Virus record (IMG/VR): IMGVR_UViG_3300025715_000009
Location: 324,269-388,268 of that record
DNA from: a virus
Taxonomy: Duplodnaviria; Caudoviricetes
Reading direction: 5' to 3' (one strand)
Length of the DNA: 64,000 nucleotides
In this document: one piece after another, positions 1 to 64,000 of the stretch
How the letters are laid out: each line of letters opens with the position of its first letter
How positions within the stretch are numbered: the stretch's first letter is position 1
Translations under genes and position numbers: made by a program
The notes under the pieces: generated by a model
What the model was told of the DNA's origin: nothing
Database searches by the model: none
What the model saw: only the letters and a program-made list of their open reading frames with translations

Positions 1-1396
1 GTTGGACTGTTTTTTAAATATATCTTAATTGTTTCATCAACTGTTGGTTCTCTATCATGTTTCTCAATAAAATTGGAATAAAACCTCTCAAATGATAGAA
101 ATCCTTCATGATCTGTTGGATATACTTTTCCTTGTGTGGCTAAAGTGTTCCACACTACTTTGGCATTTTTCCATGGTTGGGGGAGTTGTTGCTTAGTCAT
201 GTCTATTGCTTCTTGAAGTTTCATATTATGCCTCCTATATTAATGATTATATCCAATATGATATTTAACATTATATTGTTCATTAAGTTTTCTGTATTCA
301 TCATAATCAACAAAATGTATTTTTATTAAAAAATATAAAACATCTTGTGGAACAAAATCTGGCCATTTGTTTATTTGTTTAAATGTATCAAGATATTTTT
401 CTTTTACTAATCTTATTTTATCTGGGTCATCAGTCCCATAAAACTCTATTTTCCACTGGTTAGATTTTTTACTATACCATATTTGAATTGCTTTAAATTG
501 TGTTATATATTCTGGCATAGGTCCAAAATCTGTTATCCATAAATCTAACTCTGGGCTACGATATTTTTCTGGCATAGGCGCATTTGATGTTGATACTTTC
601 CATCTTATATCTTGATGGATATCAGAATTCCAACTATCATTATAATCTGAATAAAATTGATATATTTTCATTTGGTTATCTCTATTTTAAAACTTGGATT
701 TGAAAATAAATCTTGCAATAAATCTTTCATTAACTTCTCTAATTTCTTTTGATATATTTCTATATATGCAATTGCTTCATAAGAATTTGGCTCTTTGTTA
801 TATTGCTCTCTATATCCTTCCCATGTTTTTTTAACTATTAATTTATTTGGCATAATAGTAATATACTCACCTGGTTTATAAAAGAAATAATATGATTGAA
901 AACCATGATCAGAGAAAAATTTTTTTATATAATGAATTTGATACCATCTGCTATCGAGTTGATTGTAATATATCCTTCCTTCTTTTATTTCTTCAAATGG
1001 TGTTGTTTTAAACATTAAATATTCCTTTTAAAATTGCTCTTTTATATTTATACATTGCTTTAAAAATAACATTATATTGATTTTCTGTTAATTTGCCTTT
1101 TTTCTTGGCACTATAAATTAAATCTTTTACAACATTCATTTGATTATAATAATTTCTTGGCAAATAATTATAAAAAACTAATTCCCAAATTTCTGCTTCT
1201 TTTTGACTTATATTAATATATTTAGGTGGATTTAAAACACCAGCCCATACACTTTTACCATATTTAATTTGATTAGGTGTTAGTTTATATTCTTTAGATG
1301 CTTCCAGAATAGATTTTAAAAAGTTGTGTTCGTGTGTTTCTAACCATTTTTCTATTTCTATCAATTCTGGTAATTGTTCTAAATTATATGGTAATA

Positions 1397-1621
1397 TCAT
1401 TTGAATATTGTCCTTATTGCTGCTCTCTCGTCTAAGAATAAACTTTTTACAATAGACCCATCTGGGTGCATAGTGTTATTATCAACTGTCATGCCATCTA
1501 TATCATAAATAACTTGAATAATTTTATAAGCATATGCTTTTTGATTATTATAAGAATCTATTGTTTTAACCACACATACACTTCTTAATGTATCAGATTT
1601 TCTAACTATATATCCAATCAT
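1397..1621 (-). CDS. small hypothetical protein, paralog of 1634..1852
   Basis: Both start MIGYIVR and share Y.II..IYD.D, DG.I and a C-terminal ER..IR.IF. Confidence 0.7.
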   Translation of the reverse strand: MIGYIVRKSDTLRSVCVVKTIDSYNNQKAYAYKIIQVIYDIDGMTVDNNTMHPDGSIVKSLFLDERAAIRTIFK

Positions 1622-1633
1622 TCTCTGTCCTTT

Positions 1634-1852
1634 TTATGATCCAAAAATCTCTCTTATAATTATTCTTTCATTTGTTAATATTAAATGTCTTAAAATAGCA
1701 CCATCTGAATAAGAACTAACATCTGTTTGATTATCCGTATCATAAATAATTTTAATTATTTCATAATCTGCTATTTCATTTGCTGATTTATTAAATTCTA
1801 CTTTCCATACATGCTGTAATTTTCCAATATTTCTAACTATATATCCAATCAT
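1634..1852 (-). CDS. small hypothetical protein, paralog of 1397..1621
   Basis: Tandem paralog, see above. Confidence 0.7.
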   Translation of the reverse strand: MIGYIVRNIGKLQHVWKVEFNKSANEIADYEIIKIIYDTDNQTDVSSYSDGAILRHLILTNERIIIREIFGS

Positions 1853-2403
1853 TCTTGACCTTCTTGTTTTTTAATCCAAGCGTCTATAATAGCATCAATT
1901 TCTTCTTCTGTAGCACTTTTATTTAATTGTTCTCTAAACTCTTTTGCCTTCTCTTCTATTCTTTCTTCGGGTACTTGCACCTGAAAACTTTCACCGGGGC
2001 GAATCAACATTTTATTTCCACATTTTTGACATTGAAAATCAACACCATCTTCTCTTACTTCTACTTTTACTTTATTGCTTTTACACTTCAAACATACAGA
2101 TATAAATCCATTAATTGGATATTTTTTTATATAATATTCCATTTTATTTCTCTAAATGCTTTTTATTATTATGGGATGTAAACCAAGAACCAAATGCTCT
2201 TTTTCCTCTTCTCTTTCTTTTTTCTTTTTCTGCTTTCTTTTTTAATTCTTCTTCTTCCTCTGGAGTCATTTTATTTTTAAAATAATGACCAACTTCACCA
2301 GTATCAATATTTATTTCTTGTAATATATTATCAAACTTCATATTTCCTCCATATTTATCTTTATTATTATTGTAAGATAATAACATGAATATAGTGAGGA
2401 AAC

Positions 2404-2724
2404 ATGGAAAATACAATTAATAGAAGAGAAGTAAAAAGAGAATTTAATAAAATTAACAAGAAGATAGAAGCAACCAAAATAGAATTAGAAAATGAACGAA
2501 GAAGGTCTGAGAAAAATTTTGAAAGACAAATAAAAGAAATAAAAGTTTTATTGTTAGGCAACAAAAAAGACATTCAAGAGTTATATAGAAGGTCTACTGA
2601 TAATACAGATGAAATAGAAAAATTACAAAATATTGTTAGTTGGACATTTAAAACAATTGTTGGAATTGTTATTACTGTCTTATTAACAAGTATATTAAAT
2701 ATATTTTTTGGATTTTTTAAATGA
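2404..2724 (+). CDS. coiled-coil protein with C-terminal TM helix (holin/XhlA-like topology)
   Basis: GAGG RBS; charged coiled coil followed by hydrophobic TIVGIVITVLLTSILNIFF. Confidence 0.45.
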   Translation: MENTINRREVKREFNKINKKIEATKIELENERRRSEKNFERQIKEIKVLLLGNKKDIQELYRRSTDNTDEIEKLQNIVSWTFKTIVGIVITVLLTSILNIFFGFFK

Positions 2725-2890
2725 ATTATTACATATCTTTTTCGCATAACAAAATAACAATATATATTACCCAAGAAGACAGACAGTATAGATACAATTA
2801 TAGATTAGCAGATGAACGAGCAGTAATAAAATTTATATTCAATCGGATTGATTTTTATAGATATAAAACAGAGATAGTGCAATACTAATA

Positions 2891-2922
2891 AAAAAAACAT
2901 CCTCTAACGAGGATGTTTTTTT
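2891..2922. terminator. bidirectional intrinsic terminator
   Basis: AAAAAAACATCCTC-TAAC-GAGGATGTTTTTTT between convergent units. Confidence 0.85.
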
Positions 2923-3124
2923 GGCAAAGTATCATCTTAATATAAGATACCTTACCAAGCGTTAAGAAGCAACCTACCTCTTAACAAGCCCTTATAATAT
3001 TATTATATTAATTGGGCTTACATAATTATCTTAAGCCTTACGGCCCAAAAAACAATAATGTGTCTGGCCAAACAACATCATTGCTCCAAGGTTTTCTGCT
3101 TGGTTTTTGCAGAATTTACCTTGA
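2923..3124 (-). ncRNA. putative structured ncRNA (six consecutive hairpins)
   Basis: ORF-free; hairpins include CAAGGT/ACCTTG, GCAATGATGT/ACATTATTGT, GGGCC-GTAA-GGCTT, AAGCCC/GGGCTT, GTTAAGA/TCTTAAC, GGTAAGGTATC/GATACTTTGCC; AAGCATAT motif upstream, terminator downstream. Confidence 0.5.
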
Positions 3125-3922
3125 TTTAACTATATTTATATATGCTTAATTTTTCACAAAATCATCAACTTCTGAAATAATTTCTGGATTTGTTAGTTTT
3201 AATAAATCATACTCCAAATCTTCTATTGTTTTACCAATCTCAATAATTGCTTTTTTCCACTTTTTCTTAAATATCAATGGCTCTTGTTTAGATAATTCAA
3301 TTCCTCTTTTTTGATAAAAATTTATGCAATATTTAATATATTCTATTTTATCCTGTTCTGTAGGTTTTTCATATAAATTATGTCTCAAGTAAAAAGGTTT
3401 TGGTGTTGTTGGTCCAGGTTTAACTGTCATTTTCTAATAAAATCCTTGCAATATCAGCAGAATCAATTTCTCTAATATATGTTTGGGCTTTTTCCAACGT
3501 CTGATTATCTTTAATTTCTTGTTTGACTAATTCAGCAATTTTTTCTAAGGCCAATTGTTCTGATGGAAATAAACACGTGGTTTTCCAACCATCAGGCCAA
3601 CCACTATCTTCTTTATATATTTTCCACTTCCTGCCATTAAAATATTCTATATAATATTCACCAAGAGGAGGGTTAAACATTTTACCAGTTCCAATCTTAA
3701 TTCTATACTTCATAACTAAAATCTATTATCCAAATTTAAGTCTATGAATAATTTGTATCTCTCCATCTTTATGTAATACCAAAGTTCCAAACCTTGTAAT
3801 AGAAATAAAATCTTCTCCTTGAACAGAGATGACAATACCATCTAAAGATGGTTCTAATCTTCTATCTGTAGGATCAATATCCTTAGGATATTTTACTGTA
3901 TCTCCAATATTCATATTACCTC

Positions 3923-5032
3923 CTAAAATCTATCGTGCTGCCTATTTACTCTTATTAATGTTCCACATTTGCCAAAATTCTTGATAGAGTTGGCTCCTAT
4001 ATATGTTCCTGCACTTCTCAATCCACCAAGTAAATCATCAATTACATTCTGAACAGGACCTTTATATTCTACTTCTTCAACTCTACCTTCACTCGTTCTA
4101 TAATTCTTCATTCCAGACATATGCTTTTCTTGGGCATATTCTGAAGACATGCCATAAAATACTTTATATTGTTTTGTAATTGTTTTTTTCTTATATACTC
4201 CATTATCCCACTCTAATTCATTAGATTCAAAACTCTTTTCAACTATATCACCTTCTTGTTCGTCAGTTCCTGAAAACATTCCACCAATCATTACCATATC
4301 ACTATTTGCTACAAATGCTTTTGCCACATCGCCAGGTGAGCGCATCCCCCCATCTAATACAATACCTGCACCTAAACCATGTGCTGCGTCTGAACATTCT
4401 ATTGCTGCAGAAATTTGTGGATAACCTGCACCAGTTTTTAATCTTGTGCTGCACATGGCACCCGGACCCAACCCGATCTTACAATAATCTGCTCCTGCAA
4501 TTACTAACTCTTGAACCATCTCTGGCGTTGCAACGTTGCCTGCAATAATAACATTTTCAGGAAATTCTTTTCTCACTTTTGAAACAAATGAAGCAAATCT
4601 TTGAGTATATCCGTTGGCAATATCAATACAAATTTTGATATCATATTTATACCCAATTTTAATTAAATGTTGTTTAAATTGTATCAATTCTTGCAACTCT
4701 TGATCGCTCATCCCAATTGTATAAAATCCATAATTAAGCATTCTACCCCAAGGATAAAGAGATATGTTCTCTTTTGAAAAAATTTCAAGCCATTTTTTAT
4801 TATTATGTTTAGCAATAGCAACAAACATCTTTTCTTGGGAAAAAACATCAAGCATTTCAAATGTCCCTGTTGCCATATTAGCAGCAATGATTGGCACGCC
4901 AGAAAACTCTGCACCATGCAGAGTTTTAAATACCCTCTCTAACTTTACTTGACTACGACTTTCAAGGGTTGAACGCTTTGGTCGAATTAACACATCAGAA
5001 AAATCTAATTTAATTTCATGATCAAGTATCAC
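3923..5032 (-). CDS. guaC: GMP reductase
   Basis: KLDFSDVLIRPKRSTL.SR, PIIAANM, DIANGY, AGNVAT, KIGLGPGAMCSTR, FYGMSS, SEG motifs. Confidence 0.95.
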   Translation of the reverse strand: MILDHEIKLDFSDVLIRPKRSTLESRSQVKLERVFKTLHGAEFSGVPIIAANMATGTFEMLDVFSQEKMFVAIAKHNNKKWLEIFSKENISLYPWGRMLNYGFYTIGMSDQELQELIQFKQHLIKIGYKYDIKICIDIANGYTQRFASFVSKVRKEFPENVIIAGNVATPEMVQELVIAGADYCKIGLGPGAMCSTRLKTGAGYPQISAAIECSDAAHGLGAGIVLDGGMRSPGDVAKAFVANSDMVMIGGMFSGTDEQEGDIVEKSFESNELEWDNGVYKKKTITKQYKVFYGMSSEYAQEKHMSGMKNYRTSEGRVEEVEYKGPVQNVIDDLLGGLRSAGTYIGANSIKNFGKCGTLIRVNRQHDRF

Positions 5033-5259
5033 TTTTTGCTCCTAATAATAAGTTTTTTGCTTCCAAAATAGTAATGGCATCAAGTGCCTCTTGCTTATCT
5101 ACAATTTTATATAATGTTAAAAGTTTTTTTATTTGTTTATTCAAGGCCGGATTATACATAAATCTCCTTGATTCAAAATCATAGGCAAAATATTTTTCTT
5201 CAATCATCATAATTACAGGGTCGAGAATTGCTAAATCTATATTTTTTATTATTAAATAA

Positions 5260-5454
5260 TTAATTTTCTCCATCTAATAATAACCTTTTTGCTTTATCCA
5301 CCATTTTAGGATTAAGGAGATAAACTATCTCATAATCTGGCTTGCCCTGTTTTAATGCTTCTATTATTTTTTTATAATTTGGGTCTTCAGACTGTATAAT
5401 AACAACCTTATCTAAATAAAAAGTTATACAATCTTGTGTAATAATATATTTCAT
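5260..5454 (-). CDS. short protein resembling only the N-terminus of rIIB
   Basis: Overlaps the rIIA stop; YIIT..CIT......II....PNY.KII.AL resembles rIIB starts from memory; only 64 aa. Confidence 0.4.
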   Translation of the reverse strand: MKYIITQDCITFYLDKVVIIQSEDPNYKKIIEALKQGKPDYEIVYLLNPKMVDKAKRLLLDGEN

Positions 5455-7472
5455 TTATTCAACTCTTGAACATATGCTGTTATGTTTTGAATATCTTTAT
5501 CAGTTAATTTAAAATTCCAAATTGTGCTTGAAATATAATGATTCAAATATTCTAACATGGGGTAATAATCTAATAAATTATCAATTTTTGAATCATCTTC
5601 TATTTCTATTTTTGGGAGGAGACTATTAATTAAATTAAAATTCTCTCCTTTAAAAAATTCTTCTTTCTGTTTTTGTAATTGACTTACTTGATAAAAAATA
5701 AAATACATCTTGGAGTAAAGAGGAAGTGTCATTCTTCCTTCTTTAAAAGCATTATAGAGAAATTTATTGCTGTGAGAACTAAACCATTTTTCTAATGCTA
5801 TACTAATTTTTCTAAATTCTTTTACCTTGTCTGTTTGCTTTTCCAATACCCTATTTAACTCTTGTGGGAGAAAGTCTAAGACGTTTATCAATCTATGGCT
5901 ATATTTTTGAGCAACAGATTTTATTATCCCATAGATTTTTACATCCTTTGATAGGATATTTAAGGTATAAGCATTATCAAGCATTCTCTGAAAAGAGGCT
6001 GTGTTTATTTTTTGACCATTATTAACTATCTTGCCTCGCAATAAAGGAACATAATAGATTGTGCCAGTCAAGTCTTTAAAAGAGTAGCCATTAGAAGAAT
6101 AAAAAGAACCAGTATATAAAATAAAATCCTTGGTCTTTTTTCTTGATGAAGGAGTTGATTTAGGTTTCTCCATTTGACTGGTTAAGATATGATCTGCTTT
6201 ACCCAAGCAGTCAACAATTGCTTGATCAAAGTTATCGAAAAAGATAATTCTGTTGTCAAATTTAACCAAAGATCTGGCTTTAGTAATTGATTCTCGAGGT
6301 TTTAACCCATCTCCAAAGACTATAACATCTTTGTCTGGATAAATAGAAAATTCATATTTAAAATGTGTTTTCTTAACAGTGCTATGATCTCTTTGATATA
6401 TAAAGGCTAATGTTTTAAACTTTTCTGGATGAAAATTAAAACTACCTGTCAATGCTTCTCCATTATATAAAACTGGAAGATCAGATGAAGATTTTAAACC
6501 ATATTTTCGAATTGATTGTTTTAATTGTAAATTAGCCTTCCATAATGTTTCTGCTTGACGAACTTCTTGAATAAATAAATCATAAAATTCATCAAACACC
6601 TGATTCAACCGAGAGGATATGTTTTTTACAGTTAATTCATCATATGACAAGGTCTCTCTACTTGCTGCTGTCTCTAATTGTCCTATTGGAAATTGGATGA
6701 TAAAATTATTTGCCAAGACAAATTGATGTTTGACGTCAGAGAACTTGGTATCACTAATAGGATAATAAACATTGCCCTGTAGGGCAATTGCTTTAGTCAT
6801 TGTATGTGGTTTTACTAATTTCCAATTAGAACCAGACAATAACACCTCTGGTCGTGGAAAATCCGAATTACAATTTACAATGGTAGGAGGAGTATCAAAA
6901 AAGTAATATATCTTTTTAGCCTTATTAATAAATTCAGATATATCTCCTCTTTTGACATTGATTTTGATAGTTATCCCATTTTCTTTATCAGTGTCTTGAT
7001 CAACTATCTTGGCAATTTTAGGTGTTCCATCTTCTCCAAGAAAGCAAGTATAAACACAATATGTAGAGTTGTATACAGACTCAACAACAAAACTATCAGT
7101 ATAAGAGAAAGCACTCTTAGATCCTAGACCTAATGCTCCAATAAAATCATTTGATTCAGTTTTATTACTATCAAAATAAGTAGTGAATAAAGTATATATA
7201 GTAGAATGATCCATGCCTGTTCCAAAGTCTTGGACACTAAAGAATGGCTCTTCATAAGATGGAAGGTGGACTATGAATGGGGTTGTTGCTTTACCAGCAG
7301 ACACATGACTATCATAAGCATTAGTGCTATATTCACGAATTATAGCAGTGATCTTATCTGAGTAGAGATTATCAGACAAGATCTTGAATGCCTTAGGAGA
7401 TGTTTTAATAGTAAAAGAGTTGGTATTTGTTATATTGGTAGAGATGTCAACAACACTGTCATGCAATCGCAT
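5451..7472 (-). CDS. rIIA: rIIA-like protein (GHKL ATPase N-terminus)
   Basis: AF.ILS..LYSDK..AIIRE..TNA.DSH, DFGTGM, IGALGLGSKSAFSYTDSF, SRE.LSY. Confidence 0.9.
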   Translation of the reverse strand: MRLHDSVVDISTNITNTNSFTIKTSPKAFKILSDNLYSDKITAIIREYSTNAYDSHVSAGKATTPFIVHLPSYEEPFFSVQDFGTGMDHSTIYTLFTTYFDSNKTESNDFIGALGLGSKSAFSYTDSFVVESVYNSTYCVYTCFLGEDGTPKIAKIVDQDTDKENGITIKINVKRGDISEFINKAKKIYYFFDTPPTIVNCNSDFPRPEVLLSGSNWKLVKPHTMTKAIALQGNVYYPISDTKFSDVKHQFVLANNFIIQFPIGQLETAASRETLSYDELTVKNISSRLNQVFDEFYDLFIQEVRQAETLWKANLQLKQSIRKYGLKSSSDLPVLYNGEALTGSFNFHPEKFKTLAFIYQRDHSTVKKTHFKYEFSIYPDKDVIVFGDGLKPRESITKARSLVKFDNRIIFFDNFDQAIVDCLGKADHILTSQMEKPKSTPSSRKKTKDFILYTGSFYSSNGYSFKDLTGTIYYVPLLRGKIVNNGQKINTASFQRMLDNAYTLNILSKDVKIYGIIKSVAQKYSHRLINVLDFLPQELNRVLEKQTDKVKEFRKISIALEKWFSSHSNKFLYNAFKEGRMTLPLYSKMYFIFYQVSQLQKQKEEFFKGENFNLINSLLPKIEIEDDSKIDNLLDYYPMLEYLNHYISSTIWNFKLTDKDIQNITAYVQELNK

Positions 7473-7856
7473 TAGGCCCCCTAAAATATATCATCAAGCA
7501 AACGCTCTGCTAAATTATCTATATCCATTTGACCACGTTCTTTTACAGAGGAAGAAATAATTTTCTTGACATCTTCTCGAGATAAACCCATACTCTTTAA
7601 ATCCAACAATGACTTTTTAACTTCATCGTCTAATGGATTAGATTTGGGTTCTGTCTTCTCAAATAATTTTTTAAATAGAGGAAGAGGCACATCAATCATC
7701 TCTCCATCAATCATAAACGAGACCATATCTTTCTCTTTGTCAATAAGAGGAACTGATTGAGGCATTTTAGGAGCGTAATAGATTGTTTCCATATCTTTAT
7801 ATATGCCAAAAAAAGCCACCTGTTAGGGTGGCTTTGAATTAATCTTTGGTTTTTAG

Positions 7857-8360
7857 TTAGAGTGTAACACGAGCGTATTCATTAGTAGCAATAGAAATCT
7901 TATCAGTAAAAGCATCATAAGATATGTCAATTGTATTATTCAACTTATTGGTTGTCCAAAATCCAGCTCCACTAGAAGTATCAACAAAAGTACCGTCATC
8001 ATTTAGATGAATTCCATATGAATTAAAAACCCACCACTCGTTTGCAAGTACATTAATCATTCGATAGTCTTCGAAAGTGATGTTAACAGGATCAGAGAGA
8101 ACACCATCTTCACTAACAGTGATTGAATAGTTGGTGTAGGGAAAAGCTGTTCCAGTAGGCTTTACCTGACGATTTTCTACAACAGGAGCACCACGATCAT
8201 AAGTAATAGTTACTTCAATTGTAGCAAATTCAGTCCATACCTGCACAGGAAAATCAGTGATTTCTACACTCATAACAATGGGTGAAGTGGCTGGATTATC
8301 ACAACCCACGAAACTGAACAGCGTAACTAGAATAGCAAAAACAAACATAATCTTCTTCAT
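7857..8360 (-). CDS. putative lipoprotein
   Basis: MKK + hydrophobic stretch + FVGC lipobox; GGAGG RBS; promoter upstream. Confidence 0.65.
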   Translation of the reverse strand: MKKIMFVFAILVTLFSFVGCDNPATSPIVMSVEITDFPVQVWTEFATIEVTITYDRGAPVVENRQVKPTGTAFPYTNYSITVSEDGVLSDPVNITFEDYRMINVLANEWWVFNSYGIHLNDDGTFVDTSSGAGFWTTNKLNNTIDISYDAFTDKISIATNEYARVTL

Positions 8361-8388
8361 AAAACCCTCCTACAGGTTTGATAAGATT

Positions 8389-8416
8389 ATTATACTGCAA
8401 GTATGCTTTCTCTAAA
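8389..8416 (-). promoter_or_regulatory. early-type promoter TTTAGA-N16-TATAAT
   Basis: Same hexamers and spacing recur at 13989, 17768, 37773, 41721. Confidence 0.7.
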
Positions 8417-8435
8417 CACTTTTTTTAAAAAAAAT

Positions 8436-8509
8436 AGGCCCAGACAGGAATTGAACACTGTGATTCTATCAATTGCAGTTGATTTGCCTTCCCACTTGGC
8501 TACTGGGCC
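8436..8509 (-). tRNA. tRNA-Cys(GCA), degenerate
   Basis: GGCCCAG/CTGGGCC acceptor, U73; anticodon loop only 6 nt (CTGCAA) and bulged T stem. Confidence 0.6.
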
Positions 8510-8514
8510 ATAGA

Positions 8515-9120
8515 TTATCTTGTAAAAGTATAACCACCTAGTATGATTTCTCTGTTATAGAAATCATATGAACCAGATATATCACCAAATAGAGTAATCA
8601 AAGTAGATGCTGCTGGAACATACCACGTGCCAGATTTTGAATCTGAAGTGGTCCAAGTTCCATTTTGTCCACCAACTACATCATAAGATGTTTGTACAAG
8701 ATTTAATATAACTGTACCATCTGACCAATCATCACTTGGATTATTGATTGTTATTGATATAGGGTTAGAATAAACATATGATCCAGTTAAATAATCAGTG
8801 ATATAGGATCGAATTACAGCAGTTCCATATCTAATAGCCTGACCATTATCTACTATATCAGTAAATCCTGTTGAATCTACAGAAGTAAGTCGATTTGTAA
8901 TGATAGAACCATCATCCATATAAATAGTTGAGGTAAAGCGAAAACCAAGTTGATAGCCATCTGATCCTGGTGCTTGTTCTAGAACAATGCTTTCAGGCTT
9001 AGGAACAGGAGGAAGGAAACTTATAGTACAACTTGATAGCATAAGCAAGATGCAAAGCCAAATCATAATCCCTCCCAATCTGTACAAATTCCATACTTGG
9101 TTAATTTGTTCTTTGTACAA
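8515..9120 (-). CDS. putative lipoprotein (true start probably MIWLCILL)
   Basis: LSSC lipobox after GGAGG; composition like 7857..8360. Confidence 0.55.
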   Translation of the reverse strand: MYKEQINQVWNLYRLGGIMIWLCILLMLSSCTISFLPPVPKPESIVLEQAPGSDGYQLGFRFTSTIYMDDGSIITNRLTSVDSTGFTDIVDNGQAIRYGTAVIRSYITDYLTGSYVYSNPISITINNPSDDWSDGTVILNLVQTSYDVVGGQNGTWTTSDSKSGTWYVPAASTLITLFGDISGSYDFYNREIILGGYTFTR

Positions 9121-9269
9121 ATAGTTCTGTTCCCATCAGAAGTAACTGTAGAAAGATTATAAACAAATAGACCACGAAATGTGCTTTCATATATACAATT
9201 TTTACAACTATTACCAAGCATCAAATTCTTGGCAATAAATGGTGGAACAACTTTCTTTTTAAAAAACAT
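9063..9269 (-). CDS. small Cys-rich AKxLLL/CxxC family protein
   Basis: AKNLMLGNSCKNC...C...ICTDW. Confidence 0.65.
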   Translation of the reverse strand: MFFKKKVVPPFIAKNLMLGNSCKNCIYESTFRGLFVYNLSTVTSDGNRTICTKNKLTKYGICTDWEGL

Positions 9270-9850
9270 ATTAGTTAAACGTATTGCCTTTCGCTGGTAG
9301 GCCCATACTTGTTTCTACACCTTCAAAGACACACTGATCTTCAGTAAAATGTACTAGGATAGTATAGTCCTGACCATAGAAATTGAAGAGATAGAGTATC
9401 TCACCATCATAGTCATAATCAAAAACCTGACCTGTTTTAAGGTTCTTGACTTGACCTTCCTCATTGAATCTTAGGACATAAGTTTGCTCTCCAATAGTGA
9501 TTTCCCAGGTTCTAACCCAAGGATTCCAATATGGGAGAGCAATGGCTGAAAGAGACAGAATGAGAAATAGGGCAAATACAATCTTTTTCATAACTCCTCC
9601 AGGAGGAATTATACTCTATTATTCTCTTCCTCTAAAAATTTTATATAATTATCAAAAATAAAATCTAAAATAGGTTCAGATTCCAAAGCATATCTAGATG
9701 CTTTTTTACGCAAAAGAATCCAAACAATTGCACTAATAAAAGCCAAGTATTGTAGTGCAAATAGTGGAGGCCAAAGGACACCAAATCCAGAAAGTAGATA
9801 CAAAGACCAGGGGATGAGTCTAAACCATCCAAGTAATAGAGAATAAAATT

Positions 9851-10840
9851 TTACCATCCTCTCCTCCTCCTATATTCATCGGCTCTTCTTTCTGCTTCTT
9901 GTTCATCCCAAATTAAGATTTCCCAATGTGGGTGTAATGCTTTTACCTTTTCTAGAGAATAATCAGTTTGCTTTTTTAAGAACATAGAATTGCTTGTAAA
10001 GTAATAATCATGTTCCCACCCATTTAATGTTGATTTATCTCTTTCATGATAAGAAAGGCCTTGATTATGAAATTCTTGTTTAGAAACAAAGGCAATTTGC
10101 TCGTTTAATAATTGCTCGGGGTTTGGAATAACATTGCTAGAATCAAGCACTTCCGCTACTACAATAGATGTTTTTATAACAAGATGATTGTTGTCTGTTA
10201 AGAAGACGTTTCTCTTTTTTGGTTTATCATAAAGAATTTTTTCTTTTTTATCTTGACCTTGATAATAACCTTCTGTGATAGCCCACAGACTACCTAACCA
10301 GGTACCGATCTCTCCAGTTTGTAATCTTACTTTATATCCAGGTTTTAATTCATTCAAAGATACTTTCTTGTTCTTTAATTCAAATGATTCAATTCCTTCT
10401 TTATATAAATCAGTTCCTTCAGGTATAAGAAGAAGTGTAGTTTTATCCCAAGACCATACACATTTTTGTTGTATCACTCCATTTATTATAGAGCATTGTT
10501 TAATAATCTCTATTAAATTACCAGATCCAATTTGGAGAACAAATCCTCTAGGGTCTTCAACACAGAAGACAGATCTGCCAGAAGAAGTCCAAGCAGATGA
10601 TCTATGTTCTTGACCAACAAGTTTAAATCCTGCTATTAGATTATTATCAAAAGTTAAAACAGGATTTTCTTTATGTTTCCAATTATTCCAAATTGTCTCT
10701 TGCCTTATCTGTCCTTTTGCATCTTTATATGTAGCAAATCCAAGTATATATTCATTGTCTCTATCAGTATCTAAAGCATGCCCATAATTATTGACTCTTC
10801 TTTGAAAACCTACCAAGAATTTTTCTGGAGTGTATATCAT
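9851..10840 (-). CDS. hypothetical phage protein
   Basis: 329-aa ORF coupled to both neighbours. Confidence 0.7.
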   Translation of the reverse strand: MIYTPEKFLVGFQRRVNNYGHALDTDRDNEYILGFATYKDAKGQIRQETIWNNWKHKENPVLTFDNNLIAGFKLVGQEHRSSAWTSSGRSVFCVEDPRGFVLQIGSGNLIEIIKQCSIINGVIQQKCVWSWDKTTLLLIPEGTDLYKEGIESFELKNKKVSLNELKPGYKVRLQTGEIGTWLGSLWAITEGYYQGQDKKEKILYDKPKKRNVFLTDNNHLVIKTSIVVAEVLDSSNVIPNPEQLLNEQIAFVSKQEFHNQGLSYHERDKSTLNGWEHDYYFTSNSMFLKKQTDYSLEKVKALHPHWEILIWDEQEAERRADEYRRRRGW

Positions 10841-11213
10841 TCTTTATCCCACCTTGATTTGTGTACTTCAATTCCGTTTTCTTTTTCCATTTGATAAGCA
10901 AAAGCCTCTGCGAAATAAGCATCAATAGTTGTTTGAAAAACTTCAAAGGTTTGAGGATCTACTTTTTGTTTAATTCTTTCTAAGATAGGGTCTGATTCTG
11001 GTTTGGAGATAAATTCTTCTTTACTTACAAGTTTCTTGTTTACAAAATCATAATTATAAATCATTCTCAACCTCACCTCTAAAAATCAATCTCAATCCTA
11101 AATAAATAATAAAGAATCCGCTTACATCTATAAGTATGCCGTTTAATCCAAATAATTGGCAAACTATTGATCCAGCCCAACATAAAAAAGCATAACCCCA
11201 TAGACAAACATTG

Positions 11214-11819
11214 TCAATCTTCGATCTCATTTACATTTTTTACCTTTACATTGTGTATATTGAGATTTCTAACTGCTTGGACATTTTTAGAATCATCATC
11301 AACAAATGTTATTTTATCATAATTAGCCGAAAGAGATTTTATGACATTTGCCTTTCTCTCAAATGATGTTGCTCCTCTATATTTTTTTATATCATCACCA
11401 ACAGCAAACACCTCTTTTAGTTTTGATCCTATGCTCTTTAACTCACCTCTTTTTTTATACATAAGCCAACTAGCAATGGTAGATTTTATCACATCTTCCA
11501 TACCTCTTGCTGTTAATATGCCTACTTTATACCCCTTAGAAATCATATTATCCATATATTTTAAAACTTTAATTATAGGTTCTCCTGTAGAAATAGAAGA
11601 GGCAATTTTTTCAGCGTTTCTAAAATCTCTAAAATCATACATTCTCTCTGTCTCAGGTGATACTTTCTCATGAGAGAATTGTTCAGGAGTAAGTTTTATT
11701 TCTTGACCATTTATGTTCTTGTAGATATAAATGTTTTTTGCTTTTACAATAGTGTCATCAATGTCTAATAATAATAATTTATTTTTCTTTCCTTCAGTTA
11801 ATAACTCTTGAAAATTCAT
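11214..11819 (-). CDS. HAD-superfamily phosphatase (PNKP phosphatase-like)
   Basis: LLLDIDDT motif I, ILTAR motif II, K, FVDD motif IV. Confidence 0.75.
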   Translation of the reverse strand: MNFQELLTEGKKNKLLLLDIDDTIVKAKNIYIYKNINGQEIKLTPEQFSHEKVSPETERMYDFRDFRNAEKIASSISTGEPIIKVLKYMDNMISKGYKVGILTARGMEDVIKSTIASWLMYKKRGELKSIGSKLKEVFAVGDDIKKYRGATSFERKANVIKSLSANYDKITFVDDDSKNVQAVRNLNIHNVKVKNVNEIED

Positions 11820-11827
11820 AAATCCTC

Positions 11828-12502
11828 CTATTGGTATAGGATTACTTGATTTTTGCCATTGTCTTTTGCTCTATACATTGCATCATCGCTTTTTTGATAC
11901 AATATATGATGATCGTCTAAATCTTCTAACATTGCTACGCCAATGGATAAAGTTATGGCAATTTTCCTATTCAATCTTGATTCTTGTATTTTTTCTCTTA
12001 TCCTCTCACATAGATCTATTGCTTCTTGTTCTTGTATCTCTGGTAAGATGATTGCAAACTCTTCACCACCTAATCTTCCAAAAGAGTCATAGGGGCGAAT
12101 CATTCTAGAAATAATTTGGGTTAATGCAATCAAAGTTTGATCACCCGCATAATGCCCATAATTATCATTTATCAACTTAAAATCATCTATATCAAATAAA
12201 ACCATAGCCAGTTTAGATGAATTTCTCCTGGCTCTGGATATTTCTTTCTCTAACAAAATCATAAAATGTTGACGATTAAAAATTCTAGTTAGTGGATCTT
12301 TGGATACTTCAATTTTTAAATTATCATATTTATGAACTAGCAAAATCATTGATCCAATGGCAAAACATTCTGTTGTTATTGCTATTATTAAAGCAATAGG
12401 GCAAAAGATCTCTATACTATATAATGACCATAGTATTATTTGAGATAAAATTACTATTATCACTCCAGCAAGAAATCCCTTTCTTGCTATTGATCTTGGC
12501 AT
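11828..12502 (-). CDS. membrane-anchored diguanylate cyclase (GGDEF domain)
   Basis: Two TM helices; DPLT.IFNR, DIDDFK.IND.YGH..GD, RPYD I-site, GGEEF, AMY.AK..GKN. Confidence 0.95.
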   Translation of the reverse strand: MPRSIARKGFLAGVIIVILSQIILWSLYSIEIFCPIALIIAITTECFAIGSMILLVHKYDNLKIEVSKDPLTRIFNRQHFMILLEKEISRARRNSSKLAMVLFDIDDFKLINDNYGHYAGDQTLIALTQIISRMIRPYDSFGRLGGEEFAIILPEIQEQEAIDLCERIREKIQESRLNRKIAITLSIGVAMLEDLDDHHILYQKSDDAMYRAKDNGKNQVILYQ

Positions 12503-12543
12503 TTTTTTCTCCTTCTACACCTCCCCTCCCATACATCATATAT

Positions 12544-12617
12544 TAGCCTGGGTGGGATTCGAACCCACACTGTACGCATTTTGAGTGCGTCGCCTCCTGC
12601 CGTTGGGCTACCAGGCC
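12544..12617 (-). tRNA. tRNA-Leu(CAA), short variable loop
   Basis: GGCCTGG...ACGCA CT CAA AA TGCGT ACAGT GTGGG TTCGAAT CCCAC CCAGGCT A. Confidence 0.9.
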
Positions 12618-13584
12618 ATAAATTGGGCCTTGAAGGCCCAACTATATTTAACTTTCAAACATTTCTTCTAATTCATCAATATCAAACTGTTTATTTACAC
12701 AGTTAATATGGTTGTTTTTTGCTCCTCCATCTTTGATAAACTTTTTAGATCGGAACTTGTTCTGCTTATTTTTTGCCTTATTCTCTAGTCGTGCCCGATC
12801 TTCCCAAGTGCGCTTCATACTTTCTCCTTATGCAAAAATATCTAATTTAGTTCCACAATATACTGGGATAATACCCCTAACATATTCTGTTGTTTCAATT
12901 ACTATGCCATGATCAGTTTCTTTTATCTGTTTAACTTCAATAAATTCTGTTGCCCTGATCTCTTTAATATATGCTCTATATCTCCTTTCCTCTTTTAATT
13001 CCTTGATGGCCATTTATCACCACCTGGTAATTGTGCCAGATATTCATAATGTCTTTCAATCTCTTTTTGTGCAATTTCTATCCTATCCTCAAACACCTCC
13101 TGATACTCTGGTGAAAGCATTTCAACAAACATATTCATTACTAAATTAATAGTAATATCACATTCATCATCAGTCATATCAGAGTTATAGATAGCATGTA
13201 GAAAAGAATGGATAACCACATCCATAGCATCTATTTGAGCATTATCCATTTAACAACCTCTTGGCTAAAAATCGATTTAATTTATCTTTCATATAATGAT
13301 CTGTATATGGGCGAGAATTTAAAATATATGCTAAATCAATGTTTAAAAGGAATACTTGTTTCTCTTTGTAATAAATAGGATTGATATCATCATATGTTAT
13401 TGATTTCTTGGCATTATTGATAAAAAAACCATCAGCAAACACACGATTATCAGTGAATATATTGCTAGTGTGCATTATTTCAAGATTAAAAACAATATAA
13501 ATAACATCACCATCTTTTGAAGAGTGGACTAGCCATTTGTTGAGGATTTGATTTTCTAGACGTTGGTAAAAAGTTCTGGCCATA

Positions 13585-13980
13585 TTACACCGTATACTCA
13601 GAAATTCCAGACTCAGTGGTATAAACTACCTTCTTGACACCAGCCTCACGCAGAGCAATCTGACAAATCGGGCAAGGCTTAGCCAAACCCATCTGACCAT
13701 CATGCAAGAAGCGAAAAACATACAAGGTGTGAGGCATCTTGCGACACTTTACCAAAGCAGCAATCTCAGCATGAAGATAGATGCGATCAGGCCTTTCCGT
13801 CTTGCTGGCATATTCAGCCTGAAGAGGATGAGTCTTATCATAGGAATTAACCGCCTTGGAGACTATCTTACCAGCCGAGTCGGTAATAATAGCCGAAATG
13901 CGGTGCTTGTTGTGTCCAGGATCACCAGCCGAAAGCATATAGTTCTTGGCAATCCGCGTCATCATATCAATCTTAGCCAT
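13585..13980 (-). CDS. cytidine/deoxycytidylate deaminase-fold protein
   Basis: HAE and KPCPIC Zn motifs; visibly more GC-rich than neighbours. Confidence 0.85.
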   Translation of the reverse strand: MAKIDMMTRIAKNYMLSAGDPGHNKHRISAIITDSAGKIVSKAVNSYDKTHPLQAEYASKTERPDRIYLHAEIAALVKCRKMPHTLYVFRFLHDGQMGLAKPCPICQIALREAGVKKVVYTTESGISEYTV

Positions 13981-13988
13981 GATTAGTT

Positions 13989-14016
13989 ATTATATATAGT
14001 TTTATTCTGCTCTAAA
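13989..14016 (-). promoter_or_regulatory. early-type promoter TTTAGA-N16-TATAAT
   Basis: Motif match; 8 nt before the deaminase ATG. Confidence 0.7.
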
Positions 14017-17000
14017 ATCTTTTTTTACCCAAATCATTGAGTAATTTTTTAGCCATTAAACCTGGATTCTCATCTAATAATTTAACTATTTTCAATCCAT
14101 CAGTCGTAAAGGTATGAAAAACCCAACCGCCTGATCTCCAGTATTTAATTGCTGGCTTTAAAAGTTCTGCTTCTGGGCGATTTATCCATTTTATGATTTT
14201 TCTACCATGAAGATATGATAACATTGTAGGTTTAATTGCATCATAAGCCTCACTTGAGCAGAAGGCACTAGGATATTTTTGATATAATTGCCAGGCAGCA
14301 ATGTGATATTTATATATTATCATATTAGTAATAATAATTTAGCCATTAGACTTGGATCGGTTATCTTTTCTAACAATTCAGAATTTAATGAGTAGGTTAT
14401 GCTTTTAGAATCAATAATAGTTTTTTCAAGAAATTTAAAATTGGTATCGAATAAAACATATTTCGGGTAATGAAGTTCTGGGTTCAAAACTACCATGTAT
14501 AAATTTTTTTGATAGTATTGTGAGTGAGATCCTAACTTATCACCATTTACTTTATAAACATTCATTTTTAGGAACTAACACTCCCTGGGAAATGAATAGA
14601 TCAAACTGCTTTTTACTACATTCTGACTGTACAAGAGTTGTAAGGTTAGATCTAGCAATCGCATATTTTACTTTCTCTTCAGAGGAGTCTAAAACTTTTA
14701 ATAAGCAATCTCCCCAAAGTTGTTTATTCGCAAGTTCATATATTGAATTATATCCCATTCATAGCCTCTTTAATTTTTTCATAATAAGAAAACATTTTAT
14801 CACATTCTTCTTGGTTCAAATATCGAAAAGAGAAAAACATTGGGTATCCATTCATAGACATAGGTCCTGCTCGATCAAGATATTCATAAATCAAAGCAGG
14901 TTTAGAATCAAAAAAATCTTTGCCTGCTTTTGTTTCTGATTTGATGAACATAAGAGCCATAAAGATACTTTGTAAATTTGTATGTTCATCAAGATGTCTA
15001 TCAGTAAAAATCTTGCCTGAATAAAGATCTTTAGCCAATTCTTTCAACTCTTCATCTTTCATATATCACCTCGATTTACAAGTGCAAGGATCATGCCCAC
15101 ATGCTGGACACAACCCCAAAGATAACCTCTTTCTGATCTTTTTATCTGCTCTAGATCCACCATTTGCTGGATCACATCCTCTATAATAACACCCTTTACA
15201 TAAATCCCAAGATTTTTGCCCAGATTTTTTTATTCCTCTAGGCTTGCGTTTCCTCATTCAAATTCCTTGGCATTTACAATATAAGAAAAATTTGCTTCTG
15301 AGTCTGATAAATAGGCAAGCATAGCAGAAAGAGAGGCAAAGTCTCTTTCATATTGTTTATCCCCATAATTAATATCTACAGTATATCTATCATTAAATGT
15401 TTTATTTAACTTGATAATTATATAAAGAGATGTATCTTTTTCTAGTTTATCCAAATTTGATACAAGTTTTGATAGGGCTTGTACCTCATCATATTTGACT
15501 TCTGTTTTAATTTGTGCTTTTACAGCTTGATTCCTTTTCCAAGAATCAATAGAGGCAAAAGTTGCTAATAAAAGAATAATAAACATAAATGCTATAATGA
15601 CAATTGTTGACTTGGTCATTTTTTACTCCTTAGATATATTTTAGGTCTAAACCTAATTTCCTAATATGGTTATCTTCTTTTACTCTTTTTTCTACATGTT
15701 TTACTTGCTCTATTCTCTCTCTCATCCTCTGTTGTTTAATTTCTTTATTCACCCTTTTAATTAAAATTGACAAAGAAATTAAGACAAAGATAGATAAAAG
15801 AACAAAGACAACAGATACAATAAACATCATTATAATAAGATCATTAGAGCAAGCAAGTGTAAGTGTGCTTAGGCTTTCCATATTAATAAAAATAAAATTT
15901 ATTTAATTTACGAATATTTAATCTAGATTGGGCTAGATTAATAGCAATTTTTTGTTCCATTACCAACTTGTTGAATTCCTTGATTTGTTCTGTTATGCCT
16001 TTACCCACAGCATCAATCTGTTGGCTGAAATATTGAAGTTGGATAGCAGTTGCTGTACGAGCCATGGCAGATTGGGCTGCTTGATATTCCTCAATTTGTT
16101 TTTGAGCAGCCGCTTGATAATCTTGGATATATGTTTGATAGAGGACAATATTCTTGTTATAAGAATCAATCAGATAAAGATCTTTTTGTTCTTGGATATA
16201 TGGAGAGAGACTGAAGACACTATATATCACAATAGCAATTACAAAAGAGAGGATGGAGAGCTTGTTGAATAGAGAGTTGACAACTAGATCAAAAACATCC
16301 TGTTTAACTTTAATCTTGAGGATAAAGTTTATTAGAAAGGATAAAAATCCAATGGATAAAAATATATAAAATAATGTTTGCATAATAACCTCCAGAGTTA
16401 TATATGCTTTTTTATAAAAAAAAGAAGGTTTTACTTCTTTTTAAGATACATAAAATTTTATATTAGGGTCTATTGTAAGAACAAAAGATTTATGTTTTTG
16501 ATACTCTTGTTTTTTATCTATATCTATATACGAGACGCTTCCTTGACCTATAACTGTTTCCCAAACATAGTGTTGATTTTTGTATTCAAAAAATATTTTA
16601 TAATTAGGAAATGTTTTTGTACAATCAATTAAATAACTAGTATGTTTTTTCATTGTATATTCATGAATATAAGTGTGAACTGATCTAAATTCTTTTGATG
16701 AGATAGGGAGAGTAGAATTTAGATCATCAGGGAAGTCCCAAGAATCTGTTCCATCTTGGACAGATCCTTGGTTGACTTGATCTATTACTTTATCAAACAA
16801 CTCTTGAGTCATATTAGATTGTATTCCAGCAAGTTGTTCATATTCTTGTGGGGTGAGATTTTTAAAATATTCTAGTGTGTCTTTTAGAGCTTGTTCTTGA
16901 TTCATATTATCTCCTTCTTGTATATTATATATGCTTAATTTTACTCATCTAATCCTACATAATCTAAATTTGTGTTGCCCAACTCTATTTGTCTTTCAAG

Positions 17001-17241
17001 GCCTTCAAATATGAAATGGATTAGTGCTTTTTTCATATCTTCATCAATTTCAGTTTCTTGTGTTAAAAAATGGTCAGAGACTAGAGTGCTACAATGTATA
17101 GAATATTTTCCTATTCTATAAGAAAATTTATCATTAAAAGTTGTTTTATTTATTTGTATTACAGCAGACTCATCATCTCGTGTTTCTATGGGAATAAATA
17201 TTGTATTACTATAAATATAAAATTTATACATTAGTGTTATC

Positions 17242-17748
17242 TTATAATTTTATGCTATAAAAATAGTCATTTGTATTTTTTCGAATAAGATCACATATAA
17301 TTGTTAAATTACTACCCAATTTTTTGTCAAACAGTTCGATTAATTTTTTATTTGGTAAAGCCAATTTCTTTATTTCATAAAATATTTGAAGTGATTTTTC
17401 TTCTGACTTGGTTATCATATAGAGGAGTGCTATACCCACAGCAGCAGATCTAGAAACGCCTGCATGACAGTGAATAACATATCCAGTAGCAACATCCTTT
17501 GTTTCATTAAAATAGTTTATTATTTTTTCTACGTCTGATAATGATGGTAGAATATCATTTAAATATTTCTTTTCATCGATATCATGAAACTCAAGCCTTA
17601 GATAAGAGACAAAATTATCTTTTATTGAATTCAACATTTTTTCGCCAGGAGATCCAATGGAGATACAATGATCAAAGTATTCTTCTTGATTTGCTAGAAG
17701 TTCATCTAATTGAGTTTCTCCGAAAATTTGAATATAAGGATATATCAA
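17242..17748 (-). CDS. protein tyrosine/dual-specificity phosphatase
   Basis: HCHAGVSRS (HCX5R) and LEFHD acid loop. Confidence 0.9.
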   Translation of the reverse strand: MIYPYIQIFGETQLDELLANQEEYFDHCISIGSPGEKMLNSIKDNFVSYLRLEFHDIDEKKYLNDILPSLSDVEKIINYFNETKDVATGYVIHCHAGVSRSAAVGIALLYMITKSEEKSLQIFYEIKKLALPNKKLIELFDKKLGSNLTIICDLIRKNTNDYFYSIKL

Positions 17749-17767
17749 TTTAATTCCTTTCTAGGAT

Positions 17768-17795
17768 ATTATACTATATAAATATATGCTCTAAA
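17768..17795 (-). promoter_or_regulatory. early-type promoter TTTAGA-N16-TATAAT with embedded GCATAT motif
   Basis: Motif match. Confidence 0.65.
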
Positions 17796-18071
17796 TGATT
17801 TAGAGAAGATAAAGATAAGTTATAATTATTAAACTACTATGAAATATCCTATGACAATAAAAAAATTACTAGATATTCAGGACAATATATATAAACTCAA
17901 ATATGAAAAATTAATTACACAGTATCTAAATACACTTGAAGTAGTTTGGTGTGAAGGATCTGTAGATTTAGATAACATGGGTTCTGAATATCCCTATGTC
18001 TTCTTATCTTTTAATAAAGATAGAGAAATTGAAGATGTAAAGATTTACAAATAGTTATTATATTACTTAAA

Positions 18072-18719
18072 TTATAATGTATTATAATAATCAAATATCA
18101 TTTTGATTTTTTCTTCATTATCTGCAAAAATAAAATTAAGAAAATCAAATTTATAGTCAGTTTTTATTTCACCAATATCATTTATATTTAAACAATAATT
18201 CATTAATTCTTCAAAAGAAATATTTGTTTTATCACAAAGCAAAGAACCAATTTCTTTAGGTATATAATTTAATGAATTTATAGGATTATGACTGATATCT
18301 AAACAACGCAGTCTGTTTATTTCCTCTATTCCTTCTAGGGAATTAATCTTATTATATGAACAAGAAAGTGTCCCATTCATGTCTTTTGGTAAACCTTTTA
18401 GCGAAAAAATGTTGTTTAAATCACAATATATAACTACCATTTCTTCTGGACATCCTTCTAAAGAAGATAATTTGTTTCTTGAACAATCAAGAGTATGAAC
18501 TTTTTTAGGTCCATATTTTAGTGTTGATAAATTACAATTATAACATTTAAAATATCCTGCAATTTCTGGTGAGCCTTTTAAGGATTTAATATTACATTTT
18601 TCCAATATAATATCATTTTTAAATTCATTGGGGAGGTCAAATTCTTCTAGTGATTCAATGTCTTGTTCAAAAAGAACAAAATCCCCTTTTTTATTTAAAT
18701 ATTTTTCATATGATTTCAT
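18072..18719 (-). CDS. leucine-rich-repeat protein
   Basis: Repeats of C..N.(L/I).SL(K/E)G.P. Confidence 0.85.
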   Translation of the reverse strand: MKSYEKYLNKKGDFVLFEQDIESLEEFDLPNEFKNDIILEKCNIKSLKGSPEIAGYFKCYNCNLSTLKYGPKKVHTLDCSRNKLSSLEGCPEEMVVIYCDLNNIFSLKGLPKDMNGTLSCSYNKINSLEGIEEINRLRCLDISHNPINSLNYIPKEIGSLLCDKTNISFEELMNYCLNINDIGEIKTDYKFDFLNFIFADNEEKIKMIFDYYNTL

Positions 18720-20387
18720 ATTCTTTAACCATCTTTGATATCAATAATCTTAATTTATCTTCACTACAAACAAACAAAGGTTCACAGGTAAAATTACTTG
18801 CTACATATTTTATATAATCATAAACCAGATATTGATCTTGTTTAATTGTAAACATTATAATTAGTTTATTAGAAATATAAATTTCTACTCTATCATTTAG
18901 AACTCTATATTGATATTTATTTAACACCTTATCTTGAGCAAATTCTTTTAATATATTATATATCTTAGGATGGGTTATTTCTTGAGCATCTTTAAACAAG
19001 AAAAATCTATCTAGATAATCTCCATTTAACATAGATATTCCTTGATTTGATCATATGTTAATAAATAATTTTTATCAATAAGTATATTAGGGTTTGATTT
19101 ATAAGCATTTAATAATTTATCATAATCTTTGTCGTCTTGTATATATACTATTTCTAAAAATGTAGCAATATATCTAGATACATCTTTCCATTTTTTTAAT
19201 ACTTCTGGAGAGATATGACGTTTCTTTACATCAACTTTGAAGATTATTTTATTAGATTCTAAATAACTTGTTATATATCTAATCATTTTAAACACCATGA
19301 TAAATTAATACTTAAATTATTCATTATCTTTATCAGATTCTTCAGAATTAAAATATCCATCCAAAGCATGATGAACAGGAAACATAATATTTTGACTTGA
19401 GATTTGTTTATATCTAGCTTTATATATTAACTTATCAAGCCATAATTCAATATATAGATATTCATCTTTTTTATACAATCGATATATATAAGTTTCTGCA
19501 TAATTCCATTCATCTAGTGTACACATCTTTTGAATAGGAAAAATTCTTAGATCTTCTCCCTCTACATATAGTTCTTGTGTAACATATACAATGTTTTGCT
19601 CAATAACAAAATATTCAATAGGATCATCTTTTATATTATAAAAATAATATTCAGTCTCATCATATTGAAAAAGTTGATGTTGAGCAAATAAAGAGAAAGA
19701 GAGGATTAAGAATAATACAAAAAGAAATTGCTTCATGAGAGTATTATTTTGTACCCAAAATTATTCTAAGTTGATTATTTTGAATAAGTTGAATATCAGT
19801 TTTTATAGATATATCTAAATATTCATAATATTCATGTTTTGGCATAAGTCGTTTTAAAAACAACTCATATACTACGATTTCTTTGAGATTTTCGAAATCA
19901 TCATTCATAAAATATTTACAAGATAAATCTATTGTATCAATGATTTCTTTTTTAAGAGTTTTTTCAATATTTAAATTATTAATAAGCGACTGTTGTAACT
20001 TATAAAAATACTTATTAGAAATTTCTAAATTGGATAGCTTTGTATTAAATTCTTCTTTATCTAATGTCATATTTAGGCCTGCAATAATTATTTCTTCTAA
20101 TTGCAGTGATAAATCATCGCTAATTAATATAGGCAGAATAACTATAAATGGATCGTGTGGTTCAAATTGCTTTAATTGTTCAGATCTTGGATCTAATGAA
20201 TTTGATGGCCAATTTGGTGGGAAAGAACCTCTAGCTACATCATACTGATCTTGGGCTGAAATATTGATTGTGAAAAAGAATAAAATATAAAACAATATGT
20301 GTTTCATTTGTTGAATCCCCTTGTTAATTATATATTGCTTTGTTATTATTCTAAAATATTATTTCAAAATTTTGTTCAAAAGAGTGT

Positions 20388-21293
20388 ATGAATATTGGTT
20401 TATCAAAAATGAAAAATCAAGGTTGTGAAAAAATTTGTACTATTTGTGGTCAATCTTATCATATTAAACCGTCAAAAAAAGATGAATCAAAATATTGTTC
20501 AAGAGAGTGTCGGCATATTGGTTTATCCGGCAAGGGTGAATATAAACTCGATTTGGATATGGAAGAAATACGACGCTTATATGTAGATGAGTTGTGGTCT
20601 GCACAAATGATTGCAGATAAAATGGGTACAATTAAAAAGAATATACTTTTCCGTCTTAAAGATATGAACTTAACTCGTAGTAAAGGTGAAGCCAAATCTA
20701 ATTTTTTTATTAATAATCCTGATAAAAATCCGAATAATCTACCTGGTGTTAAAGAAAAGCAAATTGAAGTTCAGAAAGAAATGAATAAAGATCCTATATA
20801 TAGAGCTGAACGAATAAACAAAAGATATTTGGGAATAAAAAGTATGTCTCCTGAGGCAAAAGAAAGTTGGAAATTATCAAAAAAGCAACAAATGATTAAT
20901 CGTTCTCCAGAAGAAGTATGTTCCGCTATGCGCAAGCAATACGCCACCAAGAGAAAGAATGGAACGTTTAAATGTAATGGCTTAGAGAAGAAGTATGAAG
21001 CTATTTTAATTCGAGATGATGTAACATATTTACCACAATATTGTATACCCGATGGTGATATGCTCTATCGTTACGATTTCTACCTTCCCGATAGCAATAC
21101 ACTTATTGAAGTAAATGGTACAGGAACACATGCTGATCCGAGGAAATATAAAGCCGAGGATTTAATTAAACTTGGTATTCCTGGTTGGAAAGTGAGAACA
21201 GCGGGTGAGATTTGGGAAGAGGATAGAGTAAAGAGAGAATATGCAGAAGAGAGAGGATATACGGTAATAACAGTGTGGCAGGAGGAATTATGA
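20388..21293 (+). CDS. free-standing homing-type endonuclease (Zn finger + Vsr/DUF559-like PD-(D/E)XK domain)
   Basis: CTICG...YCSREC; YDFYLP...LIEVNG..TH...D..K...A...GY.VI.VW. Confidence 0.75.
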   Translation: MNIGLSKMKNQGCEKICTICGQSYHIKPSKKDESKYCSRECRHIGLSGKGEYKLDLDMEEIRRLYVDELWSAQMIADKMGTIKKNILFRLKDMNLTRSKGEAKSNFFINNPDKNPNNLPGVKEKQIEVQKEMNKDPIYRAERINKRYLGIKSMSPEAKESWKLSKKQQMINRSPEEVCSAMRKQYATKRKNGTFKCNGLEKKYEAILIRDDVTYLPQYCIPDGDMLYRYDFYLPDSNTLIEVNGTGTHADPRKYKAEDLIKLGIPGWKVRTAGEIWEEDRVKREYAEERGYTVITVWQEEL

Positions 21294-21760
21294 TTAATGA
21301 TATTATTTGGTGGCAAGTTAGTCTATATGAATTAATAAATATTTGGATTCCTGGATTTATTTTTGTTTTTCTTGCATATCGTGTTGGTAGAGGAAAAATA
21401 AAATCTGGTGGTGGAACTGTTTCAATAAAAATAAGACCTGATTTTGAAGAAAACATTGTTTGTAAAATTGATGATATTCCTAGTTTATATATTAAAGAAT
21501 TAGAAGAAAATGATAATTGTTTTGAAAAAATGAATAATATTTGGAATAATGTTTCGAATACTCTTCTTAGCGTGATACCAGGACGGCCTAAGCCGGCCAC
21601 CAAATTAAAAATATATGATAAAAAACTACAATGTGATGAAATATTTGCTATTTTAATTAAAAATAATTATGAAATTACATCATGTATTCAGACAGACCCA
21701 ACAAACAAATTTTTAATAATAAAAAAGAAATATTAACAAACATTTTTATAAGATAATACT

Positions 21761-22786
21761 ATGAATAATTTTATAAAAGTGTTGGCAGAAGAAGTTTTAA
21801 AAGAAGATTTTGATATAAAAACTTTGGCTTTAAAATTTTTTAATAAACATCCTACTTTATTAAAACAAATACAAAAATTGGCTTGTAAACAAAGTATACC
21901 TCAAATTAAATTATCAAATTATGACCATTCTATTATAAAAGAAATTTATATTAATAAGAATACAGAAAAGGCTAAACAACTTATTAATTCAAGATATAAA
22001 CCTGGCGATAAAAAGTTTGGTGAATTGATGGATTTAATAAATGTAAATGAAGCTAAAAATAATGCCCTTTTGGCTATAGGATTTGCTTTAGCATTGGGTG
22101 CTGGATTACTTTCTGGATGTGCAAATCCTCTTGCTGGTGGTGAAGAGATATACAACCATGTTACAAATACAATTGAAGATGAATATATTGAAGAATTTCA
22201 AAATAATTTTGGAAAAGTTTATAAAGAAGAAAATAAAGTATTTTTCTATAATTCGTCTAAAAGTTGGGAAATAATAGGCATTAAAGGTATTTATGTTAAA
22301 ACAATTGTTAGAAATCCAAATTATGCTTTACAACCAGGTGAATCAAAATACTGGAGAAAAGCTATGTTTTACGCTCAATATTTAAACTTTTATGATTATA
22401 AAGCGGAAAAAGATTTGTTTTCAATAGAACCAGGTGAAGAAAAAAATATTTTATTAAATAAAAACGAAAACATGGTAGGAGTAATATTTAATTTTCTAAA
22501 CCCAAAATCTGGTGAAAAAAAACAAGTTATAGTTTATAATAACGGTATAAGATGGCCTTGGGGATCTAGTATAATACAAAATATTGAAAATGAATATGAT
22601 AAATTTATAAAATTACAAGAAACGGTTTATTGTGGTGAAAAATATAACAATTATCAAATAGATAATCTTAACGAATTAAAATTGAATAAATTTATTTCAA
22701 TAAATGATATCATATCAAAGTCTTATACATCATCTAATTATATAGATATACCTTGGGATGGATTAGAAATTAAACTCGATTTATAA
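21761..22786 (+). CDS. hypothetical protein with an internal lipoprotein-like segment
   Basis: 341 aa; internal LLAIGFALALGAGLLSGC. Confidence 0.5.
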   Translation: MNNFIKVLAEEVLKEDFDIKTLALKFFNKHPTLLKQIQKLACKQSIPQIKLSNYDHSIIKEIYINKNTEKAKQLINSRYKPGDKKFGELMDLINVNEAKNNALLAIGFALALGAGLLSGCANPLAGGEEIYNHVTNTIEDEYIEEFQNNFGKVYKEENKVFFYNSSKSWEIIGIKGIYVKTIVRNPNYALQPGESKYWRKAMFYAQYLNFYDYKAEKDLFSIEPGEEKNILLNKNENMVGVIFNFLNPKSGEKKQVIVYNNGIRWPWGSSIIQNIENEYDKFIKLQETVYCGEKYNNYQIDNLNELKLNKFISINDIISKSYTSSNYIDIPWDGLEIKLDL

Positions 22787-22812
22787 AGCATAATTTATTA
22801 AACGGAGGTAAA

Positions 22813-23016
22813 ATGCAATTTTTTAAAACTATTGATGGTATGAAATCATCAAATATTAAATATAGAAAAATGATAGGTGGAGATTTTCGTATAGAAGAAA
22901 ATGGTTTGATTACTGGAAAAATATTAAACACTAAAGATCTTGTTTTATTTCAAGGCTTTACAACAGATGAATTAGAAAAAGATTTTCATGAAACAGTTGA
23001 TTTCTATTTGTCATGA
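22813..23016 (+). CDS. hicB: HicB-like antitoxin (N-terminal domain only)
   Basis: G.ILN.KDLV.FQG.T.DELEK.F.E.VD.YL; overlaps the hicA start. Confidence 0.75.
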   Translation: MQFFKTIDGMKSSNIKYRKMIGGDFRIEENGLITGKILNTKDLVLFQGFTTDELEKDFHETVDFYLS

Positions 23017-23255
23017 AATTTTTTAATAATGTTTTTAAAAAACCGACAAGAGCTGATATAAGATGGAGTGAATTTGTAAAAGCTCTTAAAGAAGTTGGCT
23101 ATTTTTTGGATAAAAAGAAGGGAGTTCAGTGTTCATTTAAACATGATACTATAAAAGAAAAATTATTTATACATGAACCTCATGGTTCAAATAATATACC
23201 TAAAAGCGATATTGATAGAATTAGAGATAAATTAAAAGAAGTGGGTATTATTTAA
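23013..23255 (+). CDS. hicA: HicA-like toxin (mRNA interferase)
   Basis: DIRWSEF..AL...G....K.G....F.........HEPH. Confidence 0.8.
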   Translation: MKFFNNVFKKPTRADIRWSEFVKALKEVGYFLDKKKGVQCSFKHDTIKEKLFIHEPHGSNNIPKSDIDRIRDKLKEVGII

Positions 23256-23269
23256 ACCTAGCTGAAAGG

Positions 23270-23481
23270 CTGGGTTTTTAACAACAGATCAAATGATTTT
23301 ACGTGATAGAATTGTATTTCAATTTGCTAAAGATAATAATATTCCACTTGTGTGGAATCTTGCTGGTGGATATCAAGAACCTATAGAAAAAGTTCTTGAT
23401 TTACATGAAAATACACTTCAAGAATGTTTAAAGGTTATGTATGGTAATGGATTGTTGTTAAAAGCATCTAAATATCTTTAA
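23270..23481 (+). pseudogene. C-terminal fragment of a histone-deacetylase-family protein
   Basis: LGFLTTDQMILRDRIVF...NIPLVWNLAGGY matches the HDAC C-terminus; N-terminal part absent. Confidence 0.6.
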
Positions 23482-23490
23482 AGGATATCT

Positions 23491-23895
23491 ATGAATTATA
23501 TTATTCCACAGATCAAGCACAAATCCAAGCTCCTCCTCCGCAAGGTCCTACGTCTAGTCAAATTCTCACCTTCTTTTGTTGCCTATAAAGATGAGGATAG
23601 TTGGTTTGTTCAGGATCTAAATGGTTTCTCTAAACAGGATAATGAACTTGTCCTAGGTGTACCAGAGTTCCTAGAGAGATTTCTACCTGAATCAAAAAAG
23701 ATAAAAATTTATTATTATACTACTCCACAAACAGGCTCTATTGAACTGACTATGATTAGTACTTCCTTTTTTGGAACTACTTATAGTTATACTTATAAAG
23801 GGAGCAAATATTCTCTATGGCTTTGCCCGGTTTTATTCTGGTACTTTCCAGAGGCACCAAAGAGGCTATTTGTCAAGATGAGGAGGATTGCATGA
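23491..23895 (+). CDS. DUF6717-like hypothetical protein
   Basis: W...D......E..LV.G....L...G..Y......LWLCPVL.WYF..AP. Confidence 0.55.
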   Translation: MNYIIPQIKHKSKLLLRKVLRLVKFSPSFVAYKDEDSWFVQDLNGFSKQDNELVLGVPEFLERFLPESKKIKIYYYTTPQTGSIELTMISTSFFGTTYSYTYKGSKYSLWLCPVLFWYFPEAPKRLFVKMRRIA

Positions 23896-24070
23896 AAGAG
23901 TTGTATGATCTCAAAACTCGTACCAAGATTGAATCCTATCTTAATGATAAGGATATTCCTTATACCATCATCGAAGGGTCAGACATGTTTGATAATATGC
24001 GTCATCGCATGTACTCAGGCATAGTCCTAATCTTTGATGATGAAAACAACATCCAACACGTTTATAACAA

Positions 24071-24628
24071 ATGATACTTGATTTTTATCTTAATTCTACT
24101 CCTCATCCAAGCACTCATCAAACTCTAAAGGAAATGCAATCCTGGAACGATAATAAACTAAATGGTGTACATAATTATATCACTTGGTTTTTTCCTACAA
24201 GAAGACACTCTTGTTCAGTCGATAGTATAGCAATAACTGATGAAGAGATACAAGAATTTAAAACTAATCCTATCTTGAGAAAACAAATTCTACGTAATTA
24301 TTATCGCATGCTTAAATTCTATGGATTTGTTTTTACTGGTGATAAAGTAATAAAATCAAACAATTATGAGGATAATAAACATTATTGGCTATGCGAGCAA
24401 ACACCTAACTTTGGTAGAATAGCTCGGATGCTGCAATCATTAATGCTTTTAGGTTTTAGTCAGGCTGCTATGCTCTTTTATGATGCATTAATGCAAGCCT
24501 ACTCAAAAGAGGAGCAAATCATCCCGGTGAAGGTATTAGATTATTGGCATTCTTCTGTTTATGACAAGAGTAATTGGGATTCTAATATATTTTGGTGGCA
24601 ATTACAAACAGGTGGAAATGTAAAATAA
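24071..24628 (+). CDS. OGFr (opioid growth factor receptor)-like domain protein
   Basis: HNYI.W.FP, ML.FYG, N..RI.RML.SL..LG. Confidence 0.8.
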   Translation: MILDFYLNSTPHPSTHQTLKEMQSWNDNKLNGVHNYITWFFPTRRHSCSVDSIAITDEEIQEFKTNPILRKQILRNYYRMLKFYGFVFTGDKVIKSNNYEDNKHYWLCEQTPNFGRIARMLQSLMLLGFSQAAMLFYDALMQAYSKEEQIIPVKVLDYWHSSVYDKSNWDSNIFWWQLQTGGNVK

Positions 24629-24653
24629 AAAACCAGGCTCCGAGCCTGGTTTT
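24629..24653. terminator. bidirectional intrinsic terminator
   Basis: AAAACCAGGCTC-C-GAGCCTGGTTTT between convergent genes. Confidence 0.75.
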
Positions 24654-25281
24654 AAAAAAATATTTCTATAGGTTTAGAAAAAATACTATTAAATATGATT
24701 GAATAATAATTATGATATTGTTCTTTAGTTATTATAGTACATGCTCCGGCAAAAAAAGATTCTGTCCATAAATCAAATTTTTTAATCTTGGTATTTTTAG
24801 TAGAGTATGTTATTGTTAAAACCGAGCAATGTGGTTTCCATTCTATTTCGAATATTTTACTAATCGGTATAACAAGAGTAAGAACAGGATTTTTAGTACT
24901 AAAACCCTGATGTAATAATATGTTGCCTTTTTTAAATTTCATTTTACCTTTATCAACACAGACAATGCCCCACCTAATATGTCGGCAAAACATTTTAATA
25001 ATTTTTGACCTGCTTGCCTTGCAGATAAATTCATTCTCAATAATTCAGCCTCAAGAGCTGTGTTTAAATCCTTAATCAATGATTCAAACTCTTCAGGGCT
25101 TATCTCTTCTTCTTTTCTCATTTTCATGTATTTAGATGTCAACTTACTCTGCTCAACTAAAAACTTAGAACCACTTTTAGCGGCATCTCCTAATACATCA
25201 CCTAATGTCTTTAGAGCAGCTTGTCCTGCTTTATCTGTTATATATTTTGAAAAATCATCAAAGTTAAATTCTATTTCCATA

Positions 25282-25692
25282 CTACCTCCGCGCTTTCTGA
25301 TACTCTGTCGCTATTATTACATCTAATATCCTTGTCAAGGTCTCTTTCTTTAAATCTTTATATGTCTGACTTAATTCTTTTATCTTAGCCTCTTGATAAA
25401 ATGCTTGCATCCTCTCAGTAAATAATTCAATCTGTTTAATTGTCTCAATATTCTCATCTCCTTTACCTACTTCATACTCATAAACTAGGTCTAGAGCAAG
25501 AAAATAATTATCTATTTTTTCTTGCTCTATAGCAGGAGAACATTCATCAACAAATGTTTTGGTTATTACCTTGAGAGTAATAAAATTTTCATATGACTTC
25601 TGGTCATAAGACGAAATCGGGCTGACCCACCCTTTAAGAGTAGAACAGCCCGATAATAAAAGTAAAATTAGTAATGGAGCAATCTTTTTCAT
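25282..25692 (-). CDS. putative lipoprotein
   Basis: MKK...LLLSGC lipobox. Confidence 0.7.
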   Translation of the reverse strand: MKKIAPLLILLLLSGCSTLKGWVSPISSYDQKSYENFITLKVITKTFVDECSPAIEQEKIDNYFLALDLVYEYEVGKGDENIETIKQIELFTERMQAFYQEAKIKELSQTYKDLKKETLTRILDVIIATEYQKARR

Positions 25693-25708
25693 ATAAATAT
25701 CTTGCTAA

Positions 25709-26353
25709 CTACTCATAATATTTCATCCAATCTGTAGAATATTTTGTTTTTAGCTTTTCAAGATAAGAATTTGTTTTAATCTTACACATCCATACCTTGC
25801 CTCTAAAAGCACCACTCTTTTCTCTTCCTTTGCAAATTACTCCTTCATTTACACTAAACTCATTCTCTCTTACCCTGTTGATAAAATCATCAGTTAAATT
25901 GCCTTCATAAATCACTCTTGGTGTAGGTACTATGCCTAATAATTTATTAGCTACTTTGACAAACTCTTGAGGCATTAAAAATTCTGTCCATTGGCTTTTA
26001 ATTAAGAGGATATCAAACATGACAAATCGCATCTTATCAATTGGGTCGCTATGAAAACCAGCAAATGAATTTGGGCCTACATACTCACCAAAAACAACTA
26101 TTTCTTTATCTTTAGGATAAAATTTGCGGAAATACTCTTCTAGTGGTTCTTTGCAAGTTGAATTAAAGACATTGACTACTCCACCTAAAATTGGATGAGA
26201 AGAGTCAATAAGTTGTGTTCTACTTCCAAATAAGTCAAATCCTCTTTTAGAAGTATATTTGACTCTTATATTACTCCCATCAAGCTTTTCAAAAGCTATC
26301 ATTTGTTTTCTGGGGGCTCTGGAAGAATTAATAATGGAAGGATACTCTATCAT
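25709..26353 (-). CDS. RNA ligase (Rnl2-like nucleotidyltransferase)
   Basis: EKLDGSN motif I, VFGEY, FDI, EGVIC, CKIK. Confidence 0.85.
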   Translation of the reverse strand: MIEYPSIINSSRAPRKQMIAFEKLDGSNIRVKYTSKRGFDLFGSRTQLIDSSHPILGGVVNVFNSTCKEPLEEYFRKFYPKDKEIVVFGEYVGPNSFAGFHSDPIDKMRFVMFDILLIKSQWTEFLMPQEFVKVANKLLGIVPTPRVIYEGNLTDDFINRVRENEFSVNEGVICKGREKSGAFRGKVWMCKIKTNSYLEKLKTKYSTDWMKYYE

Positions 26354-26434
26354 ATAATCTCCTTTATCGGCCTAAGATAGCGAAGATTATATTTTTGAAC
26401 TGCACTGGATTCGAACCAGTGACCCACGCCTTAA

Positions 26435-27097
26435 CTTACTACTTTCAGTTTCCTGAACCATCTTTCAATGTTGTAGTCTGGACTTTATCTTCATCGTTTT
26501 CAAGAGGTACGATGTCTTGCGTAAAGTCTCTGAGGAACCTATCAATACCATATTCTTCAATAAAATTTATTCCAGTTTTTTGATTATTCTTTGGTTGATT
26601 CATTCTTATACTAAAGCCACTTTCTTTTTTACAAGCTTCATTAGAAGAAATCCATACAATTTTTTCATTAAATGGATTATAAATTGCAAACCAATCAACA
26701 TCTTTTTCTGAATAAGTATATCTATATCCATTTGGACCAGATTTTTGAAGACGAAGTAGAACTTTTTCTTCATTACTTCCAGAATATTTTATTTGAATTT
26801 TTTTAAAATCCCCGATTTTTCTGCAATTAAATCAATCTTAGAATAATCACCAATTTCTGCAAAAACATTAAATTCATGTTTTTGTAATTCTAATACAACT
26901 GAAGAATATGCTATATTTCCTTTATGTTTTGTATGCATATAATAATATATGCTTAGGAAATCTAGTTTCCTGCGGATTGCCCAATCTTTTTGATTTTTAC
27001 TAGTTGCATAGTACAAAAAGCTCTAAGGGGTTTCCCGCATATAGCAAGATCCAGTATTTAGATTAAACCTCCTTTTTCTAAATACGCTCTTAATTTA
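26435..27097 (-). mobile_element. group I intron (663 nt) with endonuclease ORF in the P6 loop
   Basis: P ATGCGGGAAA, Q AATCCGCAGG, R TCAGAGACT, S AAGATAAAGTCC, P3 TCTTGC/GCAAGA, terminal G; IGS TTAAGAG pairs both exons. Confidence 0.92.
26445..26938 (-). pseudogene. intron-encoded PD-(D/E)XK homing endonuclease, frameshifted
   Basis: 494 nt versus 495 nt for the intact paralog; one A missing in the run at 26798-26804, and IQIKY... continues in the -1 frame. Confidence 0.85.
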
Positions 27098-27139
27098 AAG
27101 GGCGTTGCTCTACCATCTGAGCTAGCAGTCCAATAATAC

Positions 27140-27436
27140 TTAGTCTATAATTTCCTTGGAACGAACACCATAATCATGACCAATGTAATCAACTTTATAT
27201 TGCTTGCCATTTTCATTGGTGATAATGATTGTAAAGTTCCCAGTAGTAGAATCATCGCTAATATAGGCTTTAGCCTTAATTGTTTCGATTACCTGACCAG
27301 TGCGGGTATTCTCAATGACAATTTCACGATACAACCCACCACCAAAGTCAGATTTAACATTCTTGATGGTTTGTTGAAAAGACATCCCACAAGAAGTTAA
27401 CATTGCTACTAGAACTAGAACAACCATTTTCTTCAT
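27140..27436 (-). CDS. putative small lipoprotein
   Basis: MKK...LTSC lipobox. Confidence 0.6.
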   Translation of the reverse strand: MKKMVVLVLVAMLTSCGMSFQQTIKNVKSDFGGGLYREIVIENTRTGQVIETIKAKAYISDDSTTGNFTIIITNENGKQYKVDYIGHDYGVRSKEIID

Positions 27437-27629
27437 TTTATTCTCCTTTTGTTTTTAAAATATTTCCATATATTTGGCATTATTTTAAATATAATACCTC
27501 CTATTTTATAGGATATTATATTATTCCAAGACCCAACTTTACACATATGACAATCTGCATCAAATTCATGATGTATTGAACAAATTGAGAACCATTCTTT
27601 TTTCCAAAATAATTTACCTTTTGTCATAT

Positions 27630-27784
27630 TGAAGAAAGAAGGACTTGAACCTTCAACCGGATTACTTCATCTTTCTTAATAATATATTGATTGATTTCAT
27701 GGTACCATCCACCAATCTCAAAAAAGATAGATTTTTCATCTGCCGCATTTCCAAATGCCGTCTTTGCCATTTGACCATTTCTTC
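27630..27784 (-). ncRNA. tRNA-like RNA with a ~85-nt extra arm and non-canonical anticodon loop
   Basis: GAAGAAA/TTTCTTC acceptor, D arm, GCATTT-GG-AAATGC hairpin, long internal stem, GAAGG TTCAAGT CCTTC T arm. Confidence 0.6.
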
Positions 27785-27790
27785 ATTTTA

Positions 27791-28091
27791 TAGCCGGAGA
27801 GGGACTTGAACCCTCACGCCTTTGCAGGCAGGAGATTTTCTTACCACTATAGTTTTCACTACCATCTTTCAATGTTTGTGGTCTGGACTATATCTTCACC
27901 ATATCATTTCTGATTTAGGTGGTTGGCTCATAGTCTCTACACACGCCCAGAAGATTTCTCTTCTTGCTTGGCTCGGGGTTGGGTCGCATTTGCAGGCCAT
28001 TCTCCGAATTCGCCAACATTCACTTAGAAGTTTCCAATCTAAGTGCTCAAATAGTTAAAGTCTCCGGTGTCTACCATTCCACCATCCGGCC
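27791..28091 (-). tRNA. tRNA-Leu(UAA), class II, with a group I intron at 34/35
   Basis: GGAGA CTT | AAAA TCTCC, long variable arm, GAGGG TTCAAGT CCCTC. Confidence 0.92.
27840..28057 (-). mobile_element. group I intron (218 nt, no ORF), trnL(UAA)-type position
   Basis: P AATTCGGAGAA, Q AACCCCGAGC, R GTAGAGACTA, S AAGATATAGTCC, IGS TTTGAG, terminal G. Confidence 0.92.
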
Positions 28092-28213
28092 ATATATACT
28101 GTTTGATTGTTTAGCTCAAACAGTAAAGCATTCTATTTGATTAAGGTTCAAATAGCAAAACCTTTGAACCAGGCGGGACTCGAACCCACATAGACCTTAC
28201 GGTCACAGATTAA

Positions 28214-28876
28214 CTTACTACTTTCAGTTTCCTGAACCATCTTTCAATGTTGTAGTCTGGACTTTATCTTCATCGTTTTCAAGAGGTACAATGTCTTGCG
28301 TAAAGTCTCTGAGGAACCTATCAATACCATAATCATCAATTGATCTTACATTCTTTTTCTGTTTGTTTTTAACAGGATTTATACGTATATTAATCCCAGT
28401 ATTATATTTACAAACTTCTTTTGCTTTTACCCAAGCTATTTTTTTTGAATATAGATGATACACGGCAAACCAATCTACATCTTTTGATTTGTATGTATAT
28501 CTATATCCATTAGGTCCAGATTTTTTTATGTTTATAAAAACATAATCTTTAACGTATCCAACATATTTAATTTGAATTTTTCTTAATTCACCGCCCTTTT
28601 CTGCTATCAAATCAATTTTGGATACATCACCTAATTCTGAAAAAACATTAAAACCATTTTCTTGTAAAATCAAGACAACTGATGATTGTGCTATATTTCC
28701 TTTATGTTTTGTATGCATATAATAATATATGCTTAGGAAATCTAGTTTCCTGCGGATTGCCCAATCTTTTTGATTTTTACTAGTTGCATAGTACAAAAAG
28801 CTCTAAGGGGTTTCCCGCATATAGCAAGATCCAGTATTTAGATTAAACCTCCTTTTTCTAAATACGCTCTTAATTA
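28214..28876 (-). mobile_element. group I intron (663 nt), second copy
   Basis: Ribozyme segments almost identical to 26435..27097. Confidence 0.92.
28224..28718 (-). CDS. intron-encoded PD-(D/E)XK homing endonuclease (I-Ssp6803I/PDDEXK_5-like)
   Basis: MHTKHKGNIA...G..V...GD....DLI......RKIQIK...VDWFAVY; ATG start at 28718 preferred over the track's GTG. Confidence 0.85.
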   Translation of the reverse strand: MHTKHKGNIAQSSVVLILQENGFNVFSELGDVSKIDLIAEKGGELRKIQIKYVGYVKDYVFINIKKSGPNGYRYTYKSKDVDWFAVYHLYSKKIAWVKAKEVCKYNTGINIRINPVKNKQKKNVRSIDDYGIDRFLRDFTQDIVPLENDEDKVQTTTLKDGSGN

Positions 28877-29086
28877 AAGTCTGTTGCACAGCCTTTGTGC
28901 CACTGGTCCTAGTTAAGAATCTTGTTTAATAACTCCTGGGAATAAATAGTTGCTAGATAAGTATAATTCTTGTCATAGAGCCGAAAGACATCCCATTGCT
29001 TTGTTCCTTGAGCAGTACATACTTCAATAATATATCCATTAATATGCTTTACTTCTCTTACTTGACTCATTTATTACCTCGCATCT

Positions 29087-29757
29087 TTATATATGCTTAT
29101 TAATAAGATTATTTTTAATAATCTCTTGATTAAACCAATGAACATTGGTTTGAATATGGTTTGGTCTAACCCATTTTACTACACTCTTTCCCCAATCAAT
29201 AAGATCAATCTCATCAGCTAAACGCATTACAAAACCTTCTTGATTATTACGTAATGTATTTGGCAAAGCTTTAATCAATAATTCATCAAAAATACCATCA
29301 TAAAGAACAGGCACTGTAGAAATATCTAATTGTCTTGCAATTTCTATAGTTTCATCCCAATTAAAACACAGTTGTTTTTCCCATACATTGAACAATAAAA
29401 AATAAGATTCAAGATCTTGATAATGGATTGAATGTTTAGCATATAAATTTTCTCCACAAAGTCTAAATCCAATATGTTTCAAATCATCTGGCATTTTATC
29501 AGCTGTTTTTATAGAAAATGCAGTTACCCAATGTCTTGAAGGATGATTACAGGAATCAATAGATCTTGCGTGACATATTCCACTTGGATAAATGGTTGTA
29601 TTTTCGCCATCCATTTTTTCTGTAATAACAACTCTTTTCCCTATAAATGCAGAAAGATCATGTTGCACCTTATCATCATTACTTTTCCCTGGAGACCATG
29701 GAAGATGAAAGGTTTTTGGATATTTAGTATACAAGGTTCTTGGATATTCTTCATGCA
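29087..29757 (-). CDS. RNA ligase family nucleotidyltransferase
   Basis: KYPKTFHLPWS, TEKMDGEN, CGEN, EGFVMR, KWVR. Confidence 0.85.
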
Positions 29758-29774
29758 TAGTATTAAAAAACGAT

Positions 29775-29878
29775 GAGGTTGCTTTTATAATTGTTGCCAC
29801 CTCCCAAATCAATCAATATCTGTTATATAAAAACTAGGGTTGCTTTTATAATTGTTGCTACCCTAAATCAACCAATGT
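29775..29878. repeat. two tandem ~42-bp hairpin repeats, 61-bp period
   Basis: GGTTGCTTTTATAATTGTTGC(C/T)ACC...AAATCAA.CAAT at 29777 and 29838. Confidence 0.85.
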
Positions 29879-29925
29879 CCGCCGACTTTCTTGCAAGTGT
29901 TGAAAGTCTAACAATCACCCGGATT

Positions 29926-30272
29926 TAAGGCAGTCAGGATTTGAACCTGAAAGGGTTATACTTACTTATCACCAGACTATTCACACCCTTCTATCTTGGA
30001 AAATCTAAGGCCCTAAGATAGAGTGGATATCAAGCACTGCTTGACTCCCCCGTCTGGTCTGCCTACCCCCTCTTGACGCTTTGGGTTCTCTTTCGCAAGA
30101 TAGTCTTCAACGAAGCTGCTATCTCGTCCAGATACTGCGGTGGATAGAACGACTAATAATTTTTTACTTATTCTTCTTGACCTCCACTAGTCTTTCAGAA
30201 TAAGGCAGCAAAGTTAAATTAATTTAAGTCCATCAACTTAATGTAAGCTGTTGCTGCACCAACAACTGGACT
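29926..30272 (-). ncRNA. unassigned structured RNA ending in a tRNA T arm and acceptor strand
   Basis: ORF-free; stems AAGTCCA/TGGACTT, CTTATTCT/AGAATAAG, ACCAGAC/GTCTGGT, TCTATCTT/AAGATAGA; 3' TCAGG TTCAAAT CCTGA CTGCCTT A. Confidence 0.55.
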
Positions 30273-30273
30273 T

Positions 30274-30346
30274 TAGGAGCACAGGGATTTGAACCCTGAC
30301 TTTCAACTTTATAAGAGTTGTGTGCTGACCGTTACACTATGCTCCA
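30274..30346 (-). tRNA. tRNA-Ile(UAU)
   Basis: CAACT CT TAT AA AGTTG; complete cloverleaf with a U1.U72 mismatch. Confidence 0.85.
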
Positions 30347-30366
30347 TCGCTTGATTTATTATACTC

Positions 30367-31068
30367 TCAAATCCCCTTCTCTAAACTATTTAAAAACTTT
30401 TCAAATTCATTTTTTACAAAATCAGAATTAAATTTACCTAAATCCTTAATTATATATGCTTTATATCCACATTTTTTTATTTCTTTTAATTTTATTTTAT
30501 CTCTTGTTTGAATTTGTAATAAGCTTTGTTGTCTTTTAATTTTTTTATAATGCCAAATTCCATTCCATAAAATAGCTATATTTAAATCTTCTATAATTAT
30601 ATCAGCATCCCAACCGTTGAAACAAGGTATATTATTTTTTACACTAACAAAATGTGATTGACACATTTCATAAAATAAAATTTCATTTAATGACCTTCTT
30701 TTTTGACTAGAAGCTGATTTTTTGCCTCCATTTCTAGCATTTTTTAAAAAATCACTTCTATTGTTTTGTATGTAATTTATAAAAGCACTTTTACCATATT
30801 CTCCATTTTTATATCTAATAGAATATGTTTTAGCTTGTTTTTGAAGTCTTTCATCAGTTAATTTATTTAAATTTTTATTCCAAGCTATTCTTCCTTTTTG
30901 TCCTAAACCTGTTTTTTCACCATGATTTATACCATTTCCATGACTTCTCCAAATATGAGAACAGATTCCATTTTTAGAATAAAGTTTATCACAAATAGGA
31001 CATTTATATTTTAACGTTTTTTCATCTAACCAATTTTTATCTAAAACAATTTTAATTTCTTTATTCAT
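30367..31068 (-). CDS. free-standing homing-type endonuclease (C2H2 finger, NUMOD-like, Vsr-like PD-(D/E)XK)
   Basis: CPICD...H...H, AWNK, WDADIII....IAI.WNG.WHY, RD..K. Confidence 0.7.
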   Translation of the reverse strand: MNKEIKIVLDKNWLDEKTLKYKCPICDKLYSKNGICSHIWRSHGNGINHGEKTGLGQKGRIAWNKNLNKLTDERLQKQAKTYSIRYKNGEYGKSAFINYIQNNRSDFLKNARNGGKKSASSQKRRSLNEILFYEMCQSHFVSVKNNIPCFNGWDADIIIEDLNIAILWNGIWHYKKIKRQQSLLQIQTRDKIKLKEIKKCGYKAYIIKDLGKFNSDFVKNEFEKFLNSLEKGI

Positions 31069-31087
31069 TTATTTTAAATATGCCTAA

Positions 31088-31687
31088 TTAATCCTCTTTT
31101 TTCTTTTTAAACTCAGCAATCATTTTCTTGTTCTTTTTGTTCAACCTATCAAGAACTTCTTTTCCTTCCATCCAAATGTCTTTGTTGTCTAGAATTTGCT
31201 GTATTTCTACTTCAGTTAGAAAATCTTTATAAATAGTTTTCATCAAATTATCACTCCATTTTTTAGCATGGGTGATGTTATCATACATTTCTCCACCTTT
31301 TCCAGCAGTTATACTACTATAGTTGTGGAACATGAAATCGCTGAACTCACTTATTTCTATTTGCTGAGCACTCATAATTATGAAGGTAGCGGCTGACATA
31401 CAATCACCTTCAACTGATGCTATAACAGTTGCGTTAGTCTCTTTTAAGACACGCATCAATTGAATGGCCGTAGAGGCATCTCCTCCACGAGAGTTGATAT
31501 GGATAATTATAGTATCATTCTCTGTGGCGTTACGCATGAGATGAAACCACTCTGCATACTTTTCTGGTTGTTCAATTGCACCAGAAAGATAAAATTCATG
31601 TTTAAATCCTAAAGGGACACTGTAATAAGTTGTTTTTTGAGCCACTGGAAGACCTAGTTCATCGCTGGTATCAAATTGTTTATCCAA
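31088..31687 (-). CDS. ClpP-family protease
   Basis: IHINSRGG, CMSAAT (catalytic Ser), FMFH, DIWM. Confidence 0.85.
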   Translation of the reverse strand: MDKQFDTSDELGLPVAQKTTYYSVPLGFKHEFYLSGAIEQPEKYAEWFHLMRNATENDTIIIHINSRGGDASTAIQLMRVLKETNATVIASVEGDCMSAATFIIMSAQQIEISEFSDFMFHNYSSITAGKGGEMYDNITHAKKWSDNLMKTIYKDFLTEVEIQQILDNKDIWMEGKEVLDRLNKKNKKMIAEFKKKKED

Positions 31688-31704
31688 ATTTTGCTCCTTT
31701 TAAC

Positions 31705-31776
31705 AGCACATATCGGGAATCGAACCCGAATCCGAACCTTGGCAAGGTCCTATAATAACCTTTATACTATATGTGC
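31705..31776 (-). tRNA. tRNA-Gly(GCC)
   Basis: GGACC TT GCC AA GGTTC; U73; overlaps the tdk stop codon. Confidence 0.9.
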
Positions 31777-32297
31777 ATTTTTGTAAAATAACATTTGGCA
31801 CAAAGAGCTGTATATGCTTGTTGTCCTCCTACAACTACTTTTTCAGTTTTATTTCCTTCTTTAAAATAAGTATAATTACCAAGTTCATTACCACACTCAG
31901 TACATATGGCATTTAATTTAATTATGCTATCGCAATATGGAATTGTCTGCACTATCTCATCAAACATTTCGCTTTCACTAGTTGCATGCAGAGCAGATAT
32001 ATATATGTCTTTATTGTTATAGTTTGCTTTGATTATAAAATTTTTTAATGATTTATGAAATTGTCCTTCATCAATTCCAATTACGTCATAATTAGATAAA
32101 TCAAAATTTGATAAGTCAGAAATAAAAGCAGTTTTTAACCATTTAATCTCTTTTTGACTATGGCTCAAGAATCCACGATTATCAATTTCTGGTCTTAATA
32201 GAATTACTCTTTTTTTAGCTATATAAGCTCTTTCTAATTTTGTTAGTAATTCACTTGTTTTGCCTGAAAACATTGGTCCTAGTAATAATGTTATCAT
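31767..32297 (-). CDS. tdk: thymidine kinase
   Basis: GPMFSGKTSEL, IGIDEGQF, AIC..C, GG...Y.ALC..C. Confidence 0.93.
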   Translation of the reverse strand: MITLLLGPMFSGKTSELLTKLERAYIAKKRVILLRPEIDNRGFLSHSQKEIKWLKTAFISDLSNFDLSNYDVIGIDEGQFHKSLKNFIIKANYNNKDIYISALHATSESEMFDEIVQTIPYCDSIIKLNAICTECGNELGNYTYFKEGNKTEKVVVGGQQAYTALCAKCYFTKMHI

Positions 32298-32744
32298 TCA
32301 ATTTCTTCTTTCCATCTTTTATGAAATGATTCTTCACCATCATCACCACTTAAAAGCCAATCAATTCTACCAACCATAAGAGATGCTTTTTTTAATATAT
32401 CAATTGTTTCTCTAAATTTAGCCAATGTTTCTGATGAGAAATTTTGACTAAATCCAAATTCATCTACTTTATTATTTTTCTCTATTGCTCTTTCTATTTC
32501 GTCTGCTATATCTGTTAATCTATATTGATTGTAATCAAAGTAACCACCGCTCATATTATTCTCCTTTAGAAGAAATATGCTTTTCGTTATACTCCTTTAC
32601 TTGATCAATCAAATAATCCATAAAATGAAATCCATGTAATTTTTGGAGTTTTATCAACTCCTCTTCAATATGTTTGAGCATGTCTTTGTCCATCACACCT
32701 CCTTTTTTTTAATAATATATCTTGCAAAAAAGAAGAGAGAAAAT

Positions 32745-32818
32745 TAGCCCTCTTGGGATTTGAACCCAAATTTATACGGTCTAAACGTATTGACTCTGCC
32801 AAATTGGTCTAGAGGGCC
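32745..32818 (-). tRNA. tRNA-Leu(UAG), short variable loop
   Basis: ATACG TT TAG AC CGTAT AAAT TTGGG TTCAAAT CCCAA; A73. Confidence 0.88.
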
Positions 32819-32830
32819 AAAAGATTTAAA

Positions 32831-33472
32831 TTAATTATTTGTTTTTTTTTTTTTTTGGATTCTTCCTTTTTTCCATCCAAAAGGTATTTGTTCTTCTTTA
32901 TTAATTTTTTTATTAATTATATCATTTGTAATCCACATAGTATTATATTGGCTATTTTTAGAACCTTGTTGATGTTTAATTTTAGCAAAAGTTTCTTTCT
33001 TTCTATTTATTGTGTCTAAACTATTAGCTTTTTTACTCATCTTTATAAGACGATTCAAATTTTCCTTAGAAACAAGATATCTATTTCTTTTTTCAACACT
33101 ATATTCAGAAAACATCCCCATACTATTTTCATATAAATATTTTCCACAAATTTTACCACCAATTTTTCCTGCTTTGGATAAAATATTAAAATCTGCTCCT
33201 CTACCACCAGTAGATATATTATATGTATCTTCTCTTAAGATAAAACCTGTATTAACTATTTCGATTTCTTTTTGAAACATATCATTTTCATTGTCAAAAA
33301 ATTCTAATATTTCTTTTTTAAAGTTTTTTAATCCATATTTATCTTGTGCGTGTTTTAATATAATTCCAGAGCCCATATAATTGTCATCTAAATTATTAGT
33401 ACGATGAACACCAATGTAAATTCTACCATTTAATAAATTAGTAATTTTATATAAATAATAATATGTATACAT
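32831..33472 (-). CDS. GIY-YIG homing endonuclease (Seg-like)
   Basis: YLYKITNLLNGRIYIGVH...YMGSG...YG..NF.KEIL...E, YN...GG, C-terminal WITN...GW..GR. Confidence 0.9.
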   Translation of the reverse strand: MYTYYYLYKITNLLNGRIYIGVHRTNNLDDNYMGSGIILKHAQDKYGLKNFKKEILEFFDNENDMFQKEIEIVNTGFILREDTYNISTGGRGADFNILSKAGKIGGKICGKYLYENSMGMFSEYSVEKRNRYLVSKENLNRLIKMSKKANSLDTINRKKETFAKIKHQQGSKNSQYNTMWITNDIINKKINKEEQIPFGWKKGRIQKKKKTNN

Positions 33473-33525
33473 ATTATTATCTTATAAGGAACTATTAATT
33501 AAATTAAGTTCGATTTAATAATTAT

Positions 33526-33597
33526 GGGTCCCAACGGGAATCGAACCCGTATTTAGAGATTGAAAATCTCTCGAACTGACCGTTGTTCGATGGGACC
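33526..33597 (-). tRNA. tRNA-Glu(UUC)
   Basis: GGTCCCA...AGAGA TT TTC AA TCTCT...TGGGACC. Confidence 0.9.
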
Positions 33598-33602
33598 AGG
33601 TT

Positions 33603-34070
33603 TTATAACTTTTTTTCTTTCTGCATTCTCTTTGTAATTTCTCGTGCTTCAATTTCCCAAGGAGAGGAATAATAATCTAAATCTTCAAATTCACCTAGTC
33701 TTTTTTTCTTCCAAAAAACAAACACATTATTACTTCTTAATTGATAACAGACCCAAGACATTTTACCACTTGTATATTGTTTTACATGGACAAGTTCATG
33801 CATTAGTGTTCTTAATAAATGATACCTTTTAGTAATCAAATCCTTTCTTATATAAATAAGATGTTTATTTGGTGGTTTTTTATTTGGTCTTGTAATGGGT
33901 GCAAGACAATAAACCCCCATAACTTTTTTTGATTGATTAGGTATTTTTTTTACAAATCTAATAATAATGTTTTCTGTATTTTTTATACCAAGAAGTTTAA
34001 TATATTTTTCTACTTTATTCTTAATATAAAGAGTTTTTCTTTTTTCAAGATTTAATATATTAACATTCAT
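33603..34070 (-). CDS. zincin-like metallopeptidase
   Basis: TLMHELVHVKQ and PWEIEA. Confidence 0.75.
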   Translation of the reverse strand: MNVNILNLEKRKTLYIKNKVEKYIKLLGIKNTENIIIRFVKKIPNQSKKVMGVYCLAPITRPNKKPPNKHLIYIRKDLITKRYHLLRTLMHELVHVKQYTSGKMSWVCYQLRSNNVFVFWKKKRLGEFEDLDYYSSPWEIEAREITKRMQKEKKL

Positions 34071-34073
34071 AAA

Positions 34074-34147
34074 AGCGCTATAAGGGATTCGAACCCTTAC
34101 CTTCAGAGTGGAAGTCTGGAGTGCTAGCCATTAAACACCAATAGCGC
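34074..34147 (-). tRNA. tRNA-Gly(UCC)
   Basis: CCAGA CT TCC AC TCTGA; U73. Confidence 0.9.
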
Positions 34148-34151
34148 ATGA

Positions 34152-34223
34152 TGCTCCTACCTGGGTTTGAGCCAGGAATCGCGACTTTATAAGAATCGAT
34201 GGGAGACCCTCCCTCCTAGGAGC
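34152..34223 (-). tRNA. atypical tRNA with anticodon UAU (Ile)
   Basis: GCTCCTA/TAGGAGC; CGATT CT TAT AA AGTCG; lacks U8; T loop CTCAAAC. Confidence 0.6.
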
Positions 34224-34228
34224 AAGTA

Positions 34229-34303
34229 TACCCTCAGTGAGATTCGAACTCACACTGTATAGGTTCTTAGCCTATTGCCATCTACCAGTTGGGCTATGAG
34301 GGC
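34229..34303 (-). tRNA. tRNA-Leu(AAG), short variable loop
   Basis: ATAGG CT AAG AA CCTAT ACAGT GTGAG TTCGAAT CTCAC; A73. Confidence 0.88.
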
Positions 34304-34543
34304 ATGTCTTCAAGCATTAATCTATATTGAATATGATGACCAAAAGAATCTTCGGTTATCCATTCTTTTTTATCTATTTTTAATTTATCAGCAAAAAAAT
34401 CTGTTAAAAAAACAAAAGCCTCTTTTGTATTTGTTATTTTTATTGATTCTGTTTTTTCTTCTGTTGAGGAATAAAACAGATGATAAGTCTTTTTTTCCTT
34501 TTTAATAATCAAACCATTTTCAGCTTCATAAATCTCCATTAAC

Positions 34544-34939
34544 TTACGCATTTTTTACCTCTTTTTCATTATCATATATTGCAAAAAACTTGTTTCCATC
34601 TGTATGTGTATCCACAAAAATCATAGTATATTTTTCACCTCTATAAATCCATTTACTATAAAATCTTTGAGTGTAGATTTCATGTTCATAACTATTTCCG
34701 TCTCTATCTTCTACAAACTCTTTTGTTTCATGAAATGTAACTCCTTGAGACTCAGAGGGTTCTAATTTCTCACCGGTCTGTTTTTCATGCATTTCTCTCA
34801 TCCAAGATGCATATTCAGGTGTAATTTTCCAGTACATTTCTGTATAATCTTCTATAGGATAAATAACATAATCTTCAACAAATCCAACATGGTCATAAAT
34901 TGCTTGTTTAGCCTTATTAAAATCATCAATCAAACTCAT
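34544..34939 (-). CDS. hypothetical protein, paralog of 34952..35233
   Basis: Shared YPIED.TEM.W, IYR..KYT, G.KF.AIYDNEKE. Confidence 0.75.
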   Translation of the reverse strand: MSLIDDFNKAKQAIYDHVGFVEDYVIYPIEDYTEMYWKITPEYASWMREMHEKQTGEKLEPSESQGVTFHETKEFVEDRDGNSYEHEIYTQRFYSKWIYRGEKYTMIFVDTHTDGNKFFAIYDNEKEVKNA

Positions 34940-34951
34940 TTTTATCTCCTA

Positions 34952-35233
34952 TCAAGTAAAATAATATGGAGGAGGCTTGATTTCTTTTTCATTATCATAT
35001 ATCGCCAAGAATTTACCTTCACCCATATTAAGTTGAATAACCATCAAAGTATATTTCCCTTGACGATAAATATGCTCATCACAGATTGTATCAATATGAT
35101 AATCCCAATCTGACATAAATCCTTCTAATGTCGTAGAGTATCTAACACCTAAGCCAATCATAAATTTGTCATTCACTTGCCAAAACATCTCGGTTCTATC
35201 CTCTATAGGATAGTCTACATCCTGATTAAACAC
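34952..35233 (-). CDS. hypothetical protein, paralog of 34544..34939
   Basis: Tandem paralog. Confidence 0.65.
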   Translation of the reverse strand: MFNQDVDYPIEDRTEMFWQVNDKFMIGLGVRYSTTLEGFMSDWDYHIDTICDEHIYRQGKYTLMVIQLNMGEGKFLAIYDNEKEIKPPPYYFT

Positions 35234-35246
35234 TCTAAATTCCTTA

Positions 35247-35321
35247 TGCTCCTAGATGGATTCGAACCCTCATCTTATAGATTCTTAGCCTATTGCTATC
35301 CATCAGTTGGGTTATGATGGC
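35247..35321 (-). pseudogene. chimeric pseudo-tRNA-Leu(AAG)
   Basis: 5' part resembles 34229..34303, 3' end resembles 35977..36051; acceptor strands GCCATCA/TAGGAGC pair poorly. Confidence 0.75.
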
Positions 35322-35348
35322 ATATAGCAAGTTTCCCTGCGTTAAGAA

Positions 35349-35774
35349 CTATGCTAAAATCTTGTCAATACAAGATTTAGCAATTTTCATATCCATTCCA
35401 GGAATTGACTTTAGAACTGGCATAATGTTTTTTACCACTTTTTCTTCATCAGGTAAAGAATTGATTACTTCTTTAACCTTTGCAAGAATTTGTTCTTCTG
35501 TCAACCCTTGTGGAATGAACTCTTCAAGGATAGTGATCTCACGCTCAAGGTGTGAATAATCACCATTTCCTTTTTTATATTCTTCGATTGCCTTCAAAGC
35601 TTCATTCTTCATTTTTTTAGCAGCTGAACCAATGTCATCGTCCATTACTTCACGAAGTTGGGTTTTAGCTGTTTTCTTGGCATTATCAACAAGCATACCA
35701 AGAACTGAAGACCTTTCAGGATTTGTCAATCTTATGACAATCTTTTCTTTGAGCAATTCTTGAATTTTATTCAT
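35349..35774 (-). CDS. GatB/YqeY-domain protein
   Basis: AIEEYKKG......E.EI.ILEEFIP..LTEEQI...V...I. Confidence 0.75.
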   Translation of the reverse strand: MNKIQELLKEKIVIRLTNPERSSVLGMLVDNAKKTAKTQLREVMDDDIGSAAKKMKNEALKAIEEYKKGNGDYSHLEREITILEEFIPQGLTEEQILAKVKEVINSLPDEEKVVKNIMPVLKSIPGMDMKIAKSCIDKILA

Positions 35775-35976
35775 TTTTTCCCCTATAGATTAATTTTTCT
35801 AATTTTAGCTTTTCCACAAATTTTACAACGTGAAATTTGTTTTAAATATCTTCCTGTGGGAAAATTTGTACTATTTCCAAAACCATCACCATATAACGCG
35901 GTAATTCCTACGTCTTGCCATTCTCCGTATTTATGGAAATGAAGCTTCATTTTTAAACCTCCAAATGTTTTTTTTA

Positions 35977-36051
35977 TGCTCCTAGAGGGATTCGAACCCT
36001 CACTTGATAGTTTTTGAAACTATTGCCATCTGCCAGTTGGGCTATAGGAGC
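35977..36051 (-). tRNA. tRNA-Leu(CAA), short variable loop
   Basis: ATAGT TT CAA AA ACTAT CAAGT GAGGG TTCGAAT CCCTC; A73. Confidence 0.9.
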
Positions 36052-36056
36052 AAATA

Positions 36057-36137
36057 TGCGGCCGGAGAGACTTGAACTCTCAATCCTTTCGGCACTAGCA
36101 CCTCAAGCTAGCGTGTATTCCGTTCCACCACGACCGC
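36057..36137 (-). tRNA. tRNA-Leu(GAG), class II
   Basis: CTAGC TT GAG GT GCTAG plus long variable arm. Confidence 0.92.
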
Positions 36138-36808
36138 GTTAAACCTCATTTTTATAACTCTCTTGTAATTTATCCCAATAACCATCTTCATTCTGATAGC
36201 GGATGACTGCCTGCACCTCTTCTGGGAAAGAGAGTCTCATCCTCTCTAAATTACCCCTATCTGCTTTGAAAATAGCTTGAAATAGGTTGTTAAAAAATGA
36301 ACCAGACATATCATTCATAAATTCAAATAGATGGCGCTCTCCCTCTGTCATTTTTTCTCTCCTTAAATAGTTCTTTGTAATAATCAATAATCTTGGAAGT
36401 TATATCTGTATGAAAATGCAAGAAATAACGAACAAATTCATCTTGCTTTCTTCCTCTAGTCAGCTGCTCCATATATGCTATGAACTCACTGAAAACAGGG
36501 TTTTTTGACTTTTCTACTAGTTCTTGTTCAAACTTTTTATACTTTCTCTTATGTTTATTAACGTATTCCTCTACTTCAATATCCATCTTTTTCTCCTTAG
36601 GAAATTGTTTCTAAGATAGTAATAGAATTTATAGAGTAGTAGACTGCATATTCTTGTGTCATATCATTAAAATATGCTTCAACTTTCTGATAGGCTTGTT
36701 TTTCATCATCAGCCTCGACAAGTCTAAATTCAGCCTTCTCTTCACCATGGTCGTGCATATAATACGTTTTAGTATAAGAAACTTGTGCTAAAAATAACAT
36801 ACTTCCTC

Positions 36809-37747
36809 CTAACATCCTCTACCAGAGCCACAGCATCCACCACCTCGAATGGAAGTAGATTTTTTCTTTCTTGACTCTTCGCCAAGATGAATTAGTCCTT
36901 CTTTTGCCATTTTAACAATCTGATTAGGTGTATATAATTCATCTTCTAGAGTTATAATTTCCTCCTTTCCTTCCCAATCCATTGTCAATTTACCATTTTG
37001 CTGATAAATAAGTTCATATACACTATCAGTAATTGTCTCTTTTGGTTCTGCCATTGAACTCTTCCACTGAACTTTCATACCCAAGATAAGCTGTTCTTTA
37101 GTGTAGCATACAGGACATTTGCCAACATAAAGTGGTTTATAATCATTAAAGAATAATTCCTGATTTGAAGGTTCAAGATTACCATGTTGTTTACGAAAAG
37201 CAATGGAAGAAAAATTACTCTGTTTAGCAAATTGAATAAATTCTTCAATGCTCTCTCTAGAATCATATTCCTCTGTCAAAACACAATTAGCATTTACATC
37301 AATTCCAATCTTGTTCAGTTTATTGATAAGCTGAACAAGGCTATCATTTGATGGGATGGTATCTGTTCCAAACATTTCCATATTTTTATCATTATCATGA
37401 TGATGGCGACTTATATTCACATGAAATTTTGTTTTGGTTTTTTTAAGTAGTTTTTCAATTTCTGGAATATATGTTTCTAGATTACAACCATTAGTTGTCA
37501 ACACTACTTTAGAAAATTTAGCAAAAGCAATTTTCAGAACATCAATAAAATGAACTGAAAGTGTAGGTTCTCCACCGGTAAGTGAACACTGTTTAAAATG
37601 TGATGGAATAGAAAGTAAAGTAGATTTAAGCTTTTCTAGATAATCTTCACTTGCCTTTTCTTCTTTCCAGAAACAGAAAGAGCAGTGAGCATTGCATCCA
37701 CCAGGGAGAACAATAGAAAAATTAGGTTCTGTGTTAAAGGTTTTCAT
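36809..37747 (-). CDS. radical SAM protein
   Basis: CNAHCSFC, LTGGEPT, LTTNG; Gly/Cys tail GGGCCGSGRGC. Confidence 0.88.
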   Translation of the reverse strand: MKTFNTEPNFSIVLPGGCNAHCSFCFWKEEKASEDYLEKLKSTLLSIPSHFKQCSLTGGEPTLSVHFIDVLKIAFAKFSKVVLTTNGCNLETYIPEIEKLLKKTKTKFHVNISRHHHDNDKNMEMFGTDTIPSNDSLVQLINKLNKIGIDVNANCVLTEEYDSRESIEEFIQFAKQSNFSSIAFRKQHGNLEPSNQELFFNDYKPLYVGKCPVCYTKEQLILGMKVQWKSSMAEPKETITDSVYELIYQQNGKLTMDWEGKEEIITLEDELYTPNQIVKMAKEGLIHLGEESRKKKSTSIRGGGCCGSGRGC

Positions 37748-37772
37748 TGTATCCTCTTATGTTTATTTGTTT

Positions 37773-37800
37773 ATTATACAATGTTTTTCCTTTGTCTAAA
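37773..37800 (-). promoter_or_regulatory. early-type promoter TTTAGA-N16-TATAAT
   Basis: Motif match upstream of the radical SAM gene. Confidence 0.7.
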
Positions 37801-37803
37801 CTA

Positions 37804-37875
37804 TAGTCCCTACGAGAATCGAACTCGTATCTAGACCTTGAGAGGGTCTCGGCCTAACCATTAGCCGAAGGGACC
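37804..37875 (-). tRNA. tRNA-Glu(CUC)
   Basis: AGACC CT CTC AA GGTCT. Confidence 0.92.
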
Positions 37876-37877
37876 AA

Positions 37878-37996
37878 GTTGTTGATTTTCTCCACTAGGG
37901 AGAGGCTCTCATTTCGTTCATATAAGCTCGTAGACCTGAGAATTTTCAAGCATTTTTGCTTTACTTTCCAGGGCGAGGTGAACTAAAATCATCAAC
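37878..37996 (-). ncRNA. putative structured RNA between two tRNAs
   Basis: Ends pair (GTTGATGATTTT/AAAATCAACAAC) and it fills the inter-tRNA gap. Confidence 0.45.
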
Positions 37997-38003
37997 GTCC
38001 TAT

Positions 38004-38077
38004 TAGTCCTGACGAGATTCGAACTCGTTCCTTCACCTTGAAAGGGTGACCACCTAACCAATTAGTAAGACAGGACC
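38004..38077 (-). tRNA. tRNA-Glu(UUC)
   Basis: TCACC CT TTC AA GGTGA. Confidence 0.9.
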
Positions 38078-38618
38078 ATGTAATTACGGCTCTACATTAA
38101 GACCAGCAATAACTCCTTCGATAAATTCTTCCTTATAAACTATACGGGTAGAGGTTTTCTCTATCCCTTCACGAATTACACTACCAACAAGTGTACCCAT
38201 ATCAAAATCATTATGAATGCCAAATTTCTTGTAAGCAGATTTAATTATAATCGAAATCATTTCTTCAGCTTTCATCTTATAATCTCCTTGCATAAGATTA
38301 TACACTATAATATATGCTTTCTAAAAATTTTTTGCAAAGTAACTGTCTTCTTCTTCAAAAAGATGTTTTATGGTATTTCTTTTTAAGTTCTCCGCTTCAA
38401 CTTCTTGAATTTCTTGACCATAATAGAAATGTTTATCATATAGATAGAACTTATCACCGGCAATATCATAAAACCAGACATGTATGCTTTCTGGTACAGT
38501 ATCAGGTTTTCCTACTAGAAATGTTTTCATAGAAGAGGATGAAGATATTCTATAAAAATGTCCAGGTTTTGCATCTTGTGTTTTCATATAGTTATCTTGT
38601 TTAAATTATGCAAAATAA

Positions 38619-38691
38619 TGAACCCAGCAGGGGTCGAACCTGCGACGAATAGATTAAGAGTCTATCACTCTACCAACTGAGTTATGGGTCC
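38619..38691 (-). tRNA. tRNA-Lys(CUU)
   Basis: ATAGA CT CTT AA TCTAT; G2.U71. Confidence 0.93.
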
Positions 38692-38820
38692 AAAGATAAA
38701 GATCTACTAAATCTTTATCAAGGAGTTTTTACCTCACCAAATAAGATTTCAAAATAAAAGCTTTTAGTAGTCTTTTATTTTTCTATGCAAATTTAGCTTC
38801 TGGGTATCCCTCAAACCATA

Positions 38821-38893
38821 TTGCAGCGACAGGAGTCGAACCTGCTATCTTCACCTTATGAGAGTGATATGAATTCCGTTTCACCCCGCTACA
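38821..38893 (-). tRNA. tRNA with anticodon CAU (Met/fMet-like)
   Basis: TCACT CT CAT AA GGTGA; TGTAGCG/CGCTGCA. Confidence 0.8.
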
Positions 38894-38895
38894 AT

Positions 38896-38969
38896 TGAAC
38901 CTAGTAGGATTTGAACCTACAACCTTCGGGTTAAAAGCCCGTCGATCTACCAGATTGATCTATAGGTCC
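38896..38969 (-). tRNA. tRNA-Lys(UUU), intronless
   Basis: ACGGG CT TTT AA CCCGA; G2.U71. Confidence 0.93.
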
Positions 38970-39061
38970 ATAAAACTGAGGTTTATTAAATCACTCCACT
39001 TTATAGACGTCATCATTTGTGGTGATATTTAATTCCTCAGGGGAAGTGCGACTTCCCAGAA

Positions 39062-39133
39062 TGAGCGGTAGAGGAGTCGAACCTCTCTTGACTGGATTAA
39101 GAGGCCAGCACATCACCGATCTGTCAACCGCCC
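39062..39133 (-). tRNA. tRNA-Lys(CUU), atypical
   Basis: CTGGC CT CTT AA TCCAG; GGGCGGT/ACCGCTC; weak D stem. Confidence 0.75.
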
Positions 39134-39214
39134 AAATAAGAAACCCTTCTCTATATTATCAAGGAACAATGGTGAGAGAGGGGCTTGAACCCTCGATGGG
39201 CACCATTTATTATA

Positions 39215-39288
39215 TAGTGACGAGTGGACTCGAACCACTGCATAACTGGTTTATGGGACCAGGGCATTACCTTCTTTGCTACGTCACC
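39215..39288 (-). tRNA. nested tRNA with anticodon CAU (Met/Ile2), C33
   Basis: GGTGACG...CTGGT CC CAT AA ACCAG...AGTGG TTCGAGT CCACT CGTCACT A. Confidence 0.85.
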
Positions 39289-39965
39289 AAATAATCTAAG
39301 ATAGACTTTCCATTTTTTATTGCATTAATTTCTTTTCTTTTTAAAACAATCAATTTTTCATTAAACTGGCTCCATTTTGCTTTATCTTTTTCAGTTTCAT
39401 ATCCTTTAACTTCTATATAAATATTTAAATTTTCTATATAAAAATCAGGATAATAAATCTTATTTTTATTATGAAATAAATAAGTAAATCCCGTTGGTTT
39501 TTTAGGAATAATATTATTTTTTCTTAATTCATAATAGACTAATTCCTCCCATGATCCCAATAATCCAAATCCATCAATTTCTTTATATTTTACATATCCT
39601 CTGTTATATCTACCAGAATATTGTTCAGCTTTTTCTATAGCAACTTTTTTCATTGATTTAGAGATTTTTTCTTTTGTTTCATCAGATAAACTTTTACCTT
39701 TTAATTGATGAATAATTTCTCCACTTTTGTATTTTTCTTTTAATGTATCAGAACATTTCTTATGCCAATTAGGATGTTCATTTTGCCAATCCTTAGAAAA
39801 ACAACCTTTCACTTTTGAATAAGATTCTGGGTGTTCTTTATGTGCTTTTTTTCCTCCTTCTGAATTTTTCTTTTTAGCTTCATCTGTTTTTGGATAGCAT
39901 GAGTTACAATAGCCAGTAATAGAAGAATCAGAAATTTCTTTATAACAATTTTTACAAAATTTCAT
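39279..39965 (-). CDS. homing-type endonuclease (Zn finger, NUMOD3, TnsA-like PD-(D/E)XK)
   Basis: CKNC...C..C, LSDETKEKIS, SWE, YYPDFY...YIEVKG; stop codon lies inside the nested tRNA. Confidence 0.8.
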   Translation of the reverse strand: MKFCKNCYKEISDSSITGYCNSCYPKTDEAKKKNSEGGKKAHKEHPESYSKVKGCFSKDWQNEHPNWHKKCSDTLKEKYKSGEIIHQLKGKSLSDETKEKISKSMKKVAIEKAEQYSGRYNRGYVKYKEIDGFGLLGSWEELVYYELRKNNIIPKKPTGFTYLFHNKNKIYYPDFYIENLNIYIEVKGYETEKDKAKWSQFNEKLIVLKRKEINAIKNGKSILDYLVT

Positions 39966-40038
39966 ATATTTATCTGTCTCCCAATTATTAAAAAATTAAA
40001 AGTGCTGCCTTACCAACTTGGCTATCTCACCATAAAAA

Positions 40039-40108
40039 GAGGGTGTTCTACCGATTAAACTACCGCCCCTTTTTAGGGGCAGATGGGGCTCGAACCCATA
40101 TCTCCCTG
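40039..40108 (-). ncRNA. circularly permuted tRNA-like gene (YrlA-like topology)
   Basis: CAGGG AGAT ATGGG TTCGAGC CCCAT CTGCCCC TAAAAA GGGGCGG TA GTTT AATCGGTA GAAC A CCCTC: T arm, then looped acceptor stem, then D arm. Confidence 0.75.
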
Positions 40109-40112
40109 GTTG

Positions 40113-40186
40113 TCCTGATCCTGGGATTCGAACCCAGACATGACCTGATCTTCAGTCAGGTGCGCTACCAATTGCGCTAAATCAGG
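40113..40186 (-). tRNA. tRNA-Phe(GAA)
   Basis: CCTGA CT GAA GA TCAGG. Confidence 0.88.
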
Positions 40187-40191
40187 ATAAA

Positions 40192-40366
40192 ATCAATCTC
40201 ATTCGTCCCTTTTCAGACCATAACCTTTGCTTAGGTTTCACAAGGTAGGAACTATTTGCCTCCTTAAGCATGGAATTCCTTTTCGATAGCTACTATATGG
40301 TATTTCAACCACCACTCTTATTTAATCGTCCATAGATTAAATAAGTTTTTGCTACCGGAGATTGAT
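40192..40366 (-). ncRNA. putative ~175-nt multibranch structured RNA
   Basis: Terminal ATCAATCTC/GAGATTGAT; internal CTTATTTAATC/GATTAAATAAG, ACCATA/TATGGT, TGCTTA/TAAGCA. Confidence 0.55.
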
Positions 40367-40368
40367 AT

Positions 40369-40451
40369 TGCCCAGTGTGGGAGTCGAACCCACTGAACCT
40401 TAGGTGACGATTTTACAGACCGCTCCGCTTCCGATTACGGGATACCTGGGC
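40369..40451 (-). tRNA. tRNA-Tyr(GUA), class II
   Basis: GCGGT CT GTA AA ATCGT plus variable arm. Confidence 0.88.
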
Positions 40452-40487
40452 AAAAACTTGGGCCGGGTAGGACTCGAACCTACGGTA

Positions 40488-40573
40488 TGGGGAGTGAAGG
40501 AATCGAACCTCTTCGCCGCCACCTACCTTTTATATGACAAGTGATTTACAGTCACCCGGCAGGAACACTCCCC
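40488..40573 (-). tRNA. nested atypical tRNA-Tyr(GUA) with reduced D arm and enlarged variable arm
   Basis: GGGGAGT/ACTCCCC; GGTGA CT GTA AA TCACT; bulged T stem with TTCGATT loop. Confidence 0.65.
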
Positions 40574-41085
40574 GTAATAATTTTGCCATTTTTTACATAA
40601 TAAAATTTTTTCCAAGAATCTCCTATATAATCTTGCATATTTACTAGCTTATCAAATTTAAGAACCCCTGAATGAACTAGTCTATGACAATTTGGGCAAA
40701 GATATGTTAAATTACTCATCTCATCAGTTCCGCCCTTTTTCTTTTCAACAATATGATGTACATCACAAGATACATTAACAACATACCATCCACAAAAAAA
40801 ACATGGCAATTCCATTCTTCTTAAAATTTTCATAACAGTTCTTTTGCTTAAATCCATAATTGAAGTTACTTCTGTTTCTCTTACATAAGAAGCATGTTTT
40901 TCTTTATTCTTTTTTTGCCTCTTTTGTTCTAATGTTAAGCCATCTTTTCTTAACTTTTTAGAAACTTTTTTATTTATTTCTTTTCTTTTTTCTTTTGTAC
41001 TAAACCCCCTAGCACATGTAGAAGAACAAAATCTTCTTGACCCATAAGAACCATCATGCTCTTGTCCACAATTTTCACATTTCAT
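40552..41085 (-). CDS. HNH endonuclease
   Basis: Start MKCENCG; CFFCG...DVHHI....GG..E.SNL..LCPNCH; stop codon lies inside the nested tRNA. Confidence 0.88.
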   Translation of the reverse strand: MKCENCGQEHDGSYGSRRFCSSTCARGFSTKEKRKEINKKVSKKLRKDGLTLEQKRQKKNKEKHASYVRETEVTSIMDLSKRTVMKILRRMELPCFFCGWYVVNVSCDVHHIVEKKKGGTDEMSNLTYLCPNCHRLVHSGVLKFDKLVNMQDYIGDSWKKFYYVKNGKIITGSVPAG

Positions 41086-41195
41086 ATTCGAACCCCCTAA
41101 GATATATTTATCTTTACAGTTAGTTCGAATACAGTTAATTTTATTATAAAATTTACAGTCTCTTGCCTTCGCCGCTAGACTACCGACCCATAATA

Positions 41196-41268
41196 TGCCA
41201 GAGGTCAGAATTGAACTGACGACAAACAGATTTTCAGTCTGCTGCTCTACCAACTGAGCTACTCCGGC
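41196..41268 (-). tRNA. tRNA-Phe(GAA)
   Basis: GCAGA CT GAA AA TCTGT; canonical. Confidence 0.95.
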
Positions 41269-41720
41269 ATTTCTCCTTCTCTAAATTGTCAATAAAAAAG
41301 CTCCCATTTTCATGGGAGCTTGTAATCACTTCTTTATATGACTACTACTCCCTGAACATGTCTCCTTCAAGTTCCATGCCTTTGAGTATAAAATAATACT
41401 TTTTAAAAGTAATAGTCATTTGCTTTTCCTTTCTCCTATATATATGCATTTATCTTACACAATTTTATCAAAAAGTACAATTTTTCTAAAAATTTTTCCA
41501 AGCATTAGTCATAATCTGGACGTCTTCTTCATCTATCTCAAGAGCATCCAGGGCAGCAGCAACTCGACGCTTGGAATCAAAGAAAGTTCTATTTCTCTCA
41601 CACCAAGGACATCCACCATGAGGGCGACAAGTCTTATCATACTTACCAGCTCCATAATAAGGCTTGCGATGTTCCTTGCCATGACGAATAGCTTTGTCCA
41701 GCATGTTGCCTCCTAAAAAG

Positions 41721-41748
41721 ATTATATAGCAAAAAAAACCTCTCTAAA
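41721..41748 (-). promoter_or_regulatory. early-type promoter TTTAGA-N16-TATAAT
   Basis: Motif match upstream of 41486..41704. Confidence 0.7.
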
Positions 41749-41985
41749 CAGAGAGGTTTGCTTTTTATTAATAATCTTGCAATTCTTTTTCAAGCTTGAC
41801 GATTACACTTTGTATAATGTCAGCTTTCTTTTCCTTTTGTGGGAAAAACACTGTATTCAAGTCCTTGGCAACCTGTAAAAGGGTTACGATTTTGGTAGTC
41901 TTCTCTTCAAGTGTTTTTGCTTCCATACAACTAGCACCTCCGATTTAAAATTTTTAGATTGTTATACAATCATATATAAATATGC

Positions 41986-42426
41986 TTAGATTTGTCTCCA
42001 ACTCTTGGTATTCATTATTTTCTTCTTTTTCTTGGTTGTTGATTCTGTAATTTGTTCAATTGGTGTTTTGAATAAAATTGGTGGGATAAGAGTAAAGAGA
42101 GTGAGCAATGCTCCTGCCATCCAAGATTCATACCATGGAAAATAGATAAATGGGCCTCCTAGAGCAAAAAGCCAAACAATAAAAGCTAAAGTTGAAATAA
42201 CAATTTGTTTTATATTTTTTACATCTAGAGTAAATCTAAGATAAAGTGGAACTAGTATAGCAAGTGGAATTGCTACAAATAATGCTCCAGTTAAAGTAGC
42301 AGGAACAAATGTCATAGCAATAGTATAAATTGCTAATATCTCAGCAGGAATCAATTTTACTAAATTTACAAGATATTCTTGAATTTGCATTTTTACGTAT
42401 TCTGTGTTTATATCACTCATCTTCAC
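41986..42426 (-). CDS. 4-TM membrane protein
   Basis: Four hydrophobic segments; LVKLIPAEI..IY. Confidence 0.7.
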   Translation of the reverse strand: MKMSDINTEYVKMQIQEYLVNLVKLIPAEILAIYTIAMTFVPATLTGALFVAIPLAILVPLYLRFTLDVKNIKQIVISTLAFIVWLFALGGPFIYFPWYESWMAGALLTLFTLIPPILFKTPIEQITESTTKKKKKIMNTKSWRQI

Positions 42427-42877
42427 TCCTTAATTAATTACTATGATTTGTTTTTTATCTCTTGGTGTATTTTTAAATTGTATCTTGGCTTTTTGATATA
42501 CTTTTCTAAATTGAAAATAGACCTCTCGTTCTTTTGCTTCAGAAGAAGATTTAAATTTGCTATAATTTTTAAAATGTGGAAATTTTTCTACAATTGCTTT
42601 TCTCAATTCTTTACACTGTTTTTCATTCATATAAACTCCTTGGATATATATTCTTTTAATTCCTCTTTTGGAATTATATAACAATCATCATACAACAACA
42701 TTTCTTTAGCAATAGAATCTTGAGTCATTTTATCTCTTCTTTTATTGTCTTGTTGTTGAATAAATCTTTCTATTTTAAATGCTATTTGTTTTGCAAATAA
42801 ATCTGCACTGAGTTTTATTTCATTATAAGCTTTTAATGCTTCTAGAAAATTTTTAATTTTATTAAACATATATATAA

Positions 42878-43843
42878 TTATGCTTTTTTCTTTTCAATTA
42901 AAATTTTAAACATATCATAAAAATATTTATTTAATTCGCCCTTTTTTACCATTTTGTCCATAATATCAAAAGCTTTTTCATCACTATTCTCTATACGATA
43001 TGCACGCTTACTTGTAAGAGCATCATAAATATCTGCAATAGTTGTCATTTGAACAATTAACGGAATGTCATCGCCTTTTAATTTATCAGGGTATCCAGAC
43101 CCATCTAATTTTTCATGATGTGAACGAATAATGGGAATTGCATTTTGTAAATTTTTTAAATCTTTACATATTTCATAACCTATTTCTGGATGTTTTTCTA
43201 CTTCTTGTCTTTCTTTTGGAGTTAGTGGTTTGCTGCTTTTTAAAATTGAATCAGGTGTTCCTAATTTTCCGATATCATGTAATAAACACCCAACTTCTAA
43301 ACTATTTCTTTCATCAAAATTATCAAATCCTACTTCGTCATATAACATTAAAGAATAATCAGCAACTCTTCTAGAATGACCTTCGGTATAAGAATCTCTT
43401 GTTTCAACAGCTTTTGTTAAAGCCATGATAATTGTTTGAGCTTGTTCTAATGACTCATAAGCATCTAACAAATTAAGAAGATTATTGGCTATTGCTAAAA
43501 GCTCTTGCCCATTGAATGGTTTGCTCAAGAACATATTAGCACCTTTTTTTAAGGCAGGTATTTTTATTTCGCTACCTTCACCAGACAACATAATAACTGG
43601 TAAATTCTTCATCATACTTTTTTCATTTCTTAACTCAGAAATAAACGATATACCATCACCATCAGGAAGGTTGTAATCAATGATTAAAAGATGAATATCA
43701 ATATTCTCAAGTATTTGTTTGGCTTTAGCTAAATTATCACAATGGAGAACATCAATATTTTCAGAGGAGTTTAATATTCTAAGTAATATATCGACGATTT
43801 GTTTATCATCATCTACTATTAATACAGTATAGTTCCTTTCCAT
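42878..43843 (-). CDS. response regulator with HD-GYP c-di-GMP phosphodiesterase domain
   Basis: REC (VLIVDDD, IDYNLPDGDG, KP) plus YTEGHS.RV, LHDIGK, HHEKLDGSGYP, ADIYDAL. Confidence 0.95.
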   Translation of the reverse strand: MERNYTVLIVDDDKQIVDILLRILNSSENIDVLHCDNLAKAKQILENIDIHLLIIDYNLPDGDGISFISELRNEKSMMKNLPVIMLSGEGSEIKIPALKKGANMFLSKPFNGQELLAIANNLLNLLDAYESLEQAQTIIMALTKAVETRDSYTEGHSRRVADYSLMLYDEVGFDNFDERNSLEVGCLLHDIGKLGTPDSILKSSKPLTPKERQEVEKHPEIGYEICKDLKNLQNAIPIIRSHHEKLDGSGYPDKLKGDDIPLIVQMTTIADIYDALTSKRAYRIENSDEKAFDIMDKMVKKGELNKYFYDMFKILIEKKKA

Positions 43844-45434
43844 GATAATTTAAAATCAGATGATTTTTCCTCTTCAATCCATTTTTTATTTTTTAAATAA
43901 TATTGTTTGTCTTCTAGTAATATGATAAAATCCATATCATACTGGTCCAAATAATGCTCATCAACCATTTTTTCAAACTTGTCTTTAGACATCTCAATCA
44001 TTAATATTCCAGAAACATCATATTTATTTTTTTCTAAAATGGAACCAGTTAAATAAAAATTTTCAGCATCATATTTATCAAACACCTCTTGTTTTATCTT
44101 TCCAAAAATATTATGATATGATAAAATTATATCTTTTCTTTTAGAATCTTTTTCCATTTCTTCTATTGAAGAATAATATTGTTTTTTATCTTTGGCATTA
44201 TTAAATTGCATTTTGTCTCCTTATAGGAATAGATAATGAAAAAAAGAAAATATTAATACACAAAGAATATAATAATGCAATCAAAAAATATTTACCAAAG
44301 AATAATAAAACCATTGATGTTATCAATTTTTTTGTAATTACAATAAAAAGTGATATACTAAGCCACCAATTAATAAATACAACAAATATACATATATATA
44401 TTAATATTCTTAAAGTATTAATTATTTTTTTGTGATAAACAGAAAGAAAATACAATTGAGATATATGAATTTGCACAAGAATTAAAAATAAACTAAATAA
44501 AGCGCCTGCAATAGCAATAGGTAAATATCCATAAGTCATATCATAATTAAATTGTTTACCGAAATCATAAAGCATGTGTAATCCAAAAGAAACAAAAGCA
44601 AGTAATAAAACAAGATATGCTATTATTTTAGCTGCTATGTTGATTGAATTCATATAATGTCATCTCCAAATAATTCTTTAGCAAAAACATAAACAGGAGA
44701 TTTAATTTTTACAAGAACTTGAATATGAACAAACTCTTGTCCGTCTAATATCTCATCTTGTATATCTTTATCTAATTGGTGATAAGCTTTAATAAAACTT
44801 TTAGAAATTGTGAAATAAAATGGACTTATCATTTCTTGAATTGCACATAGCACACCATCAGAAATATATTGACCATTTTTAACATCATGAAACCATGACC
44901 AAATAGTTGAATATTCACAATCTCCAATTCTATTTCTCATAAATTTAAATGTATTGGCTATATCTTGCATCATCTTTTTTTCTGTAGATATTGTCTTGGT
45001 CATTTTTAATTTCATTCTATAATCATGATATTGTTCATATACTTTTTTTGTTTTTAATTGAGCTGGAAAGATTTTTTCACTTTTATTTAAATTTCTAAAA
45101 ACAGAATCAATAAAATTGTTTATATCAAAATTCTCATCTTCTTTATATTTATCCCAACATTCAACAAAATATGACCAGTTTTTAGATTGACGAATTATAT
45201 CGCCAGGCCTCAAATCATCTCTATCTGGGTCTGGATTAAACTTGGAATATATTGATGGAAGCCAAACATTTTTATCACCACGCTTATTTGTTTGTTTTTG
45301 AAAAGCTTCATATATATGATATGCTTGTTTTTCATCATATGATAAATCGCCCCAAATATAAGTATTTAGGTTTTTATTTTTTTCAGGAGCATCTTTTCTA
45401 TGATTAATTTTATTTTCTAATTTATCAAATAGTG

Positions 45435-45752
45435 TCATTCTTCACTCTCCAATATTTTATCTATACGCTGAATATCATCTAATGTTAATGTTAGAGTTGC
45501 ATTTGCATAAACCATTAAATTTTTTCTTAAACTCAAGTTATTTGTTTTCCAATTTCTACATGTTTTTTCTTCTATCCACATATTTTCATTCACTATTTTA
45601 TTATTAGAAAAAACATCTAAATTTCTTAAACAATAAATGTTAGGTGGTTTTAAAGAAGTTTGAAAATAAAAACAAGTATCACATGTTTGATTTAATAAAA
45701 CATGTTTTGCTTTTTCATGTTCTTGGAGTTTTATATTTTTCAAGAATTGCAT
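45435..45752 (-). CDS. small Cys-rich AKxLLL/CxxC family protein
   Basis: AKHVLLNQTCDTC...C...TCRNW. Confidence 0.6.
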   Translation of the reverse strand: MQFLKNIKLQEHEKAKHVLLNQTCDTCFYFQTSLKPPNIYCLRNLDVFSNNKIVNENMWIEEKTCRNWKTNNLSLRKNLMVYANATLTLTLDDIQRIDKILESEE

Positions 45753-46493
45753 ATAATCCTCTTCTGTATTCTACCAAAATAGAATCAAAATACGATGTTG
45801 CTGTAATAAAATTTACATCACCATAAGTATTATCTAATTGGTCTATTTTATCCAAAATAAGATGTTCAAATAAGGTTTCATATTTATAGAAAAACCAATC
45901 TTTGTCCCATTTTAATGTGTTAATGTTGAAACGTTCTATTCTATCTTCTTGCATCATATATCTGTCAAAAGATAATCCTAATGTTGAAGATACTCCAATA
46001 GGAATTGGACCTGAAAAAACACCAGAATATGCCGAGTCTTTAGGGTCAAAATCTATTTGACAATCATAACACCAAAGATGGTTGTCCCACTCTGACCATG
46101 TTAAATTTCTTCCATTGCATTTTTCACATTTACATTCAAATGCTTTAGGAGGGTAGAGATAATGCCACTTCCTTTTTTCCATTCAATAATTCCTCATATA
46201 TCTTTTTTAAAATAGGATATTCGTAAGGATAATATTTACCTTTAGATAAACCATCAAGGTATAAAACCAATTTGGCATATAATTGAAAATCTATTTCTTG
46301 CCAAGTTTTTATTGATTCGATATCTTTTGTTCTTGCGGTCAAACGTCTTACAAAAACACCTTGTGCAAAATATTCATTAAAATGAATACCAACTGTTAAC
46401 ACTTTTTCTTCATCAATAGATGAAACATAAATGAGGCTTGCTTTTTTACCATTAATATGTTTGAAACATTTATCCATAGTGAGATATATGCCT

Positions 46494-46521
46494 AAAAAAG
46501 CCACTCTTTCGAGTGGCTTTT
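46494..46521 (-). terminator. intrinsic terminator directly followed by a GGCATAT motif
   Basis: AAAAGCCACTC-GAAA-GAGTGGCTTTTTT; related hairpin at about 7809-7835. Confidence 0.8.
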
Positions 46522-46526
46522 ATTAG

Positions 46527-47381
46527 TTAGTCATCTGACCCTAAATCTTTTAAAAGCTGTTGCTTAAAATCTGAAATATCATCTTCGTCTACTTCATCTT
46601 CTTCTTCATCTTCTGGTTCTGGTTTAGACTTTTGTGTCTTTGCTTTTGGAGTATCATCAGATGGTGAATCAAGATTAAATCCCTTTTCTCCACCAAGATA
46701 TGATTGAAGAGCTTTTTCCAACTCTTCTTCTGGTTTGTAATCAATTTGTTTTGTCAAATCTTTTACATTTCCTAGAATCTCTTCAATAATTTCTTCATCT
46801 TCATGAAGTGGTGATGGTTTATTTCTAGGCCTAGAATTATCATAATTTGGGAAACCTTGAGCACCTTGTTCTTTGTTAATAACAAAATCAAAACCCTCTT
46901 CTACATCAGTCAAATCTCCATAATCAGAATCAAAGAAATAATCCATGAGTTTGTCATATAACTTTTTACCTGACATATAAACTTGAACTTTTGTTGGGTC
47001 TTCAGCAGGAACACCAGCTTCATCTTTTACAATAATATTGTAGAGATATTGTTTGCGTGGTTTAATTTCTCTTGCTAATTCTTTGGAAGCATCCGTATTA
47101 ATGTCCCAAAGCTTTTTATATGCTTTACAAATTGGACAATTATCACCTTCTACTTTTGGACAAAAGAAATAATTTTCTCCAATTTTATGTTGAGCAGCTT
47201 CTTTATAGAAGAAGCCATCTGAACTTTGTTGTGGAAGGAAACGAACTACATATTTCCCATACTTTTGAGGTTTCCAAAATCTAAAACCACCTCCACCAGA
47301 TTTTTGATTGTCAAGTGCTTGTTTTAAAGCTTCAAGATTTGTTTTTCTTACGTACTTTTTAACTGCCATAATGTTCTCCAT
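46527..47381 (-). CDS. single-stranded DNA-binding protein (gp32-like)
   Basis: FWKP...VRFLP, H...C...CPIC Zn site, acidic C-terminal tail; near the polymerase. Confidence 0.85.
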   Translation of the reverse strand: MENIMAVKKYVRKTNLEALKQALDNQKSGGGGFRFWKPQKYGKYVVRFLPQQSSDGFFYKEAAQHKIGENYFFCPKVEGDNCPICKAYKKLWDINTDASKELAREIKPRKQYLYNIIVKDEAGVPAEDPTKVQVYMSGKKLYDKLMDYFFDSDYGDLTDVEEGFDFVINKEQGAQGFPNYDNSRPRNKPSPLHEDEEIIEEILGNVKDLTKQIDYKPEEELEKALQSYLGGEKGFNLDSPSDDTPKAKTQKSKPEPEDEEEDEVDEDDISDFKQQLLKDLGSDD

Positions 47382-47438
47382 TTCTTAATGTTTTTTTATA
47401 AATACAACGTATTTATTATAAATATGCTTAGTTTTTAA

Positions 47439-47783
47439 TTATTTTCCTCCTGGGCCGTGCCATTCACCACTTTCTACTAAATAGCCCATAAGAGCATAAA
47501 CAGCAGCATCTTTCCATGCCTTCTCTACTTCTTCTGAAGAATATTTTTCTTGAACAACTGGGTGATAATTATTTCTAAGTTTATTTCTCTTTTTATCAAA
47601 TTCAATCATAATTCCAACTGGTCCATATTCTGTATATGGTTCGAGGCCTTTTTCTGTATGATTTTCATCAAATGTTTTAATTGCTTCGCAAGCAACTTTA
47701 ATAAACTTTTTTGACATTTCTTCTTTTAATCCAAGTTGTTGAAAAATAACTTCAGCTAATTGGCTTAATTTCTTTTCGTCCAT
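47439..47783 (-). CDS. possible nucleotide-modification-associated (DUF1599-like) helical protein
   Basis: GI.....K..KL...E...KAWKD.A.YALM pattern; weak match. Confidence 0.35.
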   Translation of the reverse strand: MDEKKLSQLAEVIFQQLGLKEEMSKKFIKVACEAIKTFDENHTEKGLEPYTEYGPVGIMIEFDKKRNKLRNNYHPVVQEKYSSEEVEKAWKDAAVYALMGYLVESGEWHGPGGK

Positions 47784-47847
47784 TGTATATTTTCTCCTTT
47801 TTTTAATAAGATAATAATATATATATGCTTTTTATGTAGAGGTAATT

Positions 47848-48858
47848 ATGAAAATAAAACAATTTAATCAAGAATTAGATGAAAGCTTTACAAGTTTATG
47901 GAAAGGTGCAAGAGATGCTCTTAAGGTTAGAAAGCTTGGAAAAGAAGCAAAAAAAGAAGGTGAAAAAGAGGTTTATGATACTTATAATATAAGTGAAATA
48001 AATAAGTTATTAGCTAAACTTAAAAACATAGCTTATGGTTTTTATATTGCCATTACACAACCTGGTGCAAATCAAAATAAAATACATATAGCAATAGGTA
48101 AATATGAACAATTTCTAAATCAGGTAGAATTTTTATATAAAAAAATTATACCTTCTGAATCATATAAATCTAGAGAATTTACAGGTGATGATGAAGCACA
48201 TGGTTCTGAATATCGGGCAACAACAGAATCATTAATTAGAGAAGGCGCTGGTTTAGATTATTCTTTAAATAATATAAAAAATTCATTACTTAGATATAAA
48301 AACCTGTTAAACATAATGAAACAAGTTGATGTAGAAGAAAAAACTACAGTTAAAAAATTTATTAATGCATATAACAATTTAGGAAAAATACCAGAAAAAC
48401 CAGTTGCTGAACCTAAACCAGTTGAACCATCTGTTGAAGATTTTGAATCAAGTAAAACTGAAGAGCCAGAAATTAAAAATACTACAAAACAAATAAAAAT
48501 AAAAGATGATTTTTTAAATGATGAAGAAATATTGGATTTATATAATTTCTTTAAATCTTCCATAACTGAGGGTATAGAAGAAGTACCAAGTGCATTTATT
48601 GAATGGCTCTCTCAATCTGCATCTACTATGAGTGAATTTGTTAAAGATAAAAATCATTTTATTGAATTAGTTAAAAAAGGAAAATTCTTAGAAGACATGA
48701 AAAATAATTTTCCTAATTTATATTCTAAATTACAATCAGATACAGCTAAACCAGAAAATAGTTTAGACACACAAATTATAAAATTAAGAAATATTGCTAA
48801 AGAAAACCCTGAAAAAGCCAAAAATATTTTGGACATCTTAAATAGAGAATTAAGCTAA
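47848..48858 (+). CDS. hypothetical protein
   Basis: 336-aa ORF with GAGG RBS and AGATAA motif upstream. Confidence 0.65.
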   Translation: MKIKQFNQELDESFTSLWKGARDALKVRKLGKEAKKEGEKEVYDTYNISEINKLLAKLKNIAYGFYIAITQPGANQNKIHIAIGKYEQFLNQVEFLYKKIIPSESYKSREFTGDDEAHGSEYRATTESLIREGAGLDYSLNNIKNSLLRYKNLLNIMKQVDVEEKTTVKKFINAYNNLGKIPEKPVAEPKPVEPSVEDFESSKTEEPEIKNTTKQIKIKDDFLNDEEILDLYNFFKSSITEGIEEVPSAFIEWLSQSASTMSEFVKDKNHFIELVKKGKFLEDMKNNFPNLYSKLQSDTAKPENSLDTQIIKLRNIAKENPEKAKNILDILNRELS

Positions 48859-51800
48859 ACATCTACAATTACATTAGTTGTTTTGTGTCCTACTAGATTA
48901 ACAAAGTTGCCATCATTCTCTATTCGAGCAAATATGATTTGACCTTTCTTTAAAGAGAATACATCTCCATTTTTCCAAGTCCATGCATAAATAAATGGCT
49001 TGGATTTTGTTTCATCTCTAAGTGTCAATAATACATAATCTTTGCCGGTTTTAGTTTTTTTGACAATAGCAGATTCAATCTTACCAATTACAAAATAATT
49101 ACCAGGGTCATCTACTTCATAAATATAATTTATTGGTTTACCAGTTGCATCTGATAATGATTTTCTCATATCTACATAAGATGATAACTCAGTTAATGAT
49201 AATTGACAATATTCCTCTTCTTTCTCAACAAGTAATTTATATGATGATATTTCTGGTTTATATTTTCTGTCTTTTCTAAGATTAGTAAAAATATAAGAAT
49301 GTAGAGCAAAACGATCTTCAAATCTTTCATCAATAAATTCATCTAATGCACCAGACCAAACAAGAGCATCTACAGCACTCTTGTTTAAATTAGAATTTGT
49401 TTTACTATTTTCTGTTATACGATCATAAAAATCTTCTATACTATTAAACTTGCCTTTCTTTCTTTCAGATAATATCTTAGAAATAGTGTTATCAGGCAAT
49501 GATCTAATAAAAGACAATCCCCAAGAAATTGTTTCATCATCAATCAAATCAAAATCATAATTTGATGAATTTACATTTGGCTGCGTAATAGTCATGCCTC
49601 TACCCATTATTTCTGTAGCATAAATAGAAATTAATGATTCTCCTTTTTTCTTACTTCCTTTACTTGTGTTATTTAATAGAGCAACATTAAATTCAGGACG
49701 ATAATATGCTTTAAGCCAATATTCTCTAAATGAAGTATAAGTATAAGCAACAGAATGCGAAAGGTTAAAAGCATAACCCGAAAAGTTTGCCATTAAATCC
49801 CACATGTCTTGGGCTTCCATTTTGCCGCCAAGCCCGCCTTCATTTAATGGACGAGATGCATTTTGTATAAATTTATCATATAATGGTTTTAATGATTTAA
49901 TATAGTTAGGATCATCAGATGCAGATTTACCTAATTTAGTAATAAGTCGACGAAGATTGTTAGTTTCTCCTTTACTAAAATTAGCAGCAAATTCTGCAAT
50001 ACGCATCATCTGCTCTTGATAAACCATTAATCCGAATGTTGGTTTTAAAATATGTTTAATAGAAGGAGGTATATCATTCTCAGACCAAACTTTTCCATTT
50101 TCATCAGCTCTACCAAATTTTCTGTCTGCATATATTTCTGGAATTCCCATTGACAATGTTCCAGGGCGAATAAGAGCGGATATGTCTGATAACTCTGAGA
50201 ATTTGTCTGGTTTAATTAAATTAAGAACTTTAATTGCGGTGTTGCTTTCAAACTGAAAGATGCCATAATGATCACCAGCTTGCACAATGTTTTTGTAGAC
50301 AAATGGATCATCTAAATTCTGATCAATGTCCTCTGTTTTTATTGTCTTCCCTCTTCGTCGTTTTATTAACTTAATTGTATCATTAACTACTTGAAGGTTG
50401 TTCAAGCCAAGAATATCAAATTTAGCATAACCAAGATCTGACAATTCATGACCAGATGCTCCTTCGAGCCAACCAGTCACGATATTTTTTTTAGACTGAA
50501 TAAGAGCAACTGATTTGGTTAAGTCTTCAGAAGAAACAAGAACACCAGCAGCATGTGATCCTGCTTGACGATGAGCACCTCTCACTCCGTTAATAAACCA
50601 ACGTATGGGCATTTTTTCACTATCATATTTATTTAAAAAAGAACGTAAAGATGGGATTTCACTCTCTAATTCATTTAAAGGAGCAACATCATTAACATCT
50701 TGTGGGATCTTTTTAGTAATAGGAAAAACATCAGCAGGCGGGACACCACAAACACGAGCAACATCTTGAATCGCTGACTTTATTTTGAGCATTCCAAATG
50801 TTCCAATATTGGCGACATGTTCTCTACCAAATCTTTTGATCATATAATTAATAACACTATCACGAATACGAGGTTCGAAATCGCTATCAATATCTGGTAA
50901 ATCTTTTCTTTGTAAATCAAGAAAACGTTCGAATAGAAGATCATGTTTGAGTGGATCTACGTTAGTAATTCCTAATAAATAATTGACAAGAGAACCAGCT
51001 GCACTTCCACGACCAGCCCCCACAGAATCTGATCCAAATTTATTTTTTGTCCACCCAATGATATCTTCCATGATAAGAAAATAATCAGTATAACCTTTTT
51101 CAGCAATTACTTTTAATTCAAATCTTACTCTTTCTAAATATTCAGGCTTGTTCTCAAGACCTTTATTTTTTAATCCTTGTAATACTTTTTCAACCAAAAC
51201 TTTTTTACCATTATCATATAGCTTTGGTAGTTTTTCTTTTTTATCCAAATCATATGTTTCTATTTTATCTACAAGCGAAATAACATTATTAATACCTTGC
51301 CAAAATATTTGCTCTGTAAAAATATCAGATTTATGCCACTTCTCCCAAGCTTCATGTAATTCTTCAACATTCTTGTAATAAAATTCTCTACCTTTAATGG
51401 TCCAAATCTTACCTTCTGTATCCTCTTCTAATTCTTTAAATGTTTTATCTTGATCTGAAAGCATTTGCAGTTCTTGAATTCGTGATTCAGATTTTGATAG
51501 ATAATGGGCATCATTGGTAATAACAACAGGGACATTTAATTCTTGGGCTATTTTAATTAATTCCTCATTTAATATTTTTTGTGGTTCCCAATCAATCGGC
51601 ATTAATTCAATATAATAATCTGAGATTGTTTCTTTCCACCATTTAACAATTTCTTTAGCTCGAGTTAAAGCATTTTTTATTAATTCTTGATCATTTTGAT
51701 CCAAGAAATCATTAGCGAATTTAATATAATCTTTTTCATCGAATTTGTCTTGTTGATGAGAATAAAAATATTCATAATCTTGTTGATCTAAATATTCATT

Positions 51801-53000
51801 TTCAGCGAACTTATCTTCATCTTTTGTTTTAAAGAAAGATTTCATTGCTTTGACTTTGTTTTCTACAAGAACTTTTTTATCATATGCACGCTTATCACTC
51901 TCGAGATAAACTTTCTCTAATAAAATACGATTTTGTTCAGCAGTTGCACATCCAGATAAAGCAATTATTCCTTGAGCATTTTGTTTAATAAATTCAGGAT
52001 CACACACCGGGTTGCGATAAAATCCATTTACCCATCCATCATTATGGATCTTTACTAGATTTTTGAATCCATCTAAATTTTTAGCAAATAAAGTAATGTG
52101 TCGAGTTAATTTAGTTAATAATTTTCTATTTGCTTTATTAGTAGGAGAATCATCTTGTAGTGATTTGCGTAAAGCTGCTGATTCACGATTTATATAAGCT
52201 TCCATACCAAGAATTGGCTTCATGCCATGTTCTTTAGCTCCATTGTAAATAGTAATCCAATCACATATATTTCCATGATTTGATGTTGCTATTGCTGGTT
52301 TTCTTTTATTAGCATGCCATTGAATTCTTGTTTCTGGTGTTCCAATTCCATCTTTAAAAGAGAGAGTGTTATGAACATGGAGGTGAACAAATTTCCAGTC
52401 AATTTTTAATTTCTCAACTTCATCTTTTACAGATTGTAATTCTTTAACAGTATTAAAACTAAATATTTTTGTTATATAAGAAAGTTGTTTTCCATCTATT
52501 CTCATCAACAACTCATAAGAGTTTAATCCTTTAGAGATATCAATACGAAATGTTTTTTCAAATAATGATTTTGAATATTCGCCAGTTAAGAAAATAATTT
52601 CAGGTTGTACAATTAATATTTCTTTATATAAAAATCTTTTTATGTGTTGTTTGCCGTCTTTAAAAAGTGGATTGTCTGATTCTGGATCTTTTGGATATTT
52701 AATTCCATATGTAAGATATAAATCTTCTTTACTTAATCCTAAAACACTACAAATATCATCAACATATTTAGATTGTGTTGGGTCTGTATAAAATTGATCA
52801 ATGTCAAATGGAGAAGGGTATGGTCCTACTACCATAAAAGGTGATGGTTTACCTACTGGTAATGATCTTGTTCCTGGTTTGAGAGCAAATTCAGATAATT
52901 CAATGTCTGTAGCGTTTTGTATATCATTAAAAATTTTATCTAATGAAATATCGTTTTTTAATGAATTTGCAAGAATTTGACTTTCTTCTGTAAATGGCAT
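48855..53000 (-). CDS. dnaE: DNA polymerase III alpha (family C) with N-terminal UDG-like domain
   Basis: PHP FVHLHVH, TNDAHY; GAGRGSAAGSLV, PDIDSDF, KFDILGL, GIFQFES, YAFNLSHSVAY; no intein seen. Confidence 0.95.
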   Translation of the reverse strand: MPFTEESQILANSLKNDISLDKIFNDIQNATDIELSEFALKPGTRSLPVGKPSPFMVVGPYPSPFDIDQFYTDPTQSKYVDDICSVLGLSKEDLYLTYGIKYPKDPESDNPLFKDGKQHIKRFLYKEILIVQPEIIFLTGEYSKSLFEKTFRIDISKGLNSYELLMRIDGKQLSYITKIFSFNTVKELQSVKDEVEKLKIDWKFVHLHVHNTLSFKDGIGTPETRIQWHANKRKPAIATSNHGNICDWITIYNGAKEHGMKPILGMEAYINRESAALRKSLQDDSPTNKANRKLLTKLTRHITLFAKNLDGFKNLVKIHNDGWVNGFYRNPVCDPEFIKQNAQGIIALSGCATAEQNRILLEKVYLESDKRAYDKKVLVENKVKAMKSFFKTKDEDKFAENEYLDQQDYEYFYSHQQDKFDEKDYIKFANDFLDQNDQELIKNALTRAKEIVKWWKETISDYYIELMPIDWEPQKILNEELIKIAQELNVPVVITNDAHYLSKSESRIQELQMLSDQDKTFKELEEDTEGKIWTIKGREFYYKNVEELHEAWEKWHKSDIFTEQIFWQGINNVISLVDKIETYDLDKKEKLPKLYDNGKKVLVEKVLQGLKNKGLENKPEYLERVRFELKVIAEKGYTDYFLIMEDIIGWTKNKFGSDSVGAGRGSAAGSLVNYLLGITNVDPLKHDLLFERFLDLQRKDLPDIDSDFEPRIRDSVINYMIKRFGREHVANIGTFGMLKIKSAIQDVARVCGVPPADVFPITKKIPQDVNDVAPLNELESEIPSLRSFLNKYDSEKMPIRWFINGVRGAHRQAGSHAAGVLVSSEDLTKSVALIQSKKNIVTGWLEGASGHELSDLGYAKFDILGLNNLQVVNDTIKLIKRRRGKTIKTEDIDQNLDDPFVYKNIVQAGDHYGIFQFESNTAIKVLNLIKPDKFSELSDISALIRPGTLSMGIPEIYADRKFGRADENGKVWSENDIPPSIKHILKPTFGLMVYQEQMMRIAEFAANFSKGETNNLRRLITKLGKSASDDPNYIKSLKPLYDKFIQNASRPLNEGGLGGKMEAQDMWDLMANFSGYAFNLSHSVAYTYTSFREYWLKAYYRPEFNVALLNNTSKGSKKKGESLISIYATEIMGRGMTITQPNVNSSNYDFDLIDDETISWGLSFIRSLPDNTISKILSERKKGKFNSIEDFYDRITENSKTNSNLNKSAVDALVWSGALDEFIDERFEDRFALHSYIFTNLRKDRKYKPEISSYKLLVEKEEEYCQLSLTELSSYVDMRKSLSDATGKPINYIYEVDDPGNYFVIGKIESAIVKKTKTGKDYVLLTLRDETKSKPFIYAWTWKNGDVFSLKKGQIIFARIENDGNFVNLVGHKTTNVIVDV

Positions 53001-53406
53001 TATTATTCCTCTTGATGATAAGTATGCATTTTAGAATGCTAAATAGATTTTTTTAATATTGTTATCTGTTCTTATTTCTAAATTGCCTATTTTAGAATTG
53101 GATAATTGTTCAGCAATTTTTCTAGCAACAGATTCGCAAAACATTGTAAAATGCCCAGATAGAATTGTGCCGTTTATATAAAAATCATCGACTAAAAATT
53201 CTGCCATTTCTTGAAGTTGTTTTCTACTATTGGAAAGTTGTATATCATCTACTTTTTTGAATGTACGATAAGCTATAGATAAGAGCATAGAAAGATCTTC
53301 TTTGCGATTGTATCGTACTATTTTTTCATATATACGAGCGAACTTACGTCTTTTAATTTTAGATTGTGGGAGATCTTGCATTAAAAAATCCCACTTAGAA
53401 ATAATA

Positions 53407-54252
53407 TTATTTTCTTTTTCTGTCATGTATTAAATCTCTCGTTATCTCCAATGCTGCTTCAAATGGATATTTACATTGCCAATCTAGGAGTTTTGTTTTT
53501 TCTCTTTCAATATAAATAGGTTGATCATTGATTTCTTGAATATCATAATGTAAATCAATTTCCATTTTATCCAGCATATAATCAATAATCTCTTCTAAAG
53601 ATTTTTCTTGCTGATCCATGATTTCTATTGACTTATACATATATAGGTCAATATTGTTTAAAACCATATCCAGACCATCAAGAAAGTCATCAATAAAAGT
53701 ATATCTTTTAGAAGATTCTAAGTTAGTAAAAATTTTAGCAGTATCAATTCTTCCTACACTAGACATTAACAATTGACTTACACTCCCGTGAAAATCTTCT
53801 GGTCCAAATAATTCATCAGTGATAATATCAATATATTTAACACCAATTGTATCAAACATAGATAAAATTGAATCTTGTGTCCAATTAAAAATAGCATTAT
53901 TATGTTTGTTATATCTAATAAATATAACAGGGATATTTAATTCATATGCTATTTTAGCTATGTAATAACTACCTTCTAAATTATTTCGTATCATCCAATG
54001 AGATTTTTCTTTATCATGAGTAATCATAGTCGCAGTATGAAGAATGCAATCTATTTCAGATCTTTCCATAATAGTTTTCAATGTTGGATCAAAAATATCA
54101 ATCTCAGGATAATGTTCTGGAGAGAATTTTTTCTGTCTCCAGTAATTATACACATCATTTAAATGAGAATTTTCAATCGTGTGTTTATGTGAAAGATGTC
54201 TAACAAATGCTCTTGCCACAAAACCACTTTCGCCGGTAATCCAAACATTCAT
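53407..54252 (-). CDS. NAD-dependent epimerase/dehydratase-like protein (extended SDR, degenerate)
   Basis: VWITGESGFV, ILHTA, N..G, LFGP, FIDD; no clear YxxxK. Confidence 0.7.
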   Translation of the reverse strand: MNVWITGESGFVARAFVRHLSHKHTIENSHLNDVYNYWRQKKFSPEHYPEIDIFDPTLKTIMERSEIDCILHTATMITHDKEKSHWMIRNNLEGSYYIAKIAYELNIPVIFIRYNKHNNAIFNWTQDSILSMFDTIGVKYIDIITDELFGPEDFHGSVSQLLMSSVGRIDTAKIFTNLESSKRYTFIDDFLDGLDMVLNNIDLYMYKSIEIMDQQEKSLEEIIDYMLDKMEIDLHYDIQEINDQPIYIEREKTKLLDWQCKYPFEAALEITRDLIHDRKRK

Positions 54253-54866
54253 AACTGTTTCTCCTTCTTACTCCACCATGGAGATTTTATTATTTTATAA
54301 TATTCCATTGTCCCATTTAAATAACCTAAAATTTGTATTTTAGTAAGAAAAGATAAAAAGTTTTGTAAAGTTATGAATGTATGAATTGTATTATATCTAT
54401 ATCCTTCTTTTAAACCAATCATTTCAAATGGTCTACCATTTGCTACGCATGTATGATAAAATGTTTCCATTGTTTTTCTCATTATAATTCGTGCCTGAGA
54501 TGGATCAGAAATATCTCCATCTGGAAATAAACAGTAATAACCACCACGATAAGAAAGTAATGCTTTTTGAGACACCCAAGTCCCTCTTACAACATTTATT
54601 CTTATAGGATCTACTGTTGCAATATTTTCTGTATCTTCTGGATAAAGAAAAATATCTCCACCTTTTAATCTAGCTAATCTAGAACAATGAATAATATTTC
54701 CATCTATTCTAGAACTAAAAGTTGGATTATTTGGTAATAGTGGATCAAATTCTGTTCTTAATGCTTTAAAACCAGAATTTTCTAGTATATAGTTTAAGAC
54801 GGCCTTCTCTGCCTCTTTACCATAAGAATCATAATTTTCCAATATTACACCTCTTATTATATATGC

Positions 54867-55739
54867 TTATTTAGCTGATCCATATAACCATCTAAAAATA
54901 AAATAATCCGATCCAAACCCTTCATTTGGATTTTCTATTTCTTTAATTATTTCATTTATTTCATGGTTTGGTTCACCTTTTTCGTTTATTAAGTCTATAT
55001 CCAAAGGTGGTGTTTGATATTCTTTAAAATCATAATTTAACATATTTTGAATTTGTTCAAAATTTCTTTCATAAACATGTAAAGAGTGTGCAATATGAGT
55101 ATAAGTTCCAAGTTCTAATTCTGGATATACTTTTTTTAAATGTCTTAACATTTGTTGTTGAAGCATTGTAAAAAATGGATAATCAAATGTTAGTCCAAAA
55201 AATATATCATTACTTCTCATATCTACTGTAAAATTTAATTTATTATTACGAATTTGAAAATTGCCAATTAGTGTACAAACAAAATCTTTTACACCATAAT
55301 ATTGATGAGCAGGTCTATTAAAATGCATAATAGCCTGTCTTGAATCTTTGTCTGCAACTAAGCAATTATAAGCCCATTGAAATTGGTTTATCTTTTGTGC
55401 ATTATCTTTTTGAATAAACAATAAATTGCCATAAGCAGAATTACATGTTCCATCTTCATTAGCAATTCCATTCCAAAAAGATGAAAATCTGGATATAAAA
55501 TCTAAATCATTTCTACCAGAAAAGTACCACAATAATTCTCCAGCAAGATATTTTAATGGAACATCTCTTGCTTGATTTAGAAATAGATTAGATGCTGGGT
55601 TTTTATTAATTAAAATAGCATCACTTATTTCTTTTATTTTTTGTCCTCTTGGAGCAGTTTCATATTCTGGTTTATACATTAATTCAAGACATATATTTTT
55701 ATATAACTCAGCAAAATTATTTCCCCGTATGACTCTCAT
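54867..55739 (-). CDS. thymidylate-synthase-fold enzyme, predicted dCMP hydroxymethylase
   Basis: ELLWY.SG, NSAYG, DSRQA, DFVCT, MRSNDIFFGLTFD with Asp at the position of E. coli ThyA Asn177, SLHVYE. Confidence 0.85.
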   Translation of the reverse strand: MRVIRGNNFAELYKNICLELMYKPEYETAPRGQKIKEISDAILINKNPASNLFLNQARDVPLKYLAGELLWYFSGRNDLDFISRFSSFWNGIANEDGTCNSAYGNLLFIQKDNAQKINQFQWAYNCLVADKDSRQAIMHFNRPAHQYYGVKDFVCTLIGNFQIRNNKLNFTVDMRSNDIFFGLTFDYPFFTMLQQQMLRHLKKVYPELELGTYTHIAHSLHVYERNFEQIQNMLNYDFKEYQTPPLDIDLINEKGEPNHEINEIIKEIENPNEGFGSDYFIFRWLYGSAK

Positions 55740-56341
55740 TTTAACCCCTGAAGTTTAGCTATTAATATATCAAAATAATCTACTCTTTGTGCAGTTGATC
55801 CAAATATCTCTATATCAATTGGTTTATTTCCATAAACTGGAAGAATAAAAAATTCATAAATAGTAATTATATCATTAAATAATTCATACTCTATGTCAGA
55901 TGAACGAAATGTTAATGTTATACTCCTCTCTTTATAATGAATAAGTGATAGACATGAGACATCAAAAGCTGAATCTTCGGCTTTTTTATAATCAACAAAA
56001 GAATTTGCCACTCTAACTAATGCTCTCCTTGTTTTAGGATTTTTATCTAACATTTTTTTCACATTGTTGATTATTTCTTGATATGATAGTCCATTTCTTT
56101 CCTGTACAGAATAAGTATATATGCTTCCATATAACTTGTCAATCGAATTGAAAAACCTTAAAGAACCTCTTTGTTCAAGAAATGGTTCAAATCCATTTTT
56201 TGTAATATCTAAATCTGCAAACTTTTTTCTTTTAAGATCTAAATATGGATTTTCAACTTTGGTTGATAAAGAAAAAGATTTCAAATTAATTAAATATGAA
56301 TCATCTTCATTAAATGGTTTTTTTATTATATCAATTTGCAT
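55736..56341 (-). CDS. second, truncated thymidylate-synthase-fold protein
   Basis: KTRRALV, DVSCL, FRSSD......FND (also Asp at the 177-equivalent position). Confidence 0.7.
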   Translation of the reverse strand: MQIDIIKKPFNEDDSYLINLKSFSLSTKVENPYLDLKRKKFADLDITKNGFEPFLEQRGSLRFFNSIDKLYGSIYTYSVQERNGLSYQEIINNVKKMLDKNPKTRRALVRVANSFVDYKKAEDSAFDVSCLSLIHYKERSITLTFRSSDIEYELFNDIITIYEFFILPVYGNKPIDIEIFGSTAQRVDYFDILIAKLQGLK

Positions 56342-56955
56342 TATTTCAATCCTAATGTAAATTCATAGATTCTTTGTTCCATTTTTGATTGATCTTTTAT
56401 AACATCATACTCAATAAATTTTTCTTTATTATTAATAACTCCTTTAGATAATATTTGCATTAATTTATATTCGTTTTCTTGTGTAAGAGAAAGGTTTTTT
56501 TGAGTATATTCATCTTGTCTGGTTAATGTTGAAATTGGATTTAGAAAATAAATATAGTTATATAAATAATTACAATTTTCTATCATTGTATTATATAAGA
56601 ATGATAGAAAAGCATGATATTTTTTTAAATCATCACAATCTAATGTACTTTTATCTACATAAAATGTATAATAAAAATAACTATCAATTAATGATCTATC
56701 GCATAAAACAATTTTATTATTATGTTTTGAATTTATTAAATTCTCTGCTTCTATCTTAGCAGAAATGATTTTTATTTCAAGATCTAAATAAGCTTTTGGA
56801 CTTTGACGAATAGTATCAATATCTCCTATGTCAAGATTACGAATCTCTTCATTTAATAAAATAACATTATCTGGATACTTTTTTTTTATGGTCTCCATAA
56901 ATGTTGTTTTACCAGAATGAGAAGCCCCAGATAATGCTATTATTAAATTATTCAT
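56341..56955 (-). CDS. P-loop nucleotide monophosphate kinase-like protein
   Basis: GASHSGKTT, LCDRSLID. Confidence 0.8.
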   Translation of the reverse strand: MNNLIIALSGASHSGKTTFMETIKKKYPDNVILLNEEIRNLDIGDIDTIRQSPKAYLDLEIKIISAKIEAENLINSKHNNKIVLCDRSLIDSYFYYTFYVDKSTLDCDDLKKYHAFLSFLYNTMIENCNYLYNYIYFLNPISTLTRQDEYTQKNLSLTQENEYKLMQILSKGVINNKEKFIEYDVIKDQSKMEQRIYEFTLGLK

Positions 56956-56958
56956 TTT

Positions 56959-57207
56959 TTATTCCATATCATCATCATAGTCATCGTAATCGTTTTCTCC
57001 ATCTTCATCATCATATTGATAATCATCGTCATCGTCATTATAATTTTCATCATTATAATCTTCATCGTCATAATCTCCATCTTCATCTTCTAAATCATCA
57101 TCTTCATCATCATAATCTTCATCTTCTAAATCATCATCCTCATAATCATCACTTTCTTCAAGATTGTATTCTGGATCATCATAACAGTCTTCGTAATTCA
57201 TATTCAT
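56959..57207 (-). CDS. extremely acidic Asp/Glu/Tyr-rich small protein
   Basis: AAGGAG RBS; 82 aa with no Lys or Arg. Confidence 0.7.
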   Translation of the reverse strand: MNMNYEDCYDDPEYNLEESDDYEDDDLEDEDYDDEDDDLEDEDGDYDDEDYNDENYNDDDDDYQYDDEDGENDYDDYDDDME

Positions 57208-57253
57208 CTCCTTTTAATCAAAATATGCCAGGTTTATTAGACCTGGCACTAAT

Positions 57254-58990
57254 TTATTCTTGATATGTTCCAATGATTAAATATGGTTTTTTAAGACCAA
57301 GCTCCTGAGCTCTTCCAAGCTGGTATTTAAAATCATCAATTGCATGTTCAACAGATAAGACAATTGGTTTACCATGAACATTATATGATGTATTAATAAG
57401 AGCTTTTGCTGTACCTTGAATTTTTTCAAGTATAAGAGATACGGTTGATCCATCAAGATCAACTACTTGTGGACGCCCTGAATAAAGTTCCTCATCTGGA
57501 TATTTATGCATTATACCTGAATAAAGATCGCAATGATTAATTGTATAATCATATGTAAGAATCATAAATCCATCAGATCCAATTGTTTTGTTAAATTGTT
57601 TTTCATCAAAGAAATAACTCAAATTATGTCTAAGCATAATAGGAGCCATAGGCATAACCGTATTTCTCTTATTGTAAGTATTAATCAATTCAACGTTTTC
57701 TTTATAGGGGATAGAATAAGTTGTTGTATGGCACAAAGCTCTTGGACCAAACTCCATGCTTCCAAGAACAACTTGAGGAATCTTGTTATTCTTTAATAGA
57801 TCAACAATTCTATTTACAAGAGATTCTTTATTGTGATAAATTTCTACATTCTCTGGAAGAGAATTTACATCAAGCTTCTCTACTTCGCCTTTAATATCCC
57901 TGTGTCCCCAGAAAAGATTAGAAAAATCAAATGGGCCAATGTTTTTAATATACATTCCAATTGCAGCACCTTGATCACCAGCAAGAGGAATAACACTAAA
58001 CTTTTCACTCAATCTCTCAAGTTTATTATTTAACTTCACGTTGTAGAAAATTCCACCATTGACAAGCAATGTCCCTGGAGAATGTTTCTTTACAAAATGG
58101 CTTGCAACTTGTTCAAGAACAGTTTGAATAAAATTACCGATAATAACACGTTTATTAAAATTTTCTGGATCATCAACAAATTTGATCTTGGATAAAAGAG
58201 AATCAAACTTCTTTTGATATTTTTCTTTGACTGAATTTAACAGCACTACATTAACATATTTTGAGTCAATTGATTTTGGTATTTTAGTTGAATGTTCAAG
58301 TCCTTCAATCATTTCTTGAGAGAATTTATCCGCCTCCATATGAAGAAGAGCATAACTCTCATCATCAATAACTTCATGGATGTGTGATTCATATCCAAGG
58401 AATTTGTACTCATCTTGATTTTCAGTCATACCTGTATAAGATGTAGCATATTGATAGAAAAGACCAAGAGAATTTTCATAACCATATGCTCTATGGAAGA
58501 GATCAACATGTCTCATTCCCAATTCATCATAAGTAAGCCCATAAAGAGACATTACTTCTTGTTGATTTCCAAAACCATCAGCTACTAAAATAAGAGCATC
58601 TTGATTTCCACCCTTATGGAACTCATAAAATCCAGACACTGCATAGGCGTGAGCATCATGGTGTGTAAAATCTTTGGATAGAGAAATTACTTTAAAATTG
58701 TAATCTCTTTTCAATGATTCAATATAATCATTATTCCAATATTTTTCATGAATTTTTTGATGATTATTGGTTTGGAAATCATAATCATCAAACCAGTGAG
58801 ATACAAAAACAACATTGTCTTCGTCTTTTGTTGGCTTGGCAGCTTCAATGCATTTAATAGCACTGATAAGCGGGAAGATAGAACAACTCTTGAGTCGTTC
58901 ATGTCTTTCTTCTTCATAACCAGCAATAACTTTACCATCACGAACAGCAACAGCTGATGAATTATGTCCAAGTGTCAATAGTAATTCCAT
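57254..58990 (-). CDS. carbamoyltransferase (NodU/CmcH/TobZ family)
   Basis: GHNSSA, EEER, HHDAHA, DGFG, SLG.FY, GD.G.AIG, EFGPRAL, INTSYNVHGKPIV. Confidence 0.93.
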   Translation of the reverse strand: MELLLTLGHNSSAVAVRDGKVIAGYEEERHERLKSCSIFPLISAIKCIEAAKPTKDEDNVVFVSHWFDDYDFQTNNHQKIHEKYWNNDYIESLKRDYNFKVISLSKDFTHHDAHAYAVSGFYEFHKGGNQDALILVADGFGNQQEVMSLYGLTYDELGMRHVDLFHRAYGYENSLGLFYQYATSYTGMTENQDEYKFLGYESHIHEVIDDESYALLHMEADKFSQEMIEGLEHSTKIPKSIDSKYVNVVLLNSVKEKYQKKFDSLLSKIKFVDDPENFNKRVIIGNFIQTVLEQVASHFVKKHSPGTLLVNGGIFYNVKLNNKLERLSEKFSVIPLAGDQGAAIGMYIKNIGPFDFSNLFWGHRDIKGEVEKLDVNSLPENVEIYHNKESLVNRIVDLLKNNKIPQVVLGSMEFGPRALCHTTTYSIPYKENVELINTYNKRNTVMPMAPIMLRHNLSYFFDEKQFNKTIGSDGFMILTYDYTINHCDLYSGIMHKYPDEELYSGRPQVVDLDGSTVSLILEKIQGTAKALINTSYNVHGKPIVLSVEHAIDDFKYQLGRAQELGLKKPYLIIGTYQE

Positions 58991-58993
58991 TAT

Positions 58994-59725
58994 TTACTCC
59001 TTTATTAAATCTTTGTAATATTTAATTCCATTATCAATATCATGTCTATATATCCAATAAGATGGATGAAGAACTTTTTTACATTCTATGTTTTTGTTTT
59101 TTAAGAAATCATATACGTTTGCTCCTAATGCCAATATTTTGTTCGGTTGTAATAAATCAATTTCATTTTTTAGAATTGGCCAATATTTTTCATAATTTTC
59201 TTCATATGATTCATTCATCTTTTGTTTTTCTACGGCCATTTTACTTGCATTGGTAAAATATATGCTTTTTAACTCTTTAAAAAAACCTTTTCTTAATATT
59301 TCTGAAGTATTTTGAAAAAAGAATGATGGTTTAAATGGTTGTGAAATTAAGTCATCTGCATCTCCTGTATAAAAACCTGCTGCCATGCCTATTACAAATA
59401 TGCCACCTTTACCTATATAACCACTGCCTATTGATATTAATTCATTATCATTTGGCGTAAGAATTGTTTGAACATCATCATATAACTTATGGCGATTATA
59501 AATATCATCAGAATTAAAAGAAAATTGAAATGGGCAGTATTTTAAGAAAACATTAATAATTTCTGAAATAGAAATATCTTGCAAATTAACAAAAAAATCT
59601 CTATCACGAAATTGTTTTTGATATTTATCCAATATCATATTGACCAATTTTTTATATGATAGAGTTTTGTTTTCGTGAGTAAGCATAACAATATCATATA
59701 TCAATTGTTTTTCATTCATGCACAA
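58994..59725 (-). CDS. uracil-DNA-glycosylase-superfamily protein
   Basis: IFVIGMAAG, YFTNASK, L.NEI.LLQP.KILALG, LHPSY. Confidence 0.75.
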   Translation of the reverse strand: MCMNEKQLIYDIVMLTHENKTLSYKKLVNMILDKYQKQFRDRDFFVNLQDISISEIINVFLKYCPFQFSFNSDDIYNRHKLYDDVQTILTPNDNELISIGSGYIGKGGIFVIGMAAGFYTGDADDLISQPFKPSFFFQNTSEILRKGFFKELKSIYFTNASKMAVEKQKMNESYEENYEKYWPILKNEIDLLQPNKILALGANVYDFLKNKNIECKKVLHPSYWIYRHDIDNGIKYYKDLIKE

Positions 59726-60434
59726 CCTTCTGCAAAATCTATTGCCATTTGCTTTGCGTCTTCTATAGTTTTAGCGGTCCACTCACCATGACCCCATTTT
59801 TTTGGATATGGTGCGAAGTGATTAAATTTTAATTTTTTTCTATCATCTCTTACATAAACTTCATATTCTATGTAAATACCTAATTCATTATTCTCTTTAT
59901 GATTAACATCTAATTGTATTAATTTTTGATCAATTACATTATCATCATCAGTAAATTTTCTTATGCAATTACCATCTCTATCAAAATCCCAAAATCTTAA
60001 TATATCTTCAATAAAATTTTCTTTATTATCTGGATTATAAGCAATATCACCTTTTTTTACTTGACTTCCTATTGTAAATCTATAAAATGCTCTTGCCCAC
60101 CCATACCATATCTGATCTTGTTTATTGAATCCAATTAAACAACATGGTGATCTTTTTAAATCTAATTTTGGTTTGCCTAACAATAAATTCTTGGCTTTTT
60201 CATCCATAGAGAGGGTCTTTACAGCGGAATAATCATGTGTTGGATAAAATTCTGTAATGCCAAATTTTTTATTTAACCGATATGCTTGTTCGCTATTCCC
60301 TATATAATATAGATCTGGCCATGAATAGGAGCTGTGCATTACAATGTGAGGACTTGGCATATCATGCCATATTTCATTCACAAGAACATATCCTCTATTT
60401 TTAAACACTCGTGTTGATAAAATTTCAGTATCCA

Positions 60435-60686
60435 CTATGACTCCCAATATTCACAAATATTTTCTTCTGATAATGGTAGACCTTTTAATTTAAATTGATA
60501 AAATTCTTCAGAACTTGGAGATATTTTATATATTCTTTTTGCTCTTAAGAAGGAATGACAAGATGGCCTTGCATTGCCACCTTGATATTCACTTATAAAA
60601 CTATTATGATAATAATAACAATTAGTACAATTATTATTTAATAATAGATTTTTTGCTTTTACTTTATCACTTTCCAGTTGATCCAA
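60435..60686 (-). CDS. small Cys-rich AKxLLL/CxxC family protein
   Basis: AKNLLLNNNCTNC...C...NICEYW. Confidence 0.65.
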   Translation of the reverse strand: MDQLESDKVKAKNLLLNNNCTNCYYYHNSFISEYQGGNARPSCHSFLRAKRIYKISPSSEEFYQFKLKGLPLSEENICEYWES

Positions 60687-61176
60687 AGCCGCCTTCTCCT
60701 CTATGAGAATCTTGCTTCATCCAATCATATAAACTATCTTCTTCACATTCTGTGAGATCACAGGATAAAATTGGCACCAAAGTCATTTGAGTTAATTTCA
60801 TATTTGGTGTAATAATAAAATCACTCTCACCAACATTATGGAGGTCAATATGTACTTCGCCAGAATAAAAAACATCTATAACCTGAGCACCAATAAGAAC
60901 ATCTTTTTTAGAGGCGACACCACTTTTATTAAGAAAGAGCCCCATATACCCAAATGGTATTTCTACTTTTATGCCTGATGGGATGCAAGCATTTTGCCCT
61001 GGTTTAATAATAATTTTATTATCTGCTACTACGATACCATCATTTGCTTCTTGTTTTTCAAAGTCAACAATAAAAGCATCGTCAAATTCTGGACAACAAA
61101 AATCTATGCCAGCATCAGTAGCATGTCCTCTGGCCGGTGTTTTTACATTTCTTGTTTTTGCGAATTTTAATAACAT
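60667..61176 (-). CDS. dut: dUTPase (trimeric family)
   Basis: DAGID, KSG, VID..YSGE, Q, RGEGGFGSTG. Confidence 0.92.
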   Translation of the reverse strand: MLLKFAKTRNVKTPARGHATDAGIDFCCPEFDDAFIVDFEKQEANDGIVVADNKIIIKPGQNACIPSGIKVEIPFGYMGLFLNKSGVASKKDVLIGAQVIDVFYSGEVHIDLHNVGESDFIITPNMKLTQMTLVPILSCDLTECEEDSLYDWMKQDSHRGEGGFGSTGK

Positions 61177-61421
61177 TTTTTACTCCTATTTTTCATTTTC
61201 TATAATAAGAAATAATAATTCACTATCTTCTATAGGTGTTATACATATACCAATAAAATCATCAGATTGATAATCAATATCATAATACTTTATCAATTTA
61301 TTTTCTTCATATTGATGTAATATATTATGGGCTAAAGCAATTTTTTCATCTGTTTGATTGTCAAATTCAAAATTTTCAAAAATAGAATCTAATTTTTCTT
61401 GTATCTCTTGTTTTATATCCA

Positions 61422-61940
61422 TTATTCTTCATTTACCTGTATACAGGGCACCCCATTCTCTTCAAGGAATTTTATACCTCTTGTATCCCTTTCATATAAT
61501 TTATTATAATATACGTTTTTTATTCCTGCTTGTAATAGTGCTTTAGCACAATCAATACATGGAGACCAAACAACATATACATCTGATCTATTTGTAGATA
61601 TACCATTTTTGGCAGCAAAGATTAAAGAATTCATTTCACTATGAACTTCGTTCTCTATAGCAAATTGATGATGTTCCTCTTTTATATCTGTGGAATTCAT
61701 CCATTTATCAAATTCTTGATCATAATCACCAGGCTCTATTCCAGATTTTACTATGTCAAATTTTTCTTGAAAATGATCAATGCAATGTTTTTGGCCATGA
61801 GGAACACCATTCCACCCCATTGAGATTATTCTTTGATCTTTTACAATTACTGCACCCACTTGAATACGGGCACAAGTAGAACGCCGTGCTACTTCTTTGG
61901 CTATTCGAATAAAAAGTTGATGTGTTCCTATTCTTTTCAT
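61422..61940 (-). CDS. dCMP deaminase
   Basis: RSTC.R.QVGAVIV, G.NG, HSEMN, SPCIDCAK. Confidence 0.92.
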   Translation of the reverse strand: MKRIGTHQLFIRIAKEVARRSTCARIQVGAVIVKDQRIISMGWNGVPHGQKHCIDHFQEKFDIVKSGIEPGDYDQEFDKWMNSTDIKEEHHQFAIENEVHSEMNSLIFAAKNGISTNRSDVYVVWSPCIDCAKALLQAGIKNVYYNKLYERDTRGIKFLEENGVPCIQVNEE

Positions 61941-62170
61941 TTTTCACCATCCTATAAATTTTTCTTGAAATGATTTTTCTTTTGCAAATTTAACAAAATC
62001 TTCACTTTTACACATTTTATTATGAATGATATTATCCTCTATATAATAATACATCATCATTGGAACACTAATTTGAGGAAATTCTTTTCTTGCAAGATCT
62101 GAATCTAATTCTATTAGTGCAAATAAATAATCTTTGTCGTTTTTATATGTATCTAAATATTTTTTCATTC

Positions 62171-62392
62171 CTATTTTAATTCTCTCCACTCAAATCCCTC
62201 AAGATAATCTTGGCATATGTTATCAATACAAATTAATTCGCTGTGATGTTTTTTGCAATAATGTACAGCATATTTTTTTACTTTATTGTCTATTAATTTC
62301 AATTCTAATAGATGGTATAAACAATTTGAGCATGCATAACCTAATAATAATTTTTTTGCTTGTTCACTTACTTCCATAAATATGCCTATCAT
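62171..62392 (-). CDS. small Cys-rich AKxLLL/CxxC family protein
   Basis: AKKLLLGYACSNC...C...NICQDY. Confidence 0.7.
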   Translation of the reverse strand: MIGIFMEVSEQAKKLLLGYACSNCLYHLLELKLIDNKVKKYAVHYCKKHHSELICIDNICQDYLEGFEWRELK

Positions 62393-62604
62393 GTTTTATA
62401 GTGTCTAACATTTCTATATAAATCATAATAATCTTGACATATGTTGTTGGTATTATTTATATAATTATTTGTTATTCTACAATGATAATTGAAATATTCT
62501 GTTTTTTCATTATTACGTATTATTTTAATTTTTGGAAAACGATGTAAACAACTCATACAATTATGACCTAATAATAATAATTTTGCTTGTTCATTTACTT
62601 CCAT
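62389..62604 (-). CDS. small Cys-rich AKxLLL/CxxC family protein
   Basis: AKLLLLGHNCMSC...C...NICQDY. Confidence 0.7.
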   Translation of the reverse strand: MEVNEQAKLLLLGHNCMSCLHRFPKIKIIRNNEKTEYFNYHCRITNNYINNTNNICQDYYDLYRNVRHYKT

Positions 62605-62798
62605 AAAATATGTTCACTGTGTTCTGTTGTGTCCTCTTCCCAACAATCGCATATATTATCTAATGTCTTTAAGATCATATCATTTTTCTTACATTTCCAA
62701 CAAGAATCATTAATAGGATAAAATAATGCTCTAAAATAAATGCAATTCCCACAATTATTTCCTAATAATAAATGTTTAGCAGCATGATCAACATCCAC
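62595..62798 (-). CDS. small Cys-rich AKxLLL/CxxC family protein
   Basis: AKHLLLGNNCGNC...C...NICDCW. Confidence 0.7.
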   Translation of the reverse strand: MDVDHAAKHLLLGNNCGNCIYFRALFYPINDSCWKCKKNDMILKTLDNICDCWEEDTTEHSEHILWK

Positions 62799-63651
62799 TT
62801 ATATTATCCTTGTTATGATGAGCAAACCAACATTGTTCTCTTAATGGGCATAATTTTGCTTTTTGTATATTTTCTTTATTCTCCTCAAGAATTTGTGATA
62901 ATGATTTTTCTTTTAATGAGCCTAATGATTCAACTATACGATGAGATTGACATAGACGAACCGTAGCATCTGGCATAATAGTAATTTCATTTTCAACTGC
63001 CGTGCATTGATAATCTTCTTTTGTTATCCATTTTAGTAAATAATCCAAGTTTTTTTGAGTTAATATACCATGCTTATTTAATAAAGAAATATGATCACGA
63101 CTTAATGGTGGCCATGTAAATTGCTCATTATTATAATAATAACCTTTTTGATATATATTAAAGTAGGGTTGTTTCATTTTTGGATAGAGAGATAAAAACC
63201 TTTGCATCGTTAGAGCATCTATATCTAAAAATGAAATATTATATTGGCTAATTGTATATGATAGACGTTGAATAGTGTTTTTTGATTTAAAGGTATTTAA
63301 TAAATAAATTAAGTTAGTAGTATAAGGTTTTCTGCCTCTTATAGTATCATTTAAAAATCCATCCCAATGAATAGATAGATATGGGATTGTTCTATCATAA
63401 GATAGTAATTTATCTACATCTTCAAGATATGTTGTAAGAATATAATTTTTATTTTTAAATATATCTAATATTTGTTTGAAATCAGGTCGTAATGTTGGTT
63501 CTCCTCGAAGGATAAAAAGATCTTGTTCATTATATAATGATTGTATAATTCCTCTATCTAATTGTTGTTGAGAGATAAGAGATGGTTTATTATAAGATAC
63601 GAAATAATCATTCAAGAACAAGGATATTTTCATTAAAACTCCGCTACCCAA
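62788..63651 (-). CDS. degenerate radical SAM/SPASM-domain protein
   Basis: GEPT.RPDF, SI..DG...D.IRG, C...ITIMPD.TV.LC...LGSL...C....C; CxxxCxxC absent. Confidence 0.6.
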   Translation of the reverse strand: MGSGVLMKISLFLNDYFVSYNKPSLISQQQLDRGIIQSLYNEQDLFILRGEPTLRPDFKQILDIFKNKNYILTTYLEDVDKLLSYDRTIPYLSIHWDGFLNDTIRGRKPYTTNLIYLLNTFKSKNTIQRLSYTISQYNISFLDIDALTMQRFLSLYPKMKQPYFNIYQKGYYYNNEQFTWPPLSRDHISLLNKHGILTQKNLDYLLKWITKEDYQCTAVENEITIMPDATVRLCQSHRIVESLGSLKEKSLSQILEENKENIQKAKLCPLREQCWFAHHNKDNISGC

Positions 63652-64000
63652 GTCATATTATTATGTTGCAGATAATATTCTATCCAAGATTGTTTTTCTT
63701 GTTCATCTATTGCAAGATTATTTGGTAATATAAAATAACTTTTATATGCCTTAGGATCATATTCTTTTTCAGTTGTCATTTTAAATTTATTTAAAATAGA
63801 ATATTTTGAATTAAACATCTTTTCAACAAATTTTTCATTTGTTGTTTTATCAGGTCCAATTATTTGTATATATATCATTATTTTCTCCTGGCAATAGTTT
63901 CAACATTTCTAACTTTTTGTTCTAATGCTCTTTTTATTTTTAACATTTCAGTTGACATCATAGTATATTTAACTAATAAATCATTATATTTTTTAGTAAG

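Follow-up and report, generated by a model that had tools for sequence, protein, structure and literature searches.

The window, a 64,000-nt stretch of DNA, belongs to a phage genome of ~388 kb from sludge and anaerobic digesters that carries 64 tRNA genes. Two predicted group I introns, designated copies A and B, interrupt different tRNA-Lys(UUU) genes in the window, and each harbors an open reading frame (ORF) for a putative homing endonuclease, termed HE-A and HE-B, respectively. A tRNA-Leu(UAA) gene with an intron of its own lies between the two copies, and a third tRNA-Lys(UUU) gene is uninterrupted. Both introns and all associated features are on the minus strand:

38969..38896, minus strand: third tRNA-Lys(UUU) gene, intronless
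28909..28165, minus strand: host tRNA of copy B, whole gene (ARAGORN on the spliced form)
28909..28877, minus strand: copy B exon 1, ending in C32-U33-U34, with its 3′ end at the splice site
28876..28214, minus strand: copy B, predicted group I intron, 663 nt, first nucleotide U, last nucleotide omega-G
28873..28867, minus strand: copy B guide sequence (IGS) UUAAGAG (P10 part UUAA, P1 part GAG), read directly
28718..28224, minus strand: HE-B, intact 164-aa ORF of the PDDEXK_5 (I-Ssp6803I) family in the P6 loop
28688..28332, minus strand: diverged core of copy B, ORF nucleotides 31-387 (alignment to copy A)
28290, minus strand: P8 U of copy B in a U.G pair (C in copy A, 26511, and also C in the sister-strain assembly L007)
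28213..28165, minus strand: copy B exon 2, with U35-U36-A37-A38, anticodon stem, variable arm, T arm and A73
28090..27792, minus strand: tRNA-Leu(UAA) gene, split by a group I intron at 34/35
28057..27840, minus strand: Leu(UAA) intron, classic, ORF-less, 218 nt, IGS UUUGAG
27131..26396, minus strand: host tRNA of copy A, whole gene (ARAGORN on the spliced form)
27131..27098, minus strand: copy A host tRNA-Lys(UUU) exon 1
27097..26435, minus strand: copy A, predicted group I intron, 663 nt
27093..27087, minus strand: copy A IGS UUAAGAG
26938..26445, minus strand: HE-A, PDDEXK_5 ORF disrupted by the loss of 1 nt
26908..26553, minus strand: diverged core of copy A (alignment to copy B)
26804..26798, minus strand: A7 run (UUUAAAAAAA context), the point at which the HE-A frame is lost
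26434..26396, minus strand: copy A exon 2, with an ordinary short variable loop

Both introns are inserted between U34 and U35. ARAGORN with the intron option detects the two split genes, and removal of the introns in silico yields tRNAs that the program reads as Lys(UUU). These results bear out the initial annotation, which had placed two 663-nt group I introns at position 34/35 of tRNA-Lys(UUU) genes and had deduced the UUU anticodon from the guide sequence. In both copies the GAG segment of the IGS pairs with C32-U33-U34, with a G.U pair at U34, and the UUAA segment pairs with U35-U36-A37-A38. The arrangement CUU|...G|UUAA is the sole solution that provides U-1, omega-G and a 7-nt loop together. 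The core helices P3-P9, including the P7 G-binding helix, are present with compensatory pairs in P3, P4, P6/P6a, P7, P8, and P9.1, and among 11 related introns pairing is 100% at nearly all covarying pairs. The Rfam model RF00028 produced partial alignments spanning P3′-P9 and P4-P6, with a score of 22.7 bits (E 0.008) for copy A and of ~16 bits for the P4-P6 part (5′ halves) of both copies. Both introns therefore score below the gathering threshold of 50 bits, as is expected because the model cannot bridge the ORF of ~400 nt in L6. Overall the sequence features identify both inserts as group I introns of bacterial, IC3-like type that are predicted to self-splice. Joined exons for either Lys intron were not found in the metatranscriptome and DNA contigs mapped here, a result that is uninformative on splicing either way. 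Loop-loop pairing between L2 and L8 (GGAGG/CCUCU; 8 nt in L012) also was considered and looks suggestive, but shuffle controls were significant for L012 and L009 only; no claim is made for this interaction.

The two host tRNAs are dissimilar. The host of copy A is a canonical type I tRNA with a short variable loop, the UUU anticodon and A73. Despite possessing UUU and A73, the 82-nt host of copy B departs from canonical tRNA-Lys, in which the variable loop is 4-5 nt: its 15-nt variable region forms a 4-bp stem with a GUAA loop, a feature that the initial annotation did not record. Among the tRNAs of the genome its closest paralogue, tRNA-Asn(GUU), likewise measures 82 nt. A search of viral contigs for relatives of its unusual exon 2 returned one match, which lies inside a protein-coding region and is attributed to chance. 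Three different tRNA(UUU) target genes reside in one genome and one of these is unoccupied. The 7-nt anticodon loop is common to all three, whereas the anticodon stems of the two hosts differ and the host genes agree at just 15 of the 23 bp surrounding the insertion. As the loop is the same, the intronless gene, described initially as an unoccupied target, would be a target at the RNA level; as a DNA target it has only 13-15 of 23 bp in common with the occupied genes. The phage further possesses two Lys(CUU) genes in addition to the intact Lys(UUU) gene, and nuclease-disrupted tRNA genes abound in its tRNA region.

The neighboring tRNA-Leu(UAA) intron resembles the Lys introns in its position at 34/35 after CUU, in the GAG that forms the P1 part of its guide, and in the near-identical J8/7-P7′-P9 sequence. 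It differs in the P10 part of the guide, where UUU (for AAAA) takes the place of UUAA, in the absence of an ORF that leaves it at 218 nt, and in the diverged P2-P6 segment. The ORF-less Leu intron scored 58.4 bits with RF00028. Two records at 27816-28067 in the contig mapping correspond to intronless tRNA-Leu genes of other organisms.

The ORF of copy B encodes an intact protein which matched the Pfam profile PF11645 with 75.2 bits (E 6.8e-21; 136 of 138 profile positions) against a curated cut-off of 26.1 bits, and which matched I-Ssp6803I (PDB 2OST) with E 1.4e-4. A total of 76 homologues were gathered, and the catalytic D...(E/Q)xK residues, D36, E40, Q49, and K51, show no variation across 30 family members, HE-B among them. 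By family membership both ORFs specify PDDEXK_5 homing endonucleases related to I-Ssp6803I, with putative activity, consistent with the earlier designation of the products as PD-(D/E)XK nucleases. The last ~40 codons of HE-B overlap P6′, J6/7, P7, P3′, P8, P7′, P9, and P9.1. NCBIfam provided nothing useful for the nuclease or for the two ligases. The first HE-A frame comprises 49 aa and ends with a stop at 26791..26789; beyond it, a further 117 codons can be read without interruption in the -1 frame as far as the stop that HE-B also uses. The frameshift, which falls between E40 and Q49 and was found in three assemblies, escaped the initial annotation, although the diverged nuclease cores were correctly perceived there. 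A sister-strain contig, with a depth of only 2, has one extra base at the A-run, an open HE-A frame and two synonymous changes. Programmed -1 frameshifting at U_UUA_AAA also was entertained, as this is a canonical heptamer at which a slip would restore the 164-aa protein exactly. This candidate was rejected as highly improbable because well-placed downstream structure was absent by eye and the sister-strain contig is simply one A longer.

The broken nuclease in copy A raises the issue of whether the introns are dead relics that no longer splice, with both interrupted genes persisting as tRNA pseudogenes tolerated through redundant Lys tRNAs. The uninterrupted Lys(UUU) gene and the pair of Lys(CUU) genes provide that redundancy, and the abundance of nuclease-disrupted tRNA genes in the region is in keeping with such a fate. 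However, neither copy has lost any of the core helices, the G.U pair at the 5′ splice site, omega-G or P10, the sole substitution in the ribozyme preserves pairing, both spliced products are well-formed tRNAs, and the region is invariant across strains. We therefore consider it improbable that the introns are relics.

Comparison of the two copies revealed a mosaic pattern. The first ~188 nt of the introns differ solely by an additional A that copy A has in its P1 loop, and the last 118 nt are identical save for one site in P8 that is T in copy B (28290) and C in copy A (26511) and that retains pairing as U.G. In contrast, identity falls to 67.5% over the central 357 nt, such that two differences in ~306 nt of flanking sequence adjoin 116 differences in 357 nt of core. 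The initial annotation had noted both the two ribozyme differences and the divergence of the ORF centers. Between the nuclease cores dS is ~1.0 and dN is 0.33, with dN/dS ~0.3. In a tree built with the cores only, HE-B groups with P0002, P0003, and P0006, and HE-A with P0021, P0008, P0005, and P0004; the HE-A core is 68% identical to that of P0008, but only ~56% identical to HE-B. Location of the cores in different clades combined with dS of ~1 argues for separate ancestry of HE-A and HE-B. Moreover, the ribozymes of other phages are 86-89% identical to the present one, and this difference of 11-14% indicates that the near-identity observed here reflects recombination or gene conversion instead of divergence in place. 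The spacer from P6 to the ATG and the 3′ junction are of the L009/L010 type in both copies and differ from the spacer type in L045, which is longer and includes GGAGG. The copies thus are mosaics in which near-identical ribozymes carry clearly different nucleases following recombination between intron modules.

The pattern might instead have originated by a recent duplication, either through reverse splicing via the loop or by ectopic homing, with fast divergence of the nuclease in place, driven by selection for a new DNA target, while the ribozyme remained constant. The guide needs only the 7-nt loop that is common to all three tRNA(UUU) genes, and the different anticodon stems in the two hosts would necessitate a change in nuclease specificity. 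Nevertheless, the synonymous divergence of the cores is saturated next to two differences in the flanks, the cores are in different clades and each is nearer to nucleases of other phages, and 32% nucleotide divergence beside ~0.6% is beyond point mutation. Duplication with divergence in place is largely refuted and is viewed as very improbable. Of the two mechanisms advanced initially, these data support the one in which the ribozyme underwent recombination or gene conversion, but not the independent divergence of the nucleases in place that had been joined to it; the other, reverse splicing, may or may not have contributed.

Short-read assemblers could in principle homogenize near-identical repeats, and the ribozyme identity might thus be a consensus artefact that conceals true differences, as the initial annotation had cautioned. 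The shared segments of 188 and 118 nt are longer than the k-mers in common use, the breaks in two assemblies fall exactly at these segments (L006 ends inside copy A and L008 spans intron B to intron A), and Logan contigs can pop small bubbles. By contrast, two assemblies made independently, from JGI and ENA, match at 100% over the 4.2-kb region, and another three agree, each over parts of the region. An artefact is unlikely because these five independent assemblies from different samples and assemblers concur. The indel of one A and the C/T variant in P8 persisted as separate, unmerged differences, which further argues against homogenization. In addition, Logan contigs of the shared intron segments display approximately double depth without alternative letters in the DNA run. 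The probability that assembly explains the identity is accordingly judged to be minimal.

The explanation that best accommodates the observations, and which we hold to be quite probable, is that the copies are Lys.3Ug introns with PDDEXK_5 genes in the P6 loop, that they are mosaics, and that HE-A is decaying. In the mechanism proposed, the pre-tRNA would fold such that the guide GAG pairs with C32-U33-U34 through a U34.G wobble, and an exogenous G would attack after U34. The UUAA guide would then align the 3′ exon in P10 with displacement of omega-G, and splicing would restore the loop CUUUUAA with its UUU anticodon. The nuclease family, tied to tRNA-Lys(UUU) genes, would drive spread at the DNA level, although the limited match of the two host genes at the site (15 of 23 bp) counts against this explanation for the colonization of the copy B gene. 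One ribozyme backbone of the type associated with the HE-B clade would be common to both copies, with cores derived from two clades: either gene conversion imposed the flanks of one copy on the other, or an intron was duplicated and a duplicate exchanged its core for a foreign nuclease cassette. HE-A subsequently lost one base in the A-run, in line with the decay expected when the sites of a homing nuclease have been filled. A more tentative proposal, which is possible rather than probable, envisages one chassis and two cassettes: the ribozyme modules would be kept identical by gene conversion while nuclease cassettes of different clades were swapped, allowing the intron to settle in the structurally aberrant tRNA(UUU) with the long variable arm. 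That paralogue may be a decoy-resistant tRNA-Lys that evolved in response to host nucleases of the anticodon arm, for example, PARIS AriB. If the chassis and cassette proposal is correct, nature would here have recorded, in a form open to testing, how a mobile intron is retargeted by exchange of modules, and the locus would rank among the early documented instances of group I introns in the tRNA genes of phages.

The combination of Lys intron and PDDEXK_5 nuclease recurs in tRNA-Lys(UUU) at 10 or more other metagenomic or viral loci (L009-L014, L016, L033, L044, L045). Related loci were retrieved with a nuclease alignment as the query; a single-protein query gave none. Copy B had no match among GenBank phages by blastn, and the exact 35-nt core pattern had none in IMG/VR. 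Among 32 related viral loci, 13 have a free-standing PDDEXK_5 gene that follows an uninterrupted tRNA-Lys(UUU) gene at a distance of 21-78 nt on the downstream side, whereas both nuclease genes are intron-borne in the present window. The tree neighbor of HE-A is a free-standing gene (L046), and one of the two cassette clades thus also occurs in this form beside tRNA-Lys genes. Homing endonucleases of free-standing type are known to act next to introns or together with them, for example, with cyanophage psbA. As the locus and at least 10 related viral contigs show, large environmental phages commonly have tRNA-Lys(UUU) introns that encode I-Ssp6803I-like nucleases. The element itself is not of a new kind. 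The novelty resides in nuclease cores of two clades within near-identical ribozymes, the HE-A frameshift, the long variable arm of the copy B host, and the free-standing relatives. The twin copies constitute an unusually clean natural experiment, with the same ribozyme, different nuclease cores and three tRNA(UUU) targets, that makes nuclease specificity, cassette exchange and the concerted evolution of intron modules directly testable.

In a 2014 review all phage group I introns then known were in protein-coding genes despite the many tRNA genes of phages (PMC3984707). A search of later literature recovered no paper describing a group I intron in a phage tRNA gene, and the only report found on such introns in tRNA-Lys or phage tRNAs was that of Williams (2020; bioRxiv 10.1101/2020.01.27.920355). 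Introns at position 34/35 of Lys(UUU) are catalogued there as Lys.3Ug from bacterial and archaeal genome assemblies, with the seeds Mle24.Lys.3Ug and Mpe6.Lys.4Ug in the supplement; endonucleases and phages are unmentioned in the main text. Thus, Lys is not a novel host as had been suggested initially, both on account of these seeds and of the same unit in many metagenomic phage contigs. The present introns, located between loop positions 3 and 4 (34/35) in genes whose spliced forms are Lys(UUU), are assigned on positional grounds to the Lys.3Ug class. They share with the seed the isoacceptor, the site CUU/intron...g/UUAA, U-1 and omega-G; in a comparison by eye only, the J3/4-P4 element UAUAUGC.GG, an extended P5 and GGG.AAUC.GCA also appear to be present in the Mle24 seed line. 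They are distinguished from the catalogue by their phage location and by the presence of two copies in one genome within two non-homologous tRNA(UUU) genes.

The second known system with which the introns can be compared is that of I-Ssp6803I, which reportedly is encoded in a group I intron of a cyanobacterial tRNA-fMet gene (Bonocora & Shub 2001; Zhao et al. 2007). I-Ssp6803I is a tetramer that reads a 23-bp pseudo-palindromic sequence of anticodon-arm DNA (PMC3384342). Both systems couple a group I intron in a tRNA anticodon loop with a PD-(D/E)XK nuclease of the PF11645 family. The fMet intron is at 33/34 in a cyanobacterium whereas the present introns are at 34/35 of Lys genes in a phage, and HE-B resembles I-Ssp6803I only distantly at the protein level. 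Moreover, unlike in the I-Ssp6803I intron, the C-terminal ~40 codons of the present ORF double as the ribozyme core.

Two tRNA-Lys(UUU) genes on the minus strand of the window are each interrupted by a group I intron, referred to as copy A and copy B. The borders were assigned by reading the sequence 28930..26380 as follows:

28909..28877, 28876..28214 and 28213..28165, minus strand: exon 1, intron and exon 2 of copy B
27131..27098, 27097..26435 and 26434..26396, minus strand: exon 1, intron and exon 2 of copy A

In both tRNA genes, C32-U33-U34 is followed by a 663-nt insert whose first nucleotide is U and whose last is G. Of the possible registers, CUU|...G|UUAA is the sole one to combine a 7-nt loop with U at -1 and G at omega. 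Each intron has the guide 5'-UUAAGAG-3' 3-4 nt from its start. The GAG part pairs with C32-U33-U34, including a G.U pair at U34, and the UUAA part with nucleotides 1-4 of exon 2. ARAGORN with its intron option recovered both split genes in the genome and called tRNA-Lys(UUU) for both sequences after excision of the introns. The 34/35 insertion site, Lys(UUU) products and guide pairing in the initial annotation were therefore right. Both introns are real and probably active; they belong to a known class, here residing in a phage.

The Rfam model returned 22.7 bits for the 3' part of copy A and ~16 bits for P4-P6 in each copy, which is under the gathering score because ~400 nt of ORF occupy one loop. 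When 11 related introns were aligned after removal of the ORF, P3, P4, P6/P6a, P7, P8 and P9.1 were paired in essentially all 11, with two to four pair types at many positions. A further intron lies between the two copies:

28057..27840, minus strand: ORF-less tRNA-Leu(UAA) intron, Rfam 58.4 bits

Its J8/7-P7'-P9 stretch is almost identical to that of the Lys introns, and its guide, UUUGAG, differs from theirs in the P10 part only (target AAAA versus UUAA). Separately, the P2 loop (AAGGAGG; 28849..28834, minus strand) is complementary to the P8 loop (ACCUCUU; 28289..28279, minus strand). This complementarity recurs at the same places in the related loci L009-L012 and L045, and the loops co-vary (L011, AAGAU/AUCUU; L012, AAGGAGUA/UACUCCUU). 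A P2-P8 loop-loop contact may replace the tetraloop-receptor contact of other IC3 introns, with shuffle controls for this pairing being weak for most sequences.

The loop closed by P6/P6a in each intron contains a PD-(D/E)XK homing nuclease ORF, designated HE-B and HE-A:

28718..28224, minus strand: HE-B, 164 aa, Pfam PF11645 (PDDEXK_5), 75 bits
26938..26445, minus strand: HE-A, broken ORF by frame analysis

The final ~40 codons traverse P6', J6/7, P7, P3', P8, P7', P9 and P9.1, and this overlap with the ribozyme core accounts for the family-wide C-terminal motif LRDFTQ...DKVQTTT. HE-B matched I-Ssp6803I (PDB 2OST; E 1.4e-4), the enzyme encoded by the tRNA-fMet intron of cyanobacteria. I-Ssp6803I is a tetramer that reads 23-bp pseudo-palindromic anticodon-arm DNA (PMC3384342). 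HE-A frame 1 runs for 49 codons to a stop at 26791..26789, and the -1 frame is open for the other 117 codons; read through, the protein aligns to HE-B without gaps. The break, one base lost from the A-run 26804..26798, separates catalytic E40 from Q49-x-K51 and is present in three assemblies. A low-depth sister-strain contig has an extra base and two synonymous changes that give an open HE-A frame. The frame is lost at AUU UUA AAA AAA UUC (26812..26798, minus strand), which includes U_UUA_AAA, a canonical heptamer for -1 slippage. Ribosomes slipping back one base here would make exactly the full-length protein, and the two slippery codons are those of tRNA-Leu(UAA) and tRNA-Lys(UUU), which are the intron-bearing tRNAs. 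The heptamer probably occurs here by coincidence, at the site of a simple 1-nt deletion.

Outside ORF nt 31-387, the only differences between copies A and B are a single A in the P1 loop and a C/T change in P8, whereas within this segment identity is 67.5% (dS 1.0, dN 0.33), which bears out the earlier description of near-identical ribozymes with diverged nuclease middles. The concern that this identity is an assembly-consensus artefact is unlikely to be justified. JGI and ENA assemblies were 100% identical to the window across 4.2 kb spanning both copies, and an NCBI assembly and two more ENA assemblies agreed within their overlaps. The shared segments are where two assemblies break, as is expected of true repeats. 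In a DNA run, shared-segment contigs had ~2x the depth of unique parts and no alternative letters, noting that Logan contigs may pop bubbles.

In a nuclease tree built from the core region only, HE-B grouped with the related proteins P0002/P0003/P0006 (loci L010, L009) and HE-A with P0021, P0008, P0005 and P0004; the HE-A core was 68% identical to P0008 and about 56% to HE-B. Ribozymes of phages that carry these relatives are 86-89% identical to the present ribozyme irrespective of nuclease clade, and by that measure ~35 ribozyme differences would be expected for nucleases so far apart, versus the 2 seen. Both copies match the L009/L010 type in the 3' junction, TATGGTATTGAT, and in the P6-to-ATG spacer, which is short and lacks a Shine-Dalgarno sequence; in L045, a member of the HE-A clade, the spacer is longer and contains GGAGG. 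Copy A therefore combines a B-type backbone with an A-clade nuclease core. In one possible route, copy B overwrote the two flanks of an A-type intron already in place. In another, the core of a duplicated B-type intron gave way to a cassette of the A clade, either intron-borne or free-standing like that in L046. The P8 position is U in copy B but C in the sister assembly L007, and the two ribozymes of that strain therefore differ only by the single A.

Long variable arms are normal for Leu, Ser and Tyr tRNAs but not for Lys tRNAs. At 82 nt, the copy B host has such an arm, with a 4-bp stem, and carries A73; its closest paralogue in the phage genome is a tRNA-Asn(GUU) (72%; genome 316446-316527, outside the window), which is likewise 82 nt and long-armed. 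Relatives from both nuclease clades reside in ordinary tRNA-Lys genes that resemble the copy A host. The two occupied sites have 15/23 bp in common, and the unoccupied third tRNA-Lys(UUU) gene (38969..38896) shares 13-15/23. Colonization of the copy B gene possibly occurred by reverse splicing, which would need the loop only, by tolerant nuclease recognition with microhomology repair, or by exchange of the tRNA body surrounding an intron already in place. This third route is plausible because the phage genome carries many nuclease-plus-tRNA replacement cassettes. No two of the three tRNA(UUU) genes have the same anticodon stem. The host PARIS nuclease AriB cuts the anticodon stem of tRNA-Lys, which T5 evades with a stem-variant tRNA-Lys (PMC11464382); an anti-defence role for the stem diversity might be entertained purely as a hypothesis.

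The window is the terminal 64 kb of a 388,268-bp IMG/VR virus record (completeness 98%; GC 29.7%; 64 tRNA genes). All features of both Lys intron loci are on the minus strand, and two different RNA-ligase genes flank the block of intron-bearing tRNA genes:

25709..26353, minus strand: RNA ligase, PF09414, E 6e-15
29087..29812, minus strand: RNA ligase, PF09414, E 6e-31

RNA ligases of this kind mediate phage repair of cleaved tRNAs. Other tRNA features also were observed. The tRNA genes include one with anticodon CUA, of amber suppressor type (genome 293264-293335, outside the window), and TAG may be a sense codon in some genes of the phage. Four tRNAs with Leu anticodons (12543-12618, 32744-32819, 34228-34304 and 35976-36052, minus strand) are only 74-77 nt and lack the long variable arm expected for bacterial tRNA-Leu. 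Directly 3' of the Leu(UAA) gene, a tRNA-like gene (27785..27629, minus strand) with good acceptor, D and T arms has 73-99 surplus nt in place of the anticodon arm and variable region, and gave no group I signal. Another tRNA gene (41190..40458, minus strand; acceptor halves GGGTCGG/CCGGCCC, loop CTGTAAA) is divided by a ~650-nt insert with an HNH endonuclease ORF and a whole second long-arm tRNA-Tyr(GUA)-like gene. An Rfam search of this insert gave no group I signal, and it looks like a nuclease-plus-replacement-tRNA cassette rather than an intron. A 228-aa zinc-finger and PD-(D/E)XK-like ORF (39279..39965, minus strand) adjoins tRNA-Met amid tRNA fragments; by eye it has no kinship to PDDEXK_5 and belongs to the nuclease/tRNA replacement cassettes of the genome.

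HE-B has 76 homologues with 38-66% identity. Of the intron-bearing homologue loci that were inspected, L009-L014, L016, L033, L044 and L045 all are occupied at tRNA-Lys(UUU) 34/35, with L035 and L039 as the exceptions. In L035 (997-1742), an intron with a nuclease of the HE-B family is one base on, CUUU|...G|UAA (class Lys.4Ug), with guide GAAG. In L039 (1705-2583), the family occurs in a long-arm tRNA-Leu(UAG) intron with the ORF upstream of P3, not in the P6 loop. Of 32 viral loci, 13 have a free-standing nuclease gene that follows an intact tRNA-Lys(UUU) gene at a distance of 21-78 nt:

L022, L023, L025-L032, L038, L040 and L046: free-standing nuclease gene, uninterrupted tRNA-Lys(UUU) upstream

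Thus, the family accompanies the tRNA-Lys gene whether or not a ribozyme is present.

The initial annotation had not counted Lys among the known hosts of tRNA group I introns, but the literature already includes it. The bacterial settings were raised from 4 to 21 by Williams (2020; bioRxiv 10.1101/2020.01.27.920355), whose supplement includes the seeds Mle24.Lys.3Ug and Mpe6.Lys.4Ug. Lys.3Ug is exactly CUU/...g/UUAA, the site found in copies A and B. According to a 2014 review, the phage introns known by then were all in protein genes (PMC3984707), and a literature search on phage tRNA introns found no paper later than that review; the phage setting is less well covered than the Lys host. The nuclease family of both copies is already known, and the newer part consists of the mosaic, modular make-up of the twin copies together with the odd second host tRNA.

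Follow-up and report, generated by a model that had tools for sequence, protein, structure and literature searches.

Background

In phage T4, maturation of the next tRNA (tRNA-Arg) cuts the free-standing nuclease ORF segB off from its stop codon, which is thereby lost, and SegB recognises a motif in the tRNA T arm and drags neighbouring tRNA genes along (PMC2330249). Both SegB and the F-Tfl enzymes of phage T5 are encoded by free-standing genes in tRNA arrays and have their targets within tRNA genes (PMC2330249; PMC13096335). SegB-type nuclease genes move jointly with the tRNA genes next to them, and close relatives differ in whether they have the nuclease gene. The Lak megaphages are reported to have strain-variable tRNA 'introns' with a possible tRNA inside, including one in tRNA-Thr(TGT), and alignment of the alleles places the boundary off the predicted splice point (bioRxiv 10.1101/356790). 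Group I introns of tRNA genes, such as the one with I-Ssp6803I in cyanobacterial tRNA-fMet, lie in the anticodon arm, carry a nuclease ORF and vary between strains. The split and permuted tRNA genes of archaea have complementary halves apart in the genome, which are processed at a bulge-helix-bulge. In Aeromonas phage Aeh1, nrdA is split by the free-standing mobE gene with no intron or intein, and both protein pieces cooperate.

The window analysed here is a 64,000-nucleotide stretch of a 388-kb phage genome. It has two broken tRNA genes, each of which holds a homing-type nuclease gene and a tRNA. The order in both is tRNA 5' part, nuclease ORF, inner tRNA and tRNA 3' part, and this nested layout is seen twice in 2 kb of the minus strand. 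The elements are named e1 (tRNA-Met locus) and e2 (tRNA-Tyr locus). As in segB, each ORF runs into the following tRNA and is present in some close relatives only, and the elements appear to share with SegB the free-standing gene, the target within tRNA genes and the joint movement with a tRNA. However, SegB is a GIY-YIG enzyme encoded between tRNA genes, which swaps whole blocks via homologous flanks and leaves no remnant, whereas the e1 and e2 nucleases have a PD-(D/E)XK fold and an HNH domain and lie inside the broken target with a same-anticodon tRNA and both remnants preserved. As in Lak, a tRNA-sized element is nested in a tRNA gene of a huge phage and the insert is missing in some strains. 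In contrast to e1 and e2, the text of the Lak preprint mentions no nuclease gene and reads the inserts as introns; the two are compared by description, and their equivalence is a lead. The original prediction that no described element has this layout is qualified by T4 segB and the Lak tRNA 'introns', which share parts of it.

The other systems differ in how the function of the broken gene is retained. The group I introns, including three in the window, restore their tRNA by splicing; e1 and e2 have no ribozyme and no precise excision, target bases are deleted, and any function that is retained would come from a second tRNA gene. The Aeh1 case is alike in having a free-standing nuclease gene inside another gene, but the tRNA pieces of e1 and e2, unlike the nrdA pieces, cannot work together since essential nucleotides are missing. 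Archaeal split tRNAs have complete halves, a splicing endonuclease and a ligase, whereas the halves of e1 and e2 are incomplete and no such endonuclease is found in the genome. Judged from their sequence context, the e1 and e2 nucleases are free-standing and are not within a self-splicing intron or intein.

Results

The twice-repeated layout, with all features on the minus strand, was confirmed, as were the two unrelated nucleases, PD-(D/E)XK at 39279-39965 and HNH at 40552-41085. The outer acceptor strands (GGTGAGA/TCTCACC in e1 and GGGTCGG/CCGGCCC in e2) are paired at 7/7 positions, and in neither case does a partner with a D arm, other than the outer 5' half, lie within 3.5 kb. The filled layout is found at 99.9-100 % identity in four independent assemblies (L017-L020) and also in L006; therefore, it is not mis-assembled. 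Both inserts have T as the last letter and no terminal G. There is no target-site duplication and no microhomology at the junctions of e1 and e2.

The 5' remnant of the outer e1 gene (40001..40031, minus strand) holds positions 1-31 of a tRNA-Met(CAT) gene. It stops where the 5' strand of the anticodon stem (GCACT) ends and is identical to the 5' part of an intact 75-nt tRNA-Met(CAT) (L025 1196-1270) on a sibling-strain contig. The 796-nt insert (39205..40000, minus strand) is delimited by comparison with L025 and by the joint 39204>40001 in sequencing runs X7 and X10. It stands in place of the entire 7-nt anticodon loop, CTCATAA, of the empty allele. The insert is made up of a 35-nt leader with a GGGAG ribosome-binding site, the nuclease ORF, a tRNA-Met(CAT) and a 10-nt tail, which leaves 35+10 nt that are neither ORF nor tRNA. 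The ORF (39279..39965, minus strand) encodes a PD-(D/E)XK-fold homing-type nuclease of 228 aa. The inner tRNA-Met(CAT) (39215..39288, minus strand) is called by ARAGORN and by Rfam RF00005 (55.8 bits). It has a canonical cloverleaf, yet also C33 and a G1.U72 pair; by its sequence this carried copy looks usable. The TAG stop of the ORF (39279-39281) falls inside this tRNA with an overlap of 10 nt.

The 3' remnant of the outer e1 gene (39170..39204, minus strand; L025 comparison) includes the anticodon stem 3' strand GGTGC, the variable loop, the T arm, the acceptor strand TCTCACC and the discriminator A. Its T loop is TTCAAGC in the window versus TTCGAAT in the empty allele, with differences at 39186, 39184 and 39183. 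These three substitutions form a cluster at 18-21 nt from the junction, in adjacent flanks that are the same at all other positions, and a donor genome whose flank has diverged was not found. The cluster could be compatible with a short co-conversion tract; decay after inactivation is the alternative. Reading across the junction gives the outer gene a UAA anticodon, which was rejected since the empty allele has CAT. A reassignment of TAG, prompted by a tRNA-CUA and a gene call with TAG as Q, is unsupported genome-wide and, if real, would lengthen the e1 ORF by only 4 codons.

The 5' remnant of the outer e2 gene (41149..41189, minus strand) holds positions 1-41 of a tRNA-Tyr(GTA) gene, from the acceptor strand GGGTCGG through the D arm, the anticodon stem 5' strand and the loop CTGTAAA to the first 3 nt of the 3' strand. 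L025 688-728 has the identical sequence, as the 5' part of a tRNA-Tyr(GTA) that is intact there and 84 nt long. In runs X7 and X10 the joint 40486>41149, across 13 intervening letters, marks the 662-nt insert (40487..41148, minus strand). Base-level comparison with L025 shows that in the empty allele its place is taken by 13 nt (CCCACATAGAAAC), part of the anticodon stem and of the variable arm. The insert is made up of a 63-nt leader, the HNH homing-type endonuclease ORF (40552..41085, minus strand; 177 aa; Pfam HNH 5.8e-11) and a tRNA-Tyr-like element, with 63+1 nt that are neither ORF nor tRNA. The 3' remnant (40459..40486, minus strand) is identical to L025 742-769 and includes the 3 last nt of the variable region, the T arm, the acceptor strand CCGGCCC and the discriminator A. 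An intact tRNA-Tyr(GTA) is next to it (40369..40450, minus strand; ARAGORN) and is found in both alleles; therefore, the broken copy is redundant.

The inner tRNA-Tyr(GTA)-like element of e2 (40488..40573, minus strand) scores 22.6 bits with RF01852, the tRNA-Sec model. It has a 7-bp acceptor stem, an anticodon arm with a CTGTAAA loop, a T arm with one mismatch and a 26-nt variable region. It has no D arm, and alignment with Tyr tRNAs leaves about 6 nt at that position. The element is called neither by ARAGORN nor by the Rfam tRNA model RF00005, and its minimum free energy fold has no cloverleaf. The accepted neighbouring tRNA-Tyr also scores low, with only 25.8 bits. The carried Tyr copy looks defective. 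Nucleotides 1-22 of the element are the last 6 sense codons of the HNH ORF, its TGA stop and one base. The original prediction placed each stop codon inside a second tRNA; this is solid for the tRNA-Met of e1 but not for e2, where the element is not called as a tRNA. In intron mode ARAGORN reads e2 as a tRNA-Tyr with a 650-nt intron, which was rejected. For the 3' strand of the anticodon stem the call uses TCCTT of the inner T arm, which leaves an A.C mismatch. By estimate, chance alone would yield agreement at 4 of 5 positions somewhere in about 20 offsets, and the true 3' strand in the empty allele is different.

The intact outer tRNAs that the original prediction proposed to look for were both found. 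In the sibling-strain Logan contig L025 the flanks are 98.5-99.8 % identical to the window, both sites are empty, and ordinary intact tRNA-Met(CAT) and tRNA-Tyr(GTA) genes stand where the window has split ones. Joints of 39204 to 40001 and of 40486 to 41149 are seen in the DNA run X7, and in X10 from that study; as a control, the 663-nt group I intron at 28213-28875 is likewise left out precisely in X7. The presence or absence of e1 and e2 is thus sharply bounded (796 nt and 662 nt, L025 versus the window) between near-identical genomes. Filled and empty alleles occur side by side in samples of the X3/X5 study and in SRR18360463, in which a contig ends at the junction. With the empty allele as reference, the gap from the inner tRNA to the outer 3' half is 10 nt in e1 and 1 nt in e2, not 4-5 nt as first given. 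Nor are the outer genes merely interrupted, as the original genes are short of 7 nt (e1) and 13 nt (e2). In both loci the anticodon of the carried tRNA is that of the broken gene (Met CAT, Tyr GTA), a rule with two directly verified cases.

Other searches for empty alleles were negative. A phage collection gave generic tRNA matches only, an exact search of viral contigs with both 5' halves recovered nothing beyond a copy of this phage at 99.9 % identity, and there were no empty-junction patterns in viral and JGI metagenome contigs. The radical-SAM gene as an anchor led to distant relatives only. Joints with short sides of 20-26 nt and foreign letters between, such as 40484>41236 and 40098>41243, were dismissed; they are tRNAs of other organisms that align to the T arm and to tRNA-Phe.

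Both ORFs belong to recognised classes of homing endonuclease, e2 by its Pfam HNH domain and e1 by its PD-(D/E)XK fold and motif. The e1 ORF matches phrog_15137 'endonuclease' (3.6e-17) and has 202 homologues. A P173-D174...E185-x-K187 motif is invariant among homologues. The protein has an N-terminal CCHC zinc finger, NUMOD3-like helices and a C-terminal catalytic domain, across which the AlphaFold model has a pLDDT of 97. The best match in a fold search with this model is the catalytic domain of I-Bth0305I, followed by other PD-(D/E)XK nucleases; a sequence search of solved structures gave no match. There is no significant sequence similarity to the PDDEXK_5 intron ORFs. All four of the e1 homologues sampled are in tRNA arrays, three of them beside tRNA-Met(CAT). 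The HNH ORF has an N-terminal Cys-rich module and a 35 % identical paralogue (genome 306053-306586), and its relatives are all within tRNA arrays of other large-phage contigs. From position, the target of each nuclease is inferred to be its own broken tRNA gene.

The nuclease-tRNA unit recurs in 6/8 related loci of other phage contigs, where the ORF either extends 7-27 nt into the tRNA downstream or ends 5-7 nt before it. A third nested case is found at the Val locus of the same genome and an independent one in the marine contig L031. Modular nuclease paralogues are present at the His, Val and Thr loci. Similarity to intact tRNAs gave no discrimination between isotypes for the Val, His and Thr remnants, and the fragments in L031 are likewise unassignable.

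The array is a hot spot of nuclease-gene presence and absence among strains that are about 98 % identical, and beside a GIY-YIG insertion the flank identity falls to 94 %. Intact Met(CAT) and Tyr(GTA) genes are nearby besides the broken ones. Strains also differ in whether the array has the RNA ligase, radical SAM and YqeY genes, the last of which lies between a tRNA-Leu and a decayed copy of this tRNA. Orphan tRNA halves with no adjoining nuclease are located at 40034-40111.

Discussion

Both sites are empty, with intact genes, in the sibling strain; therefore, e1 and e2 are selfish DNA insertions and not a new kind of tRNA intron. They are probably inserted mobile units, each consisting of a leader, a free-standing homing-endonuclease gene and a tRNA, which destroy resident tRNA genes of the same anticodon. 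When a cassette-free phage is co-infecting, its intact tRNA-Met(CAT) or tRNA-Tyr(GTA) gene may be cut by the nuclease in or beside the anticodon arm. The break would be resected by a few bases, and the cassette would be copied in from the cassette-bearing genome with the tRNA remnants and the DNA beyond as homology arms. If the carried tRNA sequence is too diverged for cutting, the cassette-bearing genome would be immune and would retain, at least nominally, a tRNA of the broken gene's anticodon. The simplest account of the same-anticodon match is that it arises because of nuclease specificity. A parallel is intronless homing, where the gene under attack has a resistant version beside the free-standing nuclease. 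Capture of a nuclease-tRNA unit into the broken target gene without homologous flanks may have produced the nested remnants, and the outer halves would then be scars with no function at the RNA level. Processing of the transcript at the inner tRNA probably strips the stop codon from the ORF and limits nuclease expression, as proposed for T4 segB.

The second option of the original prediction was a non-self-splicing tRNA intron, in which the insert is part of the outer pre-tRNA transcript, RNase P and 3' processing release the inner tRNA, and the outer halves are then ligated by a phage enzyme into a working tRNA. The window encodes two Rnl2-type RNA ligases and the phage also has RtcB, both outer tRNAs keep perfect acceptor, D and T stems, and the anticodon stem of e1 can still pair (GCACT/GGTGC). 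However, the CTCATAA loop of e1 and the 13 nt of e2 are absent from the filled allele, so excision cannot restore either tRNA and regeneration of the outer genes is refuted. The joined halves would be neither a Met nor a Tyr tRNA; e1 would at best give a Met-body RNA with a UAA-type loop. The boundary between 5' remnant and insert is without any feature to define a cut, and one ligase gene is missing in sibling strains. No tRNA splicing endonuclease (PF01974) was found among the genes of the phage, as distinct from those of its host, in the 98 %-complete genome, and controls were positive. Contigs from the RNA libraries X6 and X10 are neutral here, as they would miss rare spliced RNA; they have no RNA-specific joint at e1 or e2, and the X10 joints also stand in the DNA run X7. 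Such an intron is very unlikely. Degenerate or unusual group I introns, with a ribozyme core hidden in or overlapping the nuclease ORF, are even more improbable. In their favour, tRNA-Lys and tRNA-Leu genes at a distance of 11-14 kb contain three true group I introns (26396-28909), some of them with a nuclease ORF, the 663-nt Lys intron being absent from strains B and C; e1 and e2 likewise lie in the anticodon arm. The predicted absence of a group I core nevertheless held, with no RF00028 match at E<=10 in 39150-41200, while the same search found the tRNA-Leu intron (58.4 bits) and partial matches in both ORF-bearing tRNA-Lys introns. The spare sequence in the inserts is also short, they lack the terminal G, exon nucleotides (7 and 13 nt) are gone, and the e1 nuclease and the PDDEXK_5 intron ORFs have no significant sequence similarity.

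A chimeric join of tRNA-rich repeats during assembly has next to no chance of explaining the loci. Repeats are common in tRNA arrays, and Logan contigs do break close to the junctions, as L021 does 2 nt from that of e2, but the identical filled layout was assembled from different samples (ENA, two JGI and Logan assemblies), and contigs of run X5 cover both inserts with no mismatch. Passive illegitimate recombination among tandem tRNA genes, with the nucleases as bystanders and the anticodon match a result of recombination between similar tRNAs, is less improbable but still unlikely. The strain-variable genes that are not nucleases (RNA ligase, radical SAM and YqeY), the tRNA-Leu copies that flank YqeY and the nuclease-less orphan halves are in its favour. 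However, the inserts begin a few tens of nt before the nuclease start and end 1-10 nt past the 3' end of the carried tRNA; therefore, each is exactly one nuclease-tRNA unit. In a hand alignment the inner and outer tRNAs share about half of the positions around the junction, which is too little for homologous exchange. The layout also recurs with three different nuclease types, and in the unrelated marine contig L031.

The mobile nuclease-tRNA cassette in a tRNA gene, which was the first option of the original prediction, is thus supported by the empty sites and the shared anticodon. The further suggestion that the carried tRNA pays for the disruption is unproven, as the Tyr copy looks defective and the intact Met(CAT) and Tyr(GTA) genes are nearby anyway. 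It is doubtful that the carried Tyr copy has a rescue function since it lacks a D arm, and rescue by the Met copy, with its C33 and G1.U72 pair, is putative. The cassettes may tentatively be regarded as natural 'cleave-and-rescue' drives on tRNA genes, in which the nuclease would destroy one gene and the cassette would supply a cut-resistant tRNA of the same anticodon. If this is true, selection would keep the cassette and successive invasions would continually rewrite the tRNA arrays of huge phages. It would also account for orphan halves, pseudo-tRNAs and the 'enigmatic tRNA introns' of megaphages.

Conclusions

An exotic RNA-processing idea is replaced by a testable account at the DNA level. 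Loci of the e1 and e2 type should not be annotated as intron-containing tRNAs, and the paired filled and empty alleles provide candidate recognition sites for two uncharacterised nucleases. The insertion of nuclease-tRNA cassettes gives a simple account of several puzzles in huge phages, namely tRNA inserts that are not group I introns, tRNAs within tRNAs and the many orphan halves. It is also relevant to how phages gain and lose the tRNAs that counter host anticodon nucleases. The results suggest that several unrelated families of homing nuclease, each moving fused to a tRNA gene, are the main force that reshapes tRNA arrays in large phages.

Layout of the two nested elements

The phage record is 388 kb long, about 98 % complete and has a G+C content of 30 %; the window is its last 64 kb. 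The phage was found in metagenomes of anaerobic digesters and activated sludge, and all of its tRNA genes, which number at least 59, are encoded by the minus strand. The original prediction described a tRNA 5' part, a nuclease, an inner tRNA and a tRNA 3' part nested in this order at two places, and this layout is confirmed in e1 (39170-40031, Met) and e2 (40459-41189, Tyr), both on the minus strand. It is identical in four independent assemblies and in contig L006, and contigs of sequencing run X5 span both inserts with zero mismatches; therefore, mis-assembly is excluded. The whole genome was scanned for orphan T-arm/acceptor ends, and those with a fully complementary, D-arm-bearing 5' partner were e1, e2 and three group I introns. 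Further cases from the scan are a duplicated tRNA-His 3' half and a 155-nt tRNA-like RNA (27630-27784, minus strand) with a very long extra arm, which scores 36.7 bits end to end with the Rfam tRNA model.

The outer tRNA of e1 begins with a 5' part (40031-40001) consisting of the acceptor strand GGTGAGA, a D arm and the stem strand GCACT. A 35-nt leader separates it from a 228-aa nuclease ORF (39965-39279), and the outer gene resumes with a 3' part (39204-39170) containing GGTGC, the variable loop, the T arm, TCTCACC and A. The ORF has a PD-(D/E)XK fold in which P173-D174...E185-x-K187 is invariant across its family. The top structural match of the model is the catalytic domain of the homing endonuclease I-Bth0305I, followed by Bax1, PvuRts1I, T7 endonuclease I and TnsA. 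Further modules of the protein are a CCHC zinc finger and a segment similar to NUMOD3, a modular build that is usual for homing enzymes. In e2, the outer 5' part (41189-41149, CTGTAAA loop) is followed by a 63-nt leader (41086-41148), a 177-aa ORF encoding an HNH enzyme (41085-40552) and, at the far end, the outer 3' part (40486-40459). Both ORFs are thus nucleases of the predicted classes.

The stop codons also lie where they had been placed, TAG within the inner tRNA-Met(CAT) of e1 (39288-39215) and TGA within the tRNA-Tyr-like element of e2 (40573-40488). The distance from the inner tRNA to the outer 3' part had been put at 4-5 nt and is actually 10 nt in e1 and 1 nt in e2. The e1 inner tRNA is a tRNA-Met(CAT) as predicted and looks usable despite C33 and a G1.U72 pair. 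The e2 element does not qualify as a tRNA; it receives no tRNA call from ARAGORN or the Rfam tRNA model, has no D arm and has a variable region of 26 nt, and this Tyr copy is probably not usable. The e2 leader holds T-loop-like motifs, GGGGGTTCGAAT immediately 5' of the ATG and TTCGAAC further upstream, which may be leftovers of an older tRNA context. The region 41121-41189 gives a weak full-length Rfam tRNA alignment (17.8 bits).

A genome-wide reassignment of TAG was considered and rejected, with code 11 giving dense coding and TAG as the stop codon in 31 of the 265 long ORFs. The genome does have an amber-suppressor-type tRNA (anticodon CUA, C1:293264-293335), and TAG was read as Q in a public gene call for the sibling contig (L025 173-412).

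Empty sites and the intron reading

Contigs of four public runs were aligned to window 27500-41400. One strain, represented by DNA run X7 and by X10 from the same study, has 39204 directly next to 40001, with 796 nt missing, and has 13 other letters in place of the 662 nt between 40486 and 41149. The 663-nt group I intron of tRNA-Lys, which serves as an internal control, is also missing from this strain with exact boundaries. The sibling contig L025 (1,901 nt), recovered via a variant of a flanking 72-aa protein, aligns to the window in three blocks at 98.8, 99.8 and 98.5 % identity. It provides the proposed empty-site check, carrying an intact 84-nt tRNA-Tyr(GTA) and 75-nt tRNA-Met(CAT) at the positions of the split genes (ARAGORN). 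The Met gene of L025 reads GCACT-CTCATAA-GGTGC; in the window, CTCATAA, which is the whole loop, is replaced by a 796-nt insert. For the Tyr gene, with CTGTAAA-TTT-CCCACATAGAAAC-ACC-GTAGG in L025, it is the 13 middle bases that a 662-nt insert replaces. Outer tRNA halves do flank the inserts as predicted, but the outer genes are not complete. Since the empty alleles contain functional sequence that is absent from the filled ones, they cannot have arisen from these by deletion; the filled alleles are the product of an insertion with a small target loss. Intact Met(CAT) and Tyr(GTA) genes are present within 400 nt in both alleles.

Two readings had been offered for the elements: a mobile cassette of nuclease and tRNA, and a non-self-splicing tRNA intron removed through inner-tRNA processing and an RNA ligase, with the outer tRNAs rejoined. 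The phage does encode RtcB and two Rnl2-type ligases, which would suit an intron; however, such enzymes are well known in phages as repairers of cut tRNAs, and one of the Rnl2-type genes is itself absent from sibling strains. The intron reading is refuted, since the remnants when joined cannot yield a Met or Tyr tRNA. Once ORF and tRNA are subtracted, only 45 nt (e1) and 64 nt (e2) of the inserts remain, and the last base of both inserts is T, not G. The claim that neither insert has a group I core is upheld, with no RF00028 match at E<=10 in either; the controls were positive, with 58.4 bits for the Leu intron and partial matches in both ORF-bearing Lys introns. A tRNA splicing endonuclease is absent from the phage genome (98 % complete). 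The cassette reading is supported in essence; the carried tRNA may also pay for the damage in e1, and this is doubtful in e2 given the state of the Tyr copy.

Strains B and C lack 685 nt (29081-29765) that cover the greater part of the RNA ligase ORF (29087-29812; Pfam RNA_ligase 6e-31), and this gene is a variable module itself. The RtcB match (genome C1:112723-114798, outside the window) consists of two parts with about 1.25 kb between them, both in a single 737-aa open frame, which may reflect an intein or other in-frame insert.

Related loci and strain variation

Both inserts start a few tens of bases before the nuclease start codon and end 1-10 nt past the 3' end of the carried tRNA, whose anticodon is that of the broken gene (CAT in Met(CAT), GTA in Tyr(GTA)). 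Relatives of the e2 HNH enzyme lie in tRNA arrays in 8/8 other viral contigs; the e1 homologues sampled do so in 4/4 cases, three of them beside tRNA-Met(CAT). At 6/8 loci the end of the nuclease ORF lies either within the downstream tRNA, with an overlap of 7, 8 or 27 nt, or 5-7 nt short of it. An independent nested case on the marine contig L031 has a different order: 5' half (GGGCCTT and a canonical D arm), intact tRNA-Met(CAT), nuclease, and a 3' half (AGGGCCC) beginning directly after the stop codon. Its outer gene again lacks the 3' strand of the anticodon stem. On the strand opposite an e1 nuclease homologue, L027 1589-1991 contains an intact tRNA-Met(CAT) and another with a 244-nt insert at position 39, which may be either a further scar or a group I intron of small size.

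The genome also has a third nested case at the Val locus, where a 5' piece at genome 315982 accompanies a 249-aa ORF ending inside tRNA-Val(TAC), with the 3' piece directly after this tRNA. The His and Thr loci have nuclease genes and orphan 3' halves. The e1 catalytic domain is common to the His-locus enzyme and ORF 300493-301302, N-terminal modules are common to the His, Val and strain-B 251-aa proteins, and the e2 HNH enzyme has a paralogue at the Thr locus. By sequence relationship, the array nucleases form a modular network.

The array also varies among strains, as seen in contigs L033 (same strain as L025, strain B) and L034 (a third strain, C). Strain B has tRNA-Glu(TTC) and tRNA-Leu(TAG) 1 nt apart (L033 1073-1225), and in the window (32820-33527) a GIY-YIG (SegE-like) ORF (32831-33472) has simply been inserted between them. 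The flank downstream of this ORF falls to 94 % identity, which looks like a co-conversion tract. Strains also differ in whether they have a 233-aa zinc-finger ORF, and neither strain B nor strain C has the 663-nt tRNA-Lys(TTT) group I intron (28213-28875). The tRNA-Leu(TAA) intron (27792-28091) is 218 nt in the window versus 705 nt in strain B (L033 4598-5387), where it carries an extra 157-aa HNH-like ORF. In strain B, a 251-aa C2H2-finger/NUMOD3 ORF (L033 2216-2971) replaces the 3' two-thirds of tRNA-Gly(GCC) (window 31700-31751), and the insert in this broken gene has no replacement tRNA. The remnants thus range from e1 (minus 7 nt) and e2 (minus 13 nt) to Val (short end pieces only) and lone 3' halves, and have the appearance of scars from a series of insertions, not of a conserved device for RNA processing.

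Other variation was seen nearby. The region 35247-36052 contains tRNA-Leu(CAA), a YqeY-like ORF (35349-35774) and a decayed copy of this tRNA (Rfam 22.9 bits). Strain C has one tRNA-Leu and no YqeY gene; therefore, a non-nuclease gene was inserted along with a tRNA duplication. The radical-SAM gene 36809-37747 (region 36802-37803) is seemingly absent in strain C, and L034 joins tRNA-Glu(CTC) almost directly to the genes downstream. At 40034-40111 (minus strand), filled and empty strains share two permuted orphan halves, a 3' half (T arm and CTGCCCC) and, after 6 nt, a 5' half (GGGGCGG, D arm, anticodon-stem strand); their acceptor strands pair 7/7, and the region has a weak Rfam YrlA match (24 bits).

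Proposed mechanism and comparison with known systems

The analysis establishes where the insertions begin and end, that target bases were lost, to which classes the nucleases belong, that the overlap of ORF and tRNA is conserved, and that strains are polymorphic. In the proposed mechanism, the nuclease would cut the intact tRNA gene in or near the anticodon arm; after trimming of the break, a cassette-bearing genome would serve as the source for its repair. The carried tRNA would escape cutting because only about half of some 35 positions around the site match the target in a hand alignment of the two tRNAs. In e1 the adjacent flanks are identical except for three clustered changes in the T loop of the outer tRNA, 18-21 nt away from the junction, a pattern that fits a short co-conversion tract. 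We think that the anticodon match is best explained by nuclease specificity. The arrangement would resemble intronless homing, in which a free-standing nuclease lies beside a resistant version of the gene that it attacks. The nested form would arise when such a nuclease-tRNA unit is captured into the broken target without homologous flanks, after which the tRNA remnants would act as homology arms. Because the stop would be taken away when the tRNA matures, its overlap with the tRNA probably restricts nuclease expression.

In the literature searched, no description was found of a nuclease and a same-anticodon tRNA nested in a broken target gene. The general biology is already known from T4 SegB, a free-standing nuclease of the tRNA cluster that recognises a T-arm motif and promotes its own inheritance and that of the surrounding tRNA genes (PMC2330249). 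Maturation of tRNA-Arg parts the segB stop codon from its ORF, and a limit on expression was proposed (PMC2330249). Homologues of segB are reported to be widely associated with tRNAs (PMC13096335). Strain-variable 'enigmatic introns' were described in Lak megaphages; for one of them, which may encode a tRNA, the boundary seen does not coincide with the splice point that had been predicted (bioRxiv 10.1101/356790). Going by the preprint's description, these look like the same phenomenon as e1 and e2, presented there without an explanation.

Follow-up and report, generated by a model that had tools for sequence, protein, structure and literature searches.

We analysed the final 64 kb (64,000 nucleotides, hereafter the window) of a virus record of 388,268 bp, which CheckV estimates to be 98% complete. 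ARAGORN finds 59 tRNA genes in this record, all of them on the minus strand. The locus described here lies on that strand between two tRNA-Phe genes (41269-41195 and 40186-40112, both minus strand), and its features are likewise given on the minus strand. Read from 5' to 3', it starts with a 39-nt remnant of a canonical class II tRNA-Tyr(GUA) gene (41151..41189), hereafter the outer gene, comprising the acceptor strand, the D arm, the first half of the anticodon stem and its loop as far as position 38/39. A junction filler, TTTATAATAAAATTAACTGTA, with a small AT hairpin (41130..41150) is followed by an AT-rich leader read from the sequence (41086..41129), a gene for an HNH homing endonuclease of 177 aa (40552..41085; Pfam PF01844 and PHROGs) and a second, non-canonical tRNA-Tyr(GUA) gene of 86 nt (40488..40573), hereafter the inner gene, which was delimited by a covariance model (R1), pair counts, RNAalifold and a per-sequence parse. 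The trinucleotide TAC (40485..40487) connects this inner gene to the 26-nt 3' remnant of the outer gene (40459..40484), which holds the last base of the variable arm, the T arm, the 3' acceptor strand and A73. Eight nucleotides downstream of the broken gene, ARAGORN calls an intact canonical class II tRNA-Tyr(GUA) (40369..40450).

Other features of this phage also concern its tRNA genes. A minus-strand tRNA-Leu(UAA) at 27790-28092 of the window carries a group I intron (27860-28067; Rfam RF00028, 58.4 bits), and the tRNAs at 28165-28909 and 26395-27132, both minus strand, carry near-identical introns of 663 nt that contain ORFs and R/S-like group I elements; Rfam finds fragments of these two introns. 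At 27630-27784 (minus strand), an Rfam tRNA match of 36.7 bits contains an insertion of about 99 nt that replaces the anticodon arm and the variable region; ARAGORN run with -i reads this stretch as a tRNA-Leu with a 73-nt intron. Between the downstream tRNA-Phe and the next nuclease cassette, 40035-40111 (minus strand) gives a weak match to the Y RNA-like YrlA family (24 bits against a cutoff of 69). Outside the window, a tRNA with a CTA anticodon (G000:C1:293264-293335), labelled 'Pyl' by ARAGORN, is an amber suppressor and raises the question of TAG read-through.

An initial annotation, made from the letters of the window, had described a tRNA-Tyr broken after the anticodon that encloses an atypical tRNA-Tyr with the same anticodon. 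Both observations hold. The outer pieces, 41189-41151 and 40484-40459 on the minus strand, have complementary acceptor strands (GGGTCGG / CCGGCCC), and the loop CTGTAAA is found in the outer gene as well as in the inner one, where the anticodon occupies 40549-40547. Comparison with empty alleles had been proposed as a check. When metagenomes were scanned with 21 nt from the 5' half of the outer gene, seven contigs with a matching tRNA-Tyr(GUA) gene were returned; the gene is whole in six and truncated by the contig end in L098. In contigs L099 and L100, a whole tRNA-Tyr(GUA) gene of 82 nt matches both outer pieces exactly: its first 39 nt and last 26 nt are identical to the window, and the 17 nt between them, CTCCCACAAGGAAACAT, are absent here. 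These missing bases make up the second half of the anticodon stem together with the variable arm, and 666 bp (41150-40485) stand in their place. Identity to the intact allele ends at 41151 and resumes at 40484.

The gene is therefore polymorphic for the presence of an insertion at a defined site, intact in L099/L100 and interrupted here, the two alleles belonging to different phage lineages. The intact allele comes from a different phage, so no single lineage shows the site both empty and occupied. A search through the adjoining response-regulator protein yielded 15 contigs, and all informative near-identical ones of this phage carry the HNH gene; the same protein led to no related phages among viral contigs, and a gapped pattern for the intact allele had 0 matches in IMG/VR. 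L099 and L100 have two tandem Tyr genes, and by this comparison the intact tRNA-Tyr at 40369..40450 is the second member of an original tandem Tyr pair.

The HNH open reading frame matches Pfam PF01844 at 42.8 bits (cutoff 21.4) over profile positions 1-46 of 47, and its PHROGs matches are HNH families. The protein combines an N-terminal zinc-ribbon/basic module with a complete HNH domain and has 260 homologues, the best of which beyond a cluster of identical sequences are 57-68% identical over the full length. The final 22 nt of the reading frame overlap the inner tRNA gene, whose anticodon stem contains the stop codon TGA (40554-40552). This arrangement is found again in L012/L013, where an HNH homologue with 66% identity overlaps the same kind of RNA in the same way, and the unit in L012 has no flanking tRNA-Tyr halves. 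At the DNA level, homology to the L012 cassette (73.5% identity) extends over 41129-40486 of the window, so that its ends fall 21 nt and 1 nt inside the limits of the insertion and leave the filler outside. Because the limits of homology nearly match those of the insertion, we conclude that leader, HNH gene and tRNA move as one unit. The intact outer allele elsewhere, together with the HNH/inner-tRNA unit in L012, thus bears out the suggestion of the initial annotation that the disrupted gene receives, along with the HNH cassette, a tRNA of identical anticodon. The phage with the L012 unit also has a tRNA-Arg(UCU) with a 191-nt group I intron (L012:1535-1799; Rfam, 59 bits).

We sampled eleven genomic contexts of the HNH gene (the window, L012, L014, L036, L016, L018 and L105-L109), and in all eleven it adjoins or interrupts a tRNA-Tyr(GUA) gene. 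The nuclease gene stops at most 3 nt before a downstream Tyr gene or extends into it in six of these contexts, and a Tyr gene terminates about 6-65 nt upstream in three. L016 retains an orphan Tyr 5' half that stops right after the anticodon loop. In L108 (1113-1787), the HNH gene alone sits within a tRNA-Tyr at position 37/38, with nothing lost and without a spare tRNA. Its non-coding parts could not accommodate a ribozyme, and this Tyr gene is either dead or interrupted by an intron of a new kind. Three independent breaks, in the window, L016 and L108, thus fall at tRNA positions of about 37-44, which suggests that the nuclease is specific for tRNA-Tyr genes in this region.

What remote relatives share with the HNH protein is the N-terminal zinc-ribbon/basic module alone; their nuclease domains differ, and they too lie in phage tRNA arrays. 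In L004 and L006-L011 (2492 onward), for example, a zinc-ribbon/KEKRKEIN module is fused to other nuclease domains, DUF559/Vsr-like in L004 and without an assigned family in the others; these fusions look like domain shuffling among the homing nucleases of tRNA arrays. The record itself encodes an HNH paralogue outside the window (G000:C1:306053-306586, locus L002) with 35% identity and the same N-terminal module and leader hairpin. It follows a tRNA-Thr and is followed by an orphan tRNA 3' fragment consisting of a T arm and the acceptor strand CGGGGGC. Nuclease reading frames of this family that end within a downstream tRNA or at most 3 nt from it are found at 40552-40573 of the window, at L012:1046-1067, at L106:1728-1764 and near 3140-3170 in L007, L008 and L004. 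Since RNase P cutting of a co-transcript would remove the stop codon of such a reading frame, nuclease expression could be coupled to tRNA processing.

The motif ACTGTA, reported earlier to occur three times at the 5' junction, is indeed present at 41159-41154, 41135-41130 and 41120-41115. On the minus strand of the whole 64 kb it has nine copies, four of them within the locus, far above chance. The three junction copies differ in their setting: the first is the anticodon loop of the outer gene, the second belongs to the 21-nt filler and the third to a leader conserved in the HNH family. In that leader, an inverted repeat TTCGAAC...GTTCGAA encloses the third copy, an AAGATA/TATCTT hairpin and the ribosome-binding site GGGGG, and the succession TT(C/T)GAAC and (A/G)(C/G)TGT(A/G) recurs ahead of HNH homologues. 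Autorepression by I-TevI is a precedent for an operator of a homing endonuclease gene, and by analogy the target-like motif in the HNH leader could act as an operator. A scan for sigma-70 promoters gave weak 9-of-12 matches only, none of them usable.

The inner RNA departs from the cloverleaf. The initial annotation had given it almost no D arm, a variable region of roughly 25 nt and a bulged T stem. The reduction of the D arm was rightly noted and is complete, with no D hairpin whatsoever, and the variable region is indeed long, at about 28 nt (inner nt 35-62), and holds a strand that pairs with nt 11-16. The bulge did not survive reanalysis: with an acceptor of 8 bp, the T stem has 4 bp and is unbulged. 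In the numbering of the inner RNA, the acceptor helix (1-8/78-85) is formed by GGGGAGTG and CACTCCCC, and the anticodon arm (17-35) has the stem GGTGA / TCACT. A helix designated H pairs a 5' strand, H5' (11-16, CCTGCC), with a 3' strand, H3' (47-52, GGTAGG), that lies within the loop of the variable arm and is followed by TGG at 53-55. The variable stem, helix V (35-38/57-60; TGTC / GGCG), is weak, two of its 4 bp being G-U. The T arm consists of the stem GAGG / CCTT and the loop TTCGATT, and A73 is present. Covariance model R1 gives this copy 88.6 bits, whereas canonical tRNAs reach 40 bits at most. ARAGORN makes no call for the inner gene, and Rfam has no match to it at E<=1 in the window. 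It is a single copy in the whole record and is identical across all near-identical phage contigs.

The inner gene belongs to a larger family. A pattern built from three copies, and requiring the Tyr anticodon loop, matched 74 places in IMG/VR, 40 of which have the same architecture. The family comprises at least 29 distinct sequences of 84-91 nt that lie in phage tRNA arrays and score 64.9-100.2 bits with R1 (other tRNAs, at most 40). From the 5' end, the shared layout is an acceptor strand of the 8-bp stem, 2 nt, the 6-nt H5', a G and an anticodon stem of 5-6 bp with the loop CUGUAAA. After the anticodon arm come a V5' strand of 4-6 nt, an A/U-rich stretch, the 6-nt H3', a conserved YGG and V3'. 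The 3' end is made up of a T stem of 3-4 bp with the loop TTCRAYT, the 3' acceptor strand and A73. Acceptor and anticodon stems are only 8-9 nt apart, and no canonical D hairpin is found between them. The partner of strand 11-16 is located at alignment columns 50-56, after the anticodon arm, and a D hairpin like that of tRNA-Sec is absent.

This base pairing is conserved across the family. Of the 27 sequences gathered first, 26 have an H3' that perfectly complements H5', and one has a single bulged base; at least 16 distinct H5'/H3' pairs occur. In alignment A4, pairing in helix H reaches 100%, and both sides vary in four of the six base pairs. According to pair counts, which rest on an alignment fitted to the model, the acceptor is 99% paired; pair 8-84 is GC in 23 sequences, AU in four and UG in two, and 22 of 29 sequences do not form the canonical pair 68-84. 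Acceptor and T stem together form a 12-bp branch (8 bp + 4 bp), as in (8/4) tRNAs. The loop CTGTAAA and the T, T, C and A of the T loop are invariant, and A73 is found in 28 of 29 sequences. Covariation over the whole structure is 0.64, compared with 0.16 for shuffled alignments (0 of 500 reach the observed value) and 0.09-0.13 with the partners slid; the variable stem covaries too. RNAalifold predicts the same nested helices when they are not supplied.

As helices H and V cross, the predicted fold is a pseudoknot. H5' sits at the place of tRNA positions 22-25; the A/U stretch resembles positions 8-9, H3' positions 10-13 and YGG G18-G19. The impression is of a tRNA whose positions 8-21 have been transferred to the variable arm. 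The 6-bp 'D-stem' is accordingly read as a strand just 5' of position 26 paired with a strand in the variable-arm loop, and the conserved YGG could substitute for G18-G19. Such a rewired tRNA fold appears to be new; a search of the literature found no tRNA with a D stem built from the variable arm.

ARAGORN made no call at any distinct family locus scanned, and Rfam at its gathering score called none of nine family members and all of their neighbours. Two members compared by blastn with 50,697 GenBank phage records had no match, and the sole megablast match of the locus covered 38 nt of a tRNA. Among the matches listed for the pattern in cellular genomes, 80 bacterial or archaeal loci were inspected, and none belongs to the family. 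An anticodon-blind version of the pattern returned only CTGTAAA (GUA) members and no other anticodon on the same scaffold. Within the reach of these searches, the rewired family is widespread and confined to phages. Most members have no HNH gene nearby, which argues that the inner RNA is not an accessory of the nuclease.

Several properties of the family lead us to think that it is a working tRNA-Tyr. Twenty-five of 28 distinct family genes lie in stretches with no other called Tyr tRNA, and arrays of 21-26 tRNAs (L026, L044 and L083) lack only Tyr and one other amino acid. Gaps to the flanking tRNAs are often 1-9 nt. CCA is encoded after A73 in 17 of 28 family genes, compared with 223 of 338 neighbouring tRNAs. 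Bacterial tyrosyl-tRNA synthetase recognizes its tRNA by the anticodon GUA, A73, G1-C72 and a long variable arm, and all of these features are present in the family alignment, together with U33, A37 and the T-loop consensus. Charging of the RNA with tyrosine would be consistent with this set. Lack of a D arm need not preclude translation, as HisRS, EF-Tu and ribosomes of E. coli take a D-armless tRNA (PMC11551756). Judged by its place in the arrays, the odd tRNA seems to serve many uncultured phages as their regular tRNA-Tyr.

Alternatively, the inner RNA might be a conserved RNA that is no adaptor, either an uncharged mimic absorbing nucleases directed at tRNA-Tyr or an element for processing or stability of the HNH transcript. 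It has no D hairpin and is missed by both ARAGORN and Rfam, and a canonical tRNA-Tyr adjoins it in this phage. Moreover, the HNH stop codon lies within the RNA and would be removed by RNase P cleavage, and both Septu and retron-Eco7 are known to attack tRNA-Tyr (PMC13096335). Against this, most family members are found without an HNH gene nearby and in arrays with no other called tRNA-Tyr, the family retains G1-C72, A73, the 12-bp acceptor/T branch, the T-loop consensus and encoded CCA, and D-armless tRNAs can function in bacterial translation (PMC11551756). We regard a non-adaptor role as unlikely. This includes the decoy for Tyr-specific anticodon nucleases suggested in the initial annotation, which loses ground because the RNA family fills the Tyr slot of near-complete phage tRNA sets, carries G1-C72 and A73, and has an encoded CCA at the rate of its neighbours. 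A decaying tRNA-Tyr pseudogene, scrambled by recombination and functionless, is scarcely credible. The part GGTAGGTGGCGGCGAAG of the inner variable region does resemble the D arm of the outer gene, and tRNA fragments abound at the locus. However, all helices are kept by compensatory changes in 29 distinct sequences, an alignment artefact is at odds with the 6-nt strands of helix H, which are perfectly complementary in 26 of the first 27 sequences, and the inner copy is unchanged in all near-identical phage contigs.

The outer gene, for its part, could be an intron gene from which about 650 nt, with the HNH gene and most of the inner structure, is spliced to leave a working tRNA. The ARAGORN intron search does report an 83-nt tRNA-Tyr with a 650-nt intron, the phage has genuine group I introns in tRNA-Leu(UAA) and two other tRNAs, and an RNA ligase gene is nearby. 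Yet 17 nt of the outer gene are absent relative to the intact allele. For its '3' exon', ARAGORN fills this gap in the anticodon stem and variable arm with bases from the T stem and acceptor strand of the inner tRNA. These borrowed bases are conserved in L012, which has no outer gene. A ribozyme core would not fit into the non-coding parts of about 65 and 50 nt, the 5' exon of that reading terminates in A and not U, and inspection of the sequence found no splice register that gives both a 5' U and an intron-terminal G. Rfam RF00028 had no match at E<=1 over 28000-44000, as against 58.4 bits for the tRNA-Leu intron. We therefore reject splicing, given the 17-nt loss, the bases borrowed from the inner tRNA and the lack of a group I core over that range, and hold it to be very improbable. 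The 650-nt intron of ARAGORN is an artefact, ruled out by the 17-nt loss and by its '3' exon' being the 3' end of the inner tRNA, and a group I intron reading was dropped, Rfam being silent at the locus. Both outer pieces are best read as dead, unspliced remnants.

The reading we favour, and consider likely as a whole, is that a mobile cassette of an HNH gene and a spare tRNA wrecked a resident tRNA-Tyr, the spare being a member of the phage-only, rewired tRNA-Tyr family. The cassette (41150-40485, 666 bp), in which a structured leader precedes the HNH gene and a tRNA-Tyr gene is fused to the HNH 3' end, entered a canonical tRNA-Tyr(GUA) at the 3' edge of the anticodon loop and replaced 17 bp. 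As a putative mechanism, the HNH protein would recognize the stretch from anticodon loop to variable arm in tRNA-Tyr genes and cut naive copies, and repair at the cut would copy the cassette in. The spare tRNA would compensate for the loss and, being very different in sequence 3' of the loop, would be shielded from renewed cutting. Inner and target genes share an 11-nt core, GACTGTAAATC, which makes the immunity of the inner gene to the HNH protein an assumption. The canonical tRNA-Tyr that follows 8 nt downstream could make the inner gene redundant in this phage.

Parts of this arrangement resemble known systems. SegB of T4/T6 and other free-standing homing endonucleases of tRNA clusters are likewise nucleases among phage tRNAs, linked to tRNA-Tyr and spreading with flanking tRNA sequence (PMC2330249; PMC13096335). 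Unlike the present nuclease, however, SegB is a GIY-YIG enzyme and intergenic; here a putative HNH homing endonuclease with a zinc-ribbon N-terminus is encoded inside a broken tRNA-Tyr, and its gene is fused to a spare one. Group I introns with homing endonucleases also interrupt tRNAs in the anticodon loop with an endonuclease ORF, whereas at this locus there is no ribozyme core, 17 nt are lost and function would be restored by a second gene instead of splicing.

Among unusual tRNAs, the (8/4) or allo-tRNAs (Mukai et al. 2017, PMC5389517), some of which occur in phage tRNA clusters (PMC5389517), share with the rewired family an 8-bp acceptor with a short T stem, a long variable arm, a 6-bp D-type helix and a long (6-bp) anticodon stem. 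They keep a D hairpin with a long stem and a tetraloop and serve Ser, His, Cys and Sec (PMC5389517), whereas the partner strand here lies in the variable-arm loop and the anticodon is that of Tyr. D-armless mitochondrial tRNA-Ser of nematodes and mammals (PMC7609411) and the engineered 'mini HisT' (PMC11551756) also have no D hairpin between acceptor and anticodon stems. In those molecules, the arm is simply lost and the variable region is short; the 84-91-nt RNAs of the rewired family would instead form a D-like helix by long-range pairing.

A further parallel concerns defence. Septu and retron-Eco7 cut tRNA-Tyr in the variable loop, and the tRNA-Tyr of T5 is reported to be resistant owing to its distinctive variable loop (PMC13096335; PMC11555353). 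In T5 and T6, as possibly here, the variable arm of a phage tRNA-Tyr matters for escape from retron-Eco7 or Septu (PMC11555353; PMC13096335); the T5/T6 molecules are cloverleaves, whereas the rewired family has a predicted non-cloverleaf fold and may escape such nucleases. The region lost from the outer gene includes the variable arm, the same arm that Septu and retron-Eco7 attack. Since both kinds of enzyme would act there, a rebuilt variable arm could escape nucleases at the RNA level and the HNH protein at the DNA level. The rebuilt arm may have been selected because RNA cleavage by Septu and retron-Eco7 and, probably, gene cutting by the HNH protein fall in this arm of tRNA-Tyr.

Taken together, we see an even chance that the sole tyrosine tRNA of many uncultured phages is a working, non-cloverleaf adaptor, in which the 5' strand of the D stem and an equivalent of G18-G19 lie in the loop of the variable arm and form a pseudoknot, and which may have evolved under attack on that arm by RNases and homing endonucleases. 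All known bacterial tRNAs were described as cloverleaves in a 2024 paper (PMC11551756); if our proposal is true, the family would be a natural counter-example and a new scaffold for the engineering of orthogonal tRNAs. Because standard tRNA finders overlook the family, phage tRNA sets appear to lack Tyr. The family is a candidate structural escape variant in the arms race between phages and hosts over tRNAs, and the locus would represent a lineage of HNH nucleases specific for tRNA-Tyr with a 'destroy and replace' layout of nuclease and spare tRNA.

Follow-up and report, generated by a model that had tools for sequence, protein, structure and literature searches.

The hydroxymethylcytosine pathway of phage T4 combines the gp42 dCMP hydroxymethylase with the gp1 dNMP kinase, the gp56 dCTPase and the cd deaminase. 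A carbamoyltransferase described in 2021 converts 5hmdC in DNA, as well as 5hmdCTP, to 5cmdC, co-occurs with a thymidylate synthase (TS) homologue and a dCMP deaminase, and requires a hydroxymethyl acceptor, with 5hmdUTP not being accepted (Yang et al. 2021, PMC8670742). Three positions have been used to classify TS homologues: Asp at Asn177 indicates dCMP as substrate, Asp at Leu143 a hydroxymethyl rather than a methyl product, and retention of Asp169 an enzyme that is not a flavin-dependent 5-hydroxy-dCMP synthase (Lee et al. 2026, PMC13326640). Here, a related gene block was analyzed in an uncultured phage from sludge (388 kb), in which the modification genes adjoin the DNA polymerase gene. 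From its gene content, we consider it reasonably probable that the block is the pre-replicative cytosine-replacement operon of this jumbo phage, transcribed toward the DnaE gene and providing 5hmC, its carbamoylation and a further step by a second, compact TS-fold protein (TS2).

Layout of the locus

The block occupies positions 53031-61940 of the window (the whole 64,000-nt stretch that was analyzed) as a single tight array of co-directional genes that ends at a DnaE-type polymerase. All features of the array, dnaE included, lie on the minus strand, and gene starts and stops overlap or stand no more than 46 nt apart throughout. Every gene named in an earlier sequence-only reading was recovered on this strand at matching coordinates; however, its list had overlooked a Tad6-like gene, a 197-aa and a 131-aa ORF and two small ORFs. 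At the upstream end, dCMP deaminase (172 aa; 61422-61940; PF00383, E 4.6e-22), which is kept in the relatives L010, L019 and L020, is followed by a 78-aa ORF (61186-61422) without a family match and with weak conservation in L010 and L019. The next gene encodes a trimeric dUTPase-family enzyme (169 aa; 60667-61176; PF00692, E 4e-14) that also matches NCBIfam dut (E 1e-24), albeit under the cut-off of that model. Genes of this family recur within the carbamoyltransferase/TS modules of other phages, for example in L020, where one separates TS2 from TS1, and in BF503P1, a Bacteroides phage, where one follows a TS gene.

An 83-aa ORF without a family match (60435-60686) separates the dUTPase gene from that of the Tad6-like protein (243 aa; 59716-60447), whose match to PF25188 (E 1.3e-30; 106.8 bits) lies above the cut-off of 27 bits. 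Tad6 is a ThsB binder (PMC13728456), and the homologue is probably an anti-Thoeris inhibitor that sits in the operon but outside the base chemistry. The adjacent family-4 UDG-like protein (243 aa; 58994-59725; PF03167, E 1.7e-5) was linked to family-4 UDGs in the PDB by its family profile (4zbx, E 5.8e-7; TM0511, E 1e-5). The protein has an altered motif A (GMAAG) and lacks the Fe-S cysteines, with Asn159 and His220 invariant in the alignment of its own family; L003 and probably L016 encode it as a fusion with the kinase. Downstream of the carbamoyltransferase gene, a GC-rich, terminator-like hairpin (57225-57249) lies in the 46-nt gap before the acidic-protein gene and is a possible terminator or attenuator; it comes from a consensus scan only, which gave 6 sites compared to 4.0 +/- 2.2 in shuffles. 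The acidic protein itself (82 aa; 56959-57207) translates to nearly all Asp, Glu and Tyr, and ORFs of 80-85 aa occupy its position in L005 and L009.

Three genes lie between TS1 and the polymerase. The 197-aa ORF (54249-54842) is an accessory gene without a copy in L003 and is very rare, with just 2 clusters in a set of 5.8 billion proteins. Its AF2 model (pLDDT 63) gave no significant match with Foldseek; the nine chains with a VIA Z of at least 5 (Z 5.4-7.6, i.e., weak) all have the restriction-endonuclease fold, suggesting a possibly PD-(D/E)XK nuclease-like fold. The following gene encodes a degenerate SDR/Rossmann-like protein (281 aa; 53407-54252) that matches PF01370 (E 7e-11) over residues 4-111 only. 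This protein had been read as an epimerase hinting at a sugar-linked modification, which is not supported: it lacks the YxxxK catalytic pair, the glycine-rich NAD motif is gone in the distant L003 orthologue, and no glycosyltransferase was found within the block. The SDR-like protein is thus probably not an active epimerase. The 131-aa ORF (53031-53426), located between this gene and dnaE, is conserved with the module, with orthologues in L003, L005, L009 and L019. The DnaE-type replicative polymerase (1381 aa; 48855-53000) contains PHP, DNA_pol3_alpha, finger and HHH_6 domains as well as an additional N-terminal region of ~190 aa. Residues 71-150 gave a UDG match below threshold (E 4.3e-4), and comparison of DnaE with the UDG-like family by hhalign was unsupportive (1.8%).

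A candidate route to carbamoylated cytosine

TS1 (290 aa; 54867-55739; PF00303, E 2e-23) is closest in sequence, among PDB entries, to the CMP hydroxymethylase MilA (E 3.7e-21), followed by the dCMP hydroxymethylase of T4 (E 7e-17) and, behind these, ThyA. In the alignment C155 corresponds to Cys146, D152 to Leu143, D178 to Asp169 and D186 to Asn177, and TS1 therefore carries all three diagnostic residues of a T4-type dCMP hydroxymethylase. The Asn177 position is likewise Asp in T4-like gp42 and Asn in the SP10 dUMP hydroxymethylase used as a control. The genome contains a single PF00303 match, TS1, and encodes ThyX 5 kb beyond the window (G000:C1:319093-319671; E 8.9e-52). TS1 is consequently not needed for dTMP, which removes the reading of TS1 as a dTMP maker. 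No DHFR was found in the genome, and this context (ThyX, a lone PF00303 match and no DHFR) fits enzymes that do not yield dihydrofolate.

The NodU/TobZ-type O-carbamoyltransferase (578 aa; 57254-58990; PF02543 and PF16861; phrog_1601, E 8.5e-56) has both Carbam_trans domains and matches TobZ, NovN and GdmN over its full length. Phage homologues adjoining Asp-type TS genes share 37-38% identity with it, and its homologues in Acinetobacter and Bacteroides phages are encoded 1-3 genes from such genes. The enzyme is therefore predicted to be a 5hmC carbamoyltransferase, and the locus fits the 5hmC to 5-carbamoyloxymethylcytosine route of Yang et al. 2021. The P-loop nucleotide kinase (204 aa; 56341-56955) matches AAA_28 (E 4.7e-9) and, weakly, Thymidylate_kin and dTMP-kinase models; a homologue is found directly behind the carbamoyltransferase in Bacteroides phages, and by analogy to T4 gp1 the protein is predicted to be a 5hm-dCMP kinase.

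Following this assignment, TS1, whose signature is seen and whose activity we infer, would convert dCMP, methylene-tetrahydrofolate and water to 5-hydroxymethyl-dCMP. The adjacent kinase would form the diphosphate, as T4 gp1 does, and host NDP kinase could then produce 5hm-dCTP for incorporation by DnaE. Judging from homology, gene context and the precedent of the 2021 enzyme, the TobZ-type carbamoyltransferase would, with ATP, transfer a carbamoyl group from carbamoyl phosphate to the hydroxymethyl oxygen of either the nucleotide or single-stranded DNA, yielding 5-carbamoyloxymethylcytosine. A search for a phage carbamoyl-phosphate synthetase found none, making the phage dependent on the host pool. 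The dTTP for this 28% GC genome would come from dCMP deaminase (dUMP supply), dUTPase and ThyX, with dUTP kept low. Searches for a dCTPase returned no MazG, no dUTPase_2 and only a weak PRA-PH match broken by a stop, so it is not certain that cytosine is fully replaced, unless dCTP is a further substrate of the trimeric dUTPase-like enzyme. The cytosine pathway via 5hmC, probably carbamoylated, that had been proposed from the letters alone is supported by the TS1 residue signature, the TobZ-type carbamoyltransferase and the phage's own ThyX.

TS2 and its alternative readings

TS2 (201 aa; 55736-56341) has no Pfam match. Its AF2 model (pLDDT 79, pTM 0.82) matched thymidylate synthases with a Foldseek probability of 1.0 and T4 dCMP hydroxymethylase with a VIA Z of 10.6; TS, gp42, AfhB and MilA were structural matches across both tools, and hhalign linked TS2 to TS1 at 92.6% probability. 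By these models TS2 has a true TS fold. It had been described as a truncated paralogue, yet it is complete, belonging to a separate small family (about 99 clusters) in which all members are of similar length (about 190-230 aa). Residues K37, Y75, C130, R146, D157 and Q185 are invariant; among 45 diverse members, C130, Y75, R146 and D157 are each present in 45, D127 in 43 and D149 in 39 (Asn in 0). The catalytic Cys is thus retained in the family together with Tyr94, Arg166 and the cytosine switch Asp177, and the claim that both TS-fold proteins keep a catalytic Cys and Asp at the Asn177 position was confirmed (TS1 C155/D186; TS2 C130/D157). Conversely, the model covers only E. coli TS residues 1-230, the C-terminal lid is missing and the folate-holding Trp residues are lost. 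Position 153, equivalent to Gly173 of TS, is Glu in 42 members and Asp in 3; in ThyA, Gly173 is one of 12 residues that lie no more than 6 A from C5. TS2 is predicted to be catalytically equipped and to bind a cytosine mononucleotide, with Cys130 attacking C6. Because it lacks the lid and the folate Trp residues and has Glu near C5, we think that TS2 acts on the C5 substituent in an additional step that does not need folate.

The kinase-TS2-TS1 or carbamoyltransferase-kinase-TS2-TS1 order was found in L003, L005, L009, L018, L019, L020 and L021, the last being a 35-kb VapE/SNF2-type phage contig, and the four-gene order is recurrent across unrelated phage backbones. TS2 is always directly preceded by the kinase in the lineages seen, and almost all of them have both carbamoyltransferase and kinase next to TS2. 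One lineage, L003, has no carbamoyltransferase within its 7.4-kb contig. TS2 was absent from the fetched regions of the carbamoyltransferase-bearing cultured phages Bacteroides BF503P1 and Acinetobacter MD-2021a, indicating that it is not required for carbamoylation as such.

Given that it shares the three-residue signature of the hydroxymethylase, TS2 may be a second folate-dependent hydroxymethylase. It is also conceivable, though unlikely, that carbamoylation is an activation, in which the carbamate of 5-carbamoyloxymethyl-dCMP or a kinase-added phosphate leaves and TS2 makes a new cytosine hypermodification. Cys130 would add to C6, the leaving group would depart and the exocyclic C5 methylene would capture a nucleophile, analogous to the 5-HMUDK and aGPT-Pplase2 amino-acid:DNA transferases of thymidine hypermodification; there is published precedent for a thiolate attacking C6 and the C5 methyl losing a leaving group (PMC8989533). 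The covalent-catalysis set and cytosine switch without a folate lid, Glu/Asp at the Gly173 position, the neighboring carbamoyltransferase and kinase, and the use of free 5hmdCTP by the 2021 carbamoyltransferase (PMC8670742) would suit such chemistry. However, no nucleophile donor gene was identified and the SDR-like protein looks inactive, TS2 stands without a carbamoyltransferase in view in L003, the carbamoyltransferase occurs without TS2 in the fetched phage regions and so does not depend on it, and 5cmdC is the presumed final base in the 2021 study (PMC8670742). Rather more doubtful is a role as partner or regulatory subunit of TS1, either in a heterodimer or in a complex of kinase, TS2 and TS1 for nucleotide channelling that would provide phosphate-binding arginines or pass 5hm-dCMP to the kinase. 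TS is an obligate dimer whose active site borrows two Arg from the other subunit; the corresponding pair is Arg-Gln in TS1 and Arg-Arg in TS2, and overlaps of kinase stop with TS2 start (56341) and of TS2 stop with TS1 start (55736-55739) suggest coupled translation. However, the Arg-Gln pair is shared by the SP10 enzyme and one BF503P1 TS, both from phages without TS2, and the invariance of the catalytic Cys, Tyr and Asp in 45 diverged members argues for catalysis over scaffolding.

Two further readings concern the base itself. Asp-177-type TS homologues were long miscalled hydroxymethylases (PMC13326640), and TS2 has one of its best structural matches in AfhB (9iqc; Z 10.5, level with the 10.6 of T4 gp42). 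It nevertheless appears very unlikely that TS1 or TS2 is a flavin-dependent 5-hydroxy-dCMP synthase like RB69 gp48 or AfhB and the base a 5-hydroxycytosine derivative, as the diagnostic Asp169-to-Asn change is missing from both (D178 in TS1, D149 in TS2) and the carbamoyltransferase that was assayed requires an acceptor with a hydroxymethyl group (PMC8670742). Least probable of all is a block for plain dNTP supply or for thymidine modification of the 5hmU type, with both TS-fold enzymes acting on dUMP. Both have Asp where the dUMP hydroxymethylase control has Asn, dTMP is already covered by ThyX, the helix-hairpin-helix aGPT-Pplase is absent, tblastn did not link the kinase to phage 5-HMUDK genes and the assayed carbamoyltransferase refuses 5hmdUTP (PMC8670742). 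In its favor are the presence of dCMP deaminase, dUTPase and UDG-like genes in one operon and the report of UDG-polymerase fusions among phages whose genomes are T-modified (PMC13697223).

Comparison with described systems

The flavin 5-hydroxy-dCMP synthases (RB69 gp48, DLP3 gp80 and AfhB of phage HY126; PMC13326640, PDB 9iqc/9iqu) have a compact TS fold of about 234 aa and act on dCMP without one-carbon transfer. Their structural likeness to TS2 equals that of gp42, but they have Asn at the Asp169 position, where TS1 and TS2 keep Asp. With 5-HMUDK and aGPT-Pplase2 (Lee et al. 2021, PMC8989533) the likeness to TS2 is a mechanistic analogy only (C6 thiolate attack, loss of a C5-methyl leaving group, capture of the exocyclic methylene): that system acts on 5hmU in DNA with a helix-hairpin-helix fold and a phosphate leaving group, whereas TS2 has a mononucleotide-binding TS fold with Asp for cytosine, and no homology was found. 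The cultured carbamoyltransferase phages of Bacteroides fragilis (BF503P1, BF486P2 and relatives; OP172667-OP172672) encode, in order, the carbamoyltransferase, a homologue of the kinase, an Asp-type TS, dut and a second Asp-type TS. Their two TS paralogues belong to the ordinary TS1 type and are not hit by the TS2 profile, and UDG-like and SDR-like genes are absent.

The T4 pathway shares the pre-replicative logic, an encoded kinase and dCMP deaminase, and the Cys, Asp for Asn177 and Asp for Leu143 of TS1. It differs in decorating with glucose rather than the predicted carbamoyl group and in making dTMP with td and frd instead of ThyX; the polymerase here is DnaE-type, and a gp56-like dCTPase was not found. 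The TS2 family is previously undescribed and its role is explained by no published pathway. Closest is the 5cmdC route (Yang et al. 2021, eLife 10:e70021, PMC8670742), in which a two-domain NodU/TobZ-type carbamoyltransferase, an Asp177-type TS homologue and dCMP deaminase are also clustered; compared to it, our locus is without a PRA-PH/MazG-type pyrophosphatase. Its additional members are the conserved TS-fold enzyme of 200 aa, a kinase of its own, the UDG-like protein of family 4 and the degenerate SDR-like one.

Operon layout, TS1 and the carbamoyltransferase

The window forms the final 64 kb of a 388,268-bp IMG/VR virus record (GC ~28%) whose completeness was judged to be 98%. Fifteen ORFs lie on the minus strand from 61940 to 48855, with neighbouring genes either overlapping or separated by gaps of at most 46 nt. 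In order of transcription, they encode a dCMP deaminase, a 78-aa ORF, a trimeric dUTPase, an 83-aa ORF, a Tad6-like protein, a UDG-like protein and a carbamoyltransferase, followed by an 82-aa protein rich in Asp, Glu and Tyr, a P-loop kinase, the TS-fold protein TS2, the thymidylate synthase (TS) homologue TS1, a 197-aa ORF, an SDR-like protein, a 131-aa ORF and DnaE. A scan for sigma-70-type promoters returned promoter-like site counts that were not above chance, and its sole notable regulatory signal was a GC-rich hairpin in the gap 3' of the carbamoyltransferase gene.

TS1 (54867-55739, minus strand, 290 aa) matched PF00303 with an E value of 2.1e-23 and 83 bits (cut-off 24.3), which was the single match to this family in the whole genome. 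Its top matches among solved structures were the CMP hydroxymethylase MilA and the T4 dCMP hydroxymethylase, with every ThyA entry ranking lower. The closest phage-collection record (47% identity) was LR756500.1, a 462-kb uncultured huge phage with which the window had only TS1 in common in the region fetched. TS1 was aligned with its relatives, a T4-like gp42 and the SP10 dUMP hydroxymethylase (residue positions hereafter follow E. coli TS numbering where three-letter codes are used). C155, the Cys146 equivalent, was invariant in the alignment and paired with gp42 Cys148, while D186 occupied the Asn177 position, in a column that holds Asp in the gp42-like enzyme and Asn in the SP10 enzyme. 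D152 fell at the Leu143 position, three residues N-terminal to C155, and D178 at the Asp169 position within the motif MRSND. According to the rules of Lee et al. 2026 (PMC13326640), Asp at position 177 specifies a dCMP substrate, an acidic residue at Leu143 is associated with a hydroxymethyl rather than a methyl product, and Asn replacing Asp169 marks the flavin-dependent 5-hydroxy-dCMP synthases. Together, D186, D152 and D178 therefore give TS1 the pattern of a 5hm-dCMP synthase, and by this residue pattern TS1 is a predicted dCMP hydroxymethylase of the T4 gp42 type. A flavin-dependent thymidylate synthase, ThyX, is encoded ~5 kb before the window and apart from the modification operon (G000:C1:319093-319671 of the same genome, E 8.9e-52). 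Family searches of the genome found MazG, dUTPase_2, CPSase, DHFR and UDP-galactopyranose mutase (GLF) all absent, and a PRA-PH match was weak and broken by a stop. Given the presence of ThyX, the single PF00303 match and the lack of DHFR, dTMP synthesis is thus covered without TS1. As the phage genome encodes no CPSase, carbamoyl phosphate must be supplied by the host. No dCTPase was recognised in the same searches; a dUTPase-family enzyme is a candidate for keeping unmodified dCTP out of DNA, and genes of this family recur within carbamoyltransferase/TS modules.

The carbamoyltransferase, encoded three genes upstream of TS1, contains PF02543 (E 8e-14) and PF16861 (E 9e-21) domains, aligns end to end with TobZ over residues 9-554 and matches phrog_1601. 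Phages of Bacteroides fragilis and of Acinetobacter, as well as Xanthomonas phage Xp15, encode full-length homologues with 37-38% identity; in the first two groups, the homologue is 1-3 genes away from an Asp-type TS gene. Linkage to an Asp177-type TS was also seen in five related loci (L009, L018, L019, L020 and L021) as well as in cultured phages. The enzyme characterised by Yang et al. 2021 (PMC8670742) uses carbamoyl phosphate and ATP and acts on 5hmdC within DNA as well as on free 5hmdCTP, giving 5-carbamoyloxymethyl-dC (5cmdC); it does not use 5mdCTP or 5hmdUTP. The paper names three differential residue positions, at TobZ W408, G421 and R423. On modified contigs, and only there, the gene is found together with TS and dCMP deaminase domains. 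Because that enzyme makes 5cmdC and shows this co-occurrence, the central proposal of the sequence-only reading, that this genome carries 5hmC or carbamoylated 5hmC, fits a published system, and both the residue pattern of TS1 and the homology and linkage of the carbamoyltransferase point to it. The window operon is probably a new member of the known 5hmC/5cmdC system.

TS2, a short TS-fold protein

TS2 (55736-56341, minus strand, 201 aa) had no Pfam match at E ≤ 0.01, PF00303 included, and its match to TIGR03283 (E 9e-4) was far under the cut-off. A BLASTP comparison of TS1 with its two neighbouring ORFs, one of which is TS2, found nothing; the relationship between the two proteins is visible only at the level of profiles and structures, and tblastn of TS2 against 50,697 phage records gave no match. 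An AlphaFold model built from seven homologues (pLDDT 79, pTM 0.82) matched thymidylate synthases in Foldseek with a probability of 1.0 and an E value of ~3e-5. VIA alignments covered 165-186 residues with Z values of 9-10.6, in which T4 dCMP hydroxymethylase (10.6), AfhB (10.5), MilA (10.0) and ThyA (~9.4) were effectively tied. In agreement, hhalign paired TS2 residues 62-164 with TS1 residues 87-193 (probability 92.6%, E 4.6e-7). By profile and model comparison, TS2 is predicted to have a TS fold. The sequence-only reading regarded it as a truncated TS paralogue, which did not hold: a HMMER scan of 1.84 billion representatives collected 99 family members and no ordinary TS, and since essentially all of them are 190-230 aa long, the short length is the native state of the protein. 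As that reading had also stated, both TS-fold proteins keep the catalytic Cys and carry Asp at the Asn177-equivalent position (C155/D186 in TS1, C130/D157 in TS2).

The hhalign pairings placed Y75 at Tyr94, R105-R106 at Arg126/127, C130 at Cys146, R146 at Arg166, D149 at Asp169 and D157 at Asn177. Among 45 diverse family members, K37, Y75, C130, R146, D157 and Q185 were invariant, and the Arg pair was largely kept (R105 in 38/45, R106 in 42/45). D127, at the Leu143 position, was present in 43/45, and D149 in 39/45, with Asn at this position in 0/45. The Ser167 position was Ala in 44/45 members, and the Gly173 position, which in ThyA is among the residues within 6 Å of C5, was Glu in 42/45 and Asp in 3/45. 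The model spans only E. coli TS residues 1-230. Regarding the folate elements (Trp80/Trp83, Gly173 and the C-terminal lid), a TS2 Phe stood opposite a conserved TS1 Trp in hhalign, whose residue-level alignment covers TS2 residues 62-164, and TS2 may accordingly have lost folate binding. Taken together, we read TS2 from its conserved residues and model as an enzyme that would still bind a cytosine mononucleotide and attack C6, with a remodelled C5/cofactor side.

One proposal for its role, which we consider improbable, is that TS2 represents a new class of folate-independent TS-fold enzyme acting on the C5 substituent already installed on a cytosine nucleotide: after attack of Cys130 on C6, the carbamate (or phosphate) would leave, an exocyclic methylene would form and a nucleophile would be captured, making the real base an undescribed cytosine hypermodification and 5-carbamoyloxymethylcytosine a mere intermediate. 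A pairing of TS1 with TS2 scored 0.00 in both runs of complex prediction, which were made without controls and are not evidence either way. The epimerase-like gene had been taken as a hint of a possibly sugar-linked modification, an idea that found no backing in the SDR-like protein itself. The Pfam Epimerase model covers only its residues 4-111, no YxxxK catalytic pair is conserved in the four-sequence alignment, and the glycine-rich motif TGESGFV of the window lineage is replaced by VNETLPF at the same place in the distant orthologue of locus L003; no glycosyltransferase was found in the operon block.

Related loci and the companion genes

The search for related loci was based on a 7-member alignment. 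The gene order of the window is repeated in the close relatives L005, L009 and L019, and it varies in other loci. In L020, the order is UDG-like, carbamoyltransferase, kinase, TS2, dut, TS1 and deaminase, and in L018, whose TS2 is among the most distant of the family, it is carbamoyltransferase, UDG-like, kinase, TS2 and TS1. The 35-kb contigs L021 and L022 carry a carbamoyltransferase, a 153-aa kinase-like ORF, TS2, an all-alpha dUTPase-like ORF, a TS and an exonuclease, with replication genes of the VapE type and SNF2. In L003, a 413-aa fusion of kinase and UDG-like protein (L003:1543-2784) lies directly upstream of TS2, followed by TS1, the SDR-like gene, the 131-aa ORF and DnaE, and no carbamoyltransferase was found within this 7.4-kb contig; L016:1-291, upstream of TS2, looks like a second such fusion. 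From these gene orders, TS2 is always accompanied by TS1 and a kinase in the loci examined, and nearly always by the carbamoyltransferase. The reverse does not apply: the TS2 profile detected nothing in the fetched regions of cultured carbamoyltransferase-bearing phages, so the carbamoyltransferase does not always travel with TS2. In cultured Bacteroides fragilis phages, as in BF503P1 (OP172670.1, 38510-44539), a carbamoyltransferase is followed by a homologue of the window kinase and then by two Asp-type TS genes with dut between them; these phages have the two ordinary Asp-type TS paralogues instead of TS2. Most of their module genes are annotated as hypothetical, and they would serve as ready material for studying 5cmdC in a virion.

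The kinase resembles P-loop kinases of the dNK/thymidylate-kinase type. A tblastn search of 50,697 phage records, through which the kinase was also compared with the 5-HMUDK subfamily, matched only carbamoyltransferase-adjacent genes of Bacteroides phages, and the same search with the UDG-like protein gave no match. Searches of PDB sequences using phmmer yielded nothing useful for the kinase, the UDG-like protein or the 197-aa ORF. By analogy to T4 gp1 and to the dNMP kinases that were needed in the work of Lee et al. 2026 (PMC13326640), we read the kinase as a putative 5hm-dCMP kinase. The UDG-like family profile matched family-4 UDGs (4zbx, E 5.8e-7; 1l9g/1vk2, E 1e-5). In the family alignment, the base-recognising Asn (N159) and H220-P221, which include the motif B His (HPS), are invariant. 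Motif A reads GMAAG in the window protein and its close relatives (with one GMEAG and one GMAPG) rather than GEAPG, and only the L003 fusion retains the canonical form. No conserved Cys was found at the positions aligned with the four Cys ligands of the 4Fe-4S cluster. Compared with a family-4 UDG, the protein thus keeps the Asn and the motif B His and, in this lineage, is without GEAPG and the cluster cysteines; uracil removal and a base-flipping or tethering module are candidate roles. An identity as an aGPT-Pplase was dropped, since aGPT-Pplases are helix-hairpin-helix proteins.

Several further genes in and around the operon are unusual. The 197-aa ORF fell into only 2 clusters among 5.8 billion proteins and had no significant Foldseek match. 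Its model was of low confidence (pLDDT 63), and since the middling VIA Z values (5.4-7.6) of its top matches consistently belonged to restriction-endonuclease folds, a PD-(D/E)XK nuclease fold may be taken as a weak lead. The Tad6-like protein (59716-60447, minus strand, 243 aa) matched the Pfam Tad6 family, a type I Thoeris inhibitor, well above cut-off (E 1.3e-30) with a ~90-residue insertion relative to the 145-position model, and is probably the product of an anti-Thoeris gene lodged in a nucleotide-metabolism operon. PADLOC found no match for six unknown ORFs. The 82-aa protein (56959-57207, minus strand) consists almost wholly of Asp, Glu and Tyr and could act as a DNA mimic or acidic tether; an ORF of the same size lies between the carbamoyltransferase and kinase genes in relatives. 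At 62788-63651 (minus strand), a 287-aa protein with a weak SPASM-domain match and without the N-terminal CxxxCxxC radical-SAM motif has counterparts of 56-73% identity in L010 and L019, encoded there immediately upstream of the deaminase gene. Upstream of its cluster, L010 also has a gene resembling UDP-galactopyranose mutase (L010:2761-3819), and it encodes a dCMP deaminase of 550 aa that includes a long extension at the N-terminus (L010:5557-7209). The window DnaE has an extra ~190 residues at its N-terminus (52401-53000, minus strand), common to the DnaE of L020 and missing from that of L003, with a UDG match of E 4.3e-4. This Pfam match was below threshold, so a UDG-polymerase fusion is not claimed, and hhalign to the UDG-like family gave a probability of 1.8%. 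The DnaE gene of L019 (13699-20392) is broken up into three or more separated open frames, and L005 (3902-4915) has a DUF7487/DUF559-type endonuclease-like gene inserted after the 197-aa ORF and before the SDR-like gene; the operon seems to be a target of selfish elements.

Significance and comparison with known systems

Base modifications let phage DNA withstand restriction enzymes and CRISPR nucleases, and tools for sequencing epigenomes have come from them. A single metagenomic enzyme served to define the 5cmdC route, and we know of no virion that has been analysed for it. Here, frequent companions of the carbamoyltransferase were found to be a dedicated kinase and a second TS-fold enzyme, which is conserved and catalytically equipped and has no part in the published two-enzyme scheme; we found no paper on a TS2-like second enzyme or on chemistry beyond 5cmdC. 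The alternatives are an unrecognised step in the pathway and a final base other than 5cmdC, and as the small four-gene module is mobile between unrelated phage backbones and expressible in E. coli, the question is directly testable. Flavin-dependent hydroxylation was recently found on the TS fold beside one-carbon transfer; a third chemistry on this scaffold, if true, would be of interest to enzymologists. TS2 is a good target for biochemistry.

Both TS-fold proteins differ from the flavin-dependent 5-hydroxy-dCMP synthases (RB69 gp48 and AfhB), which carry Asn at Asp169, whereas TS1 keeps D178 and TS2 has D149. They likewise differ from thymidine hypermodification systems (5-HMUDK with aGPT-Pplase), where the dUMP-type Asn177 is found in place of the Asp of TS1 and TS2. 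With the system of Yang et al. 2021, the operon shares the Carbam_trans_N and Carbam_trans_C architecture and the phage linkage to an Asp177-type TS, and in relation to it the conserved core of kinase, TS2 and TS1, together with the UDG-like companion, constitutes a variant that we have not found described.
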